Source: Candidatus Omnitrophota bacterium (GTDB taxonomy: Bacteria; Omnitrophota; Gorgyraeia; Zapsychrales; Fredricksoniimonadaceae). From it: a DNA stretch of 64,000 nucleotides. The stretch is taken from positions 440 through 64,439 of the forward strand of contig JABDCU010000007.1 of the NCBI GenBank assembly GCA_013287965.1. The letters run 5' to 3'. This document shows, in pieces, positions 1 through 64,000 of this stretch (positions within the stretch are counted from its first letter, which is position 1; each line of letters begins with the position of its first letter). The notes under the pieces are model-generated. The model was not told the DNA's origin. It saw nothing but the letters and a program-made list of their open reading frames with translations, and made no database searches. The position numbers and the translations under genes were made by a program.

Positions 1-3000
1 CTTAAACTTCGGACTGCTTTCTTCTAGAACTGAAGATTTTGGATCATATAATTCTAAAATACTCTTTTTGTTCAACGTTAACGAACTTCCTGCTTGTATA
101 TTCTTCGCATTCAACGGTTTACCTTCAATCCAAATAGTAAACTTTTCCAACATTTTACCACCATATTGCAGTTCTAAAAGAAATTCCCCAACACCAATTG
201 AGAACGCTTGACCATCATAAACCGGCATCGAAACGCTTTCATTATGTAATAGCGTCCCCTCCTTTTCCAAATCTTCTAAACTCATCATCGCCGCGTCTTT
301 CTTCTGTGGGATTGTCATGGCACTGTCCACATGCAAAGGATTTTCTGCTAAGATTTGGATCAGCGGTTTCAAATTCTCTGCCTGACGCTTAGTGTCCTCG
401 TCAAAAACCTGCAATGCCTCTTGGGCGTCATGCACTCGGGATTTACGCAACTCCGGATCACGCATCAGATCAACCAAGGATTGTTTCTGAAATAATCCGA
501 CCTTACCGGTTTTAATGAGACGCTCCTGCACCTCTCTGTTATTGCCCCAATGCCCTTCATCAAAGGTCAACACAGGAACTCCTTGCACAACAGCTTCAGG
601 CAGGTTGCGATCCTGGCCGACAACCGCCATGGTCGCAATACCATAAAATTTCGTAAGCTCCCCGCCTGTATTCAAAAAAAGAATATCTTTATCAGATAGA
701 TCAAGCGTCTCTCCCGATAGATTACGCTCTTGGACACGGCTATGATCGGTGATACGGTCATCTTTCTTCCAATCATAAAAGGTGCCTTTTCCCAGGCGAT
801 ACCTCATGGCGGCAACCAAAAGCGGGCGTTGAGAAGCAGGTACATCTTTATACAGATCATTAAAAACATCCAAAACACGATGGAATTCTGAGGTTTCCAG
901 CGATCCCAGAACAATGACCTGCCGTTCCCCAATACCAAGCTCTTTGCGCAACTGGCTGCGCTCTTCTGAAGAAATGACCACAGGACTGGATGTCTTAAAA
1001 GGATAATAGGGAATGTTTGTGTAAATATGCTCACCATCTAATTTGCTGCCAAGTTGAAAATCCGTAAAACGAAAAAGAATTAGATCATTATATTCCGCCT
1101 CCTCGCGATATGGTCCATGGTCGGTAAATTCCTTCATATCTGGCTTAGACATGTCTTCCTTAGTGATTTCTTTATGGTAAAGGACCCTAACATCATTTCC
1201 TGACAGGCCTAAACTCTTAACAAAGCCCCGGGCCGCATTAAGGGAAGCTCGCTCATAGACGATCAGCCCTATTTTTTTACCGGCTTCTTTTGTACCCAAA
1301 CCCGCGATCCCCCGCACATCATCCCATCGGCCCAGACGGGCTAAGCCCACGATTGCCAGAGTTCGCAAAGTCGATGCGGTGTTACTATGCGCAATGGAAG
1401 AAACCACTTCCTCCAACCCTGGATCCCATTGCGCATTCCCCCCCAAATCAGCATTAAATATCAGCAGCATAGAGAATATTTTTAACTTTTCTGAATACCT
1501 GTCAGACCTTAATATGGATTCAAATTTAGGAAGATTCTCTTTTCTGGAAAGTTGCGTTGTCGGGGTCAAATAAAAAAGCGACTTAAAAATCTCAGACATA
1601 AGACGCTCTTTAAGGACCATTGGTATATTCGGGTCCTGGATAAATTCAAAGAAATAATCGACCTTCTTAAGTTCGGATATGGTGGTCATTGATGAACGAT
1701 GTGCCCAGCTCTCATATTGGGACACATTCATCATCATTTTGGTGAATACTTCCTTGGCCGCCGCTATTTTTGATGTCTCTGGCACATCATTATTGTTGTA
1801 TATTTTTCTGAATGTCTCTAGAGCTTCTTTATACTCTTGTTCCGTGCTTGTCATCATCGCCGCATCGGGAAAATAAATTAAAGTAGTGCTGCCGTCCATA
1901 TATTCAATGACATGCAGCACGGAATTCTTTCGCGCCATGCCTTTAATTCCTGATGGAGTATGCTTATCATCCACCACCGTGCGAGGAATAGTGCCGGACG
2001 GATGGTACACAGTAAGGACCGTTTGTTGTGGATCGGGCCATTTCTCAAATTGATTATTGACTTCTCCTGCCCCTTGATACAACCGTGGAGGATCTTTGAC
2101 GGTAGCAATCTTTTTTACGAAGTCCAGCACTTGATCTGAAGTCAGGTTCATTGATTTTATACCGGAAATGACCTGATCTTGGATCACTCCTGCCACCGTC
2201 GTCATCGCCCAATTTAATTCTTCTTTTGCCCTCCTCTTCAATTCTTTACTCACCACTGATAGCGGCGGAAGCCCGCGCAGCTCTCTTTTAATCTCTGATA
2301 ATTCACCATTTAATTGCAATTTCTTGGCAGGGTTAATATTTAATATTGAATTTAAGGCTTCCACCTGTACAACAAATTTCATTAAAGATCGCTTGTCGCT
2401 CTTTGGGATAGCACGTAATGCATTTATATAATCCGTATACCCATAATACGTAAGAAGTCTCTCTATCTTATTTTTAACCCCGTCCTTCTTTTTAATCCCG
2501 CCAGATTTTTTAATGGTAACTAAATTTGCAGTCATAAGACCCTTGCCTTCTTCCGGGATTTCAGATTCAGGCCTCTCCAACACTACCATCGCCGCGTTTT
2601 TCTGAAATAAAATACGTCTTTTTTGCTCCATATTACTATCATCCACTTTACTCACCGCTTCATAGACAGGTTTTAGCTTTTCAAGCAAAGCTTTTCTCGC
2701 CTGCAGTGTTGAAACATCAAATCTAAACGTAGCACTGTGTGGCTTATTGACGATCTTCCATGAATCTCTGTATATAAATTTATTCAACATAAAACTTATT
2801 TTGCTCGTTATGCCACGATTATAAACCCCAACATCTTGGGCCCCCATTGCATCCAATCGTGCCTTTAAGCTGGGCATCAGCCTTGGGCCATATTTTTTTG
2901 TTTCCTGAACAAGTAAAGGAGAATCTAAAGAAATATATTTTATGTTATAGAATCTCTGGTCCTTATCCCAATTAACAAGTAAATTGTAAATGACCTTTAC

Positions 3001-4590
3001 CACATCTTCCATAATGAGCGGATATGCATTCCTCTGTTGACTTGCCAATCCCTTCAAATTTAAAATAATATGCATTCCTAAAGAATTATTTTTATCCCGA
3101 GTGACCACGGCATAACGGCCAACCTTTGTTTCACTAAAATTTCTGCTTATAAAATCAGATTCATAATTTAAATACATATAAGTAAAAATCAATGTAGCTA
3201 TAATATCTGCCTGCTTGGCGGCACTGTCCCCAATGACAAAACTCGACAAGACGGCCACAACTGTTGTAGATAAAAAAATTGCTGACGTACCAACCCCTGA
3301 AGCAACGGCACATGCCACCAATCTGGTTGGATAAGACTTTGCCCAGGCACGCATCTTCCACTTCAACGAGACAGTTTTGTTTTCTTGATTGTCATTAGTC
3401 ATCGCCGCGTTGACCGACCTGTTCGAAGATTCTAAATTCACCATAGCGCTATCCATATCACCGCTTATCATGGCATTGTTGATCTCTTGCGCTCCTTTAA
3501 AATCCTGGGGGCTATTGCGTAAAGCTATCTCACTTTTGATATCTTGCAAATTAGCTGACAAGTGTGATACATACCCGCCAGAAAAATACTTCCTGGGGAT
3601 TATTTCCTGCGTGATGGGGTCTTGCTCTTCCTTAATATAGTTGAACACGCCTTTCTTGAATGCCCTCAAGTATTGCTGATAGATCTTTCCATTCGCGCTC
3701 TCATCTTGCTGGTTAATGCCTTTGACCTTGGCTTGGTCCACATATATCTTGCCCAGCAAACTTGTCCTTAGCGCCTTCTTATACCAAGTTGCCAAGATCA
3801 GGGCCTCATTGATCTGGCGCAACTTGGCAAAATTCTTGCCTTCGTTGACTTCTTTTTCAAGAGCGGGTAAAACAATTTCACGAACGATATTAGCCCCTAT
3901 TAAGGCGGTTTCGTTACGGGTAGCCAAAGGCAACCCGGAGCTGTGCTTTTGCATCGACAAGTAATCCTGCTCCAGCATGACCTTCATCTTGCTGTGCACG
4001 ATCAGCACGGTATTCTCATGTTCGTAAACAGTGGCTTCACTGGGGATGATCCATACTTTATTAAATGTGTTGATAGGAATATTGGTGGTGCCGTATTTCT
4101 TGGCAGCTTGCTCATACACCCTCTTCCAAAACTTCCGGCCGAATTCATCTTCAGGATAGATCAAGGAAGCAGTGATTTGCTTGAGCATATAATCCTGGCC
4201 CAGCAGGTCACGGCCCATTTCCGTCATGGCAAAATCCGAAGGGATGATCCTCTGCTTTTCATAGGGGGAAAGATTCACCCACAGGTCTTTTTCGGGAATG
4301 GTCAAACAGGTCAGGAAATATTTAATGATCTTGTTATATTCCTCTTTCTTTTGCCCGACAGCTAATGGCAGGTCCCCTTTTTGGACAAGAAAGTCAAATT
4401 GCAAAGGATTTTCAGGATGGATGACAATACCCTTGAGAATAGGCGGCATGAATTCCGGACTTAAGGCCACACGGACACCAGGTTTGGGCAGGACCAAGGC
4501 CTCCTGGGCATGCAAAGGCGCTACCATCGTTGCCGTAAAGGCAGCGATAATTAAGGCATTTATATATGAACGGAACATGGGGTCCCTCAT
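1..4590 (-). CDS. Giant secreted multidomain protein, C-terminally truncated by the window edge (>1530 aa); paralogue of 28607..31390
   Basis: Not in the ORF track. I scanned every plus-strand triplet in this frame from 1 to 4683 and found no tta/cta/tca until the tca at 4684-4686, which is the in-frame upstream stop. The first ATG is at 4590. The N-terminus MRDPMFRSYINALIIAAFTATMVAPLHAQE looks like a signal peptide. The first ~340 aa are roughly 60% identical by eye to the 927-aa protein. A hydrophobic segment follows (LVACAVASGVGTSAIFLSTTVVAVL). A GT-B-like segment lies near 400..1000 (NLPEAVVQGVPVL). Confidence 0.85.
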   Translation of the reverse strand, partial: MRDPMFRSYINALIIAAFTATMVAPLHAQEALVLPKPGVRVALSPEFMPPILKGIVIHPENPLQFDFLVQKGDLPLAVGQKKEEYNKIIKYFLTCLTIPEKDLWVNLSPYEKQRIIPSDFAMTEMGRDLLGQDYMLKQITASLIYPEDEFGRKFWKRVYEQAAKKYGTTNIPINTFNKVWIIPSEATVYEHENTVLIVHSKMKVMLEQDYLSMQKHSSGLPLATRNETALIGANIVREIVLPALEKEVNEGKNFAKLRQINEALILATWYKKALRTSLLGKIYVDQAKVKGINQQDESANGKIYQQYLRAFKKGVFNYIKEEQDPITQEIIPRKYFSGGYVSHLSANLQDIKSEIALRNSPQDFKGAQEINNAMISGDMDSAMVNLESSNRSVNAAMTNDNQENKTVSLKWKMRAWAKSYPTRLVACAVASGVGTSAIFLSTTVVAVLSSFVIGDSAAKQADIIATLIFTYMYLNYESDFISRNFSETKVGRYAVVTRDKNNSLGMHIILNLKGLASQQRNAYPLIMEDVVKVIYNLLVNWDKDQRFYNIKYISLDSPLLVQETKKYGPRLMPSLKARLDAMGAQDVGVYNRGITSKISFMLNKFIYRDSWKIVNKPHSATFRFDVSTLQARKALLEKLKPVYEAVSKVDDSNMEQKRRILFQKNAAMVVLERPESEIPEEGKGLMTANLVTIKKSGGIKKKDGVKNKIERLLTYYGYTDYINALRAIPKSDKRSLMKFVVQVEALNSILNINPAKKLQLNGELSEIKRELRGLPPLSVVSKELKRRAKEELNWAMTTVAGVIQDQVISGIKSMNLTSDQVLDFVKKIATVKDPPRLYQGAGEVNNQFEKWPDPQQTVLTVYHPSGTIPRTVVDDKHTPSGIKGMARKNSVLHVIEYMDGSTTLIYFPDAAMMTSTEQEYKEALETFRKIYNNNDVPETSKIAAAKEVFTKMMMNVSQYESWAHRSSMTTISELKKVDYFFEFIQDPNIPMVLKERLMSEIFKSLFYLTPTTQLSRKENLPKFESILRSDRYSEKLKIFSMLLIFNADLGGNAQWDPGLEEVVSSIAHSNTASTLRTLAIVGLARLGRWDDVRGIAGLGTKEAGKKIGLIVYERASLNAARGFVKSLGLSGNDVRVLYHKEITKEDMSKPDMKEFTDHGPYREEAEYNDLILFRFTDFQLGSKLDGEHIYTNIPYYPFKTSSPVVISSEERSQLRKELGIGERQVIVLGSLETSEFHRVLDVFNDLYKDVPASQRPLLVAAMRYRLGKGTFYDWKKDDRITDHSRVQERNLSGETLDLSDKDILFLNTGGELTKFYGIATMAVVGQDRNLPEAVVQGVPVLTFDEGHWGNNREVQERLIKTGKVGLFQKQSLVDLMRDPELRKSRVHDAQEALQVFDEDTKRQAENLKPLIQILAENPLHVDSAMTIPQKKDAAMMSLEDLEKEGTLLHNESVSMPVYDGQAFSIGVGEFLLELQYGGKMLEKFTIWIEGKPLNAKNIQAGSSLTLNKKSILELYDPKSSVLEESSPKFK

Positions 4591-4657
4591 ATATAAAGTA
4601 TGCAATGGATTTAGGTGAAAAACAAGGCCTGGAGGGCACTTTTGAGAAAGCGCTTTC

Positions 4658-4822
4658 TCAATGCAGATTTTTAGCGGGGACCTTCACAACTTTTCCATCT
4701 TTCCAAATAATCAATGGCTGACCTCGCAATTTACGTTCAGCAATGACATTCTTGACAGCACGACGCATGGCTTTAACAGCTTGGGCCAACATTACAGAAT
4801 CATTTTTGCCATTTTTCATCAT
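4658..4822 (-). CDS. Small hypothetical protein (54 aa), possibly translationally coupled to the zeta-like gene
   Basis: Below the track's 60-aa cut-off. Its ATG at 4822 overlaps the TAA of the upstream gene (TAATG). Translation: MMKNGKNDSVMLAQAVKAMRRAVKNVIAERKLRGQPLIIWKDGKVVKVPAKNLH. Confidence 0.4.
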   Translation of the reverse strand: MMKNGKNDSVMLAQAVKAMRRAVKNVIAERKLRGQPLIIWKDGKVVKVPAKNLH

Positions 4823-5385
4823 TATTCTCCGGTAAACGAACTATAGTACTCTTTGTTGATAATTTTAACACGTCCTTGATCTTGTTGGGCAATTTCTTCC
4901 GGTTTTCCGCTGGCGTTATCAAATAAAAGCCAGGAATTACATAAAGGTCTATAAAGCTTTAAGAAATTTTCTCTACTGCGTTGAAATCTGCGTTTAACAT
5001 CTTCAAACGGAACGTCATGCCCGCCATCCTTAACGCGTTGTTTGATCCGCTCCCGGGCTAATTTAACATCCGGTATCCATAAAAAGAAGATCGTTACTGA
5101 ATATCCACGACGTCTTACATCACTAATAAGGGAAACATACGAGCGTCCCGCTAAGGTTGACTCAAATGCAAAATCAGATTTTTGATGGATAAATTCCCTA
5201 ACTTGTCCAAGCAATAATTTGCCCGCCTTGATGCTCATATTTGACGGAGAAAATGGTGATAGTCCCGCAGCAATTAGGTCCGCATTCACAAAATTTGAAC
5301 ATTTTGCATAATGCGGCAAGAATTCTTTGGCAAATGTGGTCTTACCAGCCCCGTTAGGGCCGGCAATGATATAAAGCTTAGGCAT
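4822..5385 (-). CDS. Zeta-toxin-like P-loop kinase/ATPase
   Basis: Walker A motif GPNGAGKTT at the N-terminus. The size (187 aa) and layout are typical of the zeta toxin / COG4185 family. Confidence 0.7.
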   Translation of the reverse strand: MPKLYIIAGPNGAGKTTFAKEFLPHYAKCSNFVNADLIAAGLSPFSPSNMSIKAGKLLLGQVREFIHQKSDFAFESTLAGRSYVSLISDVRRRGYSVTIFFLWIPDVKLARERIKQRVKDGGHDVPFEDVKRRFQRSRENFLKLYRPLCNSWLLFDNASGKPEEIAQQDQGRVKIINKEYYSSFTGE

Positions 5386-5430
5386 GTGAATAGTTTAACA
5401 TTACTGACGGACCGAAACAAGCAGGCTTCT

Positions 5431-5856
5431 CTATTCTTCCCACGCGATGTCTTCCGCGGATGTGGCCGCGGCCGTTTGGGTTTCCATCGGCCTGTCAGAG
5501 GACACGGCTGGCTGCGGCTCCTCGGCATTATTTTGCCTCTTGGGCATAAAATGAACGGCATTCGCCGTGATCCGCACGCGGCTCTGGGCCTTGCCGTCCT
5601 TCTCCCAGCGGTCTTGGCGCAAACGGCCTTCCACAATAATACCGCTTCCTTTGGTCAAATATTTGGAACAGTTTTCCGCAGCAAGCCCCCAGACTTCAAC
5701 GTCAAAATAGGAAACTTCGGTCACTTTCTCGCCGTTCTTGGTGTACACGCGATTGTTGGCGATGGAGAGACTGCATACTGATTTTCCCGAAGGAATATAT
5801 TTCATTTCCGGGTCCCGCGTCAAATTACCCATAATATTCACGCTGTTTAAGCTCAT
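5431..5856 (-). CDS. ssb: Single-stranded DNA-binding protein
   Basis: OB-fold signature NIMGNLTRDPEMKY...FDVEVWG...IIVEGRLRQDRWE, followed by a low-complexity acidic tail. Confidence 0.9.
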   Translation of the reverse strand: MSLNSVNIMGNLTRDPEMKYIPSGKSVCSLSIANNRVYTKNGEKVTEVSYFDVEVWGLAAENCSKYLTKGSGIIVEGRLRQDRWEKDGKAQSRVRITANAVHFMPKRQNNAEEPQPAVSSDRPMETQTAAATSAEDIAWEE

Positions 5857-5876
5857 AAATTTTTCCTTTCTTGAAA

Positions 5877-6734
5877 TTAGTGAATGTTCTTTTGCCCTTG
5901 TTTTGGTAAAAAATTTTGTTTTGAAATGACCTTCGTGCCAGTCTGTTGTTCAATGTCTTTCCATGTTCTTCCGGCAACCGCCCCTCCATCTTTGGCATCT
6001 TTTTGCAAATGAAAAACCCCCTGCGAATCTCTGTCTTGAGTGATCCTGGTAGTTGCCGCCTCGCCTAACATGGTGATGATCAGTTCCAAGTCCGTCATAT
6101 GGTCCCGTAAATTCTGCCTCTTAAGGGCTTTGTGTTTCTTATAATCATCCACCTTCATGTCAAACGCGCCCTGCATGATCTCATTGGTAAGGATTGCGTA
6201 ATCCTGATCTGTGCCGGCACCCCGGCCATCCCATTCATCCGTTAATTTCTGGCGCACAGCAATACCGCGCAGACGTTTTTCTATCCAATCTTTGGGATAG
6301 CCTTTTTTCTCATACAGGGCCTTGGTCCTTTGCATACCAAGTTCCGGATTCTCAATTTCATCCAAACGTTCCTTGGCAACTCTCGCAAGCCACTGCTTAA
6401 ATGGCTCAGCTTTCTTAGATGGAATTGATTGAATAATGCGGAACACCCCTTCAGCATTAGCACAATCTGTCTGATAATATTTACCATCCGAAGACTTCAA
6501 TTTGAGTTGTCGACAAATTGTCGACAACTCAATTCCTGCTTCATCCTTTTCCCTAACCTTCATTTTATACCAATAATCACGCGGATTGTCACTGTCTGTC
6601 AATACCGCAACAACGTCAATGACAGAAAACCACCATTCACCGGAAACAAAAATCTTACGTACCTGTCGGCCTTTAAAAACAGCTATTTTGGTCATTTCTT
6701 CTGATTTCATAAGAGCATCTCCGATTTTATCCAC
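5877..6734 (-). CDS. BRO-N domain protein, DinD-like (DNA-damage-inducible protein D family)
   Basis: The N-terminus (VFKGRQVRKIFVSGEWWFSVIDVVAVL) resembles a BRO-N domain. The gene lies directly downstream of lexA. Confidence 0.7.
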   Translation of the reverse strand: MDKIGDALMKSEEMTKIAVFKGRQVRKIFVSGEWWFSVIDVVAVLTDSDNPRDYWYKMKVREKDEAGIELSTICRQLKLKSSDGKYYQTDCANAEGVFRIIQSIPSKKAEPFKQWLARVAKERLDEIENPELGMQRTKALYEKKGYPKDWIEKRLRGIAVRQKLTDEWDGRGAGTDQDYAILTNEIMQGAFDMKVDDYKKHKALKRQNLRDHMTDLELIITMLGEAATTRITQDRDSQGVFHLQKDAKDGGAVAGRTWKDIEQQTGTKVISKQNFLPKQGQKNIH

Positions 6735-6788
6735 ACTTTTTTACCTGTTTTTGCTTCCAATTTCAGTCGGTTACATTTTGTAACCAAC

Positions 6789-7418
6789 TCACTCATCAAA
6801 ATCCGGGATTACCGTTACCACCACACCCTGTATCTGAAAATCTTTGGTCAGGACAATAGACTGGTGCTGTTTGTTTTTTGATCTTGGGGCTAGAACAAAT
6901 GTTTCAGCGCCTATGCGGAATTCTTTAATGGTGGCTTCATCATCAATGAGGGCCACCACCGTGTCCCCGTTTTGAGCAGTTGTCTGCTGGCGCACTAAAA
7001 CCAAGTCGCCATCATTAATGCCCTTCTGGTCCATCGAATCACCACGGGCCTTGAGCAAAAAATACCGGTACGGCGGCCGGGCCAGCTTTGTACTGACCGA
7101 GATCATCCCCTGGATGTTCTCTTCTGCTAACATCGGCGTCCCACAAGCAACCATCCCTATTAAAGGAACATCAATTGTCTGGGCCCGCGTGGTATCTTCC
7201 GCTAAATTCCTGGTAAATTGCAAGCCCCCATCCACTTTACGGCGCAATATGCCTTTTTTGATCAACTTATTGACAATTAAAGAAGCTGAGCGGGGAGAAC
7301 GATAGCCAAGGGAACTCATCAGTTCACGCATGGTAGGAATGCGGCCAACGTGCATGAGGGAATTACGGATTTCACGAATTGCTTCTGATTCTTTACCGGT
7401 TATTCTTTCTGCGGACAT
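6789..7418 (-). CDS. lexA: LexA repressor (S24 peptidase)
   Basis: N-terminal winged HTH, cleavage region VACG, catalytic GDSM, and Lys in ATIKEF. Confidence 0.9.
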   Translation of the reverse strand: MSAERITGKESEAIREIRNSLMHVGRIPTMRELMSSLGYRSPRSASLIVNKLIKKGILRRKVDGGLQFTRNLAEDTTRAQTIDVPLIGMVACGTPMLAEENIQGMISVSTKLARPPYRYFLLKARGDSMDQKGINDGDLVLVRQQTTAQNGDTVVALIDDEATIKEFRIGAETFVLAPRSKNKQHQSIVLTKDFQIQGVVVTVIPDFDE

Positions 7419-7428
7419 TTTATTTCAC

Positions 7429-7442
7429 CTGTTTGTATACAG
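7429..7442 (-). promoter_or_regulatory. Candidate LexA (SOS) box upstream of lexA
   Basis: CTGTTTGTATACAG (CTG-N8-CAG imperfect palindrome) lies 11 nt upstream of the lexA ATG. Confidence 0.4.
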
Positions 7443-7476
7443 TATTATACAAGACAGATACTTTGTCAATAATTTT

Positions 7477-8415
7477 TTATTGACGCTTTAGGGAAAAATA
7501 TTTTCGCGTGAGGACTTCGTCTTTTTGGATCTGTTTGACCAATTCCTGCGGGCTGGAGAATTTCTTTTCGCTGCGGACCTTCTTTAAAAATTGCACTTCT
7601 AAACGTTTGCCATAAAGATTCTTTGAAAAATCAAGGACATGGACTTCCAGATGCAGTTGGGAAACCTGTTTTTCAAACGAAGGTCTTGTACCGATATTGG
7701 CCATGGCGGGATATTCTTTTTTCCCTACCCAAACTTTAACGACGTACACACCTTGCGGCGGCAAAATGTCCGCTTCATAAGCAATATTGGCTGTGGGGAA
7801 ACCCAAACCTTTGCCGCGCTTGGCACCCTTGACAACAGCTCCGGAAACAGACACCGGCCTTCCCAAAAGCCGTGCCGCCTCCTTCAATTTTCCTGTCCCT
7901 ATCAATTGGCGGATACGGGTCGAGCTGATAACTTCCCGTCCCTGTTTAAGCGCGGACACAGGATGCATTTCATACCCGCATTCCAAGGCCAACTTTTGAA
8001 ATAAAGCAATGTCCCCGCTTCTGTCCTTACCGAAATGGAAATCTTGGCCGACAAACACGGCCTTGACCCCTAATTTTTTGACCAAAATGTCCTGGATGAA
8101 TTTTTGCGGCTGGATCTTGGCGAAAGAACGGTTAAATGGCACCACCAAACAAGCGGCAACACCCAAACTTTCAAGCAGGCGAAACCGGTCTTCAAGAGAA
8201 GTTAAATACCCCAATTTCAGATCAGGACGAAGGACATGGGCCGGATGAGGGAAAAAAGTGATGACAATGGGCTTAGCACTAAGCCTGCGGGCGGCGCTCA
8301 GCATCTTTTTGATCAGATACTGATGCCCGCGATGCACCCCGTCAAAAATACCGATGGCCGCACAGGTCTTTTTCAAATACAGTTTAGAATTTCCAACTAA
8401 GGATATGACCTTCAT
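7477..8415 (-). CDS. ribF: Bifunctional riboflavin kinase / FMN adenylyltransferase
   Basis: IGIFDGVHRGHQ motif and a C-terminal riboflavin kinase domain (PTANI...GVY). Confidence 0.9.
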   Translation of the reverse strand: MKVISLVGNSKLYLKKTCAAIGIFDGVHRGHQYLIKKMLSAARRLSAKPIVITFFPHPAHVLRPDLKLGYLTSLEDRFRLLESLGVAACLVVPFNRSFAKIQPQKFIQDILVKKLGVKAVFVGQDFHFGKDRSGDIALFQKLALECGYEMHPVSALKQGREVISSTRIRQLIGTGKLKEAARLLGRPVSVSGAVVKGAKRGKGLGFPTANIAYEADILPPQGVYVVKVWVGKKEYPAMANIGTRPSFEKQVSQLHLEVHVLDFSKNLYGKRLEVQFLKKVRSEKKFSSPQELVKQIQKDEVLTRKYFSLKRQ

Positions 8416-9076
8416 TCAAATTTTCCATTGTCACGGCGTCAGCGATATCAAAAGGCCCCACCTTGGTGCGTTCGATCTGGGAAATACACGCGCCGCAGCC
8501 TAAAACCTCACCGACATCCTCAGCCAATTGGCGCACATATGTCCCTTTGGAACAGCTCATCAAAAATTCCACATCCGGCATCCGGCATTTCAAAATGCGT
8601 AACTCATCAATGCGTACCTTGCGGGCGGTGCGCTCGACTTCTATACCTTGACGGGCAATTTTGTACAAACGCTCGCCTTTATACTTGACCGCGGAAACCA
8701 TCGGCGGCTTTTGCTCGATGTCCCCGGTAAATTGCACAAAAACTTTCCTGACCGCTTCCTCATCAATACCCTCATAAGGCCTTTCCTGCAAGGTCTTACC
8801 CATGATATCCGCGGTCGTAGTTTTAAGGCCCAAACGCAAGGTCGCCCGGTACGTTTTATCAAAAGCTACAAATTTATCGGAAAGCTTTGTCGCTTTGCCC
8901 ACCAAAACAACCAAAACCCCGGTTGCCATGGGATCCAAGGTCCCCGCATGGCCCACCTGGCGCATTTTAAATGTACGGCGGACAAAGCCCACCACGTCGT
9001 GAGAGGTGATGCCCGCGGGTTTATTGACGAGCACTATCCCTTGAAAAGAATTTTGTACAGCGGCTTGGAATTTCAT
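8384..9076 (-). CDS. truB: tRNA pseudouridine(55) synthase
   Basis: GIVLVNKPAGITSHDVV and GHAGTLDPMATGVL (catalytic Asp). Confidence 0.9.
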   Translation of the reverse strand: MKFQAAVQNSFQGIVLVNKPAGITSHDVVGFVRRTFKMRQVGHAGTLDPMATGVLVVLVGKATKLSDKFVAFDKTYRATLRLGLKTTTADIMGKTLQERPYEGIDEEAVRKVFVQFTGDIEQKPPMVSAVKYKGERLYKIARQGIEVERTARKVRIDELRILKCRMPDVEFLMSCSKGTYVRQLAEDVGEVLGCGACISQIERTKVGPFDIADAVTMENLNEGHILSWKF

Positions 9077-10035
9077 AATTGTTGATGGATGGCCCGGCAG
9101 ATCGTTTTTTGCGCCTGGGCCAACGGTTCATAAACTTTACAGCCGGCGGCTTTTTTATGCCCGCCCCCGTCGAATCGCTGGGCCAAACTGGCCACATCAA
9201 AGCTGTTCTGACTGCGCAAATTGACCCGTATTTCTTTAGGACCTAATTCAGTCAAGATCGCCACCACCTCAATGCCTTCGATCGAACGTAAAAAGGTGAA
9301 TAGCTTATCTTTGAGGTCAAAGCTTTTTGAAAAACGCTCTGCCACTCTTTTAGGCAAGGACACGCAAAAAAGCCTGTTACCGTCAAGCAATTGGGCATTA
9401 TGGATGACATCTGTAAACATCTTCATGTCCGCCACCGGGATGCCCACATAAAGACGGTCATACATACGGGCCGCGGAGAATTTAAAAGCCATTAATTCTT
9501 CAACCACCGCGTGGCTGTGCGCCGAGGTGTTCTCATAACGGAACGACCCTGTGTCTGTCATGATGCCCGCGTAAAGAAGCATGGCTATATTTTTATTAAG
9601 GGGATGCTTGGCTTCTTTTAATAGGTCAAAGATCATCTCACAGGTGGAAGATGCTTTTGATTGGACCACATTGATGTTTCCGAACTTATCATTGGTCACA
9701 TGATGGTCGATGTTGATCAAAGGTTTGCCCTTTTGAATAAATTTCACCACCTCGCCCGCGCGCTTCAAGTCACCGCAGTCGAGCACGATGGCCGCTTCAT
9801 GATCCACTTTTTTGACATCACCGGCTTTTTTCAAAATAGAAGTCCCTGGCAAAAATTTAAGCCAATCCGGGCAGGCATTTTCATTAAGCACATGGACCTG
9901 TTTGCCCTTGGATTCCAAAAACATCGCCATCACCAGCGCGGAACACAGGGCGTCAGCATCAGGGTTATGGTGTGTTGTCACCAGGAATTTCCGGTAGCGG
10001 CGGATGATATCTAAGACACTCTTATAATGTTTCAT
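9073..10035 (-). CDS. nrnA: DHH/DHHA1 phosphoesterase (NrnA-like oligoribonuclease / pAp phosphatase)
   Basis: HHNPDADALCS, DHH and GGGHKKAAG motifs. It sits in the rbfA-truB neighbourhood. Confidence 0.8.
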   Translation of the reverse strand: MKHYKSVLDIIRRYRKFLVTTHHNPDADALCSALVMAMFLESKGKQVHVLNENACPDWLKFLPGTSILKKAGDVKKVDHEAAIVLDCGDLKRAGEVVKFIQKGKPLINIDHHVTNDKFGNINVVQSKASSTCEMIFDLLKEAKHPLNKNIAMLLYAGIMTDTGSFRYENTSAHSHAVVEELMAFKFSAARMYDRLYVGIPVADMKMFTDVIHNAQLLDGNRLFCVSLPKRVAERFSKSFDLKDKLFTFLRSIEGIEVVAILTELGPKEIRVNLRSQNSFDVASLAQRFDGGGHKKAAGCKVYEPLAQAQKTICRAIHQQL

Positions 10036-10057
10036 AAACCCTTTCCTAAAACAAAAC

Positions 10058-10084
10058 TGTCATTCCCGCGAAAGAGGGAATCCA
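10058..10084. repeat. Short hairpin repeat, copy 1 (tgtcattcccgcgaaagagggaatcca)
   Basis: ATTCCC/GGGAAT stem. The 27 nt differ at one position from 10471..10497. Located between the rbfA stop and the nrnA start. Confidence 0.8.
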
Positions 10085-10097
10085 GATACTCAATACT

Positions 10098-10457
10098 TTA
10101 GTTCTCTGGCGCTACTTTCAATTTCTTGATCTCTTCCAAAACTTTATCAACATCAGCGGCATGCTTGATGCCCTTGTCATAAATGAACTGGAACTCCGGC
10201 GTATAACGCAAGGGCACCCGCTGGCTGATCAGCTTGCGGATATAGCCGCGGCAGCTGTCAAACCCGTCTTTTGCCGCCTTGATCTTCTCCGGTGTATCGG
10301 CAAGCACGCTAAACTTGACCCTGGCATGTTGAAGATCTTTGCTGACATCAACATTGAGGATGGTCACAAAAGAAATGCGCGGATCGCGCACCTCGCCTAA
10401 CAAAATGATATTCGCCAGTTCCCGTTTAATAGATGAATTGACCTTTTCAATCCGCAT
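10098..10457 (-). CDS. rbfA: Ribosome-binding factor A
   Basis: 119 aa with RVNSSIKRELANII...DPRISFVTI, typical of RbfA. Confidence 0.9.
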   Translation of the reverse strand: MRIEKVNSSIKRELANIILLGEVRDPRISFVTILNVDVSKDLQHARVKFSVLADTPEKIKAAKDGFDSCRGYIRKLISQRVPLRYTPEFQFIYDKGIKHAADVDKVLEEIKKLKVAPEN

Positions 10458-10470
10458 TTCTTCTGCTCCT

Positions 10471-10497
10471 TGTCATTCCCGCGAAAGCGGGAATCCA
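10471..10497. repeat. Short hairpin repeat, copy 2 (tgtcattcccgcgaaagcgggaatcca)
   Basis: Perfect ATTCCCGC-GAAA-GCGGGAAT stem-loop. It translates as ...SRFRGNDK... within the spurious ORF 10397..10705. Confidence 0.8.
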
Positions 10498-10510
10498 TTT
10501 TATCCCTAAC

Positions 10511-10662
10511 AGCCTTGGAAACGAATTTTTTCGGCTGCGGTCGGCTTTTTCCGCCAGCCTTTTCTAATATCTCAGAAAAATACACCATTGGGCACAGGTT
10601 TTTCTGATCGGTGACGAAGGCTGGCGGGCCTCCAGCAGCACTCAAAAATTGTTTCCAAGTCT
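10511..10662. repeat. About 152-nt palindromic (MITE-like) intergenic element, copy 1
   Basis: Near-identical to 59977..60131, in the same orientation. Termini GGAAACGAATTTTT / AAAAATTGTTTCC are inverted. The inner hairpin is TCAGAAAAA/TTTTTCTGA. It starts 3 nt after the stop of the upstream gene. Confidence 0.85.
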
Positions 10663-10665
10663 GTT

Positions 10666-11403
10666 TTACGAATAATTCCTCGCCACCCGATGATACGCTC
10701 CCCATGATTCTAAATATTTAATCGCTTCCTTCGATTTTGGCTCTTTTAGGAGCTTATTAAAGTCTTTAAGATACCTCTGCGGCTTGATTGTATCAAGCAC
10801 TTTAATTTTTATGGCGGATTTTAAGAGTTTCAAAGTTTTGGCCTCGATCTTGAAACCCAGCCGCGCTTTAAAACGGGCGAGGCGCAAAATACGGGTCGGA
10901 TCATCCAGAAAACTTTTGTCGTGCAGGACACGCAGACTTTTCTTGTTCAAATCAGCCTTTCCTTTAAAAGGATCCACGAGCTTCCCCCACGTCTTGGGAT
11001 TGATCGCGATGGCCATGGCATTGACCGTGAAATCCCGGCGGAAAAGATCATCCTTGATCGTTGACGGCTCAACCGCCGGATAGGCGCCGCCGCGCGTGTA
11101 GCTTTCTTTACGGGCAGTGGCAAAATCAACCAGGGTCCCATCAGGCAAACGCACAGTAGCTGTCTTAAAAGCAGGATACCGCGTCACCACCGCGCCGGGA
11201 TGCAAAGCCGCAAAACGATCCGCCAAGCGCATAGCGTTACCTTCAATAGTAATGTCCAAGTCAAGGCCAGAGAGCCCTAGCATCAAGTCCCTCACCGGTC
11301 CGCCCGCCAAATAAGCCTCAACACCCTTAACCTGGGCCAAAACTCCAATTTCCCGTACCAAGGTCAAAGATTTCGGATTTAAATAAGATAATAAGTTTTT
11401 CAT
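10666..11403 (-). CDS. Poly(A) polymerase / CCA-adding enzyme family nucleotidyltransferase (short form)
   Basis: LAGGPVRDLMLG...DLDI head-domain motif and RDFTVNAMA. Confidence 0.7.
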   Translation of the reverse strand: MKNLLSYLNPKSLTLVREIGVLAQVKGVEAYLAGGPVRDLMLGLSGLDLDITIEGNAMRLADRFAALHPGAVVTRYPAFKTATVRLPDGTLVDFATARKESYTRGGAYPAVEPSTIKDDLFRRDFTVNAMAIAINPKTWGKLVDPFKGKADLNKKSLRVLHDKSFLDDPTRILRLARFKARLGFKIEAKTLKLLKSAIKIKVLDTIKPQRYLKDFNKLLKEPKSKEAIKYLESWGAYHRVARNYS

Positions 11404-12283
11404 TTCCTTGGATGAAATTCTTTATGCACCTTCTTTAAACGCTCCTTGTCCACATGCGTGTATATCTGGGTGGTGGAAATGTCCGCGTGCCCCAGCATTT
11501 CCTGGACAGAACGCAGGTCTGCCCCGTGTTCCAATAAATGAGTTGCAAAAGTATGGCGCAGGGTGTGCGGCTTGATCGTCTTTTTAATATTCGCGCGACG
11601 GGCGTAAAGCTTGATCACCGCCCACAAACTCTGACGGCTGATCTTTTTGCCCAAACGGCTTAAAAACAAGACATCATTGGTCTGGCTTTTCAGTAATTGG
11701 GGACGGGCTTTGAGCAAATATTTCTGCACAGCCTCACGGGCCTTCTTGCCCAAAGGGATGATCCTCTCCTTACTCCCCTTGCCCACGGCCCGCACAAAAC
11801 CCACGTCATGATCAATACTGCCGGTCTTCAAATCCGCTAACTCCGAGACCCGTAAGCCGCTGGCATAAAAAATTTCCAATATCGCCGCATCCCTGATCTG
11901 TTGGGGCTTTCTGCCCGAGGCTGCTGCGATCATCGCCTCGATCTCTCCTAAAGTCAATACAGAAGGGACCCTTTGCCATAATTTCGGCGTATCCACCAGG
12001 GTCGTGGGGTCTTCCTTACTCAAATTTTCCCGCACTAAAAAACGATGGAACATTTTGATCGCCGCCAAGTTCCGGCCGATGGTCGTGGCGGACATATCAT
12101 GTTTTTTCAGGTCAAACATGAAATCAGAAACATGCTCACGTTTGACCGGGGCAGCGGCTTTGATGCCTTTTTGGGAAAGATAATCGATGTATTTGTCAAG
12201 ATCGCGCCGGTAAGCCATCAAAGTATTCTTGGCCAGCCCACGCTCGACGGAAAGGTAATTCATGAACTCGTCGATAAGATCTT

Positions 12284-12287
<4 letters not shown>
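11400..12287 (-). CDS. xerD: Tyrosine recombinase XerC/XerD
   Basis: C-terminal HTLRHTFATHLLEHGADLRSVQEMLGHADISTTQIYTHV (R-H-R-Y catalytic set). Confidence 0.85.
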
Positions 12288-15061
<2,774 letters not shown>

Positions 15062-15162
15062 TGGCGGGACTCCTTCAGAGCTCCTCCGAAGCCGGCCGCT
15101 GCTCGCTCGGACCAGTGGCGCTCGCAGTCGGCTTCGAATCCGACATGGATCCAATCTAAAAA

Positions 15163-15236
15163 TCGGGAAGGCGGGATTCGAACCCACGACCTCTTCGTCC
15201 CGAACGAAGCGCGCTAGCCAACTGCGCTACTTCCCG
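15163..15236 (-). tRNA. tRNA-Pro (anticodon CGG)
   Basis: Manual cloverleaf: acceptor CGGGAAG/CTTCCCG, D stem GCGC/GCGC, anticodon stem CTTCG/CGAAG with loop TTCGGGA, T arm GTGGG-TTCGAAT-CCCGC. Length 74 nt; CCA is not encoded. Confidence 0.9.
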
Positions 15237-15255
15237 AAAGCTGCCTAAATCTTAA
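15196..15255. repeat. Left 60-bp direct repeat (att-like); covers tRNA-Pro nt 1-41 plus 19 nt of 5' flank
   Basis: Identical, by manual alignment, to 21896..21955 (offset exactly 6700 bp). Confidence 0.9.
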
Positions 15256-15311
15256 TAAGGGCGCTATTTTAACAGGCTGGGAGCTTGAGGTCAACAACCA
15301 TGCGAGGGTTA

Positions 15312-15773
15312 CTAAAATTCTTTAAGACGAAACATTTTTGTCTTTTGATTGAAGGCAATTTCCTGAAAGAGATCAAAGAAGCCGTCTCTCCCCAAAAACC
15401 CTATACCTTTAGTATTCAGCTTGGTAGAAAACCCCGCATGGCACTCAAAGATCCAAGGTTCATCTTTGATAATCGCTTCCACCTTCACATCATGGAAATA
15501 CAATATCTCTTTGCCACCAATTCCATAGGTGGCCACATCCTTGCCTCCAAAAACATCCAGGCCTGCAAGCTCTCCTAAATTGGCTGGAAAGACACAGAAA
15601 TCTGCGCCAGAATCAACAACGCAATCAAAATCAAAACGCTCATAATTCTTATAAAACAAAGATATTTTTAAAATGGGAGCGTGGATTATTTTTGGGGGAG
15701 CGTTACCCTGGGCCCGTATTTGAATCTTTTTATATGGAATGGTAACGTAACTCAAAAGGCAATGGCCACCCAT
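15312..15773 (-). CDS. Retropepsin-like aspartyl protease
   Basis: The VVDSGADF motif (D-S-G-A) in a ~150-aa protein. Confidence 0.65.
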   Translation of the reverse strand: MGGHCLLSYVTIPYKKIQIRAQGNAPPKIIHAPILKISLFYKNYERFDFDCVVDSGADFCVFPANLGELAGLDVFGGKDVATYGIGGKEILYFHDVKVEAIIKDEPWIFECHAGFSTKLNTKGIGFLGRDGFFDLFQEIAFNQKTKMFRLKEF

Positions 15774-15967
15774 GAGCCATCAGGGACTTTAACCAAATGT
15801 GGACGGGCCTCACCTTTTTTCCGGGCCTGGTTCAAAACAGCTTTAGGACTACTGGCGACACTAACAACGTACGTGTCATCTTGTGATAGGGCCACCCAAC
15901 GGCCTGGGTATGGTTTAATTAACTGATTAACAGACATTGCTCTAGGTTGTTTAAGTCTCGATTTCAT
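15752..15967 (-). CDS. Small protein paired with the aspartyl protease (DUF5678-like by recollection)
   Basis: 71 aa with GRWVALSQDDTYVV...PHLVKVP. It overlaps the downstream protease gene by 22 nt. Confidence 0.45.
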   Translation of the reverse strand: MKSRLKQPRAMSVNQLIKPYPGRWVALSQDDTYVVSVASSPKAVLNQARKKGEARPHLVKVPDGSWVAIAF

Positions 15968-16033
15968 ATTTTTAATATACTCCTACGCCTTATTCTGGTC
16001 AAGGATCAATGTCCAATTTTTACCCAAAAGAAT

Positions 16034-16840
16034 TTATATAGTTATGTGAAAGCCTGAACCCACTGTCTTCTTAATCGTAATCATTCCATCTTTACGCGTA
16101 CTCAATACATACCGTCTATCAGGTCCCCCATTCCAAATAATACCTGAAGCATGCCCACCGTAATCGTGCTCCTGCGTATCATGGACTATTTCTTTGTCTG
16201 ATATCAATATAATTTGTGGGTGGCAATGATCAAAGACTTCAGCACAGTAACCAGTTGTTCTTCCATGATGGGAAGCTATGAAAATTTTTGTTTTAGCCAA
16301 ATATGCGCAAAACAATGGATTTTTGAGTAATTCAAGCCATCCCGCAGTTTCAAGGTCCCCCGTGAAGGCTACTCCCATACCATCATAAAACACAAACGAT
16401 ACCAGACTTAAATTGTTTGTGTCTGTAAAGGTTGGGTATGGATTACAAAAAGTCTGAAAATCAATATTGGGGAATAACGGAGGGTTAGCTATCGTATGAA
16501 TATAGTCACTATGTATACCAACGGCCGACGACATAGCAGTTGTTAAAGGACCACCATCAAATTTTAGGAGCATTAGTTGTTGCGCTGTTAATGTTTGGTT
16601 GCGGAAAAATCGTGTTACAGGAAATCGAGCAAGAACATTTGGAAGATCACTTACGTGGTCCTGATCAAAATTCTGAATAATGAGATGATCGATTTTAGTA
16701 CAGCCAATAGCCGATAGCCAAGATGACGGACAAAATTTTGTTTCTTGATTATCCCCGCAATCAAATAACATTATATTGCCATTATCAGCAATGAGCAGGC
16801 CACAAAAGCCATGAGCAACGTCAAAAATGCGGATTTCCAT
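16034..16840 (-). CDS. MBL-fold hydrolase (ComEC-type, degenerate first motif)
   Basis: FDCGD, NFDQDHVSD, FTGDLE and ASHHGRTTG motifs. Confidence 0.65.
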   Translation of the reverse strand: MEIRIFDVAHGFCGLLIADNGNIMLFDCGDNQETKFCPSSWLSAIGCTKIDHLIIQNFDQDHVSDLPNVLARFPVTRFFRNQTLTAQQLMLLKFDGGPLTTAMSSAVGIHSDYIHTIANPPLFPNIDFQTFCNPYPTFTDTNNLSLVSFVFYDGMGVAFTGDLETAGWLELLKNPLFCAYLAKTKIFIASHHGRTTGYCAEVFDHCHPQIILISDKEIVHDTQEHDYGGHASGIIWNGGPDRRYVLSTRKDGMITIKKTVGSGFHITI

Positions 16841-16871
16841 TTTGTCCTCTTCAAATCCCTATCGTATAATT

Positions 16872-17885
16872 TCAATTTATAAGATGTCCAAGGTGTTCTT
16901 TAATTATAAACTTTGCAGATTGCTTTCCTTTATCTTTTAATAACTGCAATGCTTTCCCCTCTACCGGATTAAAATCAGTCTTATACCGATTTACAAGAGC
17001 TAACTCTTCTTCCCCCCAACCCAACTGCAAATCTGGATGTGTACTGTCCATTTTAATCGTGCCTAAATAAGGAATTTCCTTGTTTTTATATAAAATAAAC
17101 ATCTTATTGTAGATTAAAGATTTGATCCGACGTGTTGCGGTTGCATACGATCCTTTTAAACCACCCAAAATAGATTTAGCTAAATCCTTTTCTTCCACAT
17201 AATCCGAAGAGGAAGCATCGCTAACAATAAGCGTCTCGCAACTCTGGTTAAGAATGGAAATCTTCTCATCCTTGTCTGGCATTAAGGCGTTAGCTCCTAA
17301 GCAATCATACGCACCTCCATCGGTTAGATATACATACTGATCATTTGGTAATTTTAATCTCTTAGGTAAGAAGATTAACGGATATGAAGCAGAATAGGCA
17401 ACAGCCTGACTTAAAGATAAACTGGGTAAGGCATGGCCACCTGTTTTATATGAGCCGCAAATTTCTCTGCTAAATTTAAAATTAGTTCCAGTCTTTAAAT
17501 CTGCTGCATTTAAAATTAAAGTCGGTCGATCTGGGATTTCTGCCAGCTTGGTGCCATGAAAAATCATTTTATCTAAGACCGTGGCAAGCTCATCAGCATC
17601 AATGCCTCTATTAAAAATCAATGAACAATACTGTTTTAAATTCTTTAGTGGAGATTCCAACCCATCTTTAAGAATCAAATCAGTTTTCTGACAGAAAGTA
17701 TCCCAATCTTTCGAATGAACAGCCCACAGGGCCCCAATAACTGCCCCACCAGATATTGCAGAAACTACATCAATTTTTTGGTCAATCTTTAACTCATGAA
17801 ATGCTTCAAAGACACCATAATGAAAAGCTATCGCCCTACTGCCGCCACCGGAAAGTGCTAATCCAACACCTTGTTTATTCACCAT
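16872..17885 (-). CDS. Patatin-like phospholipase
   Basis: Oxyanion GGGSRA, nucleophile elbow AISGGA, and catalytic Asp in LTDGGAYD. Confidence 0.85.
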   Translation of the reverse strand: MVNKQGVGLALSGGGSRAIAFHYGVFEAFHELKIDQKIDVVSAISGGAVIGALWAVHSKDWDTFCQKTDLILKDGLESPLKNLKQYCSLIFNRGIDADELATVLDKMIFHGTKLAEIPDRPTLILNAADLKTGTNFKFSREICGSYKTGGHALPSLSLSQAVAYSASYPLIFLPKRLKLPNDQYVYLTDGGAYDCLGANALMPDKDEKISILNQSCETLIVSDASSSDYVEEKDLAKSILGGLKGSYATATRRIKSLIYNKMFILYKNKEIPYLGTIKMDSTHPDLQLGWGEEELALVNRYKTDFNPVEGKALQLLKDKGKQSAKFIIKEHLGHLIN

Positions 17886-17894
17886 AAATCATTC

Positions 17895-18731
17895 CTAGCT
17901 TGGAATGCTTTCAGTCTTAAAATCACCTGGAATAGCTTTAGTTATAAGCGACACCCCTCCATCAACATTTGTACAATGCACATGCTTGGCAGTACGGCTA
18001 TACACGGCGAGGGCCTGATTATCTGGATGCCCATACTGATTGTCCACTCCCGCACTAATTAATACGGTATTAGGTTCTATTGAAAGTATTGACGCGGGAT
18101 GAGTACCATTCTTTGATCCGTGGTGCGCAGCAGCCATAACATCAGATTTCAAGGATTTTCCAAAGAATGAATTTATCTTTTCCCATCTTCCATTCTCAGT
18201 ATCACCTGTTATTAAATATGAGAATCCGCCCGTTCCTTTGCCGGTTAATTTAAGCACTATGCTACAGTTATTAGAAGAATCCATATCATCGATATGGGGA
18301 GAAAATAGCTCAAAGTCAAAATTAGATGAAAGACCCGTAAGTTGACGATGCGTTAAGCGATCTAATCTGACCGAAACCTGTTTTAAAGGATCTGCTGAAT
18401 TACGCCTAGCCGACTCTTGCTCCCTTATTAATTTGAATACCGCTTTCGCCTCGTCGCTATTCTTATAATACATAGGATACATTACCCAATCAGGACGATA
18501 CTTAAGCAAAACGATTGAAGTACCCACAATATCGCAATGATCGGAATCAAAACCCGTTAATATAAGACCCTTAACATTGTGCTCCTTCAATGATACGGCA
18601 AGGATTTCTTTTACATAAGCAACGGTATTGTTATCAGCGGGCGGAATACGGGAATCCACTATAATCGCTTCTTTATTGTGCCTTACGATAGTAAATGCAC
18701 CTTGGCCAACATTGACCGTAATAATGTTCAT
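17895..18731 (-). CDS. MBL-fold hydrolase (ComEC C-terminal-domain-like)
   Basis: VNVGQG, GFDSDHCD, ITGDTE and AAAHHGSKNG motifs. Its ATG overlaps the JAB stop codon (ATGA). Confidence 0.7.
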   Translation of the reverse strand: MNIITVNVGQGAFTIVRHNKEAIIVDSRIPPADNNTVAYVKEILAVSLKEHNVKGLILTGFDSDHCDIVGTSIVLLKYRPDWVMYPMYYKNSDEAKAVFKLIREQESARRNSADPLKQVSVRLDRLTHRQLTGLSSNFDFELFSPHIDDMDSSNNCSIVLKLTGKGTGGFSYLITGDTENGRWEKINSFFGKSLKSDVMAAAHHGSKNGTHPASILSIEPNTVLISAGVDNQYGHPDNQALAVYSRTAKHVHCTNVDGGVSLITKAIPGDFKTESIPS

Positions 18732-19648
18732 ACCCTATCCCTGTTAATATAAAGCTCCCGGTTAATATCTCTCTCTATGCTTAATACGGCATGCCTCGCG
18801 GATTTAAAAGCACGATCTTTATAACGCTCCAGAATTTCAGCGATAGGCAATCCTTCGTCGTTGGCAGCAGTAATTGAATATACCCACGCGCCGTCCTGAT
18901 CACTTTCTATTACCAGCGCGTCCAGGCAGGTATTGCCAATGAGGTCTAATTTCCCTTTCCAATAAAAGACATTGGTCTTCTTTGACAACAAGGGCTTAAG
19001 ATTTGGATGGAACTCTTCAAAAAACTCTTGATCCTTGGCGCGCTCTTCATTTATTTTGACTTTCACTTCTGCTCTAGCCTTGGTCTTAGCTATATCGGGA
19101 GCCGGTGTCGTAGTTTGCGGCCAAACGAGGGGCTCATCTGTAATGTGCACTTTAGAATCGGGGATTTCGTAAATGTTATCATCATTCCGACGCAGAAAAT
19201 AATGCCTAATTACATACCTTTCTTTTGAGCCATGCTTTTTCTCAATGACCAACAAGGCATAATAGAAATCTGTATTATGCATATGGTGATTCACGGTTCT
19301 TTGGTATGTCGCTCTATCGCCCGAACTTAAAGTAGTTAGCCCATTCATGTGATGGGTGTGCCAACTTCCAAGATGTTCTATGGCAGGGTACTTCTCTTCC
19401 ACCATCCTAAAGATTTTTGCTTGGTGTTCTCTGTCCGGGATAAAAATGGTTGCTGATCTGGTTACTTGCGAACCGGGCTCAATAATCCCTTGGACTTCAA
19501 TTTTATATTTATTGCCCTTCTTTTGATATGCTCCAATAATCCTACCGCCGGTTTCATCAAGATCATATCGATCACATTCATCAAAGATCACGTTGAGCGC
19601 ATTTTTAGAAATATAAACTTCAACATCTGGTTTCTTAAAATTAAACAT
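18728..19648 (-). CDS. JAB/MPN+ metalloprotease with an uncharacterised ~150-aa C-terminal extension
   Basis: ETGGRIIG plus a JAMM-like SWHTHHMNGLTTLSSGD motif. I chose the start at 19648 because of the strong GGAGGAGG 2 nt upstream; the track ORF begins at 19678. Confidence 0.8.
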   Translation of the reverse strand: MFNFKKPDVEVYISKNALNVIFDECDRYDLDETGGRIIGAYQKKGNKYKIEVQGIIEPGSQVTRSATIFIPDREHQAKIFRMVEEKYPAIEHLGSWHTHHMNGLTTLSSGDRATYQRTVNHHMHNTDFYYALLVIEKKHGSKERYVIRHYFLRRNDDNIYEIPDSKVHITDEPLVWPQTTTPAPDIAKTKARAEVKVKINEERAKDQEFFEEFHPNLKPLLSKKTNVFYWKGKLDLIGNTCLDALVIESDQDGAWVYSITAANDEGLPIAEILERYKDRAFKSARHAVLSIERDINRELYINRDRV

Positions 19649-20492
19649 CGCCTCCTCCTTTTGCCACACAGACGGCACAACTATCTTGCCGATCTAAAGT
19701 AAACCTTTGTAATTGAAAATGCTTCTTAAACGGATGTACCGGTCGATTGCCCCAAACTAAGTAATTTTCATCTATCAAATGTAAATATTTTGGTCGCTCC
19801 TTTAAGCGCCGGGCCACAGCATCTAGTACATACCTGGTATGAAACGAAGTAATGAAAGAAATGTCTACCACGAGGCCGGGAGAATCCTTTATTTCCGATA
19901 CTTCCATTCCATAAATCTTCTCCCTCTCTTCATCAGAGACCAGGTCTATTTCTTTTATGCCCTCTCTATAGGTAGTCCTCTGTAAAAAGGACTCCAAGCA
20001 CGCTAAGCAGCCCAAGCCAGGTCGGTAACTAAAGACCTCACCGCCAATGCCGCGGGTAAAAACTCTACCCACAACAAAGGGAATTTCATTCTTTACGCAA
20101 AGCTCATTGATTCTATAACGGGACGGCTCGTTATCAGTCGCCAGAACAACCACATCAGACGAACGGATTTCTTCTTCTATACCCGGGAAGTTCATTATGT
20201 CAGTATCAATCTTCTTAACGTTAACATTTGGGTTTCTGTCCTGCAAAATCTCCATCAATGCGTCAACCTTCTTGCTTCCTATAAATCGTCTTCCGCAAAC
20301 ATGCCTGATCACATTTTCAGGCCCAAGGGTATCGCGATCCAAAAGCGTAAAATTCCGTATGCCGGACATGACGAGCTGTAATGCTACGCTCCCGCCCCCT
20401 GATCCACAACCAGCCACTAGCACTTTAACCGGGGCTAAAAGCTGAATATCGAAAAGGGACTCTATTCTCTCAAATGTTTTGTCTTGTTTCAT
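19641..20492 (-). CDS. E1-like ThiF/MoeB-family adenylyltransferase
   Basis: VAGCGSGGGS Rossmann loop, LDRDTLGPENVIRH, LATDNEPSR, and two Cys pairs (CLAC, CAVC). Confidence 0.85.
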   Translation of the reverse strand: MKQDKTFERIESLFDIQLLAPVKVLVAGCGSGGGSVALQLVMSGIRNFTLLDRDTLGPENVIRHVCGRRFIGSKKVDALMEILQDRNPNVNVKKIDTDIMNFPGIEEEIRSSDVVVLATDNEPSRYRINELCVKNEIPFVVGRVFTRGIGGEVFSYRPGLGCLACLESFLQRTTYREGIKEIDLVSDEEREKIYGMEVSEIKDSPGLVVDISFITSFHTRYVLDAVARRLKERPKYLHLIDENYLVWGNRPVHPFKKHFQLQRFTLDRQDSCAVCVAKGGGDV

Positions 20493-21012
20493 GTGACCCC
20501 TCTAACCATTGACCAGTCTTCCGCCATTTTGCATACTGTTTAAGCCAACCCCTCGCTAAGTCCAACGCGTGCGTGACGTCGTAGCTTTTAGCATTCCAAG
20601 TTGTTACTGACCCAAATATAGCTAATGATCCATCGTGCCAGCGATTAGGTGTATTAGGCAAGACACCTGCTGCATAAATCCGTGGAGCAGAGTTAGGATA
20701 CCCATGAGGCAAGATGATACTGACCAGAATATTCTCTCCAGCGGCGGTCTCATGGAAATTAATCTCAAGCTCTTGTTGTTCATTAATGGTTAGCTTATAA
20801 CTCTCTTTTCTATCTTTCAGCTTGTTTCGCTCTTCCGTTATTCTATCGGGAGAAATATCTGGCAAGAGAAATGAAACAGGGACAAGACATGCCTTAGGTT
20901 CGCCATTTCTCTCAATCACGAACACTTCCCCGTCCCTAGCAACTCGATCAAGCACCTCTCCAGGGGAACTTCTCAACTCCATCATTTTTAAAATCTTAAA
21001 GTCAATTTTCAT
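20470..21012 (-). CDS. Phd/YefM-like N-terminal domain fused to a Cys-less E2 (UEV-like) domain
   Basis: The N-terminus (ELRSSPGEVLDRVARDGEVFVIERNGEPKACLVPVS) resembles Phd/YefM antitoxins. The C-terminus is paralogous to 21021..21392, with Ala where the paralogue has Cys (GSLAIFG versus GNICYLH). I chose the start at 21012 (AGGA upstream); an alternative is 21048. Confidence 0.55.
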   Translation of the reverse strand: MKIDFKILKMMELRSSPGEVLDRVARDGEVFVIERNGEPKACLVPVSFLLPDISPDRITEERNKLKDRKESYKLTINEQQELEINFHETAAGENILVSIILPHGYPNSAPRIYAAGVLPNTPNRWHDGSLAIFGSVTTWNAKSYDVTHALDLARGWLKQYAKWRKTGQWLEGSHETRQNI

Positions 21013-21020
21013 AACCGTCC

Positions 21021-21392
21021 TTAATGTTTGATCTCGGCGCCTGGCCATTTACCTTGTCGCTTCCAAACTTCATATTTATTTAGCCATTTTGCTGCCCGCG
21101 CCATCACAAAAGAAATATTATGAATGCCGGGATTCCACATGGTAGGATGAAGATAACAAATATTCCCATTTTGATACTTATGGGGCGCGGCTGTTACAAT
21201 CGGAGCATCGATAAACACCCGTGGCATTTCATTGGGATAGCCTGAGAACCTAACTGATAAAATATACATTTGATCTGCGGCCTGCAGGGCTGCCTTTAGA
21301 TAAACTTGGCCATCAACGGTTGGATGAAGCTCTAAATGATGAAAATTTCTTTGGGCTTCTAAAAATTCTCTTTTAATGCGATTAATATCCAT
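21021..21392 (-). CDS. E2-like (UBC-fold) protein with a candidate catalytic Cys
   Basis: GYPNEMPRVFI...PHKYQNGNICYLHPTMW resembles the E2 YPxxPP / HPN...GxIC core. Confidence 0.6.
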   Translation of the reverse strand: MDINRIKREFLEAQRNFHHLELHPTVDGQVYLKAALQAADQMYILSVRFSGYPNEMPRVFIDAPIVTAAPHKYQNGNICYLHPTMWNPGIHNISFVMARAAKWLNKYEVWKRQGKWPGAEIKH

Positions 21393-21404
21393 GCTACCCT
21401 CTTT

Positions 21405-21572
21405 TCAATATTCTCCGCCTAAATCTTCTTTCATTGTGATGGGTTTTTTCCCAGTAAGATCAGCGGTAGTTTGTCCCAATGCTCTAATTTCACCGTTTGG
21501 AAGGATTTGTATGGGCGTTTCTTCTTCGCTGTTCAATAAAGCCTGTAATTCTTGGATCGTTGGTTTTGCCAT
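21405..21572 (-). CDS. 55-aa protein ending ...EDLGGEY (candidate conjugated tag)
   Basis: GGAGG lies 5 nt upstream of the ATG at 21572. It is the first gene of the operon. A diglycine sits 2 residues from the C-terminus. Confidence 0.5.
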   Translation of the reverse strand: MAKPTIQELQALLNSEEETPIQILPNGEIRALGQTTADLTGKKPITMKEDLGGEY

Positions 21573-21603
21573 AATAACCTCCTGTTCATTGATACAATTG
21601 CAC

Positions 21604-21634
21604 ATACTATGACGATTGAATCGTTTTTTGTCAA
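21604..21634 (-). promoter_or_regulatory. Candidate promoter plus palindromic operator for the island operon
   Basis: On the minus strand: TTGACA (21629-21634), the 13-bp palindrome ACGATTGAATCGT (21612-21624) in the spacer, then CATAGT/TAGTAT (21604-21611). Confidence 0.3.
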
Positions 21635-21821
21635 GGATTTTTTTCTCAAACGAGCTTAGTCCAATTTAAAAGACCAAATTTTAACCCCCGCTCCGAGAAG
21701 GCTACAGTAGAAGACCTACACAAAATCTTCAAAAGTCTGCAAAGTTTGACCCTCCCCCAGTGTCAATCTAGTGTCAAACCACACACAGATCAGCACTAAA
21801 TAGCAGTAATCAAGCATACAC

Positions 21822-21848
21822 AAAAAAACCTTCTCATCGACGAGAAGG
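21822..21848 (-). terminator. Rho-independent terminator just inside the right island end
   Basis: CCTTCTC-N6-GAGAAGG stem followed by T7 on the minus strand. Confidence 0.55.
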
Positions 21849-21895
21849 TATGTAATTTAATGAATTTGAATTAGTTATGAAATGTACTTAGGACA

Positions 21896-21955
21896 CGTCC
21901 CGAACGAAGCGCGCTAGCCAACTGCGCTACTTCCCGAAAGCTGCCTAAATCTTAA
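21896..21955. repeat. Right 60-bp direct repeat (partial tRNA-Pro 5' half plus flank)
   Basis: Identical to 15196..15255. There is no tRNA 3' half next to it. Confidence 0.9.
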
Positions 21956-21969
21956 AAATAAATCAAAAG

Positions 21970-22329
21970 CTACACAGGTATCAAAGATTCAAAAGGAATG
22001 TTCAATTTATCATGCAAATTGCGGATCATTTTTAAACTTAGATTCCGTTTTCTATGAAAAATTTCAGAAACCCTGTTGCCTCCCCCAAGAATACCGGCTA
22101 TATCGGACTTTTCAAGCCCCATCTGCCCCATACGGAATTTGATGGCTTCGATTGGATCCGGAGGCAGCATAGAATAGTGTTTATTTTCATAAGCTTCAAC
22201 CAGAGTAACAAGGATGTCGAGCACGTCCCCTTGCGCAGTACCCAATTTAGCGTCCCATAAACGGTCAATTAAATCCAAAGCTTTGTCATGATCCTCTTTT
22301 GAATAGATCGGTTGGATTTTAATTCTCAT
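21970..22329 (-). CDS. HigA-like HTH antitoxin / XRE-family regulator
   Basis: C-terminal HTH (KSDIAGILGGGNRVSEIFHRKRNLSLKMIRNLHDKL) and an N-terminal helical domain typical of COG5499-type antitoxins. The start at 22329 follows a GGAG. Confidence 0.65.
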   Translation of the reverse strand: MRIKIQPIYSKEDHDKALDLIDRLWDAKLGTAQGDVLDILVTLVEAYENKHYSMLPPDPIEAIKFRMGQMGLEKSDIAGILGGGNRVSEIFHRKRNLSLKMIRNLHDKLNIPFESLIPV

Positions 22330-22376
22330 GATCATATCTCCTTTGCATCCACAAATTCCCATTTTGGGAAGTTTTT

Positions 22377-22811
22377 TTAGGATTCCTTGATCCCAAATCC
22401 AATTTCCGCTTCAGCCATGAGCTTGTCGCCTACCATCGCCTTAGCTTTGACAAAGCCGGCTCTAGGCAATAGTTTGACTGAAGTCACCTCGATGATCAGC
22501 TGATCGCCGGGCACCACCGGATGATGAAAACGCGCCTCGGTCTTGGCCAAATAATAGATCAGGCTCTTGCCCTGCAAACTCTTGCTGTAATAAAAATAAA
22601 TACAGCCTGCCTGGGCCATGGCTTCGATGATCAAAACCCCGGGCATTACTTGGTTCTGGGGAAAATGCCCCAGGAAATAATGCTCATTGACCGACACATT
22701 CTTCACAGCCACCAGCTTCTCATTGGGCTTGCACTCCAGAACGCGGTCGATCATTAAAAAAGGGAAACGATGAGGAATAATTTTCTGGATGTCGGTAATT
22801 TCTAATCTCAT
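22377..22811 (-). CDS. fabZ: 3-hydroxyacyl-ACP dehydratase
   Basis: IPHRFPFLMIDRV and HFPQNQVMPGVLIIEAMAQ motifs. Confidence 0.9.
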   Translation of the reverse strand: MRLEITDIQKIIPHRFPFLMIDRVLECKPNEKLVAVKNVSVNEHYFLGHFPQNQVMPGVLIIEAMAQAGCIYFYYSKSLQGKSLIYYLAKTEARFHHPVVPGDQLIIEVTSVKLLPRAGFVKAKAMVGDKLMAEAEIGFGIKES

Positions 22812-23392
22812 AAGGTCTCCTTGTAGAGATACTTTGCTAAAATATCCGTTTCAATATTGACGCGATCCCCTGCTTTTTTAAAACCTAAAGTTGTGATCTT
22901 GAGCGTATAGGGTATCAAATAGACCTCAACATAACCTTTGCCCACCTTGCCGATGGTAAGGCTGATACCATCGATGCTGACTGAACCTTTAGGCACAAAA
23001 TATTTATGGTTGGCACGACTTACGCTAAGACGCAGCGCCACCCAGTTCTTTTCTTTGGCAATGTGTTTAATGACCGCCACCTCATCCACATGCCCGGTCA
23101 CAAAATGCCCTCCCAAACGGCTGCCTGCCTGTAAAGCCAGCTCCAAATTCACTTTATCCCCAACGCCCAAAGACCGCAAAGAGGTTTTCTCAATAGTCTC
23201 TTTCATCAGGTCAAAACCAACAACCCCGCCCTTTTTAGAAGATGCCGTCAGGCAAACACCGCTGACAGACACGCTGTCGCCTAAGTGGACTTTTTTAGCC
23301 AGCGGCCCCAGATCAATGCTAAAAACCAATAGGTTCTTTTTGGCCTCGATCTTCTTGATGGTGCCTATGTGTGCAATAATGCCTGTGAACAT
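22808..23392 (-). CDS. ribE: Riboflavin synthase (alpha chain)
   Basis: MFTGII... with duplicated lumazine-binding repeats (GDSVSVSGVCLT / GSVSIDGISLT). Confidence 0.9.
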   Translation of the reverse strand: MFTGIIAHIGTIKKIEAKKNLLVFSIDLGPLAKKVHLGDSVSVSGVCLTASSKKGGVVGFDLMKETIEKTSLRSLGVGDKVNLELALQAGSRLGGHFVTGHVDEVAVIKHIAKEKNWVALRLSVSRANHKYFVPKGSVSIDGISLTIGKVGKGYVEVYLIPYTLKITTLGFKKAGDRVNIETDILAKYLYKETL

Positions 23393-24420
23393 TATTTTCT
23401 AGGATACCCCTGTATTAAAATATCTTCGCCTATTTTATCAAAACTCATCTCTTTTAAGTGGACCATTTGCTTCAAAGTCTTGGATTTAAGCCCGCGCACG
23501 CTTACCAGGCCTTCACCCATGATCTTGGGCGCGGTATAGATCATCATTTTGTCGACCAGGCCCCGCCGCAAAGCTTCACCCACCACTGCCCCGCCGCCTT
23601 CAATAAGCACGCTGGTTATTTCTTTTTCACCCAAAAACTTTAAGACCCATTTTAAATCAATTTTGCCTTTGTATAAAGGGGCGGACTTGGCAGTAAACAC
23701 AAAAATATCTTCAGGTCTCGTGCCCGCCAACAACTTAGAACGAGCAGGCATTTTGCCATGCGTATCTAAAATTATTTTCTTAATGCGTTTGGCCGGAAGC
23801 GTTCTTAACTGAGGGTCATCTTTGATCACCGTATTGATCCCAACCATAATGGCGTCAAAACCAAACCTCAAACGATGCGCGTAGTCCCGCGCGAAACTTG
23901 AGGTGATCCACTTGGATTCACCTGCCATGGTCGCAATTTTCCCGTCAAGCGTTTGGGCAATTTTAGCGGTCACAAAAGGACGGCCCGTGGTGATCCAGCA
24001 ATTAAAAGCTTCATTCATATGCGTTAATTCATCAGCCAGCAACCCTTGTTCTACTTGAACACCCTGCTGTTTTAAAAACTTTAATGATTTACCATTATTA
24101 AGCTTATTGGGATCCAAGGCCCCGACGATCACCTTTTTGATCCCGGCCTTTACGATCTCCTGCGTGCATGGCGGCGTGCGCCCCGTATGGCCACACGGCT
24201 CTAAAGTAACATACAAATCACTGCCACGGGCCTTGACGCCTGCTTTTTTCAAAGCGTCAACTTCCGCATGATCGCCGCCGCAATAATGATGGTAGCCTTC
24301 AGCAATGATCTTGCCGTTCTTGACGATCACAGCACCCACCATGGGGTTAGGTGAAGTCCTGCCCCATCCCTGCAAGGCCAATTCCCAGGCGCGGTTCATA
24401 TATTTAAAATCATTTTCCAT
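23392..24420 (-). CDS. ribD: Bifunctional riboflavin biosynthesis deaminase/reductase
   Basis: HAEVDAL...PCGHTGRTPPC deaminase zinc motif plus a C-terminal reductase domain. I trimmed the start to the ATG at 24420; the track ORF overlaps the PHP gene by a further 135 nt. Confidence 0.9.
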   Translation of the reverse strand: MENDFKYMNRAWELALQGWGRTSPNPMVGAVIVKNGKIIAEGYHHYCGGDHAEVDALKKAGVKARGSDLYVTLEPCGHTGRTPPCTQEIVKAGIKKVIVGALDPNKLNNGKSLKFLKQQGVQVEQGLLADELTHMNEAFNCWITTGRPFVTAKIAQTLDGKIATMAGESKWITSSFARDYAHRLRFGFDAIMVGINTVIKDDPQLRTLPAKRIKKIILDTHGKMPARSKLLAGTRPEDIFVFTAKSAPLYKGKIDLKWVLKFLGEKEITSVLIEGGGAVVGEALRRGLVDKMMIYTAPKIMGEGLVSVRGLKSKTLKQMVHLKEMSFDKIGEDILIQGYPRK

Positions 24421-25255
24421 TTTTAGCCCTGCGCAGCTGTTCAACGACTTCCATCGGCACGGTCCTTTTGCCGACATAGGTAAAGGATTTTGCCTTGCCG
24501 TGGGCATCAGAGCCGCCGGTGGCGATGAGATTGTTTTTCTTGGCAATGCGCTCATAAAATTCAGTGACGGTGTTCATGGAATTCGGATAATAGACTTCCA
24601 AACCCTTTAAACCAGCCTTGGCAAAACGGGGGATCAATTCATCCTTTTGGGTCAGCATCGGATGCGCCATCACCGCTACACCGCCGGAACTTCGGATCAG
24701 CTCAATGGCTTCAAAAGGTGTTTGCTTGTACTTATGGGCATAGCCCGGGCATCCGGGTCCGATATATTTTTCAAAGGCCGCCTTGAAATTAGGCACCCAC
24801 CCTTTTTGCTGCAGCAGCGTCGCTAAATGCGCCCTGCCCACAGCCCTGGATTGTGTTAAAGCAGAGACTTCTTCAAATTCAATATTATTAACGCCCACCG
24901 CTTTAAGGTTCACTAACATTTGTTTCATGCGCTCCACGCGCGCGTCCAAAAGAACATTGATCTTCTCCAAAAGCGGGCCCTGCAGATGATCAACGAAATA
25001 ACCCAAGATGTGGATGTCACAATTCTCAAATTCCGACGATAATTCAATGCCCGGCACCACTTCAAGGACATGGGGACGGGCGGCTTCTATGGTGGGGGCA
25101 ACACCTTCGACAATATCATGGTCAGTGATGGCAATACAGGAAAGTCCGGCCTTAAGAGCATCGTCAACGACTTCCTGCGGGGACGAGGTGCTGTCGGAAA
25201 AATATGTATGGATGTGCAGGTCTGCGCTGGGAGCCATGAAAGGCCTTTGGGTCAA
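24410..25255 (-). CDS. PHP-domain phosphoesterase
   Basis: [16 protein letters not shown] and GGSDAHG motifs. Confidence 0.75.
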
Positions 25256-25674
25256 TTTTGCGGCTCGACGATCTCTTTTTTGTGGATCTTATCAAGGATG
25301 CCGTTGACGAATTTACTGGATTCCAGGTCACCGTATTTTTTGGCTAATTCCACCGCTTCATTAATGGCCACTTTCGGGGGAATGTCTGTGGTGTGCTGTA
25401 ATTCATAAAGTCCGATGCGCATGACATTGCGGTCAATGATGGCCATGCGTTTGATCTGCCAATTAGTGGCATAATCAGAGATCTTATTGTCGATGTCCGT
25501 GATAACGCCAACGACACCCTGACTCAAAAGATTGGCATAGGTGATGATCTCCTGGTCCTTGGTCTCTTCGGCATTCCAGTAAGATTCCACCACCGCTTCC
25601 ATCGGACGCTTGGTGATATCAAACTGGTACAGGATCTTTAAGGCGTGTTCGCGTGCGAGCGTGCGGCGTCTCAT
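25252..25674 (-). CDS. nusB: Transcription antitermination factor NusB
   Basis: [18 protein letters not shown] and a ~140-aa all-helical layout, next to ribH as in many bacteria. Confidence 0.9.
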
Positions 25675-26105
25675 ATGTGCTTTAAAAGAGCTATCATCTC
25701 CAAAACAGCGCGGGCGCAGTCGCGGCCTTTATTGTCACTGCCTTTTCCCCCGGCGCGCGCCTGGGCCTGTGCCACGGTTTCCGTCGTCAAGACCCCCATG
25801 ATCACGGGCTTGCCCGTCATAAGGCTGACTTGCATAATACCGCGGGCGCATTCATTGGCAACTATTTCAAAATGATAGGTTTCTCCCCGAATGACCGCGC
25901 CAAGGCAAATAACAGCATCAATATTTTTTCTTTTAGCAAGCTTCAGGGCAGCGACGGGAATTTCAAAGGAGCCGGGCACCCAGACAGTGGTGATCTGGCC
26001 TTGCTGCAAACCCTGGCGCTGCAATTCCGCCAAACAAGCCTTGAGCAATCCCTTAGTGATGTAATCATTGAAACTTGAGGCCACAATGGCGATGCGGGCT
26101 TTCAT
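25671..26105 (-). CDS. ribH: 6,7-dimethyl-8-ribityllumazine synthase
   Basis: [10 protein letters not shown]...[12 protein letters not shown] motif. Confidence 0.9.
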
Positions 26106-26109
26106 AGGA

Positions 26110-27324
26110 CTAGAGGATGTGGCCTAATTTATCTTTTTTTGTTTTCAAATAACTCTCGTTGACGGGATTATGCGGGATCTTGATCGGCACCCGCTCAGTG
26201 ACGGAAAGGCCATAGCCCTCAAGCCCCACGATTTTACGGGGATTATTGGTCAGTAAACGGATCTGCTTGACCCCTAAGTCCACCAGGATCTGCGCGCCGA
26301 TGCCGTAGTCACGCAGGTCCGCGGCAAATCCCAGCGCCTGATTGGCTTCGACGGTATCCATGCCGTCATCCTGCAGATTATAGGCTTTAAGCTTATTGAC
26401 CAAACCAATGCCGCGGCCTTCATGCTGGCGGATATAAAGCACTACACCTTGGCCTGCGTCATTGATGGTTTTCATCGCGGCTTTCAGCTGGCTGTTGCAG
26501 TCACAGCGCAATGACCCAAACACGTCCCCGGTCAAACATTCTGACTGGGCCCTCACCAAAACCGGCCGGGTGCCGTCAATTTTACCTTTGACCATGGCCA
26601 CGTGAATGACATTGTCCACCAAAGACTCATAAGCCACCATCTTGAACTCACCATATTCCGTCGGCAACACCGCTTCTTCAACACGCTGGACCAATTTTTC
26701 AGTCTTGCGGCGATGCTCGATCAAGCTGTCAATGGTGCAAATTTTTAATTTATGTTTTTGGGCAAATTTGATCAAATCCTGCGTACGGGCCATGGTGCCG
26801 TCATCATTCATGATCTCACAGATAACACCGGCCGGATAAAGCTCAGCCAGGCGCATCAGGTCAACAGAAGCCTCGGTATGGCCGGCACGCACCAAAACCC
26901 CTCCCCGACGGGCACGCAACGGAAATAAGTGCCCGGGCGTGACCAGGTCGCTCGCTGCTGATTTTGGATCGATCAGGACATTCACTGTTTTCGCGCGGTC
27001 TGCCGCTGAAATACCGGTGGTGACCCCATAAGCCGCGTCCACGGACACTGTCCAGGCCGTGTTGCAGCGCTGGTGCTTGGAATTCGTATCTTCTTTCATC
27101 GGGTGCAGGTCCAGGTCATTGAGCCGGCCGTCTTCCATAGGCACGCAAATAAGCCCGCGGGCTTCTCTCGCCATGAAATTAATGGCATCCGCATTGATAA
27201 ATTGGGCGGCAATAAGGACATCGCCTTCATTCTCACGGCCTTCATCGTCCATGACAATGACCATGCGCCCGGCCCGTAGATCTTGTATGACTTCTGCAAT
27301 AGAATTAAACATGATTTTCTCCAA
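26110..27324 (-). CDS. ribBA: Bifunctional DHBP synthase / GTP cyclohydrolase II
   Basis: [10 protein letters not shown] (RibB) and the Cys cluster [14 protein letters not shown] (RibA). An alternative start at 27312 is preceded by GGAG. Confidence 0.9.
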
Positions 27325-27356
27325 AGTAAGGTACTTTACTTAATAAGTATCCGCAA

Positions 27357-27385
27357 AGTATATGCCCAAAAATAGGCCTTGTCAA
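27357..27385 (-). promoter_or_regulatory. Candidate sigma70-type promoter for ribBA
   Basis: On the minus strand: TTGACA (27380-27385), a 17-nt spacer, then TATACT (27357-27362). Confidence 0.4.
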
Positions 27386-27407
27386 TTGAATTCCCCGTCC
27401 CTATAAT
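27379..27407 (+). promoter_or_regulatory. Candidate sigma70-type promoter for the pncC-like gene
   Basis: TTGTCA (27379-27384), a 17-nt spacer, then TATAAT (27402-27407). Its -35 overlaps the divergent -35. Confidence 0.4.
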
Positions 27408-27444
27408 GCTTTTTAATTCTTCTAACCCCAGTATTATTAATAGT

Positions 27445-27903
27445 ATGCAACCCGAACAAAAAGTCTTTAAAAAATTCACCCAAAGCGCCCAAACATTGGC
27501 CATTGCTGAGTCCTGCACAGGCGGCCTTATAAGCGACCGTTTGACCAATATCGCAGGCGCGTCAGCCTTCTTTTTATTGGGGATCATCGCCTATGATAAT
27601 GCGGCCAAGACTAAGATCTTAGGCGTTCCCTCTGCCCTGCTTAAAAAACATGGTGCTGTCAGCGCGCCGGCGGCTTCTGCCATGGCCCAGGGTGTCCGTA
27701 AAATACTTAAAACAGATTATGGCCTAAGCGTAACCGGCATCGCCGGCCCCACCGGTGCCAGCAAAAGCAAACCCGTAGGTTTGGTATTTATCGCGCTGAG
27801 CACGCGCTCCAAAACCATCGTTAAAAGATTCCTCTTTAAAGGCACCCGCCTTGCCGTCAAGACCCAAGCCTGCCAGACAGCCCTAAAAATGCTGGCTAAG
27901 TAA
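27445..27903 (+). CDS. pncC: CinA C-terminal domain / nicotinamide-nucleotide amidohydrolase
   Basis: LAIAESCTGGLISDRLTNIAGAS and GIAGPTG motifs. I trimmed the start to MQPEQ. Confidence 0.8.
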   Translation: MQPEQKVFKKFTQSAQTLAIAESCTGGLISDRLTNIAGASAFFLLGIIAYDNAAKTKILGVPSALLKKHGAVSAPAASAMAQGVRKILKTDYGLSVTGIAGPTGASKSKPVGLVFIALSTRSKTIVKRFLFKGTRLAVKTQACQTALKMLAK

Positions 27904-27928
27904 GCCCTTTTCGGTATAATATCCACCT

Positions 27929-28603
27929 ATGGATCTTATTCACCGGCTTGAACGCTCCTTTAAACCACGCTTTGCCGTCATTTATCCCTTTGGTTTCTTC
28001 GTCATATTCTTCTGCTCTTTAAACGACGCTTCCATCAGGGCAGGCATCGGCTATATCATCGCAGGTACGCTCATCCGGCTGTGGTCCAACGGCTATGCCA
28101 TCAAAAATGACAAATTGACCACCTCAGGCCCTTATGCCTTTGTACGCAATCCGCTATACTTGGGCACCTTTCTCATCGCCATTGGCTTTGTTATTATCTT
28201 GAAAAGCCAACCGCCCTATTTAGAATGGCTCGCGGGCGGCATATTTTTATTGGCCTTAAGTTTTATGTATTACCGTACCATCAAGGGTGAGCAAGGCATG
28301 CTGTTGGCAAAATATAAGGATGCTTACAGTGATTATTGCAAACAAGTGCCTGCCATGGTCCCTTGCCTCATCCCCTACAGCAAAGGCGAAAAATGGCCTT
28401 TTAAACTGCAACGGCTCATCAACAGCAAGGAACACAAAACTGTATTTTGGATCTTTATACTGCTGGTGGTTTTCTACCTCAAAACCCGATTGTTCCTCGA
28501 ACATAAACCCATGACCGAAATGTCATGGACCTTGTCAGGCATGGCCATCACGCTCATCCTGCTCGATGTTGCTTACGAAATTAACAAGAAGAAATTTAAA
28601 TAA
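27929..28603 (+). CDS. ICMT/PEMT-family membrane methyltransferase
   Basis: Polytopic protein with GPYAFVRNPLYLG, typical of isoprenylcysteine carboxyl / phospholipid methyltransferases. Confidence 0.7.
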   Translation: MDLIHRLERSFKPRFAVIYPFGFFVIFFCSLNDASIRAGIGYIIAGTLIRLWSNGYAIKNDKLTTSGPYAFVRNPLYLGTFLIAIGFVIILKSQPPYLEWLAGGIFLLALSFMYYRTIKGEQGMLLAKYKDAYSDYCKQVPAMVPCLIPYSKGEKWPFKLQRLINSKEHKTVFWIFILLVVFYLKTRLFLEHKPMTEMSWTLSGMAITLILLDVAYEINKKKFK

Positions 28604-28606
28604 TTT

Positions 28607-31390
28607 TTATGATGCAGTCAACTGTGCCAAGATAGGCGATGCGGAAGCCGGCCTGATCTCAAGGATCACCGGTACCAGCCCGTCAATGTGGATTTGGGCC
28701 AAGTCCTGCTGGCTCACTGGCAAGGGTACGCCGTTGCCATCACGCTTGATATGCAAGTCCAAATGCGCGGCATTCATGTCAATACCGCCCAAATGATCAA
28801 GTTTGTCCGCTGTTATACCATGTATCATCGCCGAACTGGACGTAGTGAAGGACATCAGGCCATCAAACATCTCATGCAAATTTTTCTGATATTCCTCTCT
28901 CAGCGGCTGGCCGACAACAGGCCTATACTGTAACAATTGATCTTCTTCCAGCTGTAAAAAAGCGCTCAACTCAAACCCATCACCGCTCAAAACAGCCTCG
29001 GTGCTCAGACCATCACCGGAATGCTGCGCTACCAGCGTAAGTGTGACCCCATTGGCGAATACGATCTTATGACTATGCTCATTAAATGAAGTCACTTCCA
29101 CGTCTCCCAGCAAGGCAGTGTAAAACTTGTGCATCGTCTCACGGATCCCAAAATGGCCATAAATCTCACGCAACAGGTCCTGATCATCTTTAATAAGCCC
29201 TTGACCAGGAACATATGAACTATTAAAGATCTTTGCCCCGAATACATAAAAATTAAATGCATGGCCCTGATAACTGATATTGACCCTTGTTCGAGTCGCC
29301 CAACCCGCGGATCCTATCTCCAATGAAAGCCCAACTCCATTGGTGAACCTTACCTCGACAGAATGTTCCGGCAATAACTTGCAATAGGAAACCTCGGGTT
29401 TTCCTAAAAAAACATTTTCAAATGCCAGCCTCGCATCTTCATGATGGACCGTCATCGCCTCATCGGGGGAAAATAATTTATTAATTCTTTGGTTTGTCTT
29501 ATACTCCTTAGTTGTCATTAAACCTTCAGGGCTGTGATGGTCCAGATCTTCATCCAAGAACTCAGTCGTGAATACCCATATGATCGCAGAATGCTCCGGC
29601 ACAGGCACTAATTTAAAGTTAATATGCCTGCCGGGACCCGCAAGCGGTCTTATGAAAACCACTTTTACAAGTTTGGATTTATAATATAATTTTTTCCCTT
29701 CATGAATCTCAAGTCCATTGCTAAAAACAAATTCTTTATCGCTCTTACCAATGACGATCTTTCCAATTTCTTCTAATTTGTGGACAACGTCATGGAGCTT
29801 TGTTCTCTGCCCCTCCGCCGAAATCGGGTTTATTGCTGCTATCGCTCCAGCACCGGCAATTCTTAAGAAATCCCTGCGCCCCATCTTGTTGTCATTCGCC
29901 TTCATCGCCGTATCGTGGCCGGTCCCCTGTTCCTGAAGCTCCTCTATGTCCCGCAAGATCTGTTCGATTTCTTTGAACTCTTTAGAATCAGATGGATATT
30001 TATATTTTTCCAACTGTTCATCCAATTTCACGAATATTTCTTTAAGGATAACCCTGTATTTTTCAGAAATGGGAACTGAAGGACTGGATTTTTGCCGAAT
30101 TTCAATTAACCTTTCCTTGGCTGAAGTAATTCTCTCCTGCGGTGACATCCTGACTGGCCTTATACCATAACCTTCCTTATACTGATCGGGAAGACCAGGG
30201 GGAATGATTCTTTTTCTTTTCACCCCCATCGCCGCGTCTTTGGGATCCATTGATACAGTGGCAAAGTCAAATTGCCTGCGCGTTCCCAAACTTACTACTG
30301 TTGCCATTGCTGCACTTCTATCTCCTTGAACATGCCTTGTTAAAGCCAAGCTTCCGTCAATTCCTAATAAAGAAGTCCCTCCCGAAAAATACTTCCTTGG
30401 GATCGTTTCATTAGTATATTTATCCACATCCTCTTTAATATAGTTAAACACGCCTTTTTTATAGGCTTTCAGGTATTGCCGATAAATGGCTTCGTTATTC
30501 TTGGGGTTTTGGTCAACGCCCTTGAGCTTGGCTTTATTAGCATAAATTCTAGCCAATAATGATTCCCTTAATGCGCGCTTATACCAGGCAGCAAGGATCA
30601 TCCCGCTAAAGACCTGCCGTAACGGAGCGAAATTCTTGTCTTCATTGACTTCTTTTTCTAATTGGGGAAGGACTACTTCGCGGACTACTTGGGAACCTAT
30701 TGCATGAGATTTGTCATGCTGTGAATGACGGCTTAAAGACAGATAATCTTCTTCCAGCATTACCTTCAAATGACTTTTATAGAGATAGGCGATATTGCCT
30801 TTTTCATAGATATCTGCTTCATCCGGCACGATCCATACCTTGTTAAAGGTATTGACCGGTATATTGATCGTCCCAAACTGCTTATAGGCGCGGCTGTAGA
30901 CTTCATCCCAAAATTTCTTGCCCAACTTGCCCTGCGGGTATATTAAAGAAGCAGTGATCTGTTTAAGCAGATAATCCTGGGCCAATAGATCACGGCCCAT
31001 TTCGGTTTTGCCGAAATCATCCTTAATAATGCGGTTCTTTTCATACGGGCTAAGATTGACCCATTGGTCTTCATCAGGGACTGCCAAAGAAGCCAAAAAA
31101 TATTTGATCAACTTTGTATACTCTTCTTTTTTCTGAACCTCTGTAAAACCTTTGTCACCCTTATAAACAATAAAATCAAACTTAAAAGCGTTCTCCGGAT
31201 GGATGACAATGCCTTTTAAAAGAGCCGGGGTAAACTCAGGACTTAAATGCACCATCACACCTGGCTTGGGCAGATTTACTTCCCCGCCTACTGGCGAGGC
31301 AAGCTGCGCCCAGCTCTGCGGTATCAAGCCATTGGCCAAAAAGGCAAACAAAACAAATACAGAGATTATTTTTCTCATTTTAGTCTTCAA
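28607..31390 (-). CDS. Secreted multidomain protein (927 aa), paralogue of 1..4590
   Basis: Signal peptide MKTKMRKIISVFVLFAFLANGLIPQSWAQ. It shares the ~340-aa N-terminal domain ending RKYFSGG. An internal RRDFLRIAGAGAIAA motif lies at aa 503-527. The C-terminal module is GGIDMNAAHLDLHIKRDGNGVPLP...GLVPVILEIRP. Confidence 0.8.
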   Translation of the reverse strand: MKTKMRKIISVFVLFAFLANGLIPQSWAQLASPVGGEVNLPKPGVMVHLSPEFTPALLKGIVIHPENAFKFDFIVYKGDKGFTEVQKKEEYTKLIKYFLASLAVPDEDQWVNLSPYEKNRIIKDDFGKTEMGRDLLAQDYLLKQITASLIYPQGKLGKKFWDEVYSRAYKQFGTINIPVNTFNKVWIVPDEADIYEKGNIAYLYKSHLKVMLEEDYLSLSRHSQHDKSHAIGSQVVREVVLPQLEKEVNEDKNFAPLRQVFSGMILAAWYKRALRESLLARIYANKAKLKGVDQNPKNNEAIYRQYLKAYKKGVFNYIKEDVDKYTNETIPRKYFSGGTSLLGIDGSLALTRHVQGDRSAAMATVVSLGTRRQFDFATVSMDPKDAAMGVKRKRIIPPGLPDQYKEGYGIRPVRMSPQERITSAKERLIEIRQKSSPSVPISEKYRVILKEIFVKLDEQLEKYKYPSDSKEFKEIEQILRDIEELQEQGTGHDTAMKANDNKMGRRDFLRIAGAGAIAAINPISAEGQRTKLHDVVHKLEEIGKIVIGKSDKEFVFSNGLEIHEGKKLYYKSKLVKVVFIRPLAGPGRHINFKLVPVPEHSAIIWVFTTEFLDEDLDHHSPEGLMTTKEYKTNQRINKLFSPDEAMTVHHEDARLAFENVFLGKPEVSYCKLLPEHSVEVRFTNGVGLSLEIGSAGWATRTRVNISYQGHAFNFYVFGAKIFNSSYVPGQGLIKDDQDLLREIYGHFGIRETMHKFYTALLGDVEVTSFNEHSHKIVFANGVTLTLVAQHSGDGLSTEAVLSGDGFELSAFLQLEEDQLLQYRPVVGQPLREEYQKNLHEMFDGLMSFTTSSSAMIHGITADKLDHLGGIDMNAAHLDLHIKRDGNGVPLPVSQQDLAQIHIDGLVPVILEIRPASASPILAQLTAS

Positions 31391-31467
31391 GTGGATTTTA
31401 GGGCAAAATCACCCTTAAGGAATGTATACCATATATTATAAGGAAAGGCAAATTGAGGGCGCCTTAG

Positions 31468-33234
31468 TTAGCCAGACGGATGGATCAAGACTTGGTATAA
31501 AGAAAAGGCCTCATTCTGGTACATTTTCTTTAAAGCAGGGCTGTCTGCCTGGGGCTCATAATATTTCATAAAAACGACATAATCCACTTTATATTTCATG
31601 ATAGCCACGTACACCGCCTGGTTTACCGGATGATAGGCCAGCATCACAAAATCCTTCATGTCCTGCATGCGTTTTTGCCATTCAACAACAGCCCCATAAT
31701 CAAAACCAACGATCCCGCAATCACGCTGGCACACCAGCACCTTGCGTTCGCTGTTGATCCTAAAGCCCCCAAAGGCGATGTCAATGGGCGTCAGGACCAT
31801 CGCGTCTTTAGGGGTGTGGTCTCGCACATACTCCTGCATATTGATCCAGTTGCGCAGCAGCTGCCAGGGCCCGTCGCCGTAATTCCTTGCCTGAAGATAA
31901 TTATAATGAAAAATACAAAATGAAATGAAGGCCGCTAAAAGCGGGATGACAATGAGGGCTTTCCTTAAATAAATATCCAGTTTTGGCCATCGTTTAAAAT
32001 TAAGAATAATAAATACAAGCACCATGGCGATCAATGGAAAGATGTTCTTCTGGACCTTAACGGGAAAACTGGACCAATTCCCAAACCCTATAAAAAGAAA
32101 GGTCATGGCCGCTATCAACGCCTGCCAGGGCTTGGCTTCTTTGACGGTTTTAAAGGCCCAAAAAGTCGTATAGCTCATTAAAAAAAGACGGATGAACTGC
32201 TCATTGCGTATCAGGTTTAGGTCTATGACAAACCGGCTGGGAATAGCGTAGGTAAAAATAGTGGAAAAAATGACCAGCGTAAAAGCCGTCCCTACCAGCA
32301 CATTTGTTTTCTTGTCCTGCCTAAGGGGAGGATAAATAAAATAAAGAAAGGCATACAAAAACCCAAGAAAAACATAGGGTTCAATGCTCCCCCAGAAAGC
32401 CGCCTTGTCAGCCCAAGCCTGCTCTAAAGGCGTGCCGCCAAATAAAAAATTCTGCGGGCAGGACGCCAAATATAGCGGCAGCCATTCACTGATGGGCACT
32501 GAGGCACCTATTAATTTATCGTGCAAAGACCTGGGGACCTGCCAAAATAAAAAAGGCAAAGACCCTAATATAAAAATGAGATTGGCCTTAAAGATCATCT
32601 CCCATCGCCGGGCATGATAAAAGAACAGGAACACCAGCATGTAAAACAAGCCGAATAAACTATAAATACCGTCGATATTGGCGGCCAGTCCGAATATAAG
32701 GGCCGCTAACATAAACCGCTCTTTATAGAATAAATAGATACCGGCAAACATCAGGCATTGGCCGACGGTCTCATGGGAAAAGGTGCACCACAGCAGTTCT
32801 TCCGTACGGCCCAGGACCATGAACATAATGATCGCGCACCCGACCGTGAACCTGTCCGGCTCAAGCAATCGCCAGAGCTTATACAGTAATAAAAAGATCA
32901 AATAACGGAAAACCAGAAACAAAACAAAATAGGCGGTCGGCACCTGTGCGACCGTGATGAATTTGGCGAGAATAGGATACAGGTAGGAAGAGAAATTATT
33001 CACCAAACTATCGACGTAATAGTCCCCTTTATACAAAGAAGGATCAATGAGGCGTTTAAGCAACGGGATCTCTAGGTGCTGATTGTCCCAGCCGTAAATA
33101 TAGCTGTTGCAACAAAGGTAGGCGGCAAGTAAAAGGAAGGCGGCAAAAAAATCGTTGGCAAGAAGATGCTTAAGACGCCGCTTAAATGGGTCTGTCATGA
33201 TATTTATTTCTGACATCGAAACACATGATAACAC
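31468..33234 (-). CDS. Polytopic membrane protein with a soluble C-terminal domain (possible GT-C-type glycosyltransferase)
   Basis: More than 10 hydrophobic segments by eye. No catalytic motif recognised with confidence. Confidence 0.5.
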   Translation of the reverse strand: MLSCVSMSEINIMTDPFKRRLKHLLANDFFAAFLLLAAYLCCNSYIYGWDNQHLEIPLLKRLIDPSLYKGDYYVDSLVNNFSSYLYPILAKFITVAQVPTAYFVLFLVFRYLIFLLLYKLWRLLEPDRFTVGCAIIMFMVLGRTEELLWCTFSHETVGQCLMFAGIYLFYKERFMLAALIFGLAANIDGIYSLFGLFYMLVFLFFYHARRWEMIFKANLIFILGSLPFLFWQVPRSLHDKLIGASVPISEWLPLYLASCPQNFLFGGTPLEQAWADKAAFWGSIEPYVFLGFLYAFLYFIYPPLRQDKKTNVLVGTAFTLVIFSTIFTYAIPSRFVIDLNLIRNEQFIRLFLMSYTTFWAFKTVKEAKPWQALIAAMTFLFIGFGNWSSFPVKVQKNIFPLIAMVLVFIILNFKRWPKLDIYLRKALIVIPLLAAFISFCIFHYNYLQARNYGDGPWQLLRNWINMQEYVRDHTPKDAMVLTPIDIAFGGFRINSERKVLVCQRDCGIVGFDYGAVVEWQKRMQDMKDFVMLAYHPVNQAVYVAIMKYKVDYVVFMKYYEPQADSPALKKMYQNEAFSLYQVLIHPSG

Positions 33235-33240
33235 AAAAAA

Positions 33241-34395
33241 TTAAAATGCATACAATCCTAAGATCAATATATAACCTTGAAGAAGGCGGATGACCAGCAA
33301 ACTGCCCAAGACCATGGCCAGCATCGTCAAGAGCCACCAATCTTTTTTAAAAGCTTCCGCCATGCCGCGGGCAAAGACCAATGCCGAGATGATGCCCAAA
33401 GGCACCAGGAAAATAAAATACCTCATGGACAATTCAAATCCTTGGGGCGGCTGATGGCCGTGGGTCATCCCTATGATCAATGCCACGGCCGCAAAAAACA
33501 ATAAACCCATCAATAAAAGCAATGCCCTCCCCTCAGCCGGCCTTGGCATGGCCTTGGTCCTGTAAAACAGCATAAAAACCGCGTAAATGGCCGCGATCCA
33601 TAAAATATCCGCCGGCAAATTAAGATTGATCAAGTCCCACCATGATTTATCCGACCAAAAAACATACCTGGGCGCTTGGGCTTTATAAAAAAGACCTATG
33701 GCTATTGGTAGTAAGGAGAAAAAAACCGGGACACATTGACTTTTTATTTTCAAAAAGTCAATGTGTCCCGGTTTTTTCCACAACAATACCAAAACAACCG
33801 CGATCTGAATGACAGAAAAGATCACCGTAAAACTCAACAGGAAATGGATGATGACCAAACGTGAGGACCATAAACCCTCCCGCTTTTTATCCGTTAATAG
33901 TTTGATAAAAACCAGCAATTGCAAAGTCGTCAACAAAAACCAAAGCGCGTATGGCCGTGCTTCCGCCCAATAAGCCCAGACCATGAATGAAGAAAGAGAC
34001 AGCATTAAGCCATAAATCCCCCACCACCAGCCATACCCCTCTGCGAAAAAATAAAAAATAAGTGCCAGCCCTAAAGACATGCAAATATTAGGGGCAATGC
34101 GCAAGATCAACCGGGATTTTGCGTCAAGCGCGCCTTTCCGATCCCAAGGCACAGGCAGGGAATAGCCGGCAATATTGTTAATGGATTTTTGGACCAGATA
34201 AAATAAAGGACAGCCATTGCCCTCAGGGACCTGGCCGGCCAGTATCTGTGTGAAGGAAAGCTTTTGGACGCTGTTGACCTGGGAATATACTTCATCATTC
34301 CACAATGGTTTCTTGGCAGCCAGCCAAAATCCGACGGACAGCAGCAATAAAAAGACCAATACTGTTTGCGCGGGTATGTTAAAAGATCTGTACAT
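33241..34395 (-). CDS. Polytopic membrane protein, ArnT/PMT-like (GT-C) candidate
   Basis: First-loop motif KKPLWNDEVYS (a DE motif as in GT39/GT83) and many TM segments. It contains an in-frame hairpin-repeat insertion. Confidence 0.55.
   Translation of the reverse strand: MYRSFNIPAQTVLVFLLLLSVGFWLAAKKPLWNDEVYSQVNSVQKLSFTQILAGQVPEGNGCPLFYLVQKSINNIAGYSLPVPWDRKGALDAKSRLILRIAPNICMSLGLALIFYFFAEGYGWWWGIYGLMLSLSSFMVWAYWAEARPYALWFLLTTLQLLVFIKLLTDKKREGLWSSRLVIIHFLLSFTVIFSVIQIAVVLVLLWKKPGHIDFLKIKSQCVPVFFSLLPIAIGLFYKAQAPRYVFWSDKSWWDLINLNLPADILWIAAIYAVFMLFYRTKAMPRPAEGRALLLLMGLLFFAAVALIIGMTHGHQPPQGFELSMRYFIFLVPLGIISALVFARGMAEAFKKDWWLLTMLAMVLGSLLVIRLLQGYILILGLYAF
33719..33777. repeat. Hairpin repeat (ccgggacacattgac family), copy A, inside a CDS
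   Basis: AAAAAACCGGGACACATTGACTTTTT / AAAAAGTCAATGTGTCCCGGTTTTTT forms a 26-bp perfect stem. It reads in frame as KKPGHIDFLKIKSQCVPVFF. Confidence 0.85.
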
Positions 34396-35032
34396 TGATC
34401 GACCTTATCAGGCTTGCCGCGTCTTGCGGGAGCACTTGTTTGGCAATGATTTGCCGGGTGAGCATCAGCAATCGGTAGGCGTCTTGATAACCTTTATTTA
34501 ACCGTCCGGCCACCGTTTGCGGCTGTATCCCCTGCCCTGTCAGGATATCTAAATAGATCTTGGAAGAATAAAGGGCTTCCAACGCGGTTTGCGGCACAAC
34601 ATTGATGGCTTGACCCAGCATTTGGCCGGCTTTTGGAAAATCATTTTCTTTCAAATAAAGGACACCTGCATCATAGTAAACCCAAAAGGATTGGGGTTTT
34701 AAGCCAGCCGCTTTTTCCAAATAACTGACTGCCGTATCATTCCGGCCCATACGGCTGTAACAATAACCCAACAAAACATCCGCGTCGGCATTCCCCCGGC
34801 TTAGGGCGGATATGATCTTGTAATAAATGATATAACGGCCCAAAGTATCCTGGCTGGCCGGCGCCGCGGGGTCCAGTAAAACCTCGTAGGAAGACGGCAT
34901 AAAATAATTGAGCGTCCGAAGCTGGGCTTTGTGGAATTCCCGGCTGATCAAAAAACAAAATAATAAGAAAACGCAAAGCAGGGAAAGCCATTTACCAGCG
35001 AGGATATATTTTCTTTTGGGCTTGAGGGACAT
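34379..35032 (-). CDS. TPR-repeat protein with an N-terminal membrane anchor (paralogue 1 of 3)
   Basis: LLGYCYSRMGRNDTAVSYLEKAAGLKPQSFWVYYDAGVLYLKENDFPKA. Confidence 0.7.
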   Translation of the reverse strand: MSLKPKRKYILAGKWLSLLCVFLLFCFLISREFHKAQLRTLNYFMPSSYEVLLDPAAPASQDTLGRYIIYYKIISALSRGNADADVLLGYCYSRMGRNDTAVSYLEKAAGLKPQSFWVYYDAGVLYLKENDFPKAGQMLGQAINVVPQTALEALYSSKIYLDILTGQGIQPQTVAGRLNKGYQDAYRLLMLTRQIIAKQVLPQDAASLIRSINVQIF

Positions 35033-35718
35033 TAGAGGATTTTTATTTGAGCATCAATCCCCGCGGCTTGCAAGGGAATTTTATTTTTCAATGAATAAAG
35101 CGCCTTTGCCGCGCGGGTGTAACCTTCCTGAAGGGAAACAACAGGATTGTAAGAATGGTCTGATGACAAAATATCAAAATAAACTTTTGATGAATACAGC
35201 TCCCGCAGGGTATAACGCGGGTCCGCGTTCAGCCCCAAGGAAAATAATTTTTCAGCGTCGCTGTATTGGCCGGCTTGCAGGGCCATCACTGCCCAATCCT
35301 GACAGCCCCAAAATGAATGCGGGTCTAACATGCAGGACTTTTGAAATTGTTCATAGGCCTTGTCCTTAAGCCCTTGCCGGTAATAACAAAAGCCCAGCAC
35401 ACTGTGCCCTTGCGGGTTTTCAGGCATTACGCTCACCAATAATTCGTAATATTTGATAAGGTCCTCCGACGGCTGCCATCCTTGGGCCTTGCCATTGGCC
35501 CGGATCAAGGCCCTATACGCGTCCGCGGGAGGTGTGGTCATGTCGAGAGTTTTGATCCCCTTGGCTTGCATCGCTTCCAGACGTTTATCTTGAAACCACT
35601 TCAAAAGAATATTAAGATGAGAAGTATTTTGCGTCTTTATCGCGGTCAACCCTAAGGCCATCAGCAAGGCCCATAATAAGGTAAGAAGAAAAAATCGATA
35701 TGACGAGAGCATGGACAT
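35032..35718 (-). CDS. TPR-repeat protein with an N-terminal membrane anchor (paralogue 2 of 3)
   Basis: VLGFCYYRQGLKDKAYEQFQKSCMLDPHSFWGCQDWAVMALQAGQYSDA. Confidence 0.7.
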   Translation of the reverse strand: MSMLSSYRFFLLTLLWALLMALGLTAIKTQNTSHLNILLKWFQDKRLEAMQAKGIKTLDMTTPPADAYRALIRANGKAQGWQPSEDLIKYYELLVSVMPENPQGHSVLGFCYYRQGLKDKAYEQFQKSCMLDPHSFWGCQDWAVMALQAGQYSDAEKLFSLGLNADPRYTLRELYSSKVYFDILSSDHSYNPVVSLQEGYTRAAKALYSLKNKIPLQAAGIDAQIKIL

Positions 35719-37091
35719 GGCGCGTTCTGGTCTTCAGTACCTTCTGGGTCTTTTACGTTACCCTTTTTTCTGAGACCATCCTTTATTTTGATTCTTTCGG
35801 GTATGAACAGCTGGCGCAAAAAATAGCGCACGGGCCTATCCTGGATTATTTCCGCGACCTTAACCGCGAGCCGCTTTATCCTTTGTTCCTTGCCCTTAAC
35901 ATGAAGCTGGCTGATATTTTGCATATTCCTTATACCAATTTGGTCCTGCTTACGCAAGGAATTATTCTGCTGGCGGCCCAATGGCTGATGGCCCTGGTAC
36001 TTGAGACCATCGGCTTATCAGACAAAATAACAGCCTTGCTGGTCTTGTATTTTGTCATTTCACCTTCAGTGCTTCGCTCCTCGCTGATCGTGTACTCTGA
36101 AATAATCACCTATCCTTTGATGATCGCGGCTGTCCTTGTTTCCTGCAAAACATGGGATTTTTTGATGGGAAACAAAAGTCCGTGGCGCTTTTACGCCCAA
36201 AGGGGGCTTTATACAGGCCTGGTTTTTGTCCCTCTTATTTTTGTTAAGGGCATTTTCGAGCTGATCACGCCGGTTTTTTTATTTGTCTTAGGTGTAGCCG
36301 CCGCCATCAAGTGGAAGATGGACCGTCAGGCTATCAAGATAGCAGCTGTTTTTCTGATCGCGGCTTTAACGGCCTTCTGGACGCCGGTGCTGATGTACAA
36401 AACAGTCAACAAGATCTATAACGGGCATTTTGCTTTTACTAACCGCGGTTCCTGGGCTTTATACGGCACTGCGGCACGGCGTGCCCTGCCTGTCACACCC
36501 CAAGAACATTTGGCGCAAATGCTTTATGTTTTTCCTGATAAATCATGGTGTGAACGCGCCGCCAGTCCAGCGGCTTGCGCGCATTGGCATTACCAATTGT
36601 CCGATAACTTAGGGATGCAGGAATACCAGCAATTAAGAGCGCAAAATTTATCAAATGCAGAGATCGACCGACAATTAATGACAATGTCCTTAAAGGTCAT
36701 GGTTACCCATCCTTGGGCAACGCTGCAGGGGATGTTTTGGGAAGGGGCAAAACTTATCTTTTGGGAATATCCGGCGTGGGGAATGGTTGCCTTGCCGAAG
36801 GAATTACATCTTGCGTACCAGGCCCCGATGACCTACTATTCGGTCCTGATAATAATTAATTTACTGAATTTTATTTCTGTTTGCTGGGCCGTCTTCTATC
36901 TCCTGTTCAGAAGGCCTTTTCAAAACCAGCCTGCCGGAACATATATGGCGATCACCATGATCTTGCTCTTCCTTTATATAGCAGCGCATTCCTTGTTCTT
37001 TTTAAATGAACGCAATGCCCTGCCGATCGTGCCTTTATTTTTTATTTTAGCCGGGGCTGGTATTAAAGTTTTCAAAAAAGAGAATAAATGA
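35700..37091 (+). CDS. Polytopic membrane protein, GT-C-like candidate
   Basis: First loop YFDSFGYEQLAQKI and more than 10 TM segments. It is one of only five plus-strand genes I call in the window. Confidence 0.55.
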   Translation: MTRAWTWRVLVFSTFWVFYVTLFSETILYFDSFGYEQLAQKIAHGPILDYFRDLNREPLYPLFLALNMKLADILHIPYTNLVLLTQGIILLAAQWLMALVLETIGLSDKITALLVLYFVISPSVLRSSLIVYSEIITYPLMIAAVLVSCKTWDFLMGNKSPWRFYAQRGLYTGLVFVPLIFVKGIFELITPVFLFVLGVAAAIKWKMDRQAIKIAAVFLIAALTAFWTPVLMYKTVNKIYNGHFAFTNRGSWALYGTAARRALPVTPQEHLAQMLYVFPDKSWCERAASPAACAHWHYQLSDNLGMQEYQQLRAQNLSNAEIDRQLMTMSLKVMVTHPWATLQGMFWEGAKLIFWEYPAWGMVALPKELHLAYQAPMTYYSVLIIINLLNFISVCWAVFYLLFRRPFQNQPAGTYMAITMILLFLYIAAHSLFFLNERNALPIVPLFFILAGAGIKVFKKENK

Positions 37092-37230
37092 AGGGCACCA
37101 CCGCTGAACTTTGCACAAAGATGACCAAGAGGCTTAAGACGATAAAAATGATGATAATGGGCGCCAGCCAGAAACGTTTACGTGTCTTTAAAAAATCCCA
37201 TAATTCTTTGAGCAACCCTATCTTCGACAT
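37072..37230 (-). CDS. Small membrane protein (DUF5989-like) partnering SxtJ/carbamoyltransferase
   Basis: MSKIGLLKELWDFLKTRKRFWLAPIIIIFIVLSLLVIF...PFIYSLF. I trimmed the start to 37230 (a G-rich RBS lies upstream). Confidence 0.6.
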   Translation of the reverse strand: MSKIGLLKELWDFLKTRKRFWLAPIIIIFIVLSLLVIFVQSSAVVPFIYSLF

Positions 37231-37246
37231 ATCCCCCCTGCCAAAC

Positions 37247-37627
37247 CTAAAATTGTTGAGTATAATTATTGTGTTCTTTGACAGGCCTGTCAAGCCAATA
37301 AGAGGCCCTGTCTACCTTAAATTTCCTGTTTAAAATATCTTTTTTAAACAATCTTAACAGCAGCCCGACGGGTGCAAAAACAAGATAGAATGTCACTGTC
37401 AAAAGAATGATGGTAATGAGCTGGCCTATTGGGTACCAAACTTTGATTAGCAAGGTTTCTGCGCGCTGTAATAACGGATGATTGAATAAGACCATATACA
37501 AAGCAAAGACCCCAAGGACAATGGGGATGATGGTCACCGCATCAACCCCGTGCTTGACATAATGCCGTAGACCTATGGCGATCATGAGCAAGGGAAGTAG
37601 ATAATTTAAAAATGTTGGTTTTTTCAT
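37247..37627 (-). CDS. SxtJ-like small membrane protein
   Basis: 126 aa with 3-4 TM segments, immediately downstream of the carbamoyltransferase. I recall this trio as conserved. Confidence 0.55.
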   Translation of the reverse strand: MKKPTFLNYLLPLLMIAIGLRHYVKHGVDAVTIIPIVLGVFALYMVLFNHPLLQRAETLLIKVWYPIGQLITIILLTVTFYLVFAPVGLLLRLFKKDILNRKFKVDRASYWLDRPVKEHNNYTQQF

Positions 37628-37629
37628 GG

Positions 37630-39375
37630 CTAATCTAAAATAGTTGAAATATCTTCTTTTTTGTAATCTTCCTGATGAGGTTGTTTTTCCCGTTCAAACA
37701 AATAATTACCGATCAATAAATAATCCATATTGGTACACATGAAGCAACGGTACGCGTCAGCCGCGGTGGCAACAATGGGCTCGCCCCGGATATTAAATGA
37801 CGTGTTGATAATGACCGGGCATTTGGTTTGGGCTTCGAAGGCCTTGATGATGCTGTAAAACAAAGGATTGTCTTTTTCAGATACTGTCTGGACACGGGCG
37901 GAAGAATCCACATGGGTCACCGCCGGCAGTGAAGAAGATTTGGCCTTGCCCACTAAAAGCATATACGGGCTTTTAACCGGAAGGTCAAAATATTCCGAAG
38001 ACCTTTCTTCCAGGACACTGGGCGCGAAAGGCCTGAAAGATTCGCGGAATTTAATTTTTAAATTCATGACAGACTGCATCTTTTCACAGCGCGCGTCCGC
38101 GATAATACTGCGTGCCCCTAACGCCCGTGGACCAAACTCCATGCGCCCCTGGCAAAGGCCGATCACCTTGCCTTCCCCTATTAACCCGGCGATCCTGCCT
38201 GAAAGCGCGCTGTCAGCAATATGCTCGTAAAGCCAGCCCTTAGCATCAGCCAGGCCTTGAATATCTTTATCAGGAAAGGGTCCCAGTAAAGAGGCCTTTT
38301 GCGTATCATGGACATTGTCCGCTGATCGGGGGTTGTTCAAATATTGATGCCACACCAAAAGTGCTGCTCCCAAGGCCCCTCCGGCATCTCCGGCAGCCGG
38401 CTGTATCCAAATATTTTTAAACGGCACTTCTTTTAAAATTCTCCCGTTGCCCACACAGTTAAGGGCGACACCTCCGGCCAAACATAAATGATCTTGTTTA
38501 GTGGTCTTGTGCACATGCCAGGCTGTTTTGACCATGATCTCTTCCGTTACATCCTGAATAGACCGGGCGATGTCCTTATACCTTTGAGTAATGGTTGTTT
38601 CCGGCGTGCGGGGAGGCCCGCCGAAAAGGCGGTGAAAGCGTTCATTGGTCATGGTCAGGCCGACAGGATAATTAAAATAATCCAAATTTAAACGGAAAGA
38701 ACCGTCGGGCTTTATATCGATCAATTCTTTTTTGATCAAATCCGCGTATTTAGGCTGGCCGTACGGCGCCAAACCCATTAATTTATATTCACCGGAATTA
38801 ACGCGAAAGCCGGTGTAATAAGTAAACGCGGAATAAAGAAGCCCCAAGGAGTGGGGAAATTGTATTTCGCTCGTTAACTCGATCTTATTGCCGCGGCCAA
38901 TACCAAAGCTGGTACTCGTCCACTCGCCCACCCCGTCCAAGGTGATGATGGCCGCTTCCTGGAAAGGTGAGGGAAAAAATGCCGATGCTGCGTGGGACTC
39001 ATGGTGCTCGGGAAACAGGATCTCCTTGTCGAATTTAAGCTCCTGCCTGATGAGGTCTTTAATAAATATTTTCTCCTTGAGCCAGACAGGCATGGCTTTT
39101 AAGAACGAACTTAAGCCCCGTGGCGCGTAAGCCAAATAGGTCAGCAAAAGCCGTTCGAATTTCAAAAACGGTTTTTCATAGAAAGCCACATAACTGACAT
39201 CATTGATGGTGATGCCGGCTTCTTTCAGGCAATAGCGCACCGCGTTCAACGGAAAAGAAGCATCATGCTTCTGGCGGGTAAAGCGTTCTTCCTGGGCCGC
39301 GGCAATAATTTCACCGTCCCTGACGAGGCAGGCCGCGCTATCGTGATAAAATGCAGAGATACCTAAAATATACAT
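37630..39375 (-). CDS. Carbamoyltransferase (NodU/CmcH family)
   Basis: MYILGISAFYHDSAACLVRDGEIIAAAQEERFTRQKHD, and the 581-aa length is typical. Confidence 0.9.
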   Translation of the reverse strand: MYILGISAFYHDSAACLVRDGEIIAAAQEERFTRQKHDASFPLNAVRYCLKEAGITINDVSYVAFYEKPFLKFERLLLTYLAYAPRGLSSFLKAMPVWLKEKIFIKDLIRQELKFDKEILFPEHHESHAASAFFPSPFQEAAIITLDGVGEWTSTSFGIGRGNKIELTSEIQFPHSLGLLYSAFTYYTGFRVNSGEYKLMGLAPYGQPKYADLIKKELIDIKPDGSFRLNLDYFNYPVGLTMTNERFHRLFGGPPRTPETTITQRYKDIARSIQDVTEEIMVKTAWHVHKTTKQDHLCLAGGVALNCVGNGRILKEVPFKNIWIQPAAGDAGGALGAALLVWHQYLNNPRSADNVHDTQKASLLGPFPDKDIQGLADAKGWLYEHIADSALSGRIAGLIGEGKVIGLCQGRMEFGPRALGARSIIADARCEKMQSVMNLKIKFRESFRPFAPSVLEERSSEYFDLPVKSPYMLLVGKAKSSSLPAVTHVDSSARVQTVSEKDNPLFYSIIKAFEAQTKCPVIINTSFNIRGEPIVATAADAYRCFMCTNMDYLLIGNYLFEREKQPHQEDYKKEDISTILD

Positions 39376-39376
39376 A

Positions 39377-40816
39377 TTAATATGTTCCGCGGGCCTTTAA
39401 AAAATCCCTCATCCCTTCCCATGTCGTCCTGGACTGCGTACAGCTTAGCCCGTGATACTGCATCAAAAAATACCGGGCGCTATAATCCTTGTAACGGTAA
39501 AGCAGGACGAATTTCAGCCAATCCTCGTCGGTCTTAAGCGCGTTGGCCTCTTCCAGTGTCCAATAGCTGAACATGCCCTTGCCTTCCTGCGGGAAGGTGT
39601 TGAAATACACATTAAAATAGGCCGCTGCGAAAAAAACTGCAATGGCGCACGTTACGATCCATAATCCCCACCAGCGCTCGCATGCCTGCCACAGCAAATA
39701 CCCGCTCAACAAACACACAAACGGCCATGCCCCTGTGATCCGCAAAGAATTGGGCAGTTCAGAATTAGTCAAAGCCGCGGGCACCACCCCGATCAGGATA
39801 TTGGCCAATAAAAACAGGACAAACGGCTTTTGTAAGACCAATGGATTATTGCTCCTGTATTTTTTGAACAAAAGCATCAGCGCCCATATCAACCCCAAGC
39901 TCAAGGCCGCCATATCAAGCCCGCTTAAAATACCAAAATGCCGTGTCGAATGGACATAGGAAGGGTCTCCCCTGAAAAACAAAAAATCCCCATTAAAATG
40001 CATAAGGTAATTATTCACAAAAATGCCGGTGATATCATTAAGATGGCCCACGCTATGGATGGCATTCAGATATCCTTTAGAGAATATACTGATGTTATTG
40101 AAACGGTCTTGTATCTCTCCGCTTAACGTTTTCTGTATCAAGGGAATGAGCGGCACGATCACTGTAAAGGCAAAGACCAGCCATGACTTCAGCGGCCATG
40201 GCCCCCTCCAACGCGTATAAATGACCAGCGACAAGAGCATCAGCGGCGTTTGCAGCCTGAAAGGAGGATAAGAATATATGGCGGCACAAAAAAACAAACC
40301 TGACAGGACAACACTCCAAATTTTAGGACGTTTGAAAAAGAAATACATCCCCCAAATTAAAAACGTCGCGGAAAATAAAGACTCAAAAGCAACCCGGGAA
40401 AGGCCCCAGGTCCAGGGCGAAAGGCAGGCCGCGGTCACGGTAAAAAAAGCATAACGCCATCCCAAAAATGACCGGGCCAAAAAGAACAGTCCAACGATCC
40501 CTAAAATATGCACGGTCACGCTCAAGGCCCGCAAACTGGCGACGGGATAGCCAAAGACCTTGGCCCAGACAACAGCGGGATAAATATAGGTCGGCGGTTT
40601 GGGCGTGCCGTAATTTAAATTCGAAAAGACCGGATGAGGGACATTGTGCGCGTCAACCCCCTCGGTGGCCATGCACCCTATATCCACTGAACCGCTCATC
40701 TCATCCACATGAAACCCGTAAGGAACACTGTCCAGCCGCCAATAGGATAAAACACAGGCCGATAGGCTGATCAAACCTAAACAAACCAAACAGATTGAAA
40801 TGACAGATTGCTTCAT
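39377..40816 (-). CDS. Polytopic membrane protein, ArnT/PMT-like (GT-C) candidate
   Basis: First loop FHVDEMSG (DE motif) and more than 10 TM segments. Confidence 0.55.
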   Translation of the reverse strand: MKQSVISICLVCLGLISLSACVLSYWRLDSVPYGFHVDEMSGSVDIGCMATEGVDAHNVPHPVFSNLNYGTPKPPTYIYPAVVWAKVFGYPVASLRALSVTVHILGIVGLFFLARSFLGWRYAFFTVTAACLSPWTWGLSRVAFESLFSATFLIWGMYFFFKRPKIWSVVLSGLFFCAAIYSYPPFRLQTPLMLLSLVIYTRWRGPWPLKSWLVFAFTVIVPLIPLIQKTLSGEIQDRFNNISIFSKGYLNAIHSVGHLNDITGIFVNNYLMHFNGDFLFFRGDPSYVHSTRHFGILSGLDMAALSLGLIWALMLLFKKYRSNNPLVLQKPFVLFLLANILIGVVPAALTNSELPNSLRITGAWPFVCLLSGYLLWQACERWWGLWIVTCAIAVFFAAAYFNVYFNTFPQEGKGMFSYWTLEEANALKTDEDWLKFVLLYRYKDYSARYFLMQYHGLSCTQSRTTWEGMRDFLKARGTY

Positions 40817-40828
40817 TAATTATTTAGC

Positions 40829-41048
40829 CTCTTGTGAATTTTGAATGGGTAAACCATGATTAATTTACGCGGGTCCTGGCTCGACCGCCGTGTTAACGTG
40901 CTCCTCTTGGCGAATTTCAACCCTACCAGCGGCCAGAAAGGTGGTTTCCCTAAGCAGATGAGTTGAGCACTTGTCGTGCGCTCGTTAACACGTCGTCCGA
41001 GCCACCCGCTAAGAGATGCTTTTTATACCCATTCAAAATTCAAAGGAA
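40829..41048. other. About 220-nt intergenic element folding into a long interrupted hairpin (candidate structured RNA or MITE)
   Basis: The outer 16-bp perfect stem pairs 40836-40851 (gaattttgaatgggta) with 41026-41041. A second stem pairs gcgggtcctggctcgaccgccgtgttaacg with cgttaacacgtcgtccgagccacccgc. The element fills the whole gap between two co-directional genes. Confidence 0.45.
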
Positions 41049-41051
41049 CCA

Positions 41052-42431
41052 TTATTTATTCTTTAAAATAACTCCCGCGAGATTACGGGCTATTAATGCA
41101 TTACCTTCGCGCGTGCAATGCCCGAAATCAACAGCAAAACTATCTTTAAAATAACGGCTGTATCCTGCCTGGGCCAAAGCTTGTTTGAAATTCTCTTTGT
41201 TTTCGACATAGATCACATCCTTGCGCTGCCCCAAATAATTTTTTAAAGGACCTATGTCCCTTAAAGGATACTGCATCACCACCACCTTAATATGACGGCT
41301 TAAGATCTTTTTGAGCACAAGGCTGTAATTGACCAGGGTTATTGGAAAATAGTCGTCTGTCCCATGCTGAGCTGCTTTCCGGAAATATCCCTGGGCGATA
41401 TCTTCATATTTTTCTGCCAGGTCATCATGATGGGTCTCTCTGAGCCACCGGGCCAATTCAATGTCCCCCCAATAATCCTTCGGGTTAGACCGTAAATACC
41501 CGGCATAAATAAAAAAAGCATTATCATTATGTTCCTGATAGTAGGCACGGGCCAGCCCCGGAAGAATATCGCTGTTTTGAGGGCCCAGCGCGAGCGCTGT
41601 TTGAAAAGCTTTTATTGCCTGGGCACCTTGCTTTTGGGCCAGGAAAAGCTCTCCCCACTCTTGGTAAACAGCCGGAAGGCCGGGAGCAAAAACAGTGGCT
41701 TGCTTCAAGAGCTCCTGCGCTTCCTGGAACCTGCCGCTAAGACGGTAGCGCTGGGCCAGTTCAACGCAAAACAAGCCGGCTTGCATGACATATTGCCTGG
41801 CAGACCGGTCCTGGGAAAAACGTTTTAAACATTGGGCGATGGCAGACTTTAAAAAATCTTCCGTTTGCTGGTACTTGCCGTCACCCGATGGGGACAAATC
41901 AGGCGTCTGTGCCGGGGCCTTGATCTCTTTGATCCGATGGGTGATGTGCTCATATAAAAGACGGGCCAGTTTATAGACCCGAAGGTCTTTTAAATAGAAT
42001 TTAATATTTTCCCGCCATAAAGATTTATCCGGCTCATGCAGCAAATAGATCTTATCATTGACCCCCATCATTAAGACCACCATCCGCGGCTTATACGCAT
42101 CCAAATTCTGTTCGAGATGCGCCAGGATATAATTGGTATTCGTACTGATGATCCCTTTATTAATGACCGTGAATTTTCTGGCCTCCCCCTTCGCGTTAAG
42201 CATTTGTTCCAATTGGCTGGGATATGAATCTTCTCCCCCTAATGCCGTCGTGGATTCTCCCAGGCATAAAATACGGTATTCATTGCCGGCAAAAGACAAA
42301 TGGTTATGCCGTTCTTGCAAATAAAGGACAAGAGCGCCGGCCGCACGCAAGCCGGCCTCGAGCAGGATGACGGCAAGGCATAGGCCGAAGATAATAAGCA
42401 GCAGTTTTTGACTAAGAGAGGTTTTTTTCAC
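41052..42431 (-). CDS. SGNH/GDSL-family hydrolase with an inserted TPR region
   Basis: Block I is CLGESTT, block III is MMGVNDK, block V is DFGHCT. A TPR-like segment lies between them. Confidence 0.6.
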   Translation of the reverse strand: MKKTSLSQKLLLIIFGLCLAVILLEAGLRAAGALVLYLQERHNHLSFAGNEYRILCLGESTTALGGEDSYPSQLEQMLNAKGEARKFTVINKGIISTNTNYILAHLEQNLDAYKPRMVVLMMGVNDKIYLLHEPDKSLWRENIKFYLKDLRVYKLARLLYEHITHRIKEIKAPAQTPDLSPSGDGKYQQTEDFLKSAIAQCLKRFSQDRSARQYVMQAGLFCVELAQRYRLSGRFQEAQELLKQATVFAPGLPAVYQEWGELFLAQKQGAQAIKAFQTALALGPQNSDILPGLARAYYQEHNDNAFFIYAGYLRSNPKDYWGDIELARWLRETHHDDLAEKYEDIAQGYFRKAAQHGTDDYFPITLVNYSLVLKKILSRHIKVVVMQYPLRDIGPLKNYLGQRKDVIYVENKENFKQALAQAGYSRYFKDSFAVDFGHCTREGNALIARNLAGVILKNK

Positions 42432-43087
42432 TAAAATAAACGCAGGTCGATGGTTTTCTTCGCGAATTGCTTTTTAAAGTCAGGATTTTCAAGGAATAAC
42501 TTGCTGACAAGATACAGTTGCCGGACATGTTCCCCGCCTTGTTCCAGGCCCTGCTCAAAATCCTGCGGGCCCAGCCCCAAAAGTCCGGCCATTTGACGGT
42601 AGGTCATCGTTGCCAGGAAAAACCTTATGGTATAAGGATACGCTTCTTTGGCCAGGGCGAAACAATCCATCGCCTGGGTGTAATGTTCTTCATTATAATA
42701 AATGACCCCCAGGTCATAATAGGTCCAAAAAGAATGCCCGAAAAGTTTAGCGGCCTGGGATAAATATTCAATGGACTTAGGTCTATCCCCTAAATAATAA
42801 TACGCGTACCCGACGATCCCGCAGGCCGCCGGCTTCTCGTAGGTATTGGCCCCCATATAATCGCATTCAAACTTATAATAAGTAAAAACATCCCTCATCT
42901 TCCCCTGGTCCATTTGTGCGGGGTGATAGACAAATTCTTTGAGGTCCGAAACAGACGGCAAGGTGGTATTTAAGGTCTTTATCTTGAGCTTATTTTGGTC
43001 AATAAGCACCAAAGATAAAACCGCTCCCGTCAAAAACAGGAGCATCACCCGCCGGAAGATCAGATCAACGATAGCCATATTAACCAT
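42431..43087 (-). CDS. TPR-repeat protein with an N-terminal membrane anchor (paralogue 3 of 3)
   Basis: IVGYAYYYLGDRPKSIEYLSQAAKLFGHSFWTYYDLGVIYYNEEHYTQA. I trimmed the start from the track ORF (43255) to 43087. Confidence 0.6.
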   Translation of the reverse strand: MVNMAIVDLIFRRVMLLFLTGAVLSLVLIDQNKLKIKTLNTTLPSVSDLKEFVYHPAQMDQGKMRDVFTYYKFECDYMGANTYEKPAACGIVGYAYYYLGDRPKSIEYLSQAAKLFGHSFWTYYDLGVIYYNEEHYTQAMDCFALAKEAYPYTIRFFLATMTYRQMAGLLGLGPQDFEQGLEQGGEHVRQLYLVSKLFLENPDFKKQFAKKTIDLRLF

Positions 43088-45129
43088 CCCAGGACAAACG
43101 GATATAGGACCACGAAAAAATAAGCCCAGGCGTATTGGGCCGCGGACCCGAAACGCCAATGGACCACATGTTCTCCTGCCGGCACCCACAGTCCCTGGGC
43201 ACAGATATTTGTCCGGAACAACGGTGCTGGTTTTCCGTCTATAAACGCTTTCCACCGGCTGTGATAACTTTGTGTCCTGACTAAAAACCCCGGTTTCGTA
43301 AATGCGGTCTTGACCATAACATCATTGACCCCGGCTTTCAAGATCTTAAAGTCCTGGTCTATAGAAGTGATGATCCTGGCATTAGGAGAAGCAGGCCCCT
43401 GCGTCCCTAAGGCCTCGGGAGAATAAACAAAAGCAAGGTCCTCGAAATGCGCCAAAGAAGCCTGCAAACGGCCAGGATCAAGATTATCAGTGACCTGTTG
43501 GACGCGATCATACAGGATGAAGGACATACTAAGATAATTGGCTAAAATAGCATTATCAACAGACCCCCTTGCTTCATAGACCCAGCGTGTGCCGAAATAG
43601 GGCAGGTCTTTACGGAACATATCTATGTCCGGCCTTTTTTTCCTGTTGATGACCTCTCCCAAATTCTTCGCAACAGGAAGTTCTAAAGCATAGGCCTGGT
43701 CATACGTCCACTGGTGCGACGGTGGATAGTCCGCGGCAATGTGGCTGTAGGCCTCAAAGGGTTGAAGGACTATTGCTCCCCAAAGCAATAAGGTCACGGC
43801 CAGCCTACTGCCCTTGGACCAAATACATCCCAAGATCCATGCCAAATTAAAAATGATCACGGCATACGTCATATACCCGACATGGTTGTACAAAAACAAC
43901 CCTATGGCGCACCCATGGACCATCACCACCCATGCGGTCATCCATTTACGGTCGATCAAAGACCGCTGGCAATCCTCGACAAAGCCCCGTATTTGCTGGG
44001 CGACAAAAAGGATAAAGGCAGGCAGGATCGCGAACTGCAGGAAAAACTGGACATTGCGGAAATATTTAAAGAACGGCACATGCTTGTATAAAAATTGGTG
44101 GATATAGGACGCGTCCGCGAGCCCGATCAAAAAAACCGTGTATCCAAAAATAAAAAGGACGACCAGTCTCCGGTTTAAACGCACCCACGCCCCGGACAAG
44201 AGCATCAAAAACGCGAACAAAGGAACGTAAAAATCATGCAGCCCTATCTTGTCTAAATTCACAAATTGCCTGTCAAAAATGAAATTGGGTATAATGCCCC
44301 CTTCATTGATCTTGCCGATGCTGACAGTGGACGAATTTGTATTTTGCGATCCGGTATTGCGCTGCATCGTTAAAACTTCCCCCTGGCTTGTTTGCTGATA
44401 CCATGAGATCCCGGGGACAAATGAAACAATCAGGAGGCAAATACAAATCCCGGTAAATATTTTATGCCGGCTGATAAAATCCCCGGCCTGCCGGTACTTT
44501 GCGCCCATTCGCGGCGCGTAAACAATACAAAAACAAATAAGGAAGACGAACAAAATAGTATAAAAATAGAAAGGGATATAGGTGATATTAATGAGCATCA
44601 GGCAAAATACTATCCCTAAGAGAAATACCCTGCGGGGGGCCTGCGTGAAAGCGACGAGAAAATATGAAAACCAAATGAACGGGACGATCTCAAGCACAAG
44701 GTAGGACTCAAAAAGGCCGGCCCCGATGCAGGAAAATAACAGCAGCAGCGCCGCGCTAAAAGAGGCCAGGCGGTCAAAAAAAAGCTTCCGGGCCAGTAAA
44801 TAAAAACCGGCCACTCCAAGGAAAAAGTACAAAACCAAAAATAAGCGGTAGGCGATGGCAAAAGGCTGGCCGCATTTATTCAAAAATACAATGATGAAAA
44901 AAAATGGATTGTATTCCCCGATCCTGCGCAGAAAGAATTCATTGACGGTCCCATGGTCCTCCATGGGGTGCCAAAGCGGATACACGCCTCGCGTGATATT
45001 TTCCAGATAAAACCGGATATGCCCAAGGTAGGAGTAGGCGTCCCCTTGCAGGGGCGCGTCAGCATTCAAAAAAAGTCTAAAGAGATAACACCACAGCAGG
45101 AGGGATAAAGCTATTAATGTGTTATTCAA
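43060..45129 (-). CDS. Large polytopic membrane protein (YfhO/GT-C-like candidate)
   Basis: 689 aa with more than 12 TM segments and a soluble C-terminal domain. The family assignment is tentative. Confidence 0.5.
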   Translation of the reverse strand: MNNTLIALSLLLWCYLFRLFLNADAPLQGDAYSYLGHIRFYLENITRGVYPLWHPMEDHGTVNEFFLRRIGEYNPFFFIIVFLNKCGQPFAIAYRLFLVLYFFLGVAGFYLLARKLFFDRLASFSAALLLLFSCIGAGLFESYLVLEIVPFIWFSYFLVAFTQAPRRVFLLGIVFCLMLINITYIPFYFYTILFVFLICFCIVYAPRMGAKYRQAGDFISRHKIFTGICICLLIVSFVPGISWYQQTSQGEVLTMQRNTGSQNTNSSTVSIGKINEGGIIPNFIFDRQFVNLDKIGLHDFYVPLFAFLMLLSGAWVRLNRRLVVLFIFGYTVFLIGLADASYIHQFLYKHVPFFKYFRNVQFFLQFAILPAFILFVAQQIRGFVEDCQRSLIDRKWMTAWVVMVHGCAIGLFLYNHVGYMTYAVIIFNLAWILGCIWSKGSRLAVTLLLWGAIVLQPFEAYSHIAADYPPSHQWTYDQAYALELPVAKNLGEVINRKKRPDIDMFRKDLPYFGTRWVYEARGSVDNAILANYLSMSFILYDRVQQVTDNLDPGRLQASLAHFEDLAFVYSPEALGTQGPASPNARIITSIDQDFKILKAGVNDVMVKTAFTKPGFLVRTQSYHSRWKAFIDGKPAPLFRTNICAQGLWVPAGEHVVHWRFGSAAQYAWAYFFVVLYPFVLGWLIWLSLI

Positions 45130-45141
45130 CTGGCCCTGTTT

Positions 45142-45891
45142 TTAATTTCGGCGGTTGAGCTTGGATAAAAGACGCAGGATTTCCATATAGAGCCAGATCA
45201 AGGTCGCCATTAAAGCGAAAGCTCCATACCATTCCATGTATTTTTCCAAACCTTCTTGGGAATGACGTTCGATAAGATCGAAATCGAGGATCAAATTAAA
45301 AGTGGCTATGCCTACAACAAATAGGCTAAAACCAATGCCTAACATGCTGCCCTGATAAAGAAAAGCTGGCGGGTGAATTCCAAAGGCTCCAGCAGCCAAA
45401 ACGACAAAATAGAAGAGCATAATGGCAATAGTGGCAATGATAACACATTTCTTAACCATTGGTGTAGCTTGGATCCATCCTGTCTGATACGCTACAAGCA
45501 TAACAAATAATACGGCAAAAGTTAAGCCAACAGCCTGTATTACGATCCCTGGGAACCTCTGCTCAAAGAGCGATGAGACAACTCCCACAAAAACTCCTTG
45601 GATGGCTGTATATAAAGGAGCTAATACAGGAGACATCTGGGGATTTCTACAAAGCACAAAACCAATAGCCATACAAATACCAAAAGTAATAAGCATTGCC
45701 TGAAAAGACAGTAAATATGCCTTAATACCAATCGGTAAGTTCCAACTCCACCCTGTGACTAAAAGAAGCAATGCGAAAAGAATAAAAGTTTTATTAATTG
45801 TTCCCTGAATAGTCATCGTTTGTCCAGAACCTATAGCCGCTCTGGCATTGGAGAAAACATCATTCTTAAGTGTTGGATTAGAACTTTCCAT
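45142..45891 (-). CDS. Bax inhibitor-1/YccA-like membrane protein
   Basis: MESSNPTLKNDVF...TMTIQGTINKT followed by 7 TM segments. I trimmed the start to 45891, 28 nt after the pgpA stop. Confidence 0.65.
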   Translation of the reverse strand: MESSNPTLKNDVFSNARAAIGSGQTMTIQGTINKTFILFALLLLVTGWSWNLPIGIKAYLLSFQAMLITFGICMAIGFVLCRNPQMSPVLAPLYTAIQGVFVGVVSSLFEQRFPGIVIQAVGLTFAVLFVMLVAYQTGWIQATPMVKKCVIIATIAIMLFYFVVLAAGAFGIHPPAFLYQGSMLGIGFSLFVVGIATFNLILDFDLIERHSQEGLEKYMEWYGAFALMATLIWLYMEILRLLSKLNRRN

Positions 45892-45919
45892 CTTACTGCC
45901 CTCCTGTACCATTTTTAGC

Positions 45920-46375
45920 CTAAAAAAAACCCGCGCATCGCAAAGCAATACGCAAGATGATATTAGTATACATCCCGGCCATACAATCATCAAGCATAAT
46001 CCCCCAACCGCCGGGCTGGGCTTCCAGCTTGTTGATAGGATATATTTTAAACATGTCAAAGGCCCGAAACAAGAAAAATCCGCTGATCATGACCGGCCAG
46101 ATCAAAGGCAGGCCCCACAAAGCGATCATGACACCCACCACCTCATCAATGACCACAAATCCCGGGTCTTTTTGACTCAATTGTTTTTCAATGATGCCTG
46201 ATGTCATGACGCCCAGGACCAATAAAACCAGCAAAATAATGGTATAAACCGGCAAATTCCTGCCTGAATAATAAGCGATCGCCACTCCCACCACAGTCGC
46301 CCAAGTGCCCGGAGCGGCAGGCAAGTACCCCACGCCAAAAACAGTGGCTATGGATCTAATTAGAAAGTTTCTCAT
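45920..46375 (-). CDS. pgpA: Phosphatidylglycerophosphatase A
   Basis: TVFGVGYLPAAPGTWATVVG and DEVVGVM motifs. Confidence 0.85.
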   Translation of the reverse strand: MRNFLIRSIATVFGVGYLPAAPGTWATVVGVAIAYYSGRNLPVYTIILLVLLVLGVMTSGIIEKQLSQKDPGFVVIDEVVGVMIALWGLPLIWPVMISGFFLFRAFDMFKIYPINKLEAQPGGWGIMLDDCMAGMYTNIILRIALRCAGFF

Positions 46376-46395
46376 TTTATTGTCTTTTGTAATTA

Positions 46396-46568
46396 GTGAT
46401 GGTTAAATGGTGTTGTGGACGAAACAATCAGGGATTTTTGGCCAAATGTCTGCGAGGCTTTATGACAACAATGTTCCAAATGAAGAGAATCTTTAGAACA
46501 TTGTTGTCATAAACCGAAGCAGACGGCCAAAATATCCCGTTTCGGGAACAACACCATTTAACCATCAC
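46396..46568. repeat. 173-nt imperfect palindrome between pgsA and pgpA
   Basis: Outer arms gtgatggttaaatggtgttgt/acaacaccatttaaccatcac and inner arms ttatgacaacaatgttc/gaacattgttgtcataa are perfect. The middle of the arms has diverged. The right arm overlaps the pgsA stop codon. Confidence 0.8.
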
Positions 46569-47118
46569 GCCTGCGAAAATAATCTATGCCCGAATACACC
46601 GTCAATATAACCGCAACAACCATCAGGGCATCATTGACACCAAGCCAAATTCTTTGCACATTATGAAACCAAAATGAGCAATTCTCCGACTGCTGGGCCA
46701 CCAGATAAAGCAGGATCACTGACACGGCAATGATCTGTACCACGGTCTTGATCTTGCCGGCACGCTCCGCGGCCAGCACCTGGCCCTGACGCATGGCCCA
46801 AAGCCGCCAAGCAGTCACCAGGACTTCACGGATGGCAATGGCGATGAACATCCACCATTTGACCATACCAAGATGTGCCAAAACCCCGAAAGCGGACAAG
46901 ATCAATATCTTGTCAGCGATGGGGTCCATGATCTTGCCGAAATCGCTGACCAATCCCCTTTTTTTGGCCAAATGGCCATCATAATAATCTGTTAAAGAAG
47001 CGATCGCGAAAACTATTGCCGCCAGGATATTGCCTGCCAAAGATCTTTCTTGCAGAAGGAAAACCAGGACAATGGCCCAAATAATGCGTGAAAGGGTCAA
47101 GGCATTGGGTAAGTTCAT
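46558..47118 (-). CDS. pgsA: CDP-diacylglycerol--glycerol-3-phosphate 3-phosphatidyltransferase
   Basis: CDP-alcohol phosphatidyltransferase motif DYYDGHLAKKRGLVSDFGKIMDPIADK. Confidence 0.9.
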   Translation of the reverse strand: MNLPNALTLSRIIWAIVLVFLLQERSLAGNILAAIVFAIASLTDYYDGHLAKKRGLVSDFGKIMDPIADKILILSAFGVLAHLGMVKWWMFIAIAIREVLVTAWRLWAMRQGQVLAAERAGKIKTVVQIIAVSVILLYLVAQQSENCSFWFHNVQRIWLGVNDALMVVAVILTVYSGIDYFRRRDG

Positions 47119-48446
47119 GCGACAACCCCTGCCAAGTCATATTCATACGCGTCCGTGATCATCACCTGGACAAAATCCCCTGCTTTCAGCGGCTTTGTTG
47201 AGCGTACATACACTACGCCGTCCACATCAGGGGCATCATATTCACTGCGGCCGATGTAAGTACGCTCCACACTGTCACCCCCGAATGCTTTAATCGGGGG
47301 CCCATTCTTTTCCTCTTCTTCAATCAAAACTTTAAGAGTACGGCCCACAAAAGATTGTTGAATTTCCGCAGAAATAACTTGCTGGTCCTGCATCAACGCA
47401 TCCAGACGGGCTTTCTTGGTCTTTTCCGGGACTTGTTCCTTCATCTTGGCCGCGAGCGTCCCTTCTTCTTTCGAATAAACAAACACCCCCACACGCTCAA
47501 AACGGAAATCTTTAACAAAGCCGCGCAATTGCTCAAAATCTTCCTGTGTTTCGCCTGGAAGACCGGTAATAAAGGTCGTACGCACAAATCCCTGCGGCAT
47601 GGCCCGGCGGATCTTTTGGATCAAGTCAACTGTCCCTTGAGTGGTAATGTTACGATTTTGCTCAAGCAAGATATGGTCACTGATATGCTGTAAAGGCATG
47701 TCAATGTACTTGCAGATTTTAGGCTCTTTAGCTATCACTTCGATCAATTCGTCCGTCACATGCGAAGGAAAGGCGTACAATAAACGTATCCACTCAATAT
47801 TCTTAATGACCTTAACGAGCTCTTTTAAAAGACGCGCCAAGGATTTCTCGCGATAAACATCCATGCCATAGGCGGTGATGTCCTGGCCGATGATATTAAT
47901 TTCTTTAACGCCTTGAGCGTCTAATGCCTTGACCTCTTTGACAACGGATTCAATGGTGCGTGAGATGAATTTACCCTTTATTTTGGGTATGGCGCAAAAG
48001 GAACACGCGTTAAAACAGCTTTCACAAATTTTAACATAGGCAAAATGTTTGGGAGTCAACTGGAGCTGCTGGGGCATCTCATCGCGGTTAAGCGTGGGTG
48101 TGCCCACAAAAGCATCCACCCCGGGAAATTCACGGGCCAAATCCTTGCCATAGCGCTGGGCTAAGCATCCGGCAACGATCACTTTTTTGATCTTGCCTTG
48201 TTTTTTAAGTTCAATAAGGTCCAGGATGGTATCAATGGATTCTTTGCGCGCTTCTTCGATAAAGGAGCAGGTGTTGACGATCACTGTCTGCGCTTGGGGT
48301 AAATCTACAATACGATGGCCGTTTTTCTTGAGACGTCCCAGTATCATCTGCGCATCCACTAAATTGCGCGCGCAACCTAAATTAATAACGCCGACCTTCT
48401 GGCCGGCGCTCAAGCGCTCCTTCTGAAAATCAACCGTCGTTTTCAC
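47115..48446 (-). CDS. rimO: Ribosomal protein S12 methylthiotransferase (radical SAM MTTase)
   Basis: N-terminal LGCARN, radical SAM CSFCAIP, and a C-terminal TRAM domain. Assigning RimO rather than MiaB rests on the layout and the pgsA context. Confidence 0.8.
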   Translation of the reverse strand: MKTTVDFQKERLSAGQKVGVINLGCARNLVDAQMILGRLKKNGHRIVDLPQAQTVIVNTCSFIEEARKESIDTILDLIELKKQGKIKKVIVAGCLAQRYGKDLAREFPGVDAFVGTPTLNRDEMPQQLQLTPKHFAYVKICESCFNACSFCAIPKIKGKFISRTIESVVKEVKALDAQGVKEINIIGQDITAYGMDVYREKSLARLLKELVKVIKNIEWIRLLYAFPSHVTDELIEVIAKEPKICKYIDMPLQHISDHILLEQNRNITTQGTVDLIQKIRRAMPQGFVRTTFITGLPGETQEDFEQLRGFVKDFRFERVGVFVYSKEEGTLAAKMKEQVPEKTKKARLDALMQDQQVISAEIQQSFVGRTLKVLIEEEEKNGPPIKAFGGDSVERTYIGRSEYDAPDVDGVVYVRSTKPLKAGDFVQVMITDAYEYDLAGVVA

Positions 48447-49267
48447 CGCTTCACCGTCAATCCTTCCTGGGTGACCAGCACTCTCTTGATCTTGCGCTCG
48501 CCGCCGCCCAAAGAACCGATATGCTTGCCATTGACTTCCATGTCCAACTGTTCAATGTCACGTCCGGACAATTCAATACGGTCATCCGCGCTCCAGCTTT
48601 CCATGGAGCCTTTGCTTAAGGTCATTTGAAAGACCACATTGCCATCCGCCTTGACCTGTATCCAGGTGCTTTTAATGGCCCTGACCGCGACCTCTACCCT
48701 GTTGTCCTGGCTTGGGGCCTGGACAACTTCGTGTTTGGTTTTTTGCGGAACAAATGTGCTCTTTGTTTCCTCAACGTCATTATAAATTTTAACTTTCTTC
48801 TCCGCTTTTTTATTTATATGCGAGGCAATGCACCCCGCCATCTTGAAAAACAAAAGAAACAATAGTAAAAACCCAAAGGCTTTAAAGACTAATTTGAGGG
48901 TCTTAGGTTTAAAAACAAACGCAAACGAATCTTGTACCTGTTCTAAAAATATGTTGGGCTGCGGCTGGGCCAGCTTTCGGTTGGCCTTAACTGATACCGT
49001 CGCGGAAGACGTGGGCTTAGGGGCCTGATCAAGGCCATATTGCTTATACATTTCCCCTGCATCCAAACCTAAGAATTCTGCGTAGATCTTGATAAAGCCG
49101 CGGTAATAAAAAGGCGACAAGATACGCACAGAATAGCCTTCTTCAATGGCCCGAAGGGCATCCATGGGGATCTTGGTGGCCTCGTGCACGATCTCCAAAG
49201 TAAGCCCCTTGGCTTCGCGCGTGCTTTTTAAAATAGAAGGCTTACTGTTGTTGTCCGTCGCTGACAT
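48443..49267 (-). CDS. rodZ: RodZ-like HTH / DUF4115 cytoskeletal protein
   Basis: N-terminal HTH (LKSTREAKGLTLEIVHEATKIPMDALRAIEEG), one TM segment, and a C-terminal beta domain (WIQVKADGNVVFQ). Confidence 0.7.
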   Translation of the reverse strand: MSATDNNSKPSILKSTREAKGLTLEIVHEATKIPMDALRAIEEGYSVRILSPFYYRGFIKIYAEFLGLDAGEMYKQYGLDQAPKPTSSATVSVKANRKLAQPQPNIFLEQVQDSFAFVFKPKTLKLVFKAFGFLLLFLLFFKMAGCIASHINKKAEKKVKIYNDVEETKSTFVPQKTKHEVVQAPSQDNRVEVAVRAIKSTWIQVKADGNVVFQMTLSKGSMESWSADDRIELSGRDIEQLDMEVNGKHIGSLGGGERKIKRVLVTQEGLTVKR

Positions 49268-51479
49268 TCGTTTTTACTTCCCCCATGTTCTCTAAAAGCC
49301 ATTTTTCGCGGTCCACTAAAATGTCCCTGGCCTTGCTGCCCGCGTAGGGCCCAACCAGGCCGTTTTGTTCCATCATATCAATTAAACGCGCGGCCCGAGA
49401 ATACCCCAAACGCAGGCGTCGCTGCAAGATCGTCACTGAGGCCTGATTGGTTTCAACCACCACCCTTACTGCCTCATCATACATTTCATCTTTTTCATCC
49501 ATGCCGCCCATACCGGCCGCGGCCACGGGCTTAAGGACGCTTTCATTATACTCCGGTTGGCCTTGTTTTTTGATAAAATCAATGACCCGGTTGATCTCCT
49601 CATCAGACACAAAGCAGCATTGCCCGCGTATCGGCTTGGGGTCACCGGTTTTCATAAAAAGAAAATCCCCTTTACCGAGCAAGGTCTCAGCACCATTGGT
49701 ATCCAGTACAGTGCGTGAATCGACCTTGGAGGCGACTTTAAAAGAGATGCGGGAAGAAAAATTGGCCTTGATAACACCGGTGATGACATCCACCGACGGA
49801 CGCTGGGTGGCCAGGATCAAATGGATACCGGCCGCGCGCGCCAATTGCGCCAGGCGGGCAATGGCCCCTTCGACTGTTTTGGCAGAGACCTGCATCAGGT
49901 CCGCCAGTTCATCCAGCACAACAACAATGTAGGGCATCAGAAGGCCTTTTTCATGATAACCTTTGATATTACGCACGCCTTCCTTATTGAATGCTTTATA
50001 ACGGGACTCCATTTCCATCACCACCCAATTCAGCGCTGGTGCGGCTTTTTTAGCATCGGTAACGACAGGGCAAAGCAAGTGCGGAAGGTCATTATAGGGG
50101 ACCAGCTCCACCATCTTGGTGTCGATCATGATGAACTTGACTTCCGACGGTGAAGCATTAAAAAGAATGGATATGATCAAATTGTTCAAACAAACGGTTT
50201 TGCCTGAACCTGTTGTCCCCGCTATCAGCAAATGCGGCATATCTGACAGGTCCGCGATCAGGGGTTTACCGGACGTATCTTTACCGATGGCCAGGTCTAA
50301 TTTTGAACCGGTACCGCGCGCATGCCTCTGGACCAGGACGTCCTTTAAAAATACCGCGGCTGAAGCACCATTAGGCACTTCAATACCAACCCTGTTTTTG
50401 CCGGGAATAGGGGCCAAAATACGCACGGCCGACGCGCTTAAAGCAAGTGCCAGGTCATCAGCCAAACTGGAAATGCTCTGGATCTTGACACCGGGAGCCG
50501 GCTGCAATTCATAACGGGTGATCACTGGTCCCCGCTCAATATCCACCACCTTGACATTGACCCCGAAATCGCTCAGGGTCTCTTCCAGGATCTTGGCCCC
50601 GCTCATGAGCCTCTCCTGGATCTTGTCATCTGAGACGATGGGTGGGTCTTTAAGCAAATCGACACTAGGCAGACTATAAACCTTGTCAACCCCGGGGGTT
50701 GACAAACTCGCATTAACAACCTTGGCCGCGTCAGGAGCGGCTTGTGTTTTAGGCGCGTCAACGATCTTTATGTTGGGCCTAACCTTGTCAACCCCGGGGG
50801 TTGACGGGGTCACAGGTGGCGGCACCGCAGTTTTTGGAAGCACCGTGCTTTTAAATTTCTCATTTTTCTTTTCGTCTTTGATTTCTTTTTGGCTGAAATT
50901 AGGACGAGCAATGGCTGGCATGGGCACGCCTTTAACAACCCTTTGAAAAGCCTGCATAATGCCCTGCCCCAGCCATACAAAAAAAGGCGAAACTAAAAAT
51001 TCACCCGTCACCACCAGGGCCAAAGCGCCCAGGGTAAGCAGGATGATCAAGGCCCCCAAGGGCTGAAAATACCCCACCAAAAAACCGCTAAAAACAACAC
51101 CGATGATCCCGCCGCTTGTAAAACGCGAGCCCCCCTTGTCCCCGGCAAAAAAACTGAACAAGCCGGCAGCCACGGTAAATAAGATCAGGATGCTTAAGAA
51201 TTTAAAAAAATTAAAGGGCAGGTCGCGGGAGGTGAATTTGTTCCAGCTGAAAAATACGCCGATACCCACCAAAAAATAAGCGCTGAAGCCGACCATAAAA
51301 AAAAGAATGCCGGCACCATAAGCACCGGCAATCCCGATCCAATTATGCGCGCGTAAGTTCGGGTTGGAAGTAAACCAGGAAAGGTCCGTCGGTGTGAAAG
51401 ATACAAGGCTGGCCAAAAGAATGAGGCTTAAGGCCAGAATCACAATGCCCTTGATCTCATTGAGATGTTCAAGCTTCAT
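49242..51479 (-). CDS. ftsK: DNA translocase FtsK
   Basis: N-terminal TM segments, a Pro/Thr linker, motor-domain Walker A AGTTGSGKT, and a gamma winged helix (SVTILQRRLRLGYSRAARLID). Confidence 0.9.
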   Translation of the reverse strand: MKLEHLNEIKGIVILALSLILLASLVSFTPTDLSWFTSNPNLRAHNWIGIAGAYGAGILFFMVGFSAYFLVGIGVFFSWNKFTSRDLPFNFFKFLSILILFTVAAGLFSFFAGDKGGSRFTSGGIIGVVFSGFLVGYFQPLGALIILLTLGALALVVTGEFLVSPFFVWLGQGIMQAFQRVVKGVPMPAIARPNFSQKEIKDEKKNEKFKSTVLPKTAVPPPVTPSTPGVDKVRPNIKIVDAPKTQAAPDAAKVVNASLSTPGVDKVYSLPSVDLLKDPPIVSDDKIQERLMSGAKILEETLSDFGVNVKVVDIERGPVITRYELQPAPGVKIQSISSLADDLALALSASAVRILAPIPGKNRVGIEVPNGASAAVFLKDVLVQRHARGTGSKLDLAIGKDTSGKPLIADLSDMPHLLIAGTTGSGKTVCLNNLIISILFNASPSEVKFIMIDTKMVELVPYNDLPHLLCPVVTDAKKAAPALNWVVMEMESRYKAFNKEGVRNIKGYHEKGLLMPYIVVVLDELADLMQVSAKTVEGAIARLAQLARAAGIHLILATQRPSVDVITGVIKANFSSRISFKVASKVDSRTVLDTNGAETLLGKGDFLFMKTGDPKPIRGQCCFVSDEEINRVIDFIKKQGQPEYNESVLKPVAAAGMGGMDEKDEMYDEAVRVVVETNQASVTILQRRLRLGYSRAARLIDMMEQNGLVGPYAGSKARDILVDREKWLLENMGEVKTNVSDGQQQ

Positions 51480-51498
51480 CCTGGTCCTTAGGGGTTCT

Positions 51499-53610
51499 TT
51501 AAGCTGCTTCAGCTTGTTTCTTGCTCAGGTTAAAACGGCCCATCTCATCTTTTTCCATGAGCTTGACTTTAAATTTATCGCCGACCTTGATGACTTCGTT
51601 AACATCCTTAACGAACTTGTTGGCCAGTTCGGAAACATGGACCAACCCTTCACGTCCGGGGATGAACTCAACAAAAGCACCGAAATTCATGATACGCTTG
51701 ACGGTCGCTTCATAAATTTTACCAACCTCCGGCTCTTCGGTCAAAGCTTTTATCATGCCAATCGCTTTTTCCAGGGCATCTTTATCAGGAGACGCCACGA
51801 TCACCTTGCCGTCTTCTTCGATATCAATGGAGGTAACTCCGCTTTCTTCGATCATCCTGCGGATGTTCTTGCCGCCGGGCCCTATGATCTCGCCGATCTT
51901 GTCCTGCGGGATCTGCAGGGTCATGATGCGCGGCGCATACGGTGATAGATCAGGACGCACAGAAGGCATGACAGCATGCATTTTATCTAAAATGATCATA
52001 CGGGCTTCACGGGCCTGGGCAACGGCCTTTTCAATAAGCTCCATGGATAATTGCTTGATCTTAAGGTCTAACTGGATGGCATTAACGCCCTCACGGGAAC
52101 CTGCCACCTTGAAATCCATGTCCCCGAAATGGTCTTCCAGGCCCATGATATCCGTGATCAGGACTGTCCTCTTCTCATCAGATATAAGTCCGACGGAAAT
52201 ACCTGCCACCGGCGCTTTGATGGGAACACCGGCATCCATCAAGGCCAAACATCCGGCGCACACAGAGGCCATGGATGAAGAACCATTGGATTCCAGGATC
52301 TCTGAAACGACACGGATGGTATAAGGAAAATCATTTTTGGTGGGAAGTACTGCTGCAATGGCCTTTTTAGCCAGGGCGCCATGACCGATCTCACGACGGC
52401 CGGGGCCGCGCATGGGCTTGGTTTCACCGACGCTAAAAGAAGGGAAATTATAATGCAGCATAAAGGTCTTATACGTTGTTTCTTCCAGACCTTCCACTAA
52501 TTGCTCATCGTCCTTGGTGCCGAGCGTGACAATGCCCAGACTTTGGGTTTGCCCGCGGGTGAACAAGGCTGAACCATGGGTGCGCGGCAGCACACTGACT
52601 TCACAGTCAAGCTGACGGATATCTTTTAAACCACGGCCGTCAGCACGGATACCTTTATCAAAAACATTGTTGCGGATAACTTCATATTGCAACACTTCAA
52701 ATTGGGCAGCCACATCAGAAGTGCCGATCTCATGTTTCTCGGTGTTAAATTGAGCGTAGGCGCTTAAATCCCCAGCCAATTTTTCATGCACCGCGTTGAC
52801 CGCGTCTTCACGCTTTTGCTTGTCCGCAATTTTTGTATACGCATCATTCAAAGGGCCCAAGGCCAATTGGCGCACATGCGCGGCAAAAGCAGGGTTAACT
52901 TCTTTGACCTGCATCTGTGTTTTAGCTTTTCCAATTTCTTTGGCTAATTTGACCTGGGCATCTTTGGACGCCTGCAAGTCTTTCAAAGCCAATTTCAAAC
53001 CTTCCAGGACTTTTGCTTCAGGGACTTCATTAGCTTCGCCTTCGATCATGACGATGCCGCTGCCCCAGCCCGCAACCACCAGGTCCATGGTATTTTTCTC
53101 ACGACGTTCCGCGAAGGTAGGATTAGCTGCCAACTCTCCATCGATCAAGCATACTCTGGTCACGCCGATAGGACCGTCATAAGGAATGTCGGAGATCATC
53201 AACGCTGCTGAAGCCCCGATCATGGCCAAAATATCCGGGTCATTTTCTCCGTCGTGGCTGAGCACTGAAGCAACGATCTGCACTTCATTAAGACAGCCGG
53301 CCGGAAATAACGGACGCACCGAGCGGTCGATCAAACGGGAGACTAAAATTTCGCGCTCCGTTGAACGGCCTTCACGCTTAAAGAAACCGCCCGGGATCCT
53401 GCCTGCGGAATAAGTTTTTTCCTGGTACTCAACCGTTAGAGGGAAAAAATCCATTCCCTCTCTTGGTTTCTTGGCCATACAGGCAGTGACCAAAACAACG
53501 GTCCCGCCCGCCGAGACGGTGACAGCCCCGTTGGCTTGTTTAGCAATTTTACCTGATTCAATGATTAGATTGGAAGATCCAAAAGGAATTTCCACACGCG
53601 CTTGTGCCAT
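51499..53610 (-). CDS. pnp: Polyribonucleotide nucleotidyltransferase (PNPase)
   Basis: Two RNase PH domains plus KH and S1 domains (GKIYEATVKRIMNFGAFVEF). Confidence 0.95.
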   Translation of the reverse strand: MAQARVEIPFGSSNLIIESGKIAKQANGAVTVSAGGTVVLVTACMAKKPREGMDFFPLTVEYQEKTYSAGRIPGGFFKREGRSTEREILVSRLIDRSVRPLFPAGCLNEVQIVASVLSHDGENDPDILAMIGASAALMISDIPYDGPIGVTRVCLIDGELAANPTFAERREKNTMDLVVAGWGSGIVMIEGEANEVPEAKVLEGLKLALKDLQASKDAQVKLAKEIGKAKTQMQVKEVNPAFAAHVRQLALGPLNDAYTKIADKQKREDAVNAVHEKLAGDLSAYAQFNTEKHEIGTSDVAAQFEVLQYEVIRNNVFDKGIRADGRGLKDIRQLDCEVSVLPRTHGSALFTRGQTQSLGIVTLGTKDDEQLVEGLEETTYKTFMLHYNFPSFSVGETKPMRGPGRREIGHGALAKKAIAAVLPTKNDFPYTIRVVSEILESNGSSSMASVCAGCLALMDAGVPIKAPVAGISVGLISDEKRTVLITDIMGLEDHFGDMDFKVAGSREGVNAIQLDLKIKQLSMELIEKAVAQAREARMIILDKMHAVMPSVRPDLSPYAPRIMTLQIPQDKIGEIIGPGGKNIRRMIEESGVTSIDIEEDGKVIVASPDKDALEKAIGMIKALTEEPEVGKIYEATVKRIMNFGAFVEFIPGREGLVHVSELANKFVKDVNEVIKVGDKFKVKLMEKDEMGRFNLSKKQAEAA

Positions 53611-53639
53611 TTTAAGACCCTTTCTTGTGCCCGAATGGA

Positions 53640-53909
53640 TTACTTGCGTAAATCGAGCTTGTTAATAGTTTCTTCGTATTTTTTGGGATCTTGCTTTTGG
53701 AGATAATCCAAAAGACGGCGGCGCCGGCCGATGAGCATTAACATGCCACGGCGGGAGTGGTTATCCTTCTTGTGGGTCTTAAAATGCTCGTTGAGTTGAT
53801 TGATCTGTTCCGTCAAGACGGCGACCTGGACCGGCGCTGAACCGGTGTCCTTCGCGTGGGTCTTGAAACGGTTGATGACCTCTGTTTTCTTTTCTTTGAC
53901 AATAGCCAA
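53640..53909 (-). CDS. rpsO: 30S ribosomal protein S15
   Basis: 89 aa with [35 protein letters not shown]. Confidence 0.95.
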   Translation of the reverse strand: [89 protein letters not shown]

Positions 53910-54011
53910 CTGACTTCTCCTTTGTTTTTACCTTACCTTTTAGAAGGTGAAATTATACCTGCGTGGAGGTCTCAAGTCAAGCGAAATGAAGCGATAGGGC
54001 CTTTGTGAAAC

Positions 54012-54425
54012 CTACTGCTTCGAATTATCAGGGAATATGGACATAATGCGCACCTTCCCCTGCCGGGAGATCAAAAGTTTAGGGTCTTTTGACTTTGCAA
54101 CTGCCTGGGCAATGGCCTCTTGCAATTGCTCTGAAGAGATCTTATGGGCCATCTGAAGATCAAACTGCGCCCGGGTCTCATAAAAATCCCGCAAAGCACC
54201 CGCCACCCCATTTTCAACGCTCAGGACATATAATTTATGCAGGGCAGCATCAGATAATCCTTTTTGACTGACTTTCGGCGGTACAGCAACGGGGTTTTTT
54301 GACTCCAGATATGACTGAAAGGAGGCATATTTATGCCCGTTGGCATAAATTTCTATCGGGGCCCCTCGGGCCTGTGTTCCCTGGGCAAGGACCGCCCATA
54401 AAAGCAAAAACAATATTCTCTTCAT
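54012..54425 (-). CDS. Small secreted protein, function unknown
   Basis: Signal peptide MKRILFLLLWAVLAQGTQA. I trimmed the start from the track ORF. Confidence 0.5.
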   Translation of the reverse strand: MKRILFLLLWAVLAQGTQARGAPIEIYANGHKYASFQSYLESKNPVAVPPKVSQKGLSDAALHKLYVLSVENGVAGALRDFYETRAQFDLQMAHKISSEQLQEAIAQAVAKSKDPKLLISRQGKVRIMSIFPDNSKQ

Positions 54426-54450
54426 AAGTGTTTTATTATATACTATCCGC

Positions 54451-54675
54451 ATGAACATGGGAATCATCATTGTTATCGCCATTGCCGGACTCTGGGCTTT
54501 GAGCATTTTTTTTGGGATCATCGGAGGGCTGTCCAAGACCTTCACGCATACCCCTGCAAGCCTGGATTCTTCCTCGATCAAGTCCCAAGAGCAGAAAACC
54601 ATTGAAGACACCAAGGATAAGCAGCAGAAATTGATGGACGATATAAAGCAGAAAATGGAAGACTCGGGGCATTAA
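54451..54675 (+). CDS. Small membrane protein with a charged C-terminal tail
   Basis: One TM segment (GIIIVIAIAGLWALSIFFGIIGG) followed by a K/D/E-rich helix. Confidence 0.4.
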   Translation: MNMGIIIVIAIAGLWALSIFFGIIGGLSKTFTHTPASLDSSSIKSQEQKTIEDTKDKQQKLMDDIKQKMEDSGH

Positions 54676-54721
54676 AAAAACCGGGACACAAAATTCCCTA
54701 TTTCTTGCTCGGCAACCCTTA

Positions 54722-54901
54722 TCAAAATTTAATTTGACTGTTGAGGTTGTTGAGCTGATTGACAATGCTGTTAAGGCTGGCATTGATGGCGCCGGGCATA
54801 GGGCCGCCTGAACTGGCCGTAAAGAAATAAATGCAGACTAAAAGGACCGCGGTCACAAGCAATACATACTCCACCATGTTCTGTCCCTTGGAATTCCTCA
54901 T
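54722..54901 (-). CDS. Flp-family type IVb pilin-like protein (59 aa)
   Basis: Below the track cut-off. MRNSKG/QNMVEYVLLVTAVLLV fits the G/xxxxEY prepilin motif with a hydrophobic helix. Confidence 0.5.
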   Translation of the reverse strand: MRNSKGQNMVEYVLLVTAVLLVCIYFFTASSGGPMPGAINASLNSIVNQLNNLNSQIKF

Positions 54902-54918
54902 AATATAAGTATAGCATT

Positions 54919-54972
54919 AAAACCGGGACACATTGACTTTTTGTCTTTAGAAAGTCAATGTGTCCCGGTTTT
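54919..54972. terminator. Hairpin repeat (ccgggacacattgac family), copy B; probable bidirectional terminator
   Basis: A 22-bp perfect stem AAAACCGGGACACATTGACTTT / AAAGTCAATGTGTCCCGGTTTT. The right arm supplies the last codons (KTGTH*) of 54955..55395. Confidence 0.6.
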
Positions 54973-55395
54973 ATACACCTTGTCCCCTACAGCAACGAGC
55001 TTATCTACTTTTAACCCAATAACCTGACCTTTCTTCGCCACCTTCACATCTTCACTTTCAATCTGCATCGACCACACCTTTTGCACAAACTTTGTCTTGG
55101 GCCCGAGGATCGTCAATTTGTCGCCAATCAGGACGGTGCCTTGGGTCAATTTGACCACACAGACCTTAATACGGTCAAAATAATGCGTAATGGCCCCCAC
55201 CTGCGCTAATGCTGGGTCGACCGCAGCCGGAGCTTTAGGTTTTTTAACTGCCTTAACCGTTTTTATAACGGAAGCTGCCTTCTTGGCAACCTTCTTTTTA
55301 ACGGGAGATTTTTTGACAGCGGCAGACTTACGTTTCTTGGGCGAGGGCTTGATCCAAAACACCTCTTTGAGAACGTCAACGATTTTACGGATCAT
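54955..55395 (-). CDS. Lys-rich N-terminus plus an EF-Tu-domain-2-like beta-barrel protein
   Basis: The K/A/P-rich first 60 aa are followed by GTVLIGDKLTILG...VWSMQIESEDVKVAKKGQVIGLKV, which resembles a translation-factor domain II barrel. Confidence 0.5.
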   Translation of the reverse strand: MIRKIVDVLKEVFWIKPSPKKRKSAAVKKSPVKKKVAKKAASVIKTVKAVKKPKAPAAVDPALAQVGAITHYFDRIKVCVVKLTQGTVLIGDKLTILGPKTKFVQKVWSMQIESEDVKVAKKGQVIGLKVDKLVAVGDKVYKTGTH

Positions 55396-55718
55396 ATGGT
55401 GATTTTTTTAGCGATCTGGGCAATGACCGGCAATTCGACAAATTGGCCGCGGATGGCCACGACCATTCCCCAAAATGAAAATCCGAAAAGGATAAAAAGG
55501 AAAGGCCTTAAAGACCAGGGAAAAACAATGCTTACAACCAGGGCCGCGACCTCGCCGACAAAAAGCACCAGCCCTTGGCGGCCGTGGCTCAAAACAAAAG
55601 CATTATTTTTTTTGACGATCAAAGGGACAATGCAAAAGATGGACAGGTAGGCCAACACCGCGTACATTTTTCCGTCGAGAACGTCCGCCTTGGAAAAGCT
55701 GCCTTCAGGGGGCATCAA
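55392..55718 (-). CDS. Small membrane protein (DUF4870-like)
   Basis: YAVLAYLSIFCIVPLIVKKNNAFVLSHGRQGLVLF pattern. Confidence 0.5.
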   Translation of the reverse strand: MMPPEGSFSKADVLDGKMYAVLAYLSIFCIVPLIVKKNNAFVLSHGRQGLVLFVGEVAALVVSIVFPWSLRPFLFILFGFSFWGMVVAIRGQFVELPVIAQIAKKITI

Positions 55719-56827
55719 GCCTTGACCTCAATCAAAGAATTAATATCTCCGAAAGAATTGCGTTCTATGCTTGCGTTAGCAGGGTCTTCCTGCCATTTAC
55801 CGTCAACGATAAATTGGTATTTATAAATGCCTGGCTTTAAATCGACCTTCAAGGTCCAAACGCCGTCGCTTTGGGACATGCGGCAATTTTCATCAAGCGA
55901 CCAGTCATTAAAGGACCCCGTCACATAAACGGACTTGGCCTCAGGGGCCTTTAAGACAAAAGCTGTCGATCCCAGGAATTCCCTGGTTTCTTTTTGGATC
56001 AGCTCCTGCATGCGCTCTGAAGGCTCATAGGACGGCTCGGCTGGGGCAGCGGCAGCAGGGGCCTGCAAAGGAACTTGCGCGAAAAGGATCTCGCGGGCCA
56101 GGCTCATATAATCTTTGGAGCCCCGGCAATATTTATCATATTTGAGGACCGCCTCACCCATGACCGCGGCTTCTTTGAGCTTAACATTGGTATGCACGAT
56201 GGTGTCAAAAAGCATGCCGGTAAATTTCTCTTTCATTTTACCGAGCATGGTAAAAGAATGGCGCAGACGCGAGTCAAACATGGTGATCAGCACTTTAGCA
56301 CTGACAGGATGGTTGAGCCGCTCACGGATCAAATTAGCGATGTCCATCAGGTGGTCAACACCCTGCATGGAAAAACGGCTGGTCTCAACGGGTATAATGA
56401 GCTCGTCGCTGGCACGGATGGCGTTGACGGTCAGGAACCCTAAGCTTGGCGGGCAATCGATCAGGATATAATCATAACGGTCTTTGATCTCACTGATGAC
56501 CTCGACAAGTTTAAGCTCACGGCCGATCTCATCCGCCAATTCCTGCTCGAGCGTGCCGACTAAAACGTTGGATGGGACAATGTCAAAATTCTTGCTAACT
56601 TTCCGGATAATGTCCTTGATCTTCAATTTATGGGGGGTCAGCTTGGAAATGCAGTTATAAAGGCTGTTCTGGTCATCCACGTTAAGTCCCAGGGTCGCGT
56701 GCGCCTGGGGGTCTAAGTCGATCAACAGCGTCTTTTGACTGTTGGCCCCGAGTGTCGAGGCCAAATTGATCGCCGTCGTGGTTTTACCGCACCCGCCTTT
56801 TTGGTTCGCGATTGAAATGATTTTCAT
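55715..56827 (-). CDS. ParA/Soj-type ATPase fused to a C-terminal CBM48 (AMPK-beta glycogen-binding-like) domain
   Basis: Deviant Walker A NQKGGCGKTT. The C-terminus (VYVTGSFNDWSLDE...GIYKYQFIVDGKWQEDP) matches the AMPK1_CBM pattern. Confidence 0.8.
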   Translation of the reverse strand: MKIISIANQKGGCGKTTTAINLASTLGANSQKTLLIDLDPQAHATLGLNVDDQNSLYNCISKLTPHKLKIKDIIRKVSKNFDIVPSNVLVGTLEQELADEIGRELKLVEVISEIKDRYDYILIDCPPSLGFLTVNAIRASDELIIPVETSRFSMQGVDHLMDIANLIRERLNHPVSAKVLITMFDSRLRHSFTMLGKMKEKFTGMLFDTIVHTNVKLKEAAVMGEAVLKYDKYCRGSKDYMSLAREILFAQVPLQAPAAAAPAEPSYEPSERMQELIQKETREFLGSTAFVLKAPEAKSVYVTGSFNDWSLDENCRMSQSDGVWTLKVDLKPGIYKYQFIVDGKWQEDPANASIERNSFGDINSLIEVKA

Positions 56828-56841
56828 AAAGACATTTCTCC

Positions 56842-57420
56842 TCAGTTAGAAAAACTTACCCCGTCGATCAATACCGTTCCGCGGCGAAAATCCACATTCC
56901 AGGCTTCCAGGACAAAGGAAACATCCGTGATCGTTGTCCAGTCCGTTAAATTCAATTTTTCAAAAGGTATGCTGGTCCGGGCCCAAGCGCTCTGCACATT
57001 TTGGATATAATAGATCGCCTGCTCATTCTTTTGGTTGGCGACGATAACCTTTACGATCCCCGGATACGCGCCATCCATGCCGCGCAAAGAGACATTCAAG
57101 ACCTTATATTTAGAAACATCCTTGTTAGGGATGGTGATCGAAAATGTTTTTGTTGCCGGATACGGCTCATTAAGGTCATACGCGATGCGGATAGGGTCAT
57201 TATTAAGGGCGTAAAAAACCTGGGACTTCAAGTCCGCCCGACGCGTCAAAAATGCCGTAAACCCATACACCGTCGATATAGTGATCACCGCCGTGATCAC
57301 TATATTGATCACCAGCAGTGAGCGGTTAATGGCCTTAGGTTTACTTTTTTTGGGTGAAACGTTTTCACGCTTGCCCAAGTAAACCTTGGCAAGGTGATCG
57401 TATATTTCGTCACGGGTCAT
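56842..57420 (-). CDS. Membrane-anchored protein, function unknown
   Basis: One TM segment (LLVINIVITAVITISTVYGFTAFL) followed by a beta-rich domain. Confidence 0.45.
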   Translation of the reverse strand: MTRDEIYDHLAKVYLGKRENVSPKKSKPKAINRSLLVINIVITAVITISTVYGFTAFLTRRADLKSQVFYALNNDPIRIAYDLNEPYPATKTFSITIPNKDVSKYKVLNVSLRGMDGAYPGIVKVIVANQKNEQAIYYIQNVQSAWARTSIPFEKLNLTDWTTITDVSFVLEAWNVDFRRGTVLIDGVSFSN

Positions 57421-57492
57421 GCACTCAACCTTTTATTTATCATAACAAAGAAACTATAAATGAAAATAATAATATGAAATATTTTTACAAAT

Positions 57493-57530
57493 AAAAAAAC
57501 CCTCCGTCCAAAAAATCGACGGAGGGTTTT
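57493..57530. terminator. Bidirectional rho-independent terminator
   Basis: A7-CCCTCCGTC-N9-GACGGAGGG-T4. On the minus strand the stem is followed by T7, 26 nt after the porin stop. Confidence 0.7.
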
Positions 57531-57555
57531 GAAACTGCCGCAAACCTTACCAATA

Positions 57556-59019
57556 TTAGAACTTTACTGCAACATTGGCCAAGGCCTGGCTGGCTGTATT
57601 ACGGTTAACGCTGGCGAGAGCGTTACCGGGAACATACCAACCGACACTCACACCGAACGTGACATCTTCGGTATAAGCATAGCTTAAGTTCAGGTCATAT
57701 TCATTACCTAAACCGGTGTTCTTATGACCATTGTTCGTCGTAGGCGTGATCTGTGTGGTGCCGCCATCCGGCTGATACAAGGCCAGAGGATTGGTCGCGC
57801 TGTAATGGTCCACTGCCCACAATCCGCTCCAGGTGAATGAAGTGGTCACATCTTCCAACGGATTAGCTGAAGCTCCGATGGAAACGATGTTCATGTTGGA
57901 CAATGGGAACAAGGTATTGTAAATGGTACCGCTGCCTTGGCTCTCATTGAACGGGTCCCAAGCCGTGTATCTTTCAGTATGGGTACCTGTACCGTTGGCG
58001 CTGTTAGGATCACCGGAGACGTAGGTGTAAGAAGCATTCACGCTCGGTTTGTATTTTTCCAAAACCGGCAATGAATAGCTGCCTAATAATTGGGCAGCCA
58101 TGGCACCGCGACGCTCGGAATTTTGGATAGCATTGGCTGAAGTATTGACTAACTGCACCGGGTGATTACCAAGCTGCCAGGCCAATTCGCCCTGGACGTT
58201 CAATCCTTTAATGGGATTGGTGCTTGCGCGCAAACCAGGCACAAACAACGTGTCGCCTTTATCAAGCTGGACCGTTGGGCTGCCTTGGGCAGTGTAATTG
58301 GTATGCCCATCGATCCTGCTGAACACGTAGCCTTCTAAAACCGTGGTCCAGGGATCGCTTAACTGATAATTGGCATTGATACCATAAACATCGGAACTGG
58401 TTTCATCCGAGTTAGGATTACCATTGACCAATGTTTGGTTATTCTTGAAATAGAACATATCAATGGTCAAAGGCTTATAATCCAAAATAGCCTTAACACC
58501 ATCATAAGCTGTTCTCATGGTCAGGTCCTGGGCAATGAACTGCAAATTGCCTGTACCCTGATTGTTAACACCGCCGTCACCCATGATAAGACCATTACCA
58601 TAGTTGAAGATCTGGCGTCCGACAGTCACGGTGAGCGGTGAATACAAAAGTTCACGCATCGTGATGGAAGCCAAATACAACTGGACGTTGGTGTCATTTG
58701 TGTAACCGGAATTGGAGCTTGTCTCCGCATTCCAGGCGCGTTCATTGATCAAACCAACGGTGGTGGAGACATTATCGCTAAGGTCAGCATCCACGCGTAA
58801 GCGGGTTTGGGTGATGAACACGTTTTGCTGCTTCAAACCGACAGGTACAGCACTTGGAAGGGTACCTTGGCCATTGGTGGCGTTGGTATCGCCCAAGTCG
58901 AAGTTATTACGATCTACAAACGTGGATGTGATGTCCCCACTGACTTTCACGTTCTGAATAGCCGCGAAAGCCGGTGAAGCCATCAATACCGCGATAGCTG
59001 CAACTAATATTTTTTTCAT
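57556..59019 (-). CDS. Outer-membrane beta-barrel porin-like protein
   Basis: Signal peptide MKKILVAAIAVLMASPAFA, alternating beta-strand pattern, C-terminal ...NVAVKF. Confidence 0.6.
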   Translation of the reverse strand: MKKILVAAIAVLMASPAFAAIQNVKVSGDITSTFVDRNNFDLGDTNATNGQGTLPSAVPVGLKQQNVFITQTRLRVDADLSDNVSTTVGLINERAWNAETSSNSGYTNDTNVQLYLASITMRELLYSPLTVTVGRQIFNYGNGLIMGDGGVNNQGTGNLQFIAQDLTMRTAYDGVKAILDYKPLTIDMFYFKNNQTLVNGNPNSDETSSDVYGINANYQLSDPWTTVLEGYVFSRIDGHTNYTAQGSPTVQLDKGDTLFVPGLRASTNPIKGLNVQGELAWQLGNHPVQLVNTSANAIQNSERRGAMAAQLLGSYSLPVLEKYKPSVNASYTYVSGDPNSANGTGTHTERYTAWDPFNESQGSGTIYNTLFPLSNMNIVSIGASANPLEDVTTSFTWSGLWAVDHYSATNPLALYQPDGGTTQITPTTNNGHKNTGLGNEYDLNLSYAYTEDVTFGVSVGWYVPGNALASVNRNTASQALANVAVKF

Positions 59020-59282
59020 TTAATCTCCCAAGATTTAAGGAAAAGTTTATATGTAATATATCTAGGTGTCTATGGCCTAGGAATTTGACGATATAGACCC
59101 CAAATGATGATCCCTAACCGGTTCTAGCGCATCCCTCCTTTCTCGGTCAAGCCTGAAATCACCAGGGTGTAAGTTTGACAAGGTAAACTTCATCCTTGTC
59201 AGATTTGCGGTATTTTGCCATGAGCCCAAGCCCATGTCAAGAAAAATTAAGAAAATTTTAATAATGTAAGTTTTGGGGAGGA

Positions 59283-59945
59283 TTATTGATGGTGCCCGCC
59301 GCCATGATGTTTGATATCGCGGCCTTCTACTATATAGACAACCTCTTCCGCGATATTGGTGGACAGATCTGCGATGCGCTCAAGGTTGTGGGCGATCCTC
59401 ATAAGCGCCAAAGCCCTTGGTATTACGTCTTTTTTGCCTTTCATGATGTCAGTCAGGTCCTTAAGTATCTTGTCCCCGGCTTCATCCACGATATCGTCCC
59501 GGTCACAAACTAGCTGGGCCAGGGCTATATCTTCATTGACAAAGGCATTAATGCCGTCCTTCATCATGGCTACCGTATTCTCCCCCATGGCGCGCAAGTC
59601 ATTATAAGAGCCCAAAAAGGGGTTGGCGATCAAATATAAGCCGCTTTCGGATATGTTTACCGCGTGATCAGCCATGCGTTCCAGGTCTTTGTTCATCTTA
59701 ATGATCATGATAACCAGGCGTAAATCACGGGCCACCGGCTCATACTGGGCAATGGTCTGGACACAGAGCTCATCAATGGAGCGGTCATAGGCATTGACCC
59801 TGGGTTCCTGATTTTTGACCACCTGATAGAGCATATCAGGGTTTTTCTCCAAAAGCCCCCGCATGCTGCGACTTATCATATCTTCAACCAGGCCAGCATC
59901 TTGTATCAATAAGTGCTTTAATTCCGTGATTTTCTCTCTTAGCAT
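59283..59945 (-). CDS. phoU: Phosphate signalling complex protein PhoU
   Basis: Duplicated PhoU repeats (DLERMADHA / NLERIADLSTNIAE). Confidence 0.9.
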   Translation of the reverse strand: MLREKITELKHLLIQDAGLVEDMISRSMRGLLEKNPDMLYQVVKNQEPRVNAYDRSIDELCVQTIAQYEPVARDLRLVIMIIKMNKDLERMADHAVNISESGLYLIANPFLGSYNDLRAMGENTVAMMKDGINAFVNEDIALAQLVCDRDDIVDEAGDKILKDLTDIMKGKKDVIPRALALMRIAHNLERIADLSTNIAEEVVYIVEGRDIKHHGGGHHQ

Positions 59946-59976
59946 GCTTTTCTCCGTTTATGTGTAGCCCTTGGCT

Positions 59977-60131
59977 AGCCTTTGGAAACGAATTTTTTCG
60001 GCTGCGGTCGGCTTTTTCCGCCAGCCTTTTCTAATATCTCAGAAAAAAACACTGTCTTGGCGCAGGTTTTTCTGATCGGTGACGAAGGCTGGCGGGCCTC
60101 CAGCAGCACTCAAAAATTGTTTCCAAAGTCT
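59977..60131. repeat. About 155-nt palindromic (MITE-like) intergenic element, copy 2
   Basis: Near-identical to 10511..10662 apart from about 12 nt in the central loop. It abuts the pstB stop codon. Confidence 0.85.
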
Positions 60132-60891
60132 AGCCAAATCGACCCGTGATATAATCTTCCGTAATCTTATTAGACGGCTTCGTAAAAAAATCCGTGGTTT
60201 TGGTGAATTCGATGATCTGCCCATGCATCAAAAAGGCGGTTTTATCCGAAACCCTGGCCGCCTGCTGCATATTATGCGTGACGATCACGATGGTATATTC
60301 ATCTTTCAGGTCTCCCATCAGCTCCTCAATACGCGCCGTGGCAATAGGGTCCAGGGCTGAGCAGGGTTCATCCATCAGGATGATCTCCGGGTCAACCGCG
60401 ATGGCCCGGGCAATGCAAAGCCGCTGCTGCTGGCCGCCGGAAAGCGACATGGCGCTTTTGCCCAAGTGGTCCTTGACCTCGTCCCATAAAGCCGCGCGTT
60501 TAAGGCTTTTTTCAACTGTTTCATCAAGGATACGGTGGTCTTTGATACCTACGATCCTTAAGCCATAAGCTATATTATCATAAATAGACTTAGGAAAGGG
60601 AGTGGATTTTTGAAATACCATGCCCACCTTACGCCTTAGACTGACCACATCCGTATTCTTATCATAAATGTTCACCCCATCCACTAAAACTTCGCCTTCG
60701 ACCCTTGACGAAGTGATCAGGTCATTCATGCGGTTAAAGACACGGATCAACGTCGATTTGCCGCAACCCGAAGGTCCGATCATGGCCACTATCTGGCGGG
60801 GCTCAACGGTCATGGAAACATTCTTCAGCGCCTGATGGTCACCATAATAAAAATTCAGGTCTTTGACTTTTATACTTCCTTTAAGGCTCAT
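60130..60891 (-). CDS. pstB: Phosphate ABC transporter ATP-binding protein
   Basis: [23 protein letters not shown], and the PstB-typical N-terminus. Confidence 0.95.
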
Positions 60892-60894
60892 AAT

Positions 60895-61773
60895 CTATTT
60901 TCCGGCTGACCAGCGGCCGCGGCTCATCACATAAAACTGGGCCCAGCCATTGATCAGCAAAACCATTAAGATCAATACGATCGCCCCGGCCCAGGCCTGG
61001 CGATGCCAATCATCAAAAGGAGAGATCGCATAACTAAAAACCTGTAAAGGCAAGGCCGCGATAGGCTGTGTCAACGAATGCTGCCAATAATGGTTTCCGA
61101 ACGCTGTAAATAACAGCGGTGCCGTCTCTCCGGCCACGCGTGCCAGGGCCACCATGATCCCGGTGGTGATCCCTGCCAGGGCCGCGGGTACCACAATATC
61201 CACCGTGACCCGCCATTTAGGGACACCTAAAGCCAAAGCAGCTTCTCTTAATTGGCCGGGCACCATCCGCACAAATTGCTCACTGGTACGCGAGATCATG
61301 GGGATCATCATGATGCCCAGGGCAAAACCTCCGGAAAGGGCTGAAAAACCTTTCATCGGCAAAACACAGACAATGTAGGCAAATATCCCATAAACAATAG
61401 ACGGGATACCGTTCATCACATCAGCTATAAAACGGACCGTCTGCGCGAATTTCAGGTCCGCGTATTCACTAAGATATACCCCTGCCCCAAGGCCGATGGG
61501 CACCCCCACACAGACTGCCAGCCCAAGAAGAGTAAAGGTACCGGCAATGGCGTTAGCCATACCGCCGCCCTTTTCACCGACGGGTTTAGGCAGATGGGTA
61601 AAAAAATCCCAATTTAACGAAGTGACACCCTTAATGAACAAATGGAAAATAATAAGAAAAAGGATGCACAAGATGCCAAGAGCGCATAAGGACAAAATAT
61701 AAACCATGGCACGGTCCCAGATGGCCCGTCGAAGGCGCGTGCGCTCAAAGCTCGTATGGATCAATGCTTTCAT
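60895..61773 (-). CDS. pstA: Phosphate ABC transporter permease PstA
   Basis: Six-TM permease with an EAA-like loop (REAALALGVPKW). Confidence 0.9.
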   Translation of the reverse strand: MKALIHTSFERTRLRRAIWDRAMVYILSLCALGILCILFLIIFHLFIKGVTSLNWDFFTHLPKPVGEKGGGMANAIAGTFTLLGLAVCVGVPIGLGAGVYLSEYADLKFAQTVRFIADVMNGIPSIVYGIFAYIVCVLPMKGFSALSGGFALGIMMIPMISRTSEQFVRMVPGQLREAALALGVPKWRVTVDIVVPAALAGITTGIMVALARVAGETAPLLFTAFGNHYWQHSLTQPIAALPLQVFSYAISPFDDWHRQAWAGAIVLILMVLLINGWAQFYVMSRGRWSAGK

Positions 61774-62696
61774 TTAACCACATTCCCCGGCCCTTTGGTC
61801 ACAGACCAGATCAATACCCGGGCCAATATATTAACAATAATGGAAACCAGAAACAAGACCAAACCTATTTCAATCAAAGCTGACAGATACATGTTGGTCG
61901 CGGCTTCGGCGAATTCATTGGCAAGCACACTGGCCAGGGTATAGCCCGGAGAAAATAAAGAAGGGCTTATCACCACATTATTGCCGATGATCATGGTAAC
62001 AGCCATGGTCTCGCCGATGGCCCGGCCTAAGGCCAGGATCACGGCACCCAGGATCCCCACCCTGCCGTAACTTAAAACAATATCAAAGATCGCCTCCCAG
62101 CGGGTGGTGCCCAAGGCATAGGCACTTTCCTTATAAACCGAAGGAACAGCCAGGATGACCTCCCGTGAAACAGAAATAATAAAAGGGACAATGATAATGG
62201 CTAAAATGATGCTGGCCGCAAGGAAACCTACCCCGTAATTAGGCCCCTGAAAAAAAGGTAAAAAACCTAAATATTTTCCTAAAAACGGCTGGATATTGTT
62301 GCGCATGCAAGGCACCAATACAAAAATACCCCACAACCCGTAAATAACGCTCGGAATAGCAGCCAAAAGATCGACCAGGATGGATATAGCTTTGGATACT
62401 TTTGGCGGCGCGTATTCAGCCAAATAAATAGCCGCGCCAACTCCGATGGGAACAGCTAATAAAAGCGCCACCAGGGACGTCACACAGGTGCCGAAAATAA
62501 ATGGCAGGGCGCCAAATTGCTCCGCCACCGGGTCCCAAACACGGCTGAATAAAAAACCGATCCCGAATTTATGCAGTGATAGCTGCGAAGAAGAAACTAA
62601 TTGAAAAAAAATACCAGCGACCAGTATCAGGATGGAGATGGGGAAAACCGCCAATATCCTCCTGAAAACAATGTCGCTGGTATCCTGTCTACTCAT
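61770..62696 (-). CDS. pstC: Phosphate ABC transporter permease PstC
   Basis: Permease with the loop KESAYALGTTRWE; it overlaps pstA by 4 nt. Confidence 0.9.
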   Translation of the reverse strand: MSRQDTSDIVFRRILAVFPISILILVAGIFFQLVSSSQLSLHKFGIGFLFSRVWDPVAEQFGALPFIFGTCVTSLVALLLAVPIGVGAAIYLAEYAPPKVSKAISILVDLLAAIPSVIYGLWGIFVLVPCMRNNIQPFLGKYLGFLPFFQGPNYGVGFLAASIILAIIIVPFIISVSREVILAVPSVYKESAYALGTTRWEAIFDIVLSYGRVGILGAVILALGRAIGETMAVTMIIGNNVVISPSLFSPGYTLASVLANEFAEAATNMYLSALIEIGLVLFLVSIIVNILARVLIWSVTKGPGNVVK

Positions 62697-62715
62697 AACG
62701 CCGCTAATTCTACTA

Positions 62716-63726
62716 CTAAAACTTCACCTTATCAAGCTTCGCTTGGATCATTTGCACTACATTAGCCGGAAGCGGCGCGTAATCCAGGTCTGTAGTGTAC
62801 TTTTGGCCGTCTGTGATGGCCCATTTGATAAAATCCACGATGGCCTTGCCCTTAACAGGGTCATCCATTTGCTTGTAGATCAAAAGCCAGGTAAAACTGG
62901 AGATCGGATAAGCTTCCGGATTCGGACTGTTGGTCACTGAAGCCCTAAAATCATCAGGAATAACAGCCCCATCAGCGGCTTTGGAAGTGCTGTCTAAGGT
63001 CGGCTCAATATAAGCGCCCGAAGCATTCTTCATAAAAGCATAAGGCAGGTTATTTTCTTTAGCATAGGCCAATTCCACATAACCGATGCCGCCGGGTGTC
63101 TGCTTGAGCATTCCAGCCACCCCTTCATTACCCTTACCGCCTAAGCCGAGAGGCCAGTTGACAGAGGTGGCTTTGCCAACCTTGCCCTTCCATTCACCGC
63201 TGACCTTGCTTAAATAATCAGTAAAAATATAAGAAGTGCCGCTGCCGTCTGAACGGTGTACCACTATAATAGAATTACTGGGAAGAGTGACCCCGGCATT
63301 TTGTTCGGTGATACGGGGATCATTCCATTGGGTGATCTTGCCCAAATAGATGTCCGCTAAAACATCCCCGCTTAATTTAAGGCCCTTGTCTACGCCCTGA
63401 AGATTGTATGCAATTACCACGGCACCCATCACAGTAGGAATATGGTAAATGCGGCCAGGAGCTGCTGTCATTTGATCCATGGTCATAGGGCCATCAGAAG
63501 CACCGAAATCCACGGTTTTGGCTGTGATCTGCTTGATACCGCCACCTGAACCAATGGATTGATAATTAAATAATACTCCCGGATTGACCTTACTGTATTC
63601 ATCGAACCATTTGGAATAAATGGGGTACGGGAACGTTGCGCCTGCCCCGTTAATAAGCGTTGCATCTGCAAAGGCCAAGGACGTTGCCATAACCATTGCC
63701 ACCACTAAGGCCAGAATTTTCTTCAT
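62716..63726 (-). CDS. pstS: Phosphate-binding protein PstS
   Basis: Signal peptide followed by GAGATFPYPIYSKW and SIGSGGG motifs. Confidence 0.9.
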   Translation of the reverse strand: MKKILALVVAMVMATSLAFADATLINGAGATFPYPIYSKWFDEYSKVNPGVLFNYQSIGSGGGIKQITAKTVDFGASDGPMTMDQMTAAPGRIYHIPTVMGAVVIAYNLQGVDKGLKLSGDVLADIYLGKITQWNDPRITEQNAGVTLPSNSIIVVHRSDGSGTSYIFTDYLSKVSGEWKGKVGKATSVNWPLGLGGKGNEGVAGMLKQTPGGIGYVELAYAKENNLPYAFMKNASGAYIEPTLDSTSKAADGAVIPDDFRASVTNSPNPEAYPISSFTWLLIYKQMDDPVKGKAIVDFIKWAITDGQKYTTDLDYAPLPANVVQMIQAKLDKVKF

Positions 63727-63761
63727 ACACGATCCCCTTTCTTACTCTTTTGTCATTCCAA

Positions 63762-64000
63762 TTAAAATTTCATATTCAAATCTATTTGCACAAGGTCTTC
63801 CGGAGCAGTTCCACTATAAGCAGCATCATTAGTGGCGCCATTAATAAGATTAGGTATGGCCTTGAATACATGTGTCCGGTAATACGACAAGGTAAGCCAG
63901 GCGTTTTTAGCCAAGCCAATGTCAAGCTCAGTGCGCCAGCCTGCCGTATCAGTTGCTCCGGAATAAAAATCCTGATCAGGAAAGGTATCCAGCCAGGAAT
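63762..64000 (-). CDS. C-terminal fragment of an outer-membrane porin-like protein (N-terminus beyond the window)
   Basis: Open frame to the window edge ending ...DLVQIDLNMKF*. The terminal Phe and strand pattern fit an OMP. Its position upstream of pstS suggests a phosphate-selective porin. Confidence 0.5.
   Translation of the reverse strand, partial: SWLDTFPDQDFYSGATDTAGWRTELDIGLAKNAWLTLSYYRTHVFKAIPNLINGATNDAAYSGTAPEDLVQIDLNMKF

What the first reader, a model, noticed from the sequence alone, without database searches (positions are those of the whole stretch)
15196..21955. 6.7-kb island bounded by perfect 60-bp direct repeats that duplicate the 5' half of tRNA-Pro(CGG); no integrase
Positions 15196-15255 and 21896-21955 are identical (offset exactly 6700 bp).

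The repeat covers tRNA-Pro nucleotides 1-41, up to the 3' strand of the anticodon stem, plus 19 nt of upstream flank. So an intact tRNA lies at the left end and a 5'-half pseudo-copy at the right. Most tRNA-targeting elements I know duplicate the 3' part of the tRNA; a 5'-side duplication that ends in the anticodon arm is less common.

The interior looks clearly AT-richer than the flanks by eye. I see no tyrosine or serine recombinase inside, so the island may be immobilised or mobilised in trans. A tandem AGTGTCAA-N3-AGTGTCAA (21759-21777) and a terminator (21822-21848) lie just inside the right repeat.
Basis: seen in the sequence. Interest (0 to 1): 0.75.

Follow-up and report, generated by a model that had tools for sequence, protein, structure and literature searches.

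The report
Integrase-less defence island at tRNA-Pro
A 6.7-kb AT-rich block carrying a ubiquitin-like (E2/E1/JAB) anti-phage-type operon sits in front of a proline tRNA gene of an uncultured Omnitrophota bacterium, framed by a perfect 60-base repeat; it looks like the decayed scar of a mobile island, an uncommon but known kind of event.

Summary
Window 15196-15255 and 21896-21955 are identical. Each copy holds tRNA-Pro(CGG) nucleotides 1-41 plus 19 nt of leader. The repeat ends 2 nt past the anticodon loop.

The enclosed 6.64 kb is the lowest-GC stretch of the window (gene GC3 0.37 against 0.54). It holds no recombinase. The only tyrosine recombinase in the 64 kb is a syntenic housekeeping XerD.

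The cargo has three parts:
- a conserved cassette of a 55-aa protein, E2, Phd/E2-like, E1, JAB and MBL, found elsewhere in defence-island and plasmid contexts;
- patatin and a second MBL as likely effectors;
- a separately mobile DUF5678/retropepsin-like pair, followed by a strong promoter for the intact tRNA.

An intrinsic terminator follows the displaced tRNA half.

No same-species genome exists in any collection, so no true empty site could be found. Related species all differ at this locus and none carries the duplicate.

Best reading (about 0.5): a degenerate, non-autonomous island of the 5'-fragment, anticodon-loop type, probably the newer member of a decayed tandem array; an orphan higA lies just outside the right repeat.

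Caveat: the promoter and pair at the left end are homologous to those of other Omnitrophota, so the repeats may not mark the true ends.

This is a new member of a known kind, of moderate interest.

The parts
15163..15236 (-). Intact tRNA-Pro(CGG) gene. Its 5' 41 nt lie inside repeat copy L.
   Evidence: ARAGORN; Rfam RF00005, 67.4 bits
15196..15255 (.). Repeat copy L (attL-like): tRNA nt 1-41 plus 19 nt of leader.
   Evidence: sequence
21896..21955 (.). Repeat copy R (attR-like): a displaced 5' tRNA fragment (21896-21936) plus the leader. It is identical to copy L and diverges 2 nt after the anticodon loop.
15266..15294 (-). Sigma-70 promoter TTGACC-17-TAAAAT with an extended TG, driving the intact tRNA. 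It is homologous to the tRNA-Pro promoters of L002, L004, L005 and L006.
15312..15773 (-). 153-aa retropepsin-like protein (VVDSGADF motif). It is the second gene of a two-gene, TA-like mobile cassette.
   Evidence: Sequence. Pfam Asp_protease_2 and Peptidase_A3 are weak, E about 0.02. Homolog P0127 carries PF13650. L087 has the pair at 88% nt identity in another context.
15752..15967 (-). 71-aa DUF5678 protein, the first gene of the pair. A promoter-like site lies at 15974-16002.
   Evidence: Pfam PF18929, E 1.7e-6
16034..16840 (-). 268-aa metallo-beta-lactamase-fold protein (PADLOC candidate PDC-M48B); a variable effector.
   Evidence: PADLOC 1.1e-50
16872..17885 (-). 337-aa patatin-like phospholipase; a variable effector.
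   Evidence: Pfam PF01734, 1.9e-16. The Mesorhizobium operon also ends in a patatin.
17895..18731 (-). 278-aa MBL-fold protein (ComEC-type, weak 6A-MBL enzyme hit); the last gene of the conserved core.
   Evidence: NCBIfam; 69-76% aa identity in L093, L095 and L100
18728..19678 (-). JAB/JAMM isopeptidase with an extra C-terminal domain. The real start is probably at 19648 (306 aa).
   Evidence: PADLOC JAB 7.5e-13; gene call; 889 homologs
19641..20492 (-). 283-aa ThiF/E1-like adenylyltransferase.
   Evidence: Pfam PF00899, 1.8e-30; PADLOC E1-E2 models
20470..21048 (-). Phd/YefM-like N-terminal domain fused to an E2-like domain.
   Evidence: paralogous to the E2
21021..21392 (-). 123-aa E2 (E2-CBASS family).
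   Evidence: PADLOC E2 1.4e-12; PF26395 on record
21405..21572 (-). 55-aa protein ending in DLGGEY, the first gene of the operon. It is 80-91% identical in other operons.
21606..21634 (-). Operon promoter TTGACA-17-CATAGT. It is conserved, together with its 5' UTR, in L093 and L095. Cassette homology starts at about 21640.
21746..21777 (.). Three TTGACnCT/AGnGTCAA half-sites, possibly an operator. They are unique to this locus.
21828..21849 (-). Intrinsic terminator (9-bp stem plus U7), 47 nt downstream of the tRNA fragment.
21970..22362 (-). Orphan HigA-family antitoxin just outside copy R. GC3 is 0.405. It is absent from all relatives. Its start lies 14 nt from the fabZ stop and no higB is present. 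A weak promoter-like site, TTGATA-18-TATTTT, lies at 21955-21984.
11400..12287 (-). XerD, the only tyrosine recombinase in the window. It is a housekeeping gene, syntenic in all relatives, and is not part of the island.
   Evidence: NCBIfam TIGR02225, 379.7 bits against a cutoff of 329.6; Pfam; synteny

Best explanation
The segment is a degenerate, non-autonomous genomic island that entered the tRNA-Pro(CGG) gene by recombination at the anticodon loop, in the rarer orientation in which the incoming DNA replaces the 5' part of the tRNA.

In this reading the incoming element carried, at one end, a promoter, a leader and tRNA nt 1-41. That end now forms the working tRNA together with the resident 3' half. 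The previous 5' half was pushed 6.7 kb upstream. There it is followed at once by an element-borne terminator, which stops read-through into the island's operon.

Because the 60-nt identity includes a fast-evolving leader, and because an orphan higA of foreign composition abuts the outer copy, the most coherent version is tandem accretion. A newer element integrated into the site regenerated by an older, related element. The older element has since been deleted down to higA, taking the native promoter with it.

The integrase is gone or was never carried, so any further movement would need a recombinase supplied in trans or in cis (CIME-like).

Cargo: a horizontally spread cassette (55-aa protein, E2, Phd/E2-like, E1, JAB, MBL) with patatin and MBL effectors, presumably anti-phage, plus a TA-like DUF5678/retropepsin pair.

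Shown: the repeat, the anatomy, the composition, the cargo homologies and the variability of the site.
Inferred: the recombination event, its direction, the tandem history and the defence function.
For: - Perfect 60-nt direct repeat in the accepted configuration: an end fragment, in the same orientation, with the 5' fragment upstream of the gene (criteria in PMC4383910).
- Identity stops 2 nt after the 7-nt anticodon loop, the commonest crossover sublocation (2083 of 3919 anticodon-centred sites).
- All 10 enclosed genes have low GC3, and the GC minimum of the window coincides with the segment.
- The cargo core is 62-85% aa identical to operons beside restriction/helicase genes, SLFN-type ATPase and VapBC genes (L093-L096), and 47-73% to one beside an IS30 on a Mesorhizobium plasmid (L100). 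None of these has a tRNA nearby, so the cassette moves horizontally.
- A strong promoter sits on the island side of the intact tRNA, and a strong terminator follows the fragment.
- In a LigA tree the window groups with L084 and L086 (100 of 100 bootstraps). Both lack the pair and have a different, longer promoter-to-tRNA leader. The pair and promoter are shared only with L002 and L098 in the other clade, so this end is not simply inherited.
- The pair is mobile on its own: L087 has it at 88% nt identity with homology ending at the gene ends, and L098 has it flanked by 38-nt repeats.
- higA is an orphan of foreign composition, 14 nt from fabZ.
- The same tRNA carries 3'-end fragment scars in L002, L086 and L098, so this tRNA is a recurrent recombination target in the clade.
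Against: - No integrase or remnant lies in the island, and none other than the housekeeping XerD lies anywhere in the 64 kb.
- No empty site or attP form was found. The species is known from a single sample.
- The promoter next to the intact tRNA is homologous to the tRNA-Pro promoters of eight related species. Together with the pair it aligns collinearly with L002 at 80% nt identity, about the same as core genes. That is what a native, undisturbed locus would look like.
- No arm-type repeats are shared by the two putative attP arms. The P arm is almost entirely coding.
- Identity extending 19 nt into a non-conserved leader is unusual for an attP/attB pair and needs the tandem-element assumption.
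- The other inserts at this site in relatives are ordinary genes, not mobile elements.
Confidence: 0.5

Rival explanations
1. Copy L, with both of its flanks (pair, promoter, leader, tRNA, acyP, ligA), is the native, undisturbed locus. The recently acquired DNA is the block from about 16000 to 22362 (cargo operon, 290-nt non-coding region, tRNA fragment, higA), inserted between fabZ and the resident pair by recombination that did not use the tRNA. Examples are replacement through flanking homology, or illegitimate or template-switch repair. The tRNA fragment is then a relic or templated filler inside that block, not an att site.
For: - The promoter-leader junction at copy L matches L004's fabZ-adjacent promoter-leader junction, and also L002, L005 and L006.
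- There is a contiguous 894-nt alignment with L002 at 80% identity, starting exactly at the DUF5678 start codon.
- Cassette homology to other operons spans only about 21640 to 17895.
- higA beyond copy R is also foreign.
- There is no integrase and there are no arm sites.
- The fabZ-to-tRNA interval is generally hypervariable, with non-mobile genes in relatives.
Against: - It needs an ad hoc origin for a perfect 60-nt copy whose end falls at the anticodon loop.
- The window's sister genomes L084 and L086 lack the pair and have a different leader architecture, so 'native' would require several losses.
- The pair is demonstrably mobile and has low GC3 like the cargo.
Confidence: 0.25
2. Assembly artefact. 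The chromosome really reads fabZ-higA-O-tRNA3', and the 6.7 kb is a separate circular molecule (an excised element) sharing the 60-mer, which the assembler threaded into the chromosome.
For: Logan contigs of the same run break inside the 60-mer. The island contig is exactly 6700 nt, which equals the interior plus two 30-nt (k-1) overlaps. This topology fits a loop as well as an insertion.
Against: - A 60-nt repeat is shorter than a read and is normally resolved by large-k assembly.
- The 6.7 kb has no replication or recombination gene, so it could not persist as a circle.
- The chromosome would be left with a tRNA lacking the clade's conserved promoter.
- Even if true, the segment would still be an excisable element with the same att logic.
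Confidence: 0.08
3. Ancient duplication of the tRNA promoter region, with unrelated genes accumulating in between.
For: Relatives show old small duplications of leader plus CGGGAAG between promoter and tRNA: L003, L004, L010 and L083.
Against: - None of 12 related loci has a second 5' half.
- The copies are 60 of 60 identical, whereas the old duplicates in L004 are only 85% alike.
- The copy lacks the promoter.
- The composition of the interior is foreign.
Confidence: 0.03
4. The tRNA 5' half is a functional part of the island. It would be a separately transcribed and terminated tRNA-half RNA, acting as a decoy or regulator for the adjacent defence operon, and kept identical to the tRNA by selection.
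For: A promoter-like site lies at 21955-21984 and a strong terminator lies 47 nt downstream. The copies are perfectly identical.
Against: - Homologous operons in L093-L096 and L100 have no tRNA gene nearby and no similarity upstream of the operon promoter.
- The fold is not unusually stable (z -1.6).
- The promoter match is only 9 of 12.
Confidence: 0.03

Closest known systems
tDNA-integrated genomic islands with a displaced 5' tDNA fragment (Islander class; 159 of 3919 islands, PMC4383910)
   Same: An intact tRNA plus a same-orientation end fragment upstream of it. Identity ends at the anticodon loop. The size lies within 2-200 kb. Composition is foreign. The island must supply the promoter and the 5' half.
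   Different: There is no integrase, which Islander requires. Identity extends 19 nt into the leader. The island-side promoter is homologous to native promoters of related species. No empty site is available.
CIMEs (cis-mobilizable elements): att-flanked islands that have lost their integration and transfer genes (ICEberg 2.0, PMC6323972)
   Same: Flanked by direct att-like repeats, with no recombinase and no transfer genes. Small cargo-only content. A plausible product of tandem accretion and deletion.
   Different: CIMEs are defined relative to a known cognate ICE in Firmicutes. Here no cognate element or integrase is known, and mobilisation is untested.
Tandem island arrays at tRNA genes (125 arrays in Islander, PMC4383910)
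   Same: A second foreign remnant (orphan higA) abuts the outer fragment. Each block ends in a TA-type gene next to the repeat.
   Different: Only one fragment and no integrases remain. The older member is reduced to one gene, so the array is inferred, not seen.
Cargo: 6A-MBL anti-phage system, type II CBASS Cap2/Cap3 and BilABCD
   Same: E2, E1 (ThiF) and a JAB peptidase together with an MBL-fold enzyme. The patatin effector resembles CBASS CapV. The neighbours in other genomes are defence-island genes.
   Different: E2, E1 and JAB are separate genes. NCBIfam 6A-MBL scores are far below cutoff. There is no CD-NTase and no beta-grasp Ubl. Instead there is an extra Phd/E2-like protein and an ultra-conserved 55-aa protein ending in GGEY.

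Membership tests
tDNA-integrated genomic island (Islander criteria) | Full tRNA gene plus a cognate end fragment in the same orientation on the same replicon | tested here: met
tDNA-integrated genomic island (Islander criteria) | Correct configuration: 5' fragment upstream (or 3' fragment downstream) of the gene | tested here: met
   The fragment at 21896-21936 lies upstream of the minus-strand tRNA at 15163-15236; criterion.
tDNA-integrated genomic island (Islander criteria) | Tyrosine integrase gene inside or overlapping the island | tested here: not met
   No recombinase domain in any of the 10 ORFs. The only one in the window is XerD at 11400-12287.
tDNA-integrated genomic island (Islander criteria) | Crossover at a canonical sublocation (anticodon loop or T-loop/acceptor junction) | tested here: met
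   Identity ends 2 nt 3' of the anticodon loop.
tDNA-integrated genomic island (Islander criteria) | Unoccupied site in a close relative, or detectable attP/attB | tested here: inconclusive
   Nearest LigA is 78-80% identical. The metagenome scan found one other-species locus and the viral scan found none. L004 shows fabZ-promoter-tRNA without an island, but it is another species.
CIME (cis-mobilizable element) | Retains attL and attR but lacks integration and transfer genes | tested here: met
   definition
CIME (cis-mobilizable element) | Mobilised by accretion with a cognate integrase-bearing element | not testable with these tools
   No cognate element was found. It needs the rest of the genome and read-level data.
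6A-MBL anti-phage system | Fused E2-E1-JAB (cap2_3) protein reaching the NCBIfam cutoff | tested here: not met
   NF058523 scores 44.1 bits (JAB) and 54.0 bits (E1) against a cutoff of 320. The domains are on three separate genes.
6A-MBL anti-phage system | Cognate MBL-fold enzyme | tested here: inconclusive
   NF058524 scores 38.7 bits against a cutoff of 220 for the 278-aa MBL.
Type II CBASS | CD-NTase (cyclase) gene | tested here: not met
   No cyclase among the island ORFs. The only 'Cyclase' hit is the E2-like tail of a fusion model.
BilABCD | Beta-grasp ubiquitin-like protein with a C-terminal glycine | tested here: inconclusive
   No Ubl domain was detected. The 55-aa protein ends in GGEY but has no family match and its structure was not modelled.
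Prophage / ICE | Capsid/terminase genes, or relaxase/T4SS genes | tested here: not met
   None in the island.

The most novel reading that the evidence does not exclude
The 60-nt duplication does not come from a lost classical integrase. It would mark a family of small integrase-free cassettes that carry a captured promoter, leader and tRNA 5' half. These would insert into tRNA-Pro using a host or unlinked recombinase (for example the XerD 2.9 kb away) or short-homology recombination. The displaced tRNA half would be transcribed and terminated as a discrete RNA next to a defence operon. That would be a new way for defence cargo to move in an uncultured phylum.
Probability: 0.08. Interest if true: 0.7.

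Novelty: new member of a known kind. Interest (0 to 1): 0.38.

Why it matters
If the reading is right, this is a clean example of how a defence operon is parked at a tRNA gene in Omnitrophota, a candidate phylum with no cultured representatives and almost no described mobile elements. It also illustrates the minority 5'-side mode, in which the island must bring the tRNA's promoter. Integrase-based island finders would miss it.

The cargo probably deserves more attention than the repeat. It is a widely spread, unnamed E2/E1/JAB/MBL operon led by an extremely conserved 55-aa protein ending in GGEY, which is a candidate non-ubiquitin-fold conjugation tag.

The island itself does not open a long-standing question.

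Tried and rejected
- **Empty site or same-species genome.** The genome-contig scan with LigA gave a best hit of 75% identity. The protein database gave a best of 78-80%. The metagenome scan with leader plus tRNA gave one locus from another species. The viral scan gave none.
- **Exact-protein look-ups.** FabZ, f130 and i153 returned only the same sample, with contigs broken at the repeat. The AcyP look-up failed, probably because the called start differs.
- **Integrase search.** None in the island. Reading all ORFs of at least 90 aa in the window found only XerD. It is rejected as the island's integrase because it is syntenic in every relative.
- **Arm-type sites.** No k-mers are shared between the putative P and P' arms beyond chance. 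AGTGTCAA is not enriched.
- **Second 5' fragments in relatives.** None in the other fetched loci.
- **Integrase or mobile-element genes in the other inserts.** Pfam on inserts in relatives found glycosyl- and acyltransferases or nothing. L098 carries an HTH_17 gene but no integrase within the contig.
- **Rfam.** Only the tRNA was found.
- **Vertical inheritance of pair plus promoter.** This was considered the main objection, then weakened by the LigA tree and by L087.
- **A 60-bp target-site duplication by a transposase.** Rejected for lack of any transposase and because no known bacterial system makes such long duplications (own knowledge).
- **Williams 2002.** The paper is not held in the library.

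Full report
**Observation.**
The repeat is real. Window 15196-15255 and 21896-21955 are identical over 60 nt (62 of 63 if extended to 15258 and 21958), with a start-to-start spacing of 6700. The window has one tRNA gene, tRNA-Pro(CGG), on the minus strand at 15163-15236 (ARAGORN; Rfam). Read in the tRNA's direction, each copy is 19 nt of leader followed by tRNA nt 1-41. Copy L continues into the rest of the tRNA (AAGAGGTCG...), while copy R continues as TGTCCTAAG.... The identity therefore ends 2 nt after the 7-nt anticodon loop.

**Anatomy (all genes on the minus strand, listed in the direction of transcription).**
- fabZ.
- 14 nt of spacer, then a 130-aa gene (f130, 21970-22362).
- 14 nt of spacer, then copy R.
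- 47 nt of spacer, then a strong intrinsic terminator (21849-21828 plus U7).
- Three TTGACnCT-type half-sites (21746-21777).
- A promoter, TTGACA-17-CATAGT (21634-21606).
- Eight genes: a 55-aa protein, E2, a Phd/E2-like protein, a ThiF-type E1, a JAB peptidase, an MBL-fold protein, a patatin and a second MBL-fold protein.
- A promoter-like site, then a DUF5678 gene overlapping a 153-aa gene with a retropepsin VVDSGADF motif.
- A near-consensus promoter, TTGACC-17-TAAAAT with an extended TG (15294-15266).
- Copy L and the intact tRNA.
- An acylphosphatase gene, ligA, a 175-aa gene and xerD.

The intergenic gaps inside the repeats are 31-290 nt, so there is no room for a decayed integrase.

**Composition.**
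The interior GC is 0.408 against 0.468 for the rest. The lowest-GC 6640-nt window of the 64 kb starts at 15401. GC3 of the ten interior genes averages 0.371 (range 0.31-0.44) against 0.539 for 53 other ORFs (Mann-Whitney p about 1e-6). The DUF5678/retropepsin pair is also low (0.39-0.40). So is f130 (0.405), which lies outside the right repeat.

**Where it comes from.**
LigA places the window in Candidatus Omnitrophota. The nearest LigA anywhere in 5.8 billion proteins is 78-80% identical, and the window's own protein occurs on a single 74-kb contig. There is therefore no conspecific genome and no true empty site. A metagenome scan with leader plus tRNA returned one locus of another species (L083). 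A viral scan returned nothing. An independent Logan assembly of run SRR8431262 reproduces the sequence exactly but breaks inside the 60-mer. One contig ends at 21926. The other is 6700 nt and runs from 21925 to 15226, that is, the interior plus two 30-nt (k-1) overlaps. This cannot tell an integrated from a circular form.

**The site in relatives.**
ribBA-ribH-nusB-PHP-ribD-ribE-fabZ on one side and (tRNA-Pro)-acyP-ligA-xerD on the other are syntenic. Between fabZ and the tRNA every species differs.
- L004 has nothing: the promoter starts about 10 nt after fabZ.
- L005 has 0.9 kb.
- L006 has a glycosyltransferase and an acyltransferase.
- L010 has a 3066-aa repeat protein.
- L084 has an epimerase fusion and a two-component system.
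- L086 has a deacetylase.

None of the other fetched loci has a second tRNA 5' half. The same tRNA carries other scars. L002 and L086 have a 17-18-nt repeat of its 3' end 105-120 nt downstream. In L098 that 3' fragment stands alone in front of acyP. The locus is a recombination hot spot, but most inserts are ordinary genes.

**The left end is the difficulty.**
The promoter beside the intact tRNA is homologous to the tRNA-Pro promoters of L002, L004, L005, L006, L083 and L086, including the spacer and discriminator. The window also aligns with L002 without a break from the DUF5678 start codon through the pair, the promoter and the tRNA (894 nt at 80%, about the same as ligA). Taken alone, this says that copy L with both flanks is native, which a simple attL/attR model does not allow.

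Three results weaken that reading.
- In a LigA neighbour-joining tree the window groups with L084 and L086 (100 of 100 bootstraps). Both lack the pair and have a different, longer leader architecture. L002 and L098, which have the pair, sit in the other clade among genomes that lack it.
- The pair moves by itself. L087 carries it at 88% nt identity, with homology ending at the gene ends, in front of a giant-protein gene that is only 62% identical to the window's. In L088 it follows a giant gene next to glycine-cleavage genes. In L098 it is framed by 38-nt repeats.
- The window's leader is 18 of 19 identical to the tRNA-proximal leader of L004, but matches those of its sister genomes less well, by my count of the alignment.

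**The right end.**
f130 is a HigA-family antitoxin. It matches PDB HigA chains 5ycl and 5ifg (E 0.003 over nearly its full length). It is 50-58% identical to plasmid genes annotated next to higB. Here it has no higB, starts 14 nt after fabZ, is absent from all relatives and has foreign composition. It looks like the last surviving gene of another foreign block.

**Recombinases.**
None lies in the island. Reading all ORFs of at least 90 aa in the window shows only the 295-aa protein at 11400-12287. It reaches the XerD equivalog cutoff (379.7 against 329.6 bits) and is syntenic in every relative. The putative attP arms share no repeated words beyond chance.

**Cargo.**
The JAB protein has 889 or more full-length homologs, the best at 65% identity. 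In L093/L094, L095/L096 and a Mesorhizobium plasmid the same order recurs: small protein, E2, Phd/E2-like, E1, JAB, MBL. In L093 and L095, E1 is 81-85% and E2 78-80% identical to the window, JAB 62-63% and the MBL 71-76%. The plasmid copy (L100) is more distant: E2 64%, E1 69%, JAB 47% and the MBL 69%. This core is followed by different effectors. It sits beside MmeI-type methyltransferase, SNF2/PLD helicase and DprA genes, beside an SLFN/AlbA ATPase and vapBC, or beside an IS30. No tRNA is nearby in L093-L096. DNA homology between operons starts at the operon promoter (about 21640) and not before it. The core is thus a horizontally moving, defence-island-type cassette. It resembles the experimentally validated 6A-MBL system (cited in PMC13276650) and CBASS Cap2/Cap3. 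It is not a member of either: NCBIfam 6A-MBL scores are 38-54 bits against cutoffs of 220-320, the domains are split over three genes, and there is no cyclase.

**Most likely mechanism (confidence about 0.5).**
The segment is a non-autonomous island of the 5'-fragment, anticodon-loop type. This class is known: Islander lists 159 of 3919 islands with a 5' fragment, accepts only the configuration seen here, and counts 2083 anticodon-centred sites (PMC4383910). The element end promoter-leader-tRNA(1-41) regenerates the gene. The displaced half is insulated by the element's terminator.

The identity block runs into the leader, the native promoter is missing next to fabZ, and an orphan higA abuts copy R. 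I therefore favour tandem accretion of two related elements followed by deletion of the older one.

With no integrase the island is either immobile or CIME-like. [quoted passage not shown]

**Rivals.**
- Copy L is native, and the fragment is a relic or filler inside a larger foreign block (about 16000 to 22362) that entered by other recombination: 0.25.
- A mis-threaded circle: 0.08.
- An ancient duplication: 0.03. This is largely refuted, because no relative has the duplicate and the copies are perfect, while a genuinely old duplicate in L004 is only 85% alike.
- A functional tRNA half: 0.03.

**Novelty and score.**
The repeat and island are a new member of a known kind: rare orientation, integrase-less, in an uncultured phylum. 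A specialist would not be very surprised. The unresolved left-end homology and the unnamed cargo operon give it some value. Interest is 0.38.

Noticed in passing
window 21405-21572 (-): The first gene of the operon encodes a 55-aa protein, MAKPTIQELQALLNSEEETPIQILPNGEIRALGQTTADLTGKKPITMKEDLGGEY. It is 80-91% identical in operons whose JAB is only 62% identical. It matches 246 representative clusters, usually ending at their C terminus, and P0333 is a fusion of it to the E2 with GGEY in the linker. It has no Pfam or NCBIfam family. It is a candidate conjugated tag processed by the JAB peptidase.
   Followed up: partly
window 15062-15160; L002 5374-5493; L086 4639-4756: A roughly 100-nt, about 90% conserved, structured segment lies between tRNA-Pro and acyP. 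In L002 and L086 it is closed by a 17-18-nt repeat of the tRNA 3' end, like a miniature 3'-side att scar. In the window the repeat is degenerate. There is no Rfam match.
   Followed up: partly
L003 2735-2938; L004 9530-9601; L010 9415-9490; L083; L084; L086: In six relatives, one or two 72-102-nt hairpin units sit between the tRNA-Pro promoter and the tRNA (tandem in L003). In L003, L004 and L083 each unit begins with a copy of the leader end plus CGGGAAG. These are small 5'-side duplications at the same gene.
   Followed up: partly
window 15312-15967; L087 7-633; L098 3028-3786; L088 9807-10465: The DUF5678 plus retropepsin-like (DSGA) gene pair behaves as an independent 0.65-kb mobile cassette in Omnitrophota. 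In L098 it is flanked by 38-nt direct repeats. It is often next to giant-protein genes.
   Followed up: partly
window 46396-46568: A 170-nt near-perfect palindrome (RNA fold -105 kcal/mol, z -14.7) in an intergenic region. A 91% identical copy sits at a different locus in L002 (9390-9556, just after xerD) and another in L010 (18830-18946). It is MITE-like and has no Rfam family.
   Followed up: partly
window 4822-6734: A second small low-GC3 patch holds a zeta-toxin-family gene (GC3 0.35) and a Bro-N domain gene (0.43), next to lexA at 6789-7418.
   Followed up: no
window 1-4605 and 28607-31390: Two very large secreted proteins share an N-terminal region (LPKPGV...HLSPEF...IHPEN). Related giant genes flank the DUF5678 pair in L002, L087 and L088, and fill the fabZ-tRNA gap in L010.
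   Followed up: no
L095/L096 138-5293: One homologous operon lies next to CarS-like (CDP-archaeol synthase family) and HMG-CoA reductase genes, so the cassette may also occur in archaea or in lineages with archaeal-type lipid genes.
   Followed up: no

Follow-up and report, generated by a model that had tools for sequence, protein, structure and literature searches.

A conserved 55-residue protein ending in LGGEY as a candidate peptide modifier of a CBASS-related E1/E2/JAB operon

A conserved 55-amino-acid protein ending in LGGEY (the tag in the following) was found at the head of an operon for E2, E1, and JAB proteins in the analysed window, i.e., the whole stretch of 64,000 nucleotides from contig JABDCU010000007.1 of a Candidatus Omnitrophota bacterium. 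Judged from homology and gene context, and with moderate confidence, this protein is probably a dedicated, non-beta-grasp peptide modifier of the adjoining E1/E2 pair in a ubiquitin-like conjugation system. By sequence comparison, the enzymes of the locus were shown to be distantly related to Cap2/Cap3 of CBASS and to the anti-phage 6A-MBL system, and we infer adenylation, thioester formation, and conjugation from this homology and from the gene context.

The small gene and its signals

Translation of the minus-strand ORF at 21405-21572 yielded exactly MAKPTIQELQALLNSEEETPIQILPNGEIRALGQTTADLTGKKPITMKEDLGGEY, with the GG at positions 52-53, i.e., two residues short of the end. The diglycine protein described by the sequence-only reading, which had not given the strand, was thus borne out by exact translation and by homologues, the GGAGG ribosome-binding site named there is present (Table 1), and the ORF was confirmed as a real gene. 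The gene was shown to be under strong purifying selection, with a non-synonymous divergence (pN) of 0.03-0.27 and saturated synonymous sites (pS of at least 0.72). A longer in-frame ORF of 66 aa opens at an ATG at 21605; homologues, however, begin with M-x-x-KPT, which argues for the 55-aa start, and this start was also preferred because the promoter-like site places the probable transcript start at or downstream of that ATG. Both the promoter-like and the terminator-like site are consensus matches only, and promoter-like sites in the region were not more numerous than expected from shuffled sequence. The 55-aa gene plausibly starts a new transcription unit, as the terminator-like hairpin follows the HigA-like gene upstream.

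Table 1. Features of the tag locus (positions in the window)
Feature	Position	Strand	Basis and remarks
Terminator-like hairpin + T-run	21828..21849	minus	Consensus match only; marks the end of the HigA-like gene upstream and sets the operon apart from it
Promoter-like site TTGACA-17 nt-CATAGT	21606..21634	minus	10/12 consensus positions; upstream of 55-aa gene
GGAGG ribosome-binding site	21578..21582	minus	5 nt ahead of ATG; read from sequence
55-aa tag protein	21405..21572	minus	ATG 21572-21570, TGA stop 21407-21405; no Pfam, NCBIfam, PHROGs, or PADLOC model
E2 (UBC-like), 123 aa	21021..21392	minus	PADLOC CBASS-type E2 models, E=1e-12; conservation over 56 homologues
Phd/YefM-like N-terminal domain + Cys-less E2-like domain (PhdE2), 192 aa	20470..21048	minus	PF02604, E=4e-7; PADLOC E2 models at residues 99-190
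E1, ThiF-family adenylyltransferase, 283 aa	19641..20492	minus	Pfam ThiF, E=2e-30; PADLOC Cap2-type E1-E2, E=2e-31
JAB/JAMM metallopeptidase, 316 aa	18728..19678	minus	PADLOC JAB (Cap3-type), E=7e-13; Pfam Prok-JAB, E=5e-4; NCBIfam matches
MBL1, MBL-fold (ComEC/Rec2-like), 278 aa, sixth gene	17895..18731	minus	NCBIfam ComEC_Rec2, E=3e-25; PADLOC matches
Patatin-like phospholipase, 337 aa, variable seventh "effector" slot	16872..17885	minus	Pfam Patatin, E=2e-16
Second MBL-fold protein, 268 aa, accessory gene	16034..16840	minus	PADLOC PDC-M48B, E=1e-50; present only in few related loci

Operon and genomic context

The tag gene opens a conserved core of six genes in the order tag, E2 with Cys, Cys-less E2 with a Phd/YefM domain, ThiF-type E1, JAB with an intact JAMM motif, and MBL1 with an MBL fold. 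The genes downstream of the tag overlap or are separated by gaps of at most 31 nt, down to 16034. In a set of 59 genomes that spans more than 12 phyla and includes one archaeon, the same core order was recovered in about 55 of the 59 loci, with the remaining loci truncated or degraded; the small gene hence leads the operon directly upstream of E2, E1, and JAB genes well beyond this contig, as had been claimed for the window. Carriers of the core belong to Omnitrophota, Acidobacteriota, Alpha- and Gammaproteobacteria, Myxococcota, Planctomycetota, Elusimicrobiota, Gemmatimonadota, Binatia, Eremiobacterota, Thermodesulfobacteriota, and, in the archaeal case, Methanosarcinales.

Across 56 homologues of the E2, Cys78 lies within the invariant ICYLHP..WNPG.H, and the C-terminus (...WPGa...H) is invariant as well, while the second E2 (PhdE2) has no conserved Cys at the E2 position and is thus UEV-like. 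The E1 carries a GCGSGG nucleotide loop and CxxC...CxxC; among operon homologues, no conserved Cys was found past the first CxxC, the position used by ThiF and Cap2, so that no residue could be assigned as the catalytic Cys of the E1, which weighs against the modifier reading. In the JAB, the motif EHLGxWHTHH...LSxGD is intact and conserved among homologues, the C-terminal half is uncharacterised, and the true start may be an ATG near 19648; the gene is kept in all loci, including those whose tags carry no tail. With E2 Cys78, the JAMM motif, the E1 nucleotide loop, and the Zn cysteines invariant in homologues, the operon enzymes look active from their sequences.

A patatin gene directly follows MBL1 in about 15 of the 48 loci having a downstream gene and occurs anywhere in the locus in about 30 of 59; in other loci, the seventh slot holds unrelated families. 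Island GC amounts to 38-45% versus 46-52% in the flanks, and the neighbours are housekeeping genes. The locus is most likely a mobile anti-phage-type island.

Tag family and distribution

Searches with the tag returned 522 homologues at E<=0.1 among 5.8 billion clusters and 527 at E<=0.001 among 1.84 billion representatives, with identities of 60-90% across more than 500 homologues. Together with pN/pS, these numbers place the conservation far beyond chance. The closest genome locus is that of an Omnitrophota MAG (L001; identity of 88% for the tag and 85% for E1). Within the same loci, the tag is at least as conserved as E1 and more conserved than E2, JAB, and MBL1, e.g., in locus L030 with identities of 67% (tag), 62% (E1), 40% (E2), 40% (JAB), and 48% (MBL1). 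Cultured carriers are Bradyrhizobium genosp. A BDV5028, Bradyrhizobium sp. GM0.4, and Mesorhizobium sp. AR10, whose plasmid pMspAR10a shows the same gene order, with the operon at 116452-120167 of NZ_CP080523.1, and has the tag annotated as "hypothetical protein". No model for the 55-aa protein exists in Pfam, NCBIfam, PHROGs, or PADLOC, and a full-text literature search, which included "LGGEY" and whose coverage excludes Burroughs et al. 2009/2011 and van den Berg et al. 2024, returned no description of the protein.

Fold and tail of the tag

An AlphaFold2 model built from a 51-sequence alignment (mean pLDDT 71.5) predicts a helix at residues 6-17 and a beta-hairpin at 21-31 (strands 21-23 and 29-31) formed by the invariant ILPNGEIR, with the remainder, and hence the C-terminal half, as coil; this half comprises a variable linker (32-42) and the invariant, predictedly disordered tail K43-P-x-T-x-x-E-x-L-G-G-E-Y55. 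Invariant residues in the same alignment are grouped in ILPNGEIR and KP.T..E.LGGEY, and Lys3 and Lys43 are among them.

The tag is predicted not to be a beta-grasp. Besides the AlphaFold2 model, in which this fold is absent, Foldseek of the model against the PDB returned nothing at E<=0.001, a PDB sequence search was likewise empty, and hhalign against an alignment of Ub, NEDD8, Rub1, ISG15, and SUMO gave a probability of 0.1%; this agrees with the earlier remark that 55 residues are too few for a canonical beta-grasp. Pfam had no match to the 55-aa protein, PF02604 included, and gave an insignificant Multi_ubiq match (E=0.16) on one phage homologue. A truncated beta-grasp, drawn from an alignment by eye of helix-P-hairpin...GG with ubiquitin residues 22-76, was dropped as unsupported.

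LGGEY was found in nearly all of about 300 non-redundant members, so the C-terminal GG is a conserved feature of the homologues, at 98% or more in the operon-type family. In the 51-sequence alignment, E54 and Y55 show the same invariance as GG. None of 301 C-termini ends at GG; in 81 (27%), Y is the last residue, and the other 220 continue past Y with variable extensions (median 6 aa), of which 79% start with G, A, or S and many finish in Ala or Ala-Ala. At least one member is a tag-E2 fusion (P0151, GGEY-VP-MDLD...). The conserved unit is LGGEY with an optional tail beyond it, as E54 and Y55 are invariant, no member stops at GG, and the variable tails start past Y. The sequence-only reading had compared this end to a ubiquitin-like precursor whose tail is trimmed; that comparison stands in so far as an invariant motif contains GG, but E-Y does not behave as a disposable Ubl-type tail.

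Phage-encoded relatives

Orphan tag homologues were identified on 11 IMG/VR contigs, on 5 of which the gene lies in a head module between or beside portal, scaffold, and major capsid genes. A second phage family of 154 proteins has the same tail fused to a Phd/YefM-like domain; in this orphan Phd-tail family, the second Gly is replaced in 24% (D/S/N/E/K/A), whereas it is Gly in at least 98% of the operon-type family. Hidden E1, E2, or JAB genes were sought in the phage loci with tblastn and with profile HMMs made from over 50 operon homologues, and none was found by either method. As the phage homologues retain the whole tail motif with no linked E1, E2, or JAB, the motif may have a function independent of conjugation. 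Most simply, the orphan copies and the Phd-tail fusions may be mimics that engage the same machinery.

Proposed mechanism

In the favoured reading as a conjugated modifier, the tag would dock on the machinery through its helix-hairpin, the Phd-UEV subunit being a possible site, and the disordered tail K43-P-x-T-x-x-E-x-LGGEY would thread into the active sites. E1 would adenylate the carboxylate at the tail end, and the acyl group would be passed from E1 to E2 Cys78 and on to an amine of a target; the Cys-less E2 may act in a UEV-like manner and position an acceptor, e.g., the invariant Lys43. JAB would generate the reactive end and/or reverse the conjugation, and during infection, conjugation would serve to control the MBL and patatin effectors or to target them. 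Processing is implied by the members that extend past LGGEY, by the tag-E2 fusion, and by the presence of JAB in all loci. A constraint tied to the enzymes is suggested by the second Gly, which is held in the operon-type family and relaxed in the orphan phage Phd-tail family.

The C-terminus LGGEY is atypical for an E1 substrate, and several groups could be the activated one. Chances are about even that it is the carboxylate of Gly53, after obligatory loss of E54-Y55 and any tail. Activation of Tyr55, with JAB trimming only beyond this residue, is a serious but less probable candidate, and some other group, e.g., the Glu54 side chain as in Pup, is unlikely. We know of no precedent for invariant P1'-P2' residues among Ubl precursors, which argues against a simple exposure of GG; exposure by JAB would be an obligatory step with invariant P1'-P2', unlike in known Ubls. 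By analogy, such exposure is possible, since relatives of the tag-locus E1 depend on Gly or Ala at the substrate C-terminus (PMC10097602). Among characterised E1 enzymes, the nearest is Cap2, which rejects substrates whose final residue is Ser, Val, Arg, or Trp (PMC10097602), and these limits argue against the activation of Tyr55. A broader proposal, which we hold only tentatively and rate as rather doubtful, is that the tag is a second kind of E1/E2-conjugated modifier, half-disordered and Pup-like, whose LGGEY is activated unconventionally (by obligatory removal of the conserved E-Y as a "lock", by activation of the C-terminal Tyr, or through the Glu side chain), with the two phage families as mimics that counter or exploit it.

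Alternative explanations

MBL1 could instead be the conjugated protein and the small protein a regulator, adaptor, or acceptor (e.g., via Lys43 or Lys3), which we consider unlikely. Such roles would fit the distant relationship of E1, JAB, and MBL1 to 6A-MBL components, the place of MBL1 in the invariant six-gene core, the invariant lysines of the small protein, and the published view that CBASS, Pycsar, and the related MBL pathways involve conjugation of "their respective signaling enzymes" (PMC11601596); in one subclade, moreover, MBL1 ends in ...RVA, and Cap2 accepts Ala (PMC10097602). In CBASS cyclases linked to Cap2, the terminal Gly or Ala is conserved (PMC10097602), but in MBL1 the final residue differs among about 50 homologues (A, R, K, N, S, Q, D, and others), as does the tail length, and MBL1 was therefore demoted as a CD-NTase-like substrate. 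Among the operon proteins, no other E1-substrate-like C-terminus was found, those of MBL1, PhdE2, E1, and JAB being variable. Conjugation of MBL1 would also leave unexplained why the disordered, LGGEY-ended tail is the most conserved feature of the locus and why extensions past LGGEY and tag-E2 fusions are tolerated. The decoy or substrate peptide that had been offered as an alternative in the sequence-only reading receives some support from the phage-encoded homologues. In another reading, the small protein would be a bait that mimics a phage protein. A phage morphogenesis factor, e.g., a prohead protease, would recognise it, cleave it near GGE|Y, or capture it, and this event would license E1/E2 and release the MBL and patatin effectors. 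This would account for the invariant E-Y and for the free sequence past Y, and it draws on the orphan homologues in head modules, on the small prohead-core proteins gp67 and gp68 of T4, which are cut by the T4 prohead protease (PMC9026906, PMC10052503), and on the known triggering of CBASS by prohead-protease cleavage (PMC12991175). Cleavage by T4-like proteases, however, follows a Glu in the short motifs L/I-X-E, S/A-X-E, or A-X-E (PMC9026906, PMC10052503), and G-G-E lies outside the published S/A-X-E and L/I-X-E motifs, so that GGE|Y is loosely similar at best. Furthermore, annotation of the phage modules revealed no prohead protease, Glu as the C-terminal residue would be unusual for an E1 substrate, homologues occur in 0 of 50,697 GenBank phage genomes, which speaks against a broadly useful bait, and the phage copies can equally be read as anti-defence mimics; on balance, the bait is quite unlikely.

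Still less likely, in our judgement, is an antitoxin-like inhibitor that is never conjugated and whose tail plugs JAB, E1, or MBL non-covalently in the manner of Phd/YefM tails. A small fold with a disordered conserved tail does resemble type II antitoxins, in the phage proteins a genuine Phd/YefM-like domain is joined to this tail, and the Cys-less E2 of the operon carries a Phd domain; in addition, the Ala or Ala-Ala at the end of many tails is reminiscent of C-terminal degradation signals. The Phd/YefM domain is, however, located on the adjacent E2 and in the phage fusions and not on the 55-aa protein itself, no toxin gene adjoins the phage Phd-tail genes, and an inhibitor would not need an intact E1, E2 with Cys, and JAB co-inherited in every locus. 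The invariance of GG specific to the enzyme-linked family also better fits chemistry at GG. Very improbable, finally, is a RiPP-like precursor that the E1-like enzyme adenylates on the way to a modified peptide or small molecule, with JAB as leader peptidase. ThiF-like enzymes are known to adenylate short ribosomal peptides (MccB on MccA, PaaA on PaaP), and the tag has an invariant C-terminal core, but all 55 residues are conserved rather than the core alone, the locus has no conserved exporter or immunity gene, a thioester-competent E2 and its UEV-like partner have no role in known RiPP routes, and phage homologues occur without the enzymes.

Implications

To our knowledge, the entity attached by E1-E2 cascades has so far been a beta-grasp Ubl or, in CBASS, a whole enzyme. 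If the favoured modifier reading is true, a largely disordered 55-residue tag that has no beta-grasp and is kept at 60-90% identity over more than 12 phyla would call for a wider definition of what counts as a ubiquitin-like modifier, and it would provide a very small and tractable model for how E1, E2, and JAB read a tail. The invariant E-Y after GG poses the question of which residue is activated. Orphan tags and Phd-tail fusions in phages suggest an arms race around the pathway; should this be confirmed, they could serve directly as inhibitors or probes and would be the first molecular mimicry aimed at a bacterial ubiquitin-like pathway. As the tag has no model in Pfam, NCBIfam, PHROGs, or PADLOC and is "hypothetical" in RefSeq, annotation pipelines miss both the tag and the six-gene system.

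Comparison with known systems

The tag resembles beta-grasp Ubls in being directly followed by genes for E2, UEV-like E2, E1, and JAB, on one plasmid as well as in the genomic loci; its GG is always followed by the invariant E-Y, with variable tails beginning only after Y. Pup is a protein of about 60 aa that is largely disordered, ends in GG-Q/E, and is ligated via its Glu side chain by the glutamine-synthetase-like PafA and Dop. The tag is also small, and its C-terminal half is predicted to be coil, but it ends in GG-E-Y with an invariant Tyr and has no detectable sequence similarity to Pup, and no PafA/Dop-type enzymes were found in the island with Pfam or NCBIfam.

With Bil (BilABCD) and Bub, the tag locus shares separate genes for Ubl (here the candidate tag), E2, E1, and peptidase. 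In these systems, JAB exposes the reactive C-terminus of the precursor and removes conjugates (PMC10557695, PMC11601596), and the 6e/Bil class includes inactive E2-like partners (PMC1779556); the tag-locus enzymes, however, fall into the CBASS/Atg7-like clade and not the canonical clade. Cap2 and Cap3 of Type II CBASS, the "cGASylation" enzymes, are the closest HMM relatives of the tag-locus E2, E1, and JAB, and patatin effectors occur in both systems. NCBIfam Cap3 matches in the tag locus fall under the cutoff, and Pfam E2-CBASS is annotated on the E2 of locus L076. In CBASS, Cap2 attaches a non-beta-grasp protein via the Gly or Ala at its C-terminus, and the cut made by Cap3 follows this residue (PMC10097602). 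The candidate substrate of the tag locus is a half-disordered 55-aa peptide and not an enzyme, it ends in LGGEY instead of a terminal Gly or Ala, and the E1 and E2 of the locus are unfused; searches with Pfam and PADLOC returned no CD-NTase/cyclase or nucleotide signalling component in the locus.

6A-MBL, which is counted among the anti-phage systems (NCBIfam names; 10.1101/2025.09.30.679545; PMC13276650), combines the E2-E1-JAB triple-fusion "cap2_3" with an MBL-fold protein and corresponds to row 6a of Iyer, Burroughs and Aravind 2006 (PMC1779556; NCBIfam NF058523/NF058524). Like the tag locus, it places Cap2-like E2/E1 and Cap3-like JAB beside an MBL-fold protein, and both have a sporadic, mobile distribution. 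In the tag locus and in all related loci, however, E2, E1, and JAB are encoded by three ORFs instead of one. The tag locus further has an additional, Cys-less E2 with a Phd/YefM domain and a dedicated 55-aa LGGEY protein, while for row 6a, the 2006 account names neither a Ubl nor a small protein (PMC1779556). Scores against the NCBIfam models were likewise far under the NF058523/NF058524 cutoffs, with 54 bits for E1 against 6A-MBL_cap2_3 (cutoff 320), 44 bits for JAB (cutoff 320), and 38.7 bits for MBL1 against 6A-MBL_enzyme (cutoff 220). In some loci (L076, L023, L029, L041, L055, and L056), a canonical triple-fusion 6A module is located directly downstream of the tag operon.

The small gene and its operon

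The 55-aa product (hereafter, the tag) given in the sequence-only reading was matched exactly by the minus-strand translation, and the strong GGAGG ribosome binding site ascribed to it was present (see table). That the gene leads an operon, as had also been proposed, is reasonable, since a terminator-like hairpin precedes it and the genes 3' of it overlap or almost touch through to 16034; the promoter- and terminator-like sites are consensus matches only. An alternative 66-aa reading frame from an ATG at 21605 is unlikely because the promoter-like site would put the transcription start at about 21605 and homologues start with M-x-x-KPT. The upstream 130-aa protein, read as a putative HigA/XRE-like regulator, had no match to any Pfam family, and its gene is not kept beside the operon in other loci.

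Coordinates of features in the window and in homologous loci (L, genomic or IMG/VR contigs; P, homologous proteins)
Feature	Position	Strand	Remarks
Upstream gene, 130 aa	21970-22362	minus	matches first 118 of 402 positions of PADLOC model PD-Lambda-2_B (E=3.5e-36)
Terminator-like hairpin	21849-21828	minus	3' of upstream putative HigA-like gene
Promoter-like site	21634-21606	minus	TTGACA-17-CATAGT
GGAGG	21582-21578	minus	5 nt 5' of tag ATG
Tag ORF	21572-21405	minus	ATG 21572, TGA 21407-21405
E2, 123 aa	21021-21392	minus	catalytic-type Cys78
PhdE2, 192 aa			Phd/YefM-like N-terminal domain, Cys-less E2-like domain
ThiF-type E1	19641-20492	minus	
JAB			intact JAMM motif
MBL1			ComEC-like MBL fold
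Patatin, then second MBL	16034-17885 (together)	minus	second MBL: PADLOC PDC-M48B (E=1e-50)
153-aa ORF	15312-15773	minus	retropepsin-like DSGAD motif; distal edge of low-GC island; weak PADLOC PDC-M08B matches (E about 0.005); no Pfam family
Orphan phage tags	L065:9001-9156; L063:9001-9177; L066:9001-9156; L067:3051-3206		directly after portal (L067: putative portal), before scaffold and capsid genes
Orphan phage tag	L064:2401-2547		between capsid and neck genes
Orphan phage tags	L060; L068		~3 kb upstream of large terminase gene
Phd-tail fusion	L069:7829-8062	plus	Phd/YefM-like domain fused to hairpin and tail
Phd-tail family	P0272-P0391; L072-L075		Phd/YefM-like domain, hairpin, ...KPLTFRE.LG.EY tail
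Tandem 6A region	L076:5205-8636; L023, L029, L041, L055, L056 at ~13-16 kb		

Scanning a single genome for each of 185,579 species yielded 59 loci in more than 12 phyla, including one Methanosarcinales archaeon. The tag, E2, PhdE2, E1, JAB, and MBL1 genes stood in this order in about 55 of the 59, the exceptions being truncated contigs or decayed copies; conservation of the tag beside E2/E1/JAB genes elsewhere, on which the earlier proposal depended, is thereby established.

Conservation and fold of the tag

The tag gene is real and unusually conserved. Among 5.8 billion protein clusters, 522 homologues were identified, and the top 120 share 67-100% identity with the tag; with a profile as query, 527 matches at E<=0.001 were obtained from 1.84 billion representatives clustered at 50% identity. 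Two blocks are invariant, I23-L-P-N-G-E-(I)-R30 and K43-P-x-T-x-x-E-x-L-G-G-E-Y55, and are separated by a variable, indel-prone linker. Compared with 13 distant loci, non-synonymous divergence was 0.03-0.27, with synonymous sites saturated. Pfam, NCBIfam, PHROGs, and PADLOC hold no model for the tag, which RefSeq annotates as "hypothetical protein". The AlphaFold2 model (51-sequence alignment, mean pLDDT 71.5) has a helix at residues 6-17 and a beta-hairpin formed by 21-23 and 29-31, and leaves the C-terminal half unstructured. No match came from Foldseek, PDB sequence search, or profile-profile comparison with ubiquitin-family proteins. The tag is thus without a detectable beta-grasp, and the argument that 55 residues are too few for a canonical one holds.

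The C-terminal motif

The sequence-only reading had likened the tag to a ubiquitin-like precursor whose EY tail is trimmed by JAB to expose GG for adenylation by E1. The diglycine is indeed conserved, but EY belongs to the conserved motif and the disposable stretch starts after Y. Among 301 non-redundant members with [LIVM]GGEY, the protein ended exactly at Y in 81 and never at GG, and carried a variable extension past Y in 220 (median 6 residues, longest 153). The first residue past Y was G, A, or S in 79%; Pro was never found there and Arg rarely, so that GC bias alone does not account for this preference. In P0151, the tag is fused directly and in frame to E2 (GGEY-VP-MDLD...). From the lack of GG ends, the tails past Y, and this fusion, it follows that the conserved unit is LGGEY. 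Variants noted among P0026, P0151, P0194, P0255, and P0256 include one with a duplicated C-terminus (LGGEYLGGEY) and several with Cys-rich, zinc-ribbon-like extensions.

Because extensions and fusions are tolerated, proteolysis must make the reactive end if the tag is an E1 substrate; JAB is retained in every locus, whether the tag is tailed or not. JAB may cleave after G53, with E-Y as invariant P1'-P2' residues and every member a pro-form, a reading that we consider about evenly poised. It agrees with the restriction of Cap2 to Gly or Ala as last residue (PMC10097602) and with the behaviour of Cap3 and BilC (PMC10097602, PMC10557695). Alternatively, the mature end may be Y55, with JAB removing only the residues past it, which is possible though less probable; any other route to a reactive end is rather unlikely.

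Homologues in phages

Tag homologues with 34-58% identity are encoded on 11 IMG/VR contigs. Neither tblastn nor profile HMMs derived from the proteins of the operon detected an E2, E1, JAB, or MBL within 9 kb of these orphan tags. Neighbours across the head modules of L060-L068 were portal, scaffold, Mu-F-like, major capsid, and neck genes. No tag homologue was found in any cultured phage in GenBank. All viral-contig copies that retain LGGEY (9/9) carried a short extension beginning with G or A, as did all viral-like or ambiguous database members (32/32 tailed, first residue G or A).

Over its Phd domain, the L069 fusion protein shares 43% identity with the N-terminal domain of the operon PhdE2; used as query, it retrieved a family of 154 phage proteins of ~72-78 aa. 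The AlphaFold model shows a confident Phd domain and a disordered tail. The genes lie in phage early/accessory regions amid HTH regulators, RusA, DNA methyltransferases, GcrA, and GapR; the neighbourhoods examined contained no toxin gene. The fusion indicates a functional link between Phd domain and tail. At least 98% of enzyme-linked members have Gly at the second position of the diglycine, whereas 24% of this orphan family, which has the same tail, carry D, S, N, E, K, or A there (LGDEY, LGSEY, LGNEY, and others), a contrast that favours chemistry at this residue. Both phage families are probably mimics engaging host machinery.

Proposed function

The operon falls within an established class, that of ubiquitination-like defence pathways in bacteria. 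We lean towards the tag being a dedicated peptide modifier of the E1/E2/JAB set, a scheme in which we infer every chemical step; PhdE2 would serve as a UEV-like partner of E2, and MBL and the variable seventh gene product would be effectors or regulated targets. Searchable literature and family libraries contained neither a split architecture with a Phd-UEV subunit, nor a non-beta-grasp LGGEY protein, nor phage look-alikes of the tag.

The enzyme itself is conjugated in CBASS, and published work infers the same for MBL pathways (PMC11601596). MBL1 rather than the tag could be the conjugated substrate; its last residue varies widely, however, and we regard this as unlikely (the C-terminal ends of PhdE2, E1, and JAB are also variable). 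Given their site in head modules, the orphan phage tags may also act in morphogenesis, and the host copy might then be a bait copying a phage protein, an explanation less probable still. An antitoxin-like inhibitor ranks slightly lower again, and a RiPP precursor is highly improbable. The modifier reading is the best supported of these.

Enzymes, related systems, and genomic setting

E2, E1, and JAB matched CBASS-type (Cap2/Cap3) PADLOC models, and E1, JAB, and MBL1 matched the NCBIfam "anti-phage 6A-MBL system" models far under cutoffs. 6A-MBL corresponds to row 6a of Iyer, Burroughs and Aravind 2006 (PMC1779556), an E2-E1-JAB triple fusion beside an MBL with no Ubl described, and is now counted among anti-phage and jumbo-phage defence systems (10.1101/2025.09.30.679545; PMC13276650). 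In six loci (L076 and five others), the six-gene core is closely followed by a canonical triple-fusion 6A module, so two ubiquitination-like modules adjoin there. The order after the core is a ~375-aa unknown protein, a ~740-aa Prok-E2_A+ThiF+Prok-JAB triple fusion, then MBL or patatin. Given the low model scores and these separate canonical modules, the present operon, with split genes and a more elaborate composition, is a relative and not a member of 6A-MBL.

The C-terminus of E2 is an invariant ...WPGa...H, and the final residue is His in 55 of 57 homologues. This His may be an active-site residue contributed by the C-terminal end, like that of another bacterial E2 class (Iyer et al., PMC1779556). 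In E1, the stretch beyond the first CxxC, which holds the catalytic Cys in ThiF and Cap2, contains no conserved Cys, and any E1 thioester is putative. Apart from the zinc cysteines, Cys29, Cys66 (in RHvCG), and Cys132 are invariant.

Patatin fills the seventh position in ~15 loci, and two uncharacterised families fill it in 11 and 7; other loci have a DUF2207-like membrane protein, a further MBL, or a STAND-like ATPase there. In L017, L021, and L028, patatin and the second MBL are found as a pair, as they are in L057, where the pair is inverted and lies upstream. They may be a candidate defence module of their own (PDC-M48) that was added to the core. GC content of the island (window 16000-22000) is 38-45%, against 46-52% in its flanks. 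Housekeeping genes border the insertion: acylphosphatase, LigA, and a XerC/D-type recombinase to one side, FabZ and the riboflavin genes RibE and RibD to the other. On a Mesorhizobium plasmid, the same gene set adjoins an IS30 element. Such sporadic spread, together with mobility and an exchangeable effector slot, is typical of defence islands. The complete operon in L026, the Methanosarcinales MAG, points to transfer between domains or to an error in binning, and the copy in L042 (Eremiobacterota MAG), with fragmented E2, E1, and MBL genes, appears to be decaying.

Follow-up and report, generated by a model that had tools for sequence, protein, structure and literature searches.

An export-leader-like twin-arginine segment at an internal module junction of a Sec-targeted Omnitrophota protein

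The DNA analysed here, referred to as the window, is a stretch of 64,000 nucleotides, and all features described below lie on its minus strand. The gene at 28607..31390 encodes a protein of 927 aa that belongs to a modular Omnitrophota protein family; from an alternative start (ATG at 31378) the product would have 923 aa and is identical to the database protein P0001. A Sec-type signal peptide was predicted from hydropathy and the family consensus at aa 1–28 (31307..31390), with ...IISVFVLFAFLANGLIPQSWA followed by Q at the cleavage site. An N-terminal Sec-type signal had been claimed from the letters alone, and MKTKMRKIISVFVLFAFLANGLIPQSWA before this Q is indeed Sec-like, with a value of 1.83 in a Kyte-Doolittle window of 19 aa and a family consensus that ends in AYA before Q. 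The signal is followed by the conserved family head domain (aa ~29–360, 30311..31306), which carries many of the residues invariant in the family (QWVNLSPYE and GxTxMGRDLLxxDYxLK), and directly C-terminal of it by a junction-like S-A-A-M (aa 359–362, 30305..30316).

The remainder of the protein is divided by a short recurring motif, an example of a peptide spanning such a junction being GTGHDTAMKANDNK. The first junction, D-A-A-M (aa 385–388, 30227..30238, codons GAC GCG GCG ATG), opens a module of about 105 aa (aa 388–492, 29915..30229) that is helical or coiled-coil by prediction and without homologues. The second, D-T-A-M (aa 493–496, 29903..29914), lies 7 residues before the Met of a Tat-like leader; a polar n-region, KANDNK (aa 497–502, 29885..29902), extends from the junction Met to Met503, and the leader itself, MGRRDFLRIAGAGAIAAINPISAEG, occupies aa 503–527 (29810..29884). 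Behind the leader, the body of its module (aa 528–642, 29465..29809) was modelled, at low confidence, as beta-rich and had no homologues. It ends at a third junction, D-E-A-M (aa 643–646, 29453..29464), and the last variable module (aa 646–851, 28838..29455) was predicted, with low confidence, to form two units of a 4-strand sheet plus a helix. A degenerate junction, S-S-A-M (aa 852–855, 28826..28837), precedes by 13 aa the conserved C-terminal tail of the family (aa 868–927, 28610..28789; GGIDMNAAHLDLHIKRDGNGVPLPVSQQDLAQIHIDGLVPVILEIRPA...), which matches the family pattern GGIDxN...IKRDGxGVPLP...P. A second family member, truncated by the window edge, is located at 1..4590.

Examination of the central region confirmed that a twin-arginine-type, export-leader-like segment sits in the middle of the protein, at the head of a gene-like module. 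The leader named in the sequence-only reading was found at 29884..29810, preceded by ...GHDTAMKANDNK, which spans the DTAM junction region, and the length of 425 aa given there for a product from Met503 was correct. The leader begins at residue 503 of 927, in frame and with no stop upstream, and is thus not at the N-terminus of the precursor. Within it, the RR pair is at 29873..29878 and the h-region at about 29828..29866, followed by a candidate SPase site between ISA and EG. Compared with the Tat consensus [ST]-R-R-x-F-L-K, the core G-R-R-D-F-L-R matches in RR, F, L and the final basic residue and has G for S/T. Profile matches were sub-threshold, with 19.9 bits for PF10518 (cut-off 22.7; E 7e-4 with a 41-aa piece) and 12.9 bits for TIGR01409 (cut-off 16.7); with the full 927-aa protein as the query, the sole weak profile match was PF10399 (E 0.19). 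The h-region is weakly hydrophobic, with Kyte-Doolittle values of 1.83 in a 13-aa window and 1.09 in a 19-aa window. Since a TM helix usually reaches about 1.6 in the latter, the score is too low for the segment to be read as an ordinary TM helix or anchor. A small-x-small c-region (ISA before EG) is present, and R and K occur within 8 residues past the h-region (...SAEGQRTKLH). Composition-preserving shuffling of the 927-aa protein produced RRxF[LIVM] with a run of 12 uncharged hydrophobic residues behind it in 41 of 100,000 shuffles.

The segment thus resembles the Tat signal peptides described by PF10518 and TIGR01409 in its polar n-region, its weak Ala/Gly-rich h-region of about 13 aa, its ISA before E and its trailing basic residues. 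It differs from them in its position at residue 503, behind an N-terminal Sec signal, and in scoring below both cut-offs. A crude pattern search for TatA gave no match in the window and 80 loci (about 1 Mb of Omnitrophota DNA), and a literature search returned no description of Tat in Omnitrophota.

The family is large, with more than 4,300 proteins (4,352 matches), and among these matches its hosts are Omnitrophota MAGs only, with many paralogues per genome. Its members are about 600–2,400 aa in length and share one plan, namely a Sec signal, a highly conserved head of about 330 aa, variable modules, and a 'GGIDxN' tail of about 60 aa. The head domain was modelled by AF2 with pLDDT mostly of 70–90 and matched nothing in Pfam, in NCBIfam, among PDB sequences or by Foldseek. 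Searches of head, tail and module against Pfam, NCBIfam and PDB sequences returned only the weak Tat-signal matches and low-complexity noise, and neither head nor tail contained a recognisable protease domain. Recognisable modules elsewhere in the family include CheY, ACP, methyltransferase, PP2C, LMW-PTP, cNMP-binding and DnaJ domains. Across 80 loci no neighbouring gene was conserved, including any dedicated protease or transporter. No description of the family or of its junction motif was found in the literature, and the family is apparently undescribed so far.

The junction motif, [DN]-x-A-M, was counted 229 times, compared with 6.3 ± 2.3 in shuffles. A linker common to the whole phylum was ruled out by the non-family ORFs of the same loci, which were not enriched (41 vs 32). 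Junctions flank the head, each module and the tail, as exemplified by the 927-aa protein with its DAAM, DTAM and DEAM and its degenerate SAAM and SSAM. Where a module contains a Pfam domain, its limits agree with the motif: in P0098 an ACP-like domain (1372–1439) is flanked by Mets 1362 and 1448, and in P0076 a CheY-like domain (504–593) follows Met 494. Both the beginnings and the ends of similarity between members coincide with junctions; among variable regions, 65% of HSP starts were located 10 aa or less from a junction, vs 20% for random positions. At the level of sequence, the modules thus behave as exchangeable units delimited by the junctions. After [DN]xA, M was enriched 12.5-fold and Q 2.3-fold, and GTG and TTG codons were unenriched; the nucleotide context is GC-rich (GCG GCG ATG), with Ala codons biased to GCG. 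The possibility that the junction is a translated Shine-Dalgarno or start context was rejected, as there is no upstream nucleotide signal, the needed G is absent, and Q replaces M. Alternatively, the residues [DN]xA[MQ] could have a structural role, as a helix cap or linker, and not be a cleavage site.

Leaders were found to concentrate at these junctions. Among 201 family proteins, about 13 good Tat-like internal segments were present, 9–10 of them located 3–14 aa past the Met of xAM; such positions make up about 6% of the sequence, and the chance expectation is below 1. Strict RRxF[LIVM] cases numbered 4 in the 201 proteins, with about 0.08 expected. More generally, leader-like heads followed 9.0% of junction Mets vs 3.8% of other Mets (p 2e-6). 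The heads following junctions were Tat-like, Sec-like with AxA, lipobox-bearing or TM-like, and occurred in a minority of modules. Taken together, the post-junction hydrophobic segments showed no clear positive-inside bias (K+R of 1.73 before and 1.80 after the segment; net charge, p = 0.06). Their median uncharged length was 19 aa, and many of them may therefore be simple membrane anchors of an intact chain. Homologous modules agreed in the presence or absence of a leader in 41 of 43 pairs, 4 of which have leaders at 30–52% identity. In one example, P0120 (aa 436–855) and L045 (aa 1098–1517) carry junction-bounded modules that are 50% identical and both keep RR and the h-region, with the leader diverged by indels. 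One relative of the P0120 module, P0121, has no leader ahead of this domain. When stand-alone, Tat-exported relatives of the P0120/L045 module were sought, the sole match was a 547-aa fragment with the domain, leaderless, after a GH116 region.

The module of the 927-aa protein itself could not be placed in this manner. An exhaustive phmmer search with the 372-aa module against 1.84 billion representative proteins gave 0 matches, and no significant similarity was detected by BLAST to any of about 200 family members or to the window paralogue. A word-index search with the module also gave none, a weak negative as this search missed the parent protein as well. For aa 528–867, no Pfam or NCBIfam domain, homologue or confident fold was obtained, and a cofactor-binding domain was not detected; for the last variable module, Foldseek returned only weak and not significant similarities, to sheets of the PUR/Whirly and lipocalin type (E ≥ 0.07). 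Split-gene orthologues, on which the sequence-only reading had relied as a check, were not found among the 1.84 billion representatives, because the module has no detectable homologue. The idea of a fusion of two ancestral genes stood in part: a self-contained, gene-like unit is joined to an exported upstream part, but the separate genes were not found. The unit is considered gene-like on the grounds that a [DN]xAM junction precedes it and that junction-bounded modules in the family correspond to whole single-domain proteins.

Several explanations are possible for a leader in this position. The one we tentatively prefer, although we hold it at somewhat below an even chance, is that the leader-headed module would become functional only on release by cleavage at or near the junction. 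The RR follows about 470 residues that would be exported by the N-terminal Sec signal. Because these residues would leave the cytoplasm, the RR of an intact chain could not meet the Tat receptor, and because it would then be outside, the leader would direct export or insertion only once the module had been separated. The likeliest route would be proteolysis at or near the junction, in a polyprotein-like maturation, after which a C-terminal piece of about 430 aa would carry the leader at its N-terminus.

A rather unlikely alternative is that the segment is an inert vestige, the module having been taken from a captured Tat-exported pre-protein; the chain would be Sec-exported unfolded and the segment would form part of a linker. 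This would agree with the conservation of both the head domain and the Sec signal before it throughout the family, with an h-region too weak for stop-transfer, with the sub-threshold Tat profile scores, with the leaderless relative in P0121, and with the domain searches and the neighbours at the 80 loci, in which no cleavage machinery was identified. A decaying relic would nevertheless not be expected to look like this: the variable modules evolve fast, as indicated by the 0 relatives among 1.84 billion proteins, yet RRDFLR is near consensus, leaders are concentrated at module heads, and homologous modules keep their leaders at the low identities given above.

It is improbable that the segment associates with or anchors an intact protein in the membrane, making it polytopic or tethered, for example through a dual Sec-Tat hand-over such as that of the actinobacterial Rieske protein. 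Dual Sec-Tat membrane proteins include the S. coelicolor Rieske protein Sco2149, Sco3746 and polyferredoxin families (PMC3471235, PMC5449189); in these an internal RR precedes a weakly hydrophobic last TMD, which is followed by positive charges (PMC5449189), and an even number of TMDs upstream keeps the RR cytoplasmic (PMC5449189; PMC3471235). The 927-aa protein is similar in having an internal RR downstream of a Sec-handled sequence, a segment of low hydrophobicity, and then R and K as in those proteins (PMC5449189), and many post-junction stretches of the family are of TM length, including one after NAAM in the paralogue. It is different in that the only hydrophobic segment upstream of the RR is the N-terminal signal, probably cleaved, instead of an even number of TMDs, so that the RR would be periplasmic. 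In addition, the 19-aa hydrophobicity of 1.09 is insufficient for a stable TM helix, and the cofactor-binding C-terminal domain of the dual Sec-Tat proteins has no detected counterpart downstream.

Internal initiation on the same mRNA, which would give a separate Tat substrate of 425–432 aa from the ATG at 29884 or the junction ATG at 29905, appears very improbable. Both ATGs are in frame, the 12 nt upstream of 29884 are A-rich (aatgacaacaag) like those of many true starts in the window, and with an SD in only about a third of the genes here its absence is weak evidence. The check for a ribosome-binding site nevertheless disfavoured a start at the junction Met: across the family, junction Mets have no SD-like or A/U-rich signal upstream and lie in the GC-rich context with GCG-biased Ala codons, and Q stands for M in some junctions. 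The enrichment of M and Q, with none of GTG and TTG, agrees with a motif of the peptide and not with a start codon, and a second Met after the junction Met is missing in most other Tat-like heads. A chance likeness, an Arg pair beside an Ala/Gly-rich stretch with no meaning, would fit the scores beneath the Pfam and TIGRFAM cut-offs and the few cases expected among more than 4,300 members (4e-4 per protein), but it can hardly be correct given the shuffling result, the excess of strict cases and the position of most Tat-like segments directly past a junction Met.

Extended from the single release at D-T-A-M to the whole family, the preferred explanation becomes more speculative. The sequences hint that separately targeted pieces may be cut from family proteins. 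A polyprotein would have defined cleavage sites between gene-like units, a cognate protease and mature products; gene-like units are present, as is a motif that is a candidate for the site, but no protease domain was recognised and no neighbouring gene was conserved among the 80 loci. It is conceivable, though we consider it doubtful and a little less likely than the inert vestige, that these are bacterial polyproteins cut between [DN]xA and M, each module being placed by its own head either in the producer or in a prey or host. The heads would then be Tat-like, Sec-like, lipoprotein-like or TM, or would be missing from modules of cytoplasmic type (CheY, ACP, methyltransferase). A bacterial prey or host would be the destination if head and tail constitute a delivery device of these presumed predatory or parasitic nanobacteria, and the leaders would then hijack the Sec and Tat systems of that prey or host.

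In polymorphic modular proteins such as CdiA and Rhs, a short motif (VENN and DPxGL, respectively) marks the module boundary. The present family is similar to these in its conserved delivery-type N-terminal region, the peptide motif at the boundary, where the nucleotides too are mildly biased, the hypervariable and exchangeable modules towards the C-terminus, and the number of paralogues in each genome, which is high. It is different in having several modules per protein and a conserved C-terminal tail instead of a single toxin, and in that the recognisable modules are of ordinary housekeeping type (CheY, ACP, methyltransferase, PP2C) and not toxins; no sequence similarity was observed, and no adjacent immunity-like gene of the CdiA-CT/Rhs type was conserved among 80 loci. 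For the giant multi-enzyme ORFs of Omnitrophota, post-translational cleavage has been raised, with the cleavage points stated to be unknown (bioRxiv 10.1101/2023.11.21.568195; 10.64898/2026.06.07.730766). They occur in the same phylum, and in them, as in the present family, unrelated gene-like domains and signal or TM segments tile one ORF; family members differ in being mid-sized and in sharing a conserved head, a conserved tail and a defined junction motif. Junctions of this kind might also supply the cleavage points of the giant ORFs.

Topologically, complete export leaders inside a Sec-targeted chain are senseless unless that chain is dismantled, and this paradox is systematic, recurring at the junction motif in a family of thousands of proteins that neither Pfam nor NCBIfam models cover. 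Should the junction be a processing site, it would provide a concrete and testable rule for splitting multi-module Omnitrophota ORFs into their real products, represent a rare polyprotein gene organisation in bacteria, and reveal a large, shuffling cargo repertoire in an uncultivated and probably host-dependent lineage. If the leaders are inert or are anchors, the gain would still be the definition of a major protein family, so far uncharacterised, and of a motif at module boundaries that is useful for annotation.

The paralogue at 1..4590 shares 51% identity with the 927-aa protein, confined to the head domain. An analogous arrangement had been claimed for it, and this was partly upheld: a NAAM junction (3400..3411) is followed by TNDNQENK and then a long TM-like stretch (about 3220..3333), but RR is absent, the site is about 100 residues earlier, and the module is dissimilar. 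The Tat motif is therefore not conserved between the two proteins; what they have in common is a junction followed by a leader-like head.

The window protein is encoded by an ORF of 927 aa on the minus strand (28607..31390). It carries a Sec-type N-terminal signal, MKTKMRKIISVFVLFAFLANGLIPQSWA-cut-Q, and an internal Tat-like segment, MGRRDFLRIAGAGAIAAINPISAEG, at residues 503-527 (nt 29884..29810, minus strand), directly preceded by ...EELQEQGTGHDTAMKANDNK. Translation, the Kyte-Doolittle profile of the N-terminus (1.83, 19-aa window) and a family consensus ending AYA-cut-Q bore out the description and coordinates of both in the sequence-only reading. A 41-aa excerpt of the Tat-like segment scored 19.9 bits against PF10518 and 12.9 bits against TIGR01409, below the curated cut-offs of 22.7 and 16.7, respectively; with the whole protein, the sole match among Tat models was PF10399 (Rieske Tat signal; E 0.19). 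Because its h-region is short and weak (Kyte-Doolittle 1.83 in a 13-aa and 1.09 in a 19-aa window), the segment is signal-like, not an ordinary TM helix. In sequence terms it matches a Tat signal peptide, from which it differs in two features, the N-terminal position and the curated score.

Searches with residues 496-867 found no homologue by phmmer against 1.84 billion representatives or by BLAST against about 200 family members. A word-index search also gave 0 matches, which is weak evidence: queried with internal segments, it failed to recover the parents P0001 (the database copy of the window protein, identical with a start four codons later) and P0120 (another member), so that its negatives for internal modules are unreliable and the exhaustive phmmer search is the stronger negative. 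This leaves neither a split-gene orthologue nor any orthologue in which the RR could be compared; lack of the RR in homologues and missing split genes, named earlier as refutations, apply trivially, for want of any homologue.

Database search with the whole protein returned 4,352 relatives, similar to the query over its first ~36-43% alone and ranging from ~620 to 1,580 aa; the few named ones are labelled Candidatus Omnitrophica or Omnitrophota. In 120 of them, from which the architecture was read, the order was fixed: signal peptide, ~330-aa head, hypervariable middle and ~60-aa tail. The head is strongly conserved, with dozens of invariant residues (e.g. QWVNLSPYE, GxTxMGRDLLxxDYxLK), and the tail follows the pattern GGIDxNxANLxLQIKRDGxGVPLPxxQQD...P. 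A variant tail, GIDLTPADRILQSQNSGIGIKFHINAAQLARYQEAPGF... / GIDFNSRNMKMNIQKGDKGISMNFDSAMIARIKTEGF..., was seen in loci L005, 75..4590 (+), and L020, 107..2501 (+), suggesting at least two tail subtypes. One 976-aa ORF (L060, 7395..10323, +) has four junction motifs and a GGID tail with the head apparently missing, and may be a head-less variant or a start-calling artefact. Head, tail and middle had no Pfam, NCBIfam or PDB-sequence matches; in an AlphaFold2 model of the window protein, fair confidence was limited to the head (pLDDT ~70-90), and a Foldseek search gave no credible structural neighbour. Species-representative genomes contain 343 family loci, 80 of which were retrieved, several from the same MAG; nearly all are labelled Omnitrophota, some MAGs being mislabelled Planctomycetales. 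No conserved neighbour of family genes was found in the 80 loci. Directly upstream of the window gene lies an ORF for a putative 588-aa polytopic membrane protein (31468..33234, minus strand), which is not a conserved neighbour in the other loci.

The middle regions are punctuated by a motif, [DN]-x-A-M, most commonly DAAM followed by T, A or S. It occurred 229 times in the 120 proteins against 6.3 +/- 2.3 in shuffles, and non-family ORFs from the family loci showed no enrichment (41 vs 32). It usually sits directly C-terminal of the head and between modules; about half of the proteins have it no more than 20 aa from the tail. The window protein carries SAAM at 359-362, DAAM at 385-388 (nt 30227..30238), DTAM at 493-496, DEAM at 643-646 and SSAM at 852-855. 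After [DN]xA, M is 12.5-fold and Q 2.3-fold enriched, and V and L, GTG and TTG included, are not; D-x-A-Q is a minor variant, e.g. ...DQAQ..., or DKAQ directly before GGID tails. Since Asp codons at the motif are used at background frequency, M and Q are enriched without GTG or TTG, and no upstream nucleotide signal was found family-wide, the junction is selected mainly as peptide. Its Ala codons show a synonymous bias to GCG (0.38 and 0.60 vs 0.21 family-wide), for which a recombination junction, a signal in the RNA or common descent may be responsible. In the 64-kb window, GCGGCGATG (usually GAY/AAC GCG GCG ATG) occurs once on the plus strand and five times on the minus strand (30227..30238, 3400..3411, 2587..2598, 1855..1866 and 286..297), all five within the two family genes.

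The junction is a module boundary marker, as judged from three kinds of evidence. Pfam domains of other members occupy junction-bounded units of whole-protein size: an ACP-like domain of P0098 (1372-1439) is flanked by Mets 1362 and 1448, and a CheY-like receiver of P0076 starts 10 aa past Met 494. BLAST HSPs between variable regions of different members start within 10 aa of a junction in 65% of cases, compared with 20% for random positions. The same ~420-aa module lies at different positions in P0120 (aa 436-855) and the L045 family ORF (aa 1098-1517), with junctions on both sides in each. The earlier proposal of a gene fusion thus holds in spirit, for junction-delimited modules, and fails as to a split orthologue.

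A loose screen (RR plus hydrophobic stretch) of 201 non-identical family proteins gave 21 candidates, about 13 resembling real Tat leaders, and 9-10 of these ~13 sit 3-14 residues past an xAM Met, positions making up ~6% of variable sequence. Examples are DAAM-LH-RRAFLGTSL, DAAM-MS-RREAVGLLAGGAG, DAAM-AS-RRTAIASLAAS, DGAM-VS-RRDLLVTAAVA and NAAM-NAEGAKTHPT-RRAVLTGTAAA; in the window protein Met503 lies 7 residues past junction Met496. Leader-like heads, defined by a basic residue and 11 or more uncharged hydrophobic residues, followed 9.0% of junction Mets vs 3.8% of other Mets (p 2e-6). Some are textbook Sec signals with an AxA site, others are lipobox-like, e.g. DAAM-MTFKKISAIFALALACGAGGC. 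Module types pass their leaders on by descent: leader presence was concordant in 41 of 43 homologous module pairs (<85% identity), and in four of the pairs, 30-52% identical, both partners bear a leader. The modules of P0120 and L045 are 50% identical and have Tat-like heads, in which RR and h-region persist despite divergence of the leader itself, with indels. P0121, a 547-aa metagenomic fragment, has this module without a leader; there it lies C-terminal of a GH116 (PF04685) region, a hint that the domain is carbohydrate-active and extracytoplasmic. In a screen of all ORF N-termini across the window and the 80 loci (~1.08 Mb of Omnitrophota DNA), the only convincing Tat-like heads lay inside family proteins; a crude pattern for TatA had no match.

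The Tat-like segment of the window protein therefore forms a leader-like head on an exchangeable module that is gene-like and delimited by junctions. In an intact chain, the ~470 residues preceding the RR would be sent outside the cytoplasm by the N-terminal Sec signal; as a Kyte-Doolittle scan found no hydrophobic segment between the two, the RR would be out of reach of a cytoplasmic Tat receptor in cis. The simplest reconciliation with leader retention, which we put forward tentatively, would be polyprotein-like processing, in which a break at or close to the junction separates the modules and leaves the leader N-terminal. An inert vestige of gene capture is rather unlikely, since leaders are retained although modules evolve fast, which argues for function. 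We doubt that the segment acts in cis as a membrane anchor or in a Sec-Tat hand-over: many other post-junction segments of the family are of TM length, as an anchor would be, but in known dual Sec-Tat proteins, whose internal Tat motif resembles ours, the TMDs before the motif must be even in number and a cofactor domain is required (PMC5449189, PMC3471235), neither of which holds for the window protein. Across post-junction hydrophobic segments of the family, no clear positive-inside bias was seen. Internal translation initiation, suggested previously, is improbable, above all at junction Mets, where no nucleotide signal precedes and Q is enriched and GTG and TTG are not; the ATG at 29884 does have an A-rich upstream region resembling true starts of this genome, and lack of an SD is weak evidence against any start here because only ~1/3 of window gene starts have an SD-like sequence, most having A/T-rich upstream regions. 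Chance resemblance is scarcely credible, as RRxF[LIVM] with 12 uncharged hydrophobic residues after it turned up in only 41 of 100,000 shuffled versions of the protein.

Of greater interest than one motif is the family-wide pattern: in a very large and uncharacterised family of Omnitrophota, modules begin at a conserved junction, often with their own predicted export leaders. It is a variation on known things, Tat leaders and modular polymorphic proteins, and a new mechanism is not yet demonstrated. Polymorphic modular proteins bear demarcating motifs, VENN in CdiA and DPxGL in Rhs; the family resembles them in this, and unlike them its proteins string together several modules of housekeeping type, end in a conserved tail and have no immunity-like gene next to their own. 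Giant Omnitrophota ORFs are tiled with TM segments and numerous enzyme domains unrelated to one another, and proteolytic maturation has been proposed for them, with cleavage points stated as unknown (10.1101/2023.11.21.568195; 10.64898/2026.06.07.730766). Neither the head/tail family nor the junction motif appears in these two preprints, and no published description of either was found in the literature.

The second family member in the window (1..4590, minus strand) exceeds 1,530 aa and is truncated at the window edge. Its head is 51% identical to that of the first, and beyond the head the two are unrelated; it carries no conserved Tat motif, although the arrangement had earlier been read as conserved. 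Near aa 1210-1390 it has a weak Kdo-transferase-type glycosyltransferase match (NCBIfam E 0.002, far under cut-off), and its head is followed by a TM-like stretch.
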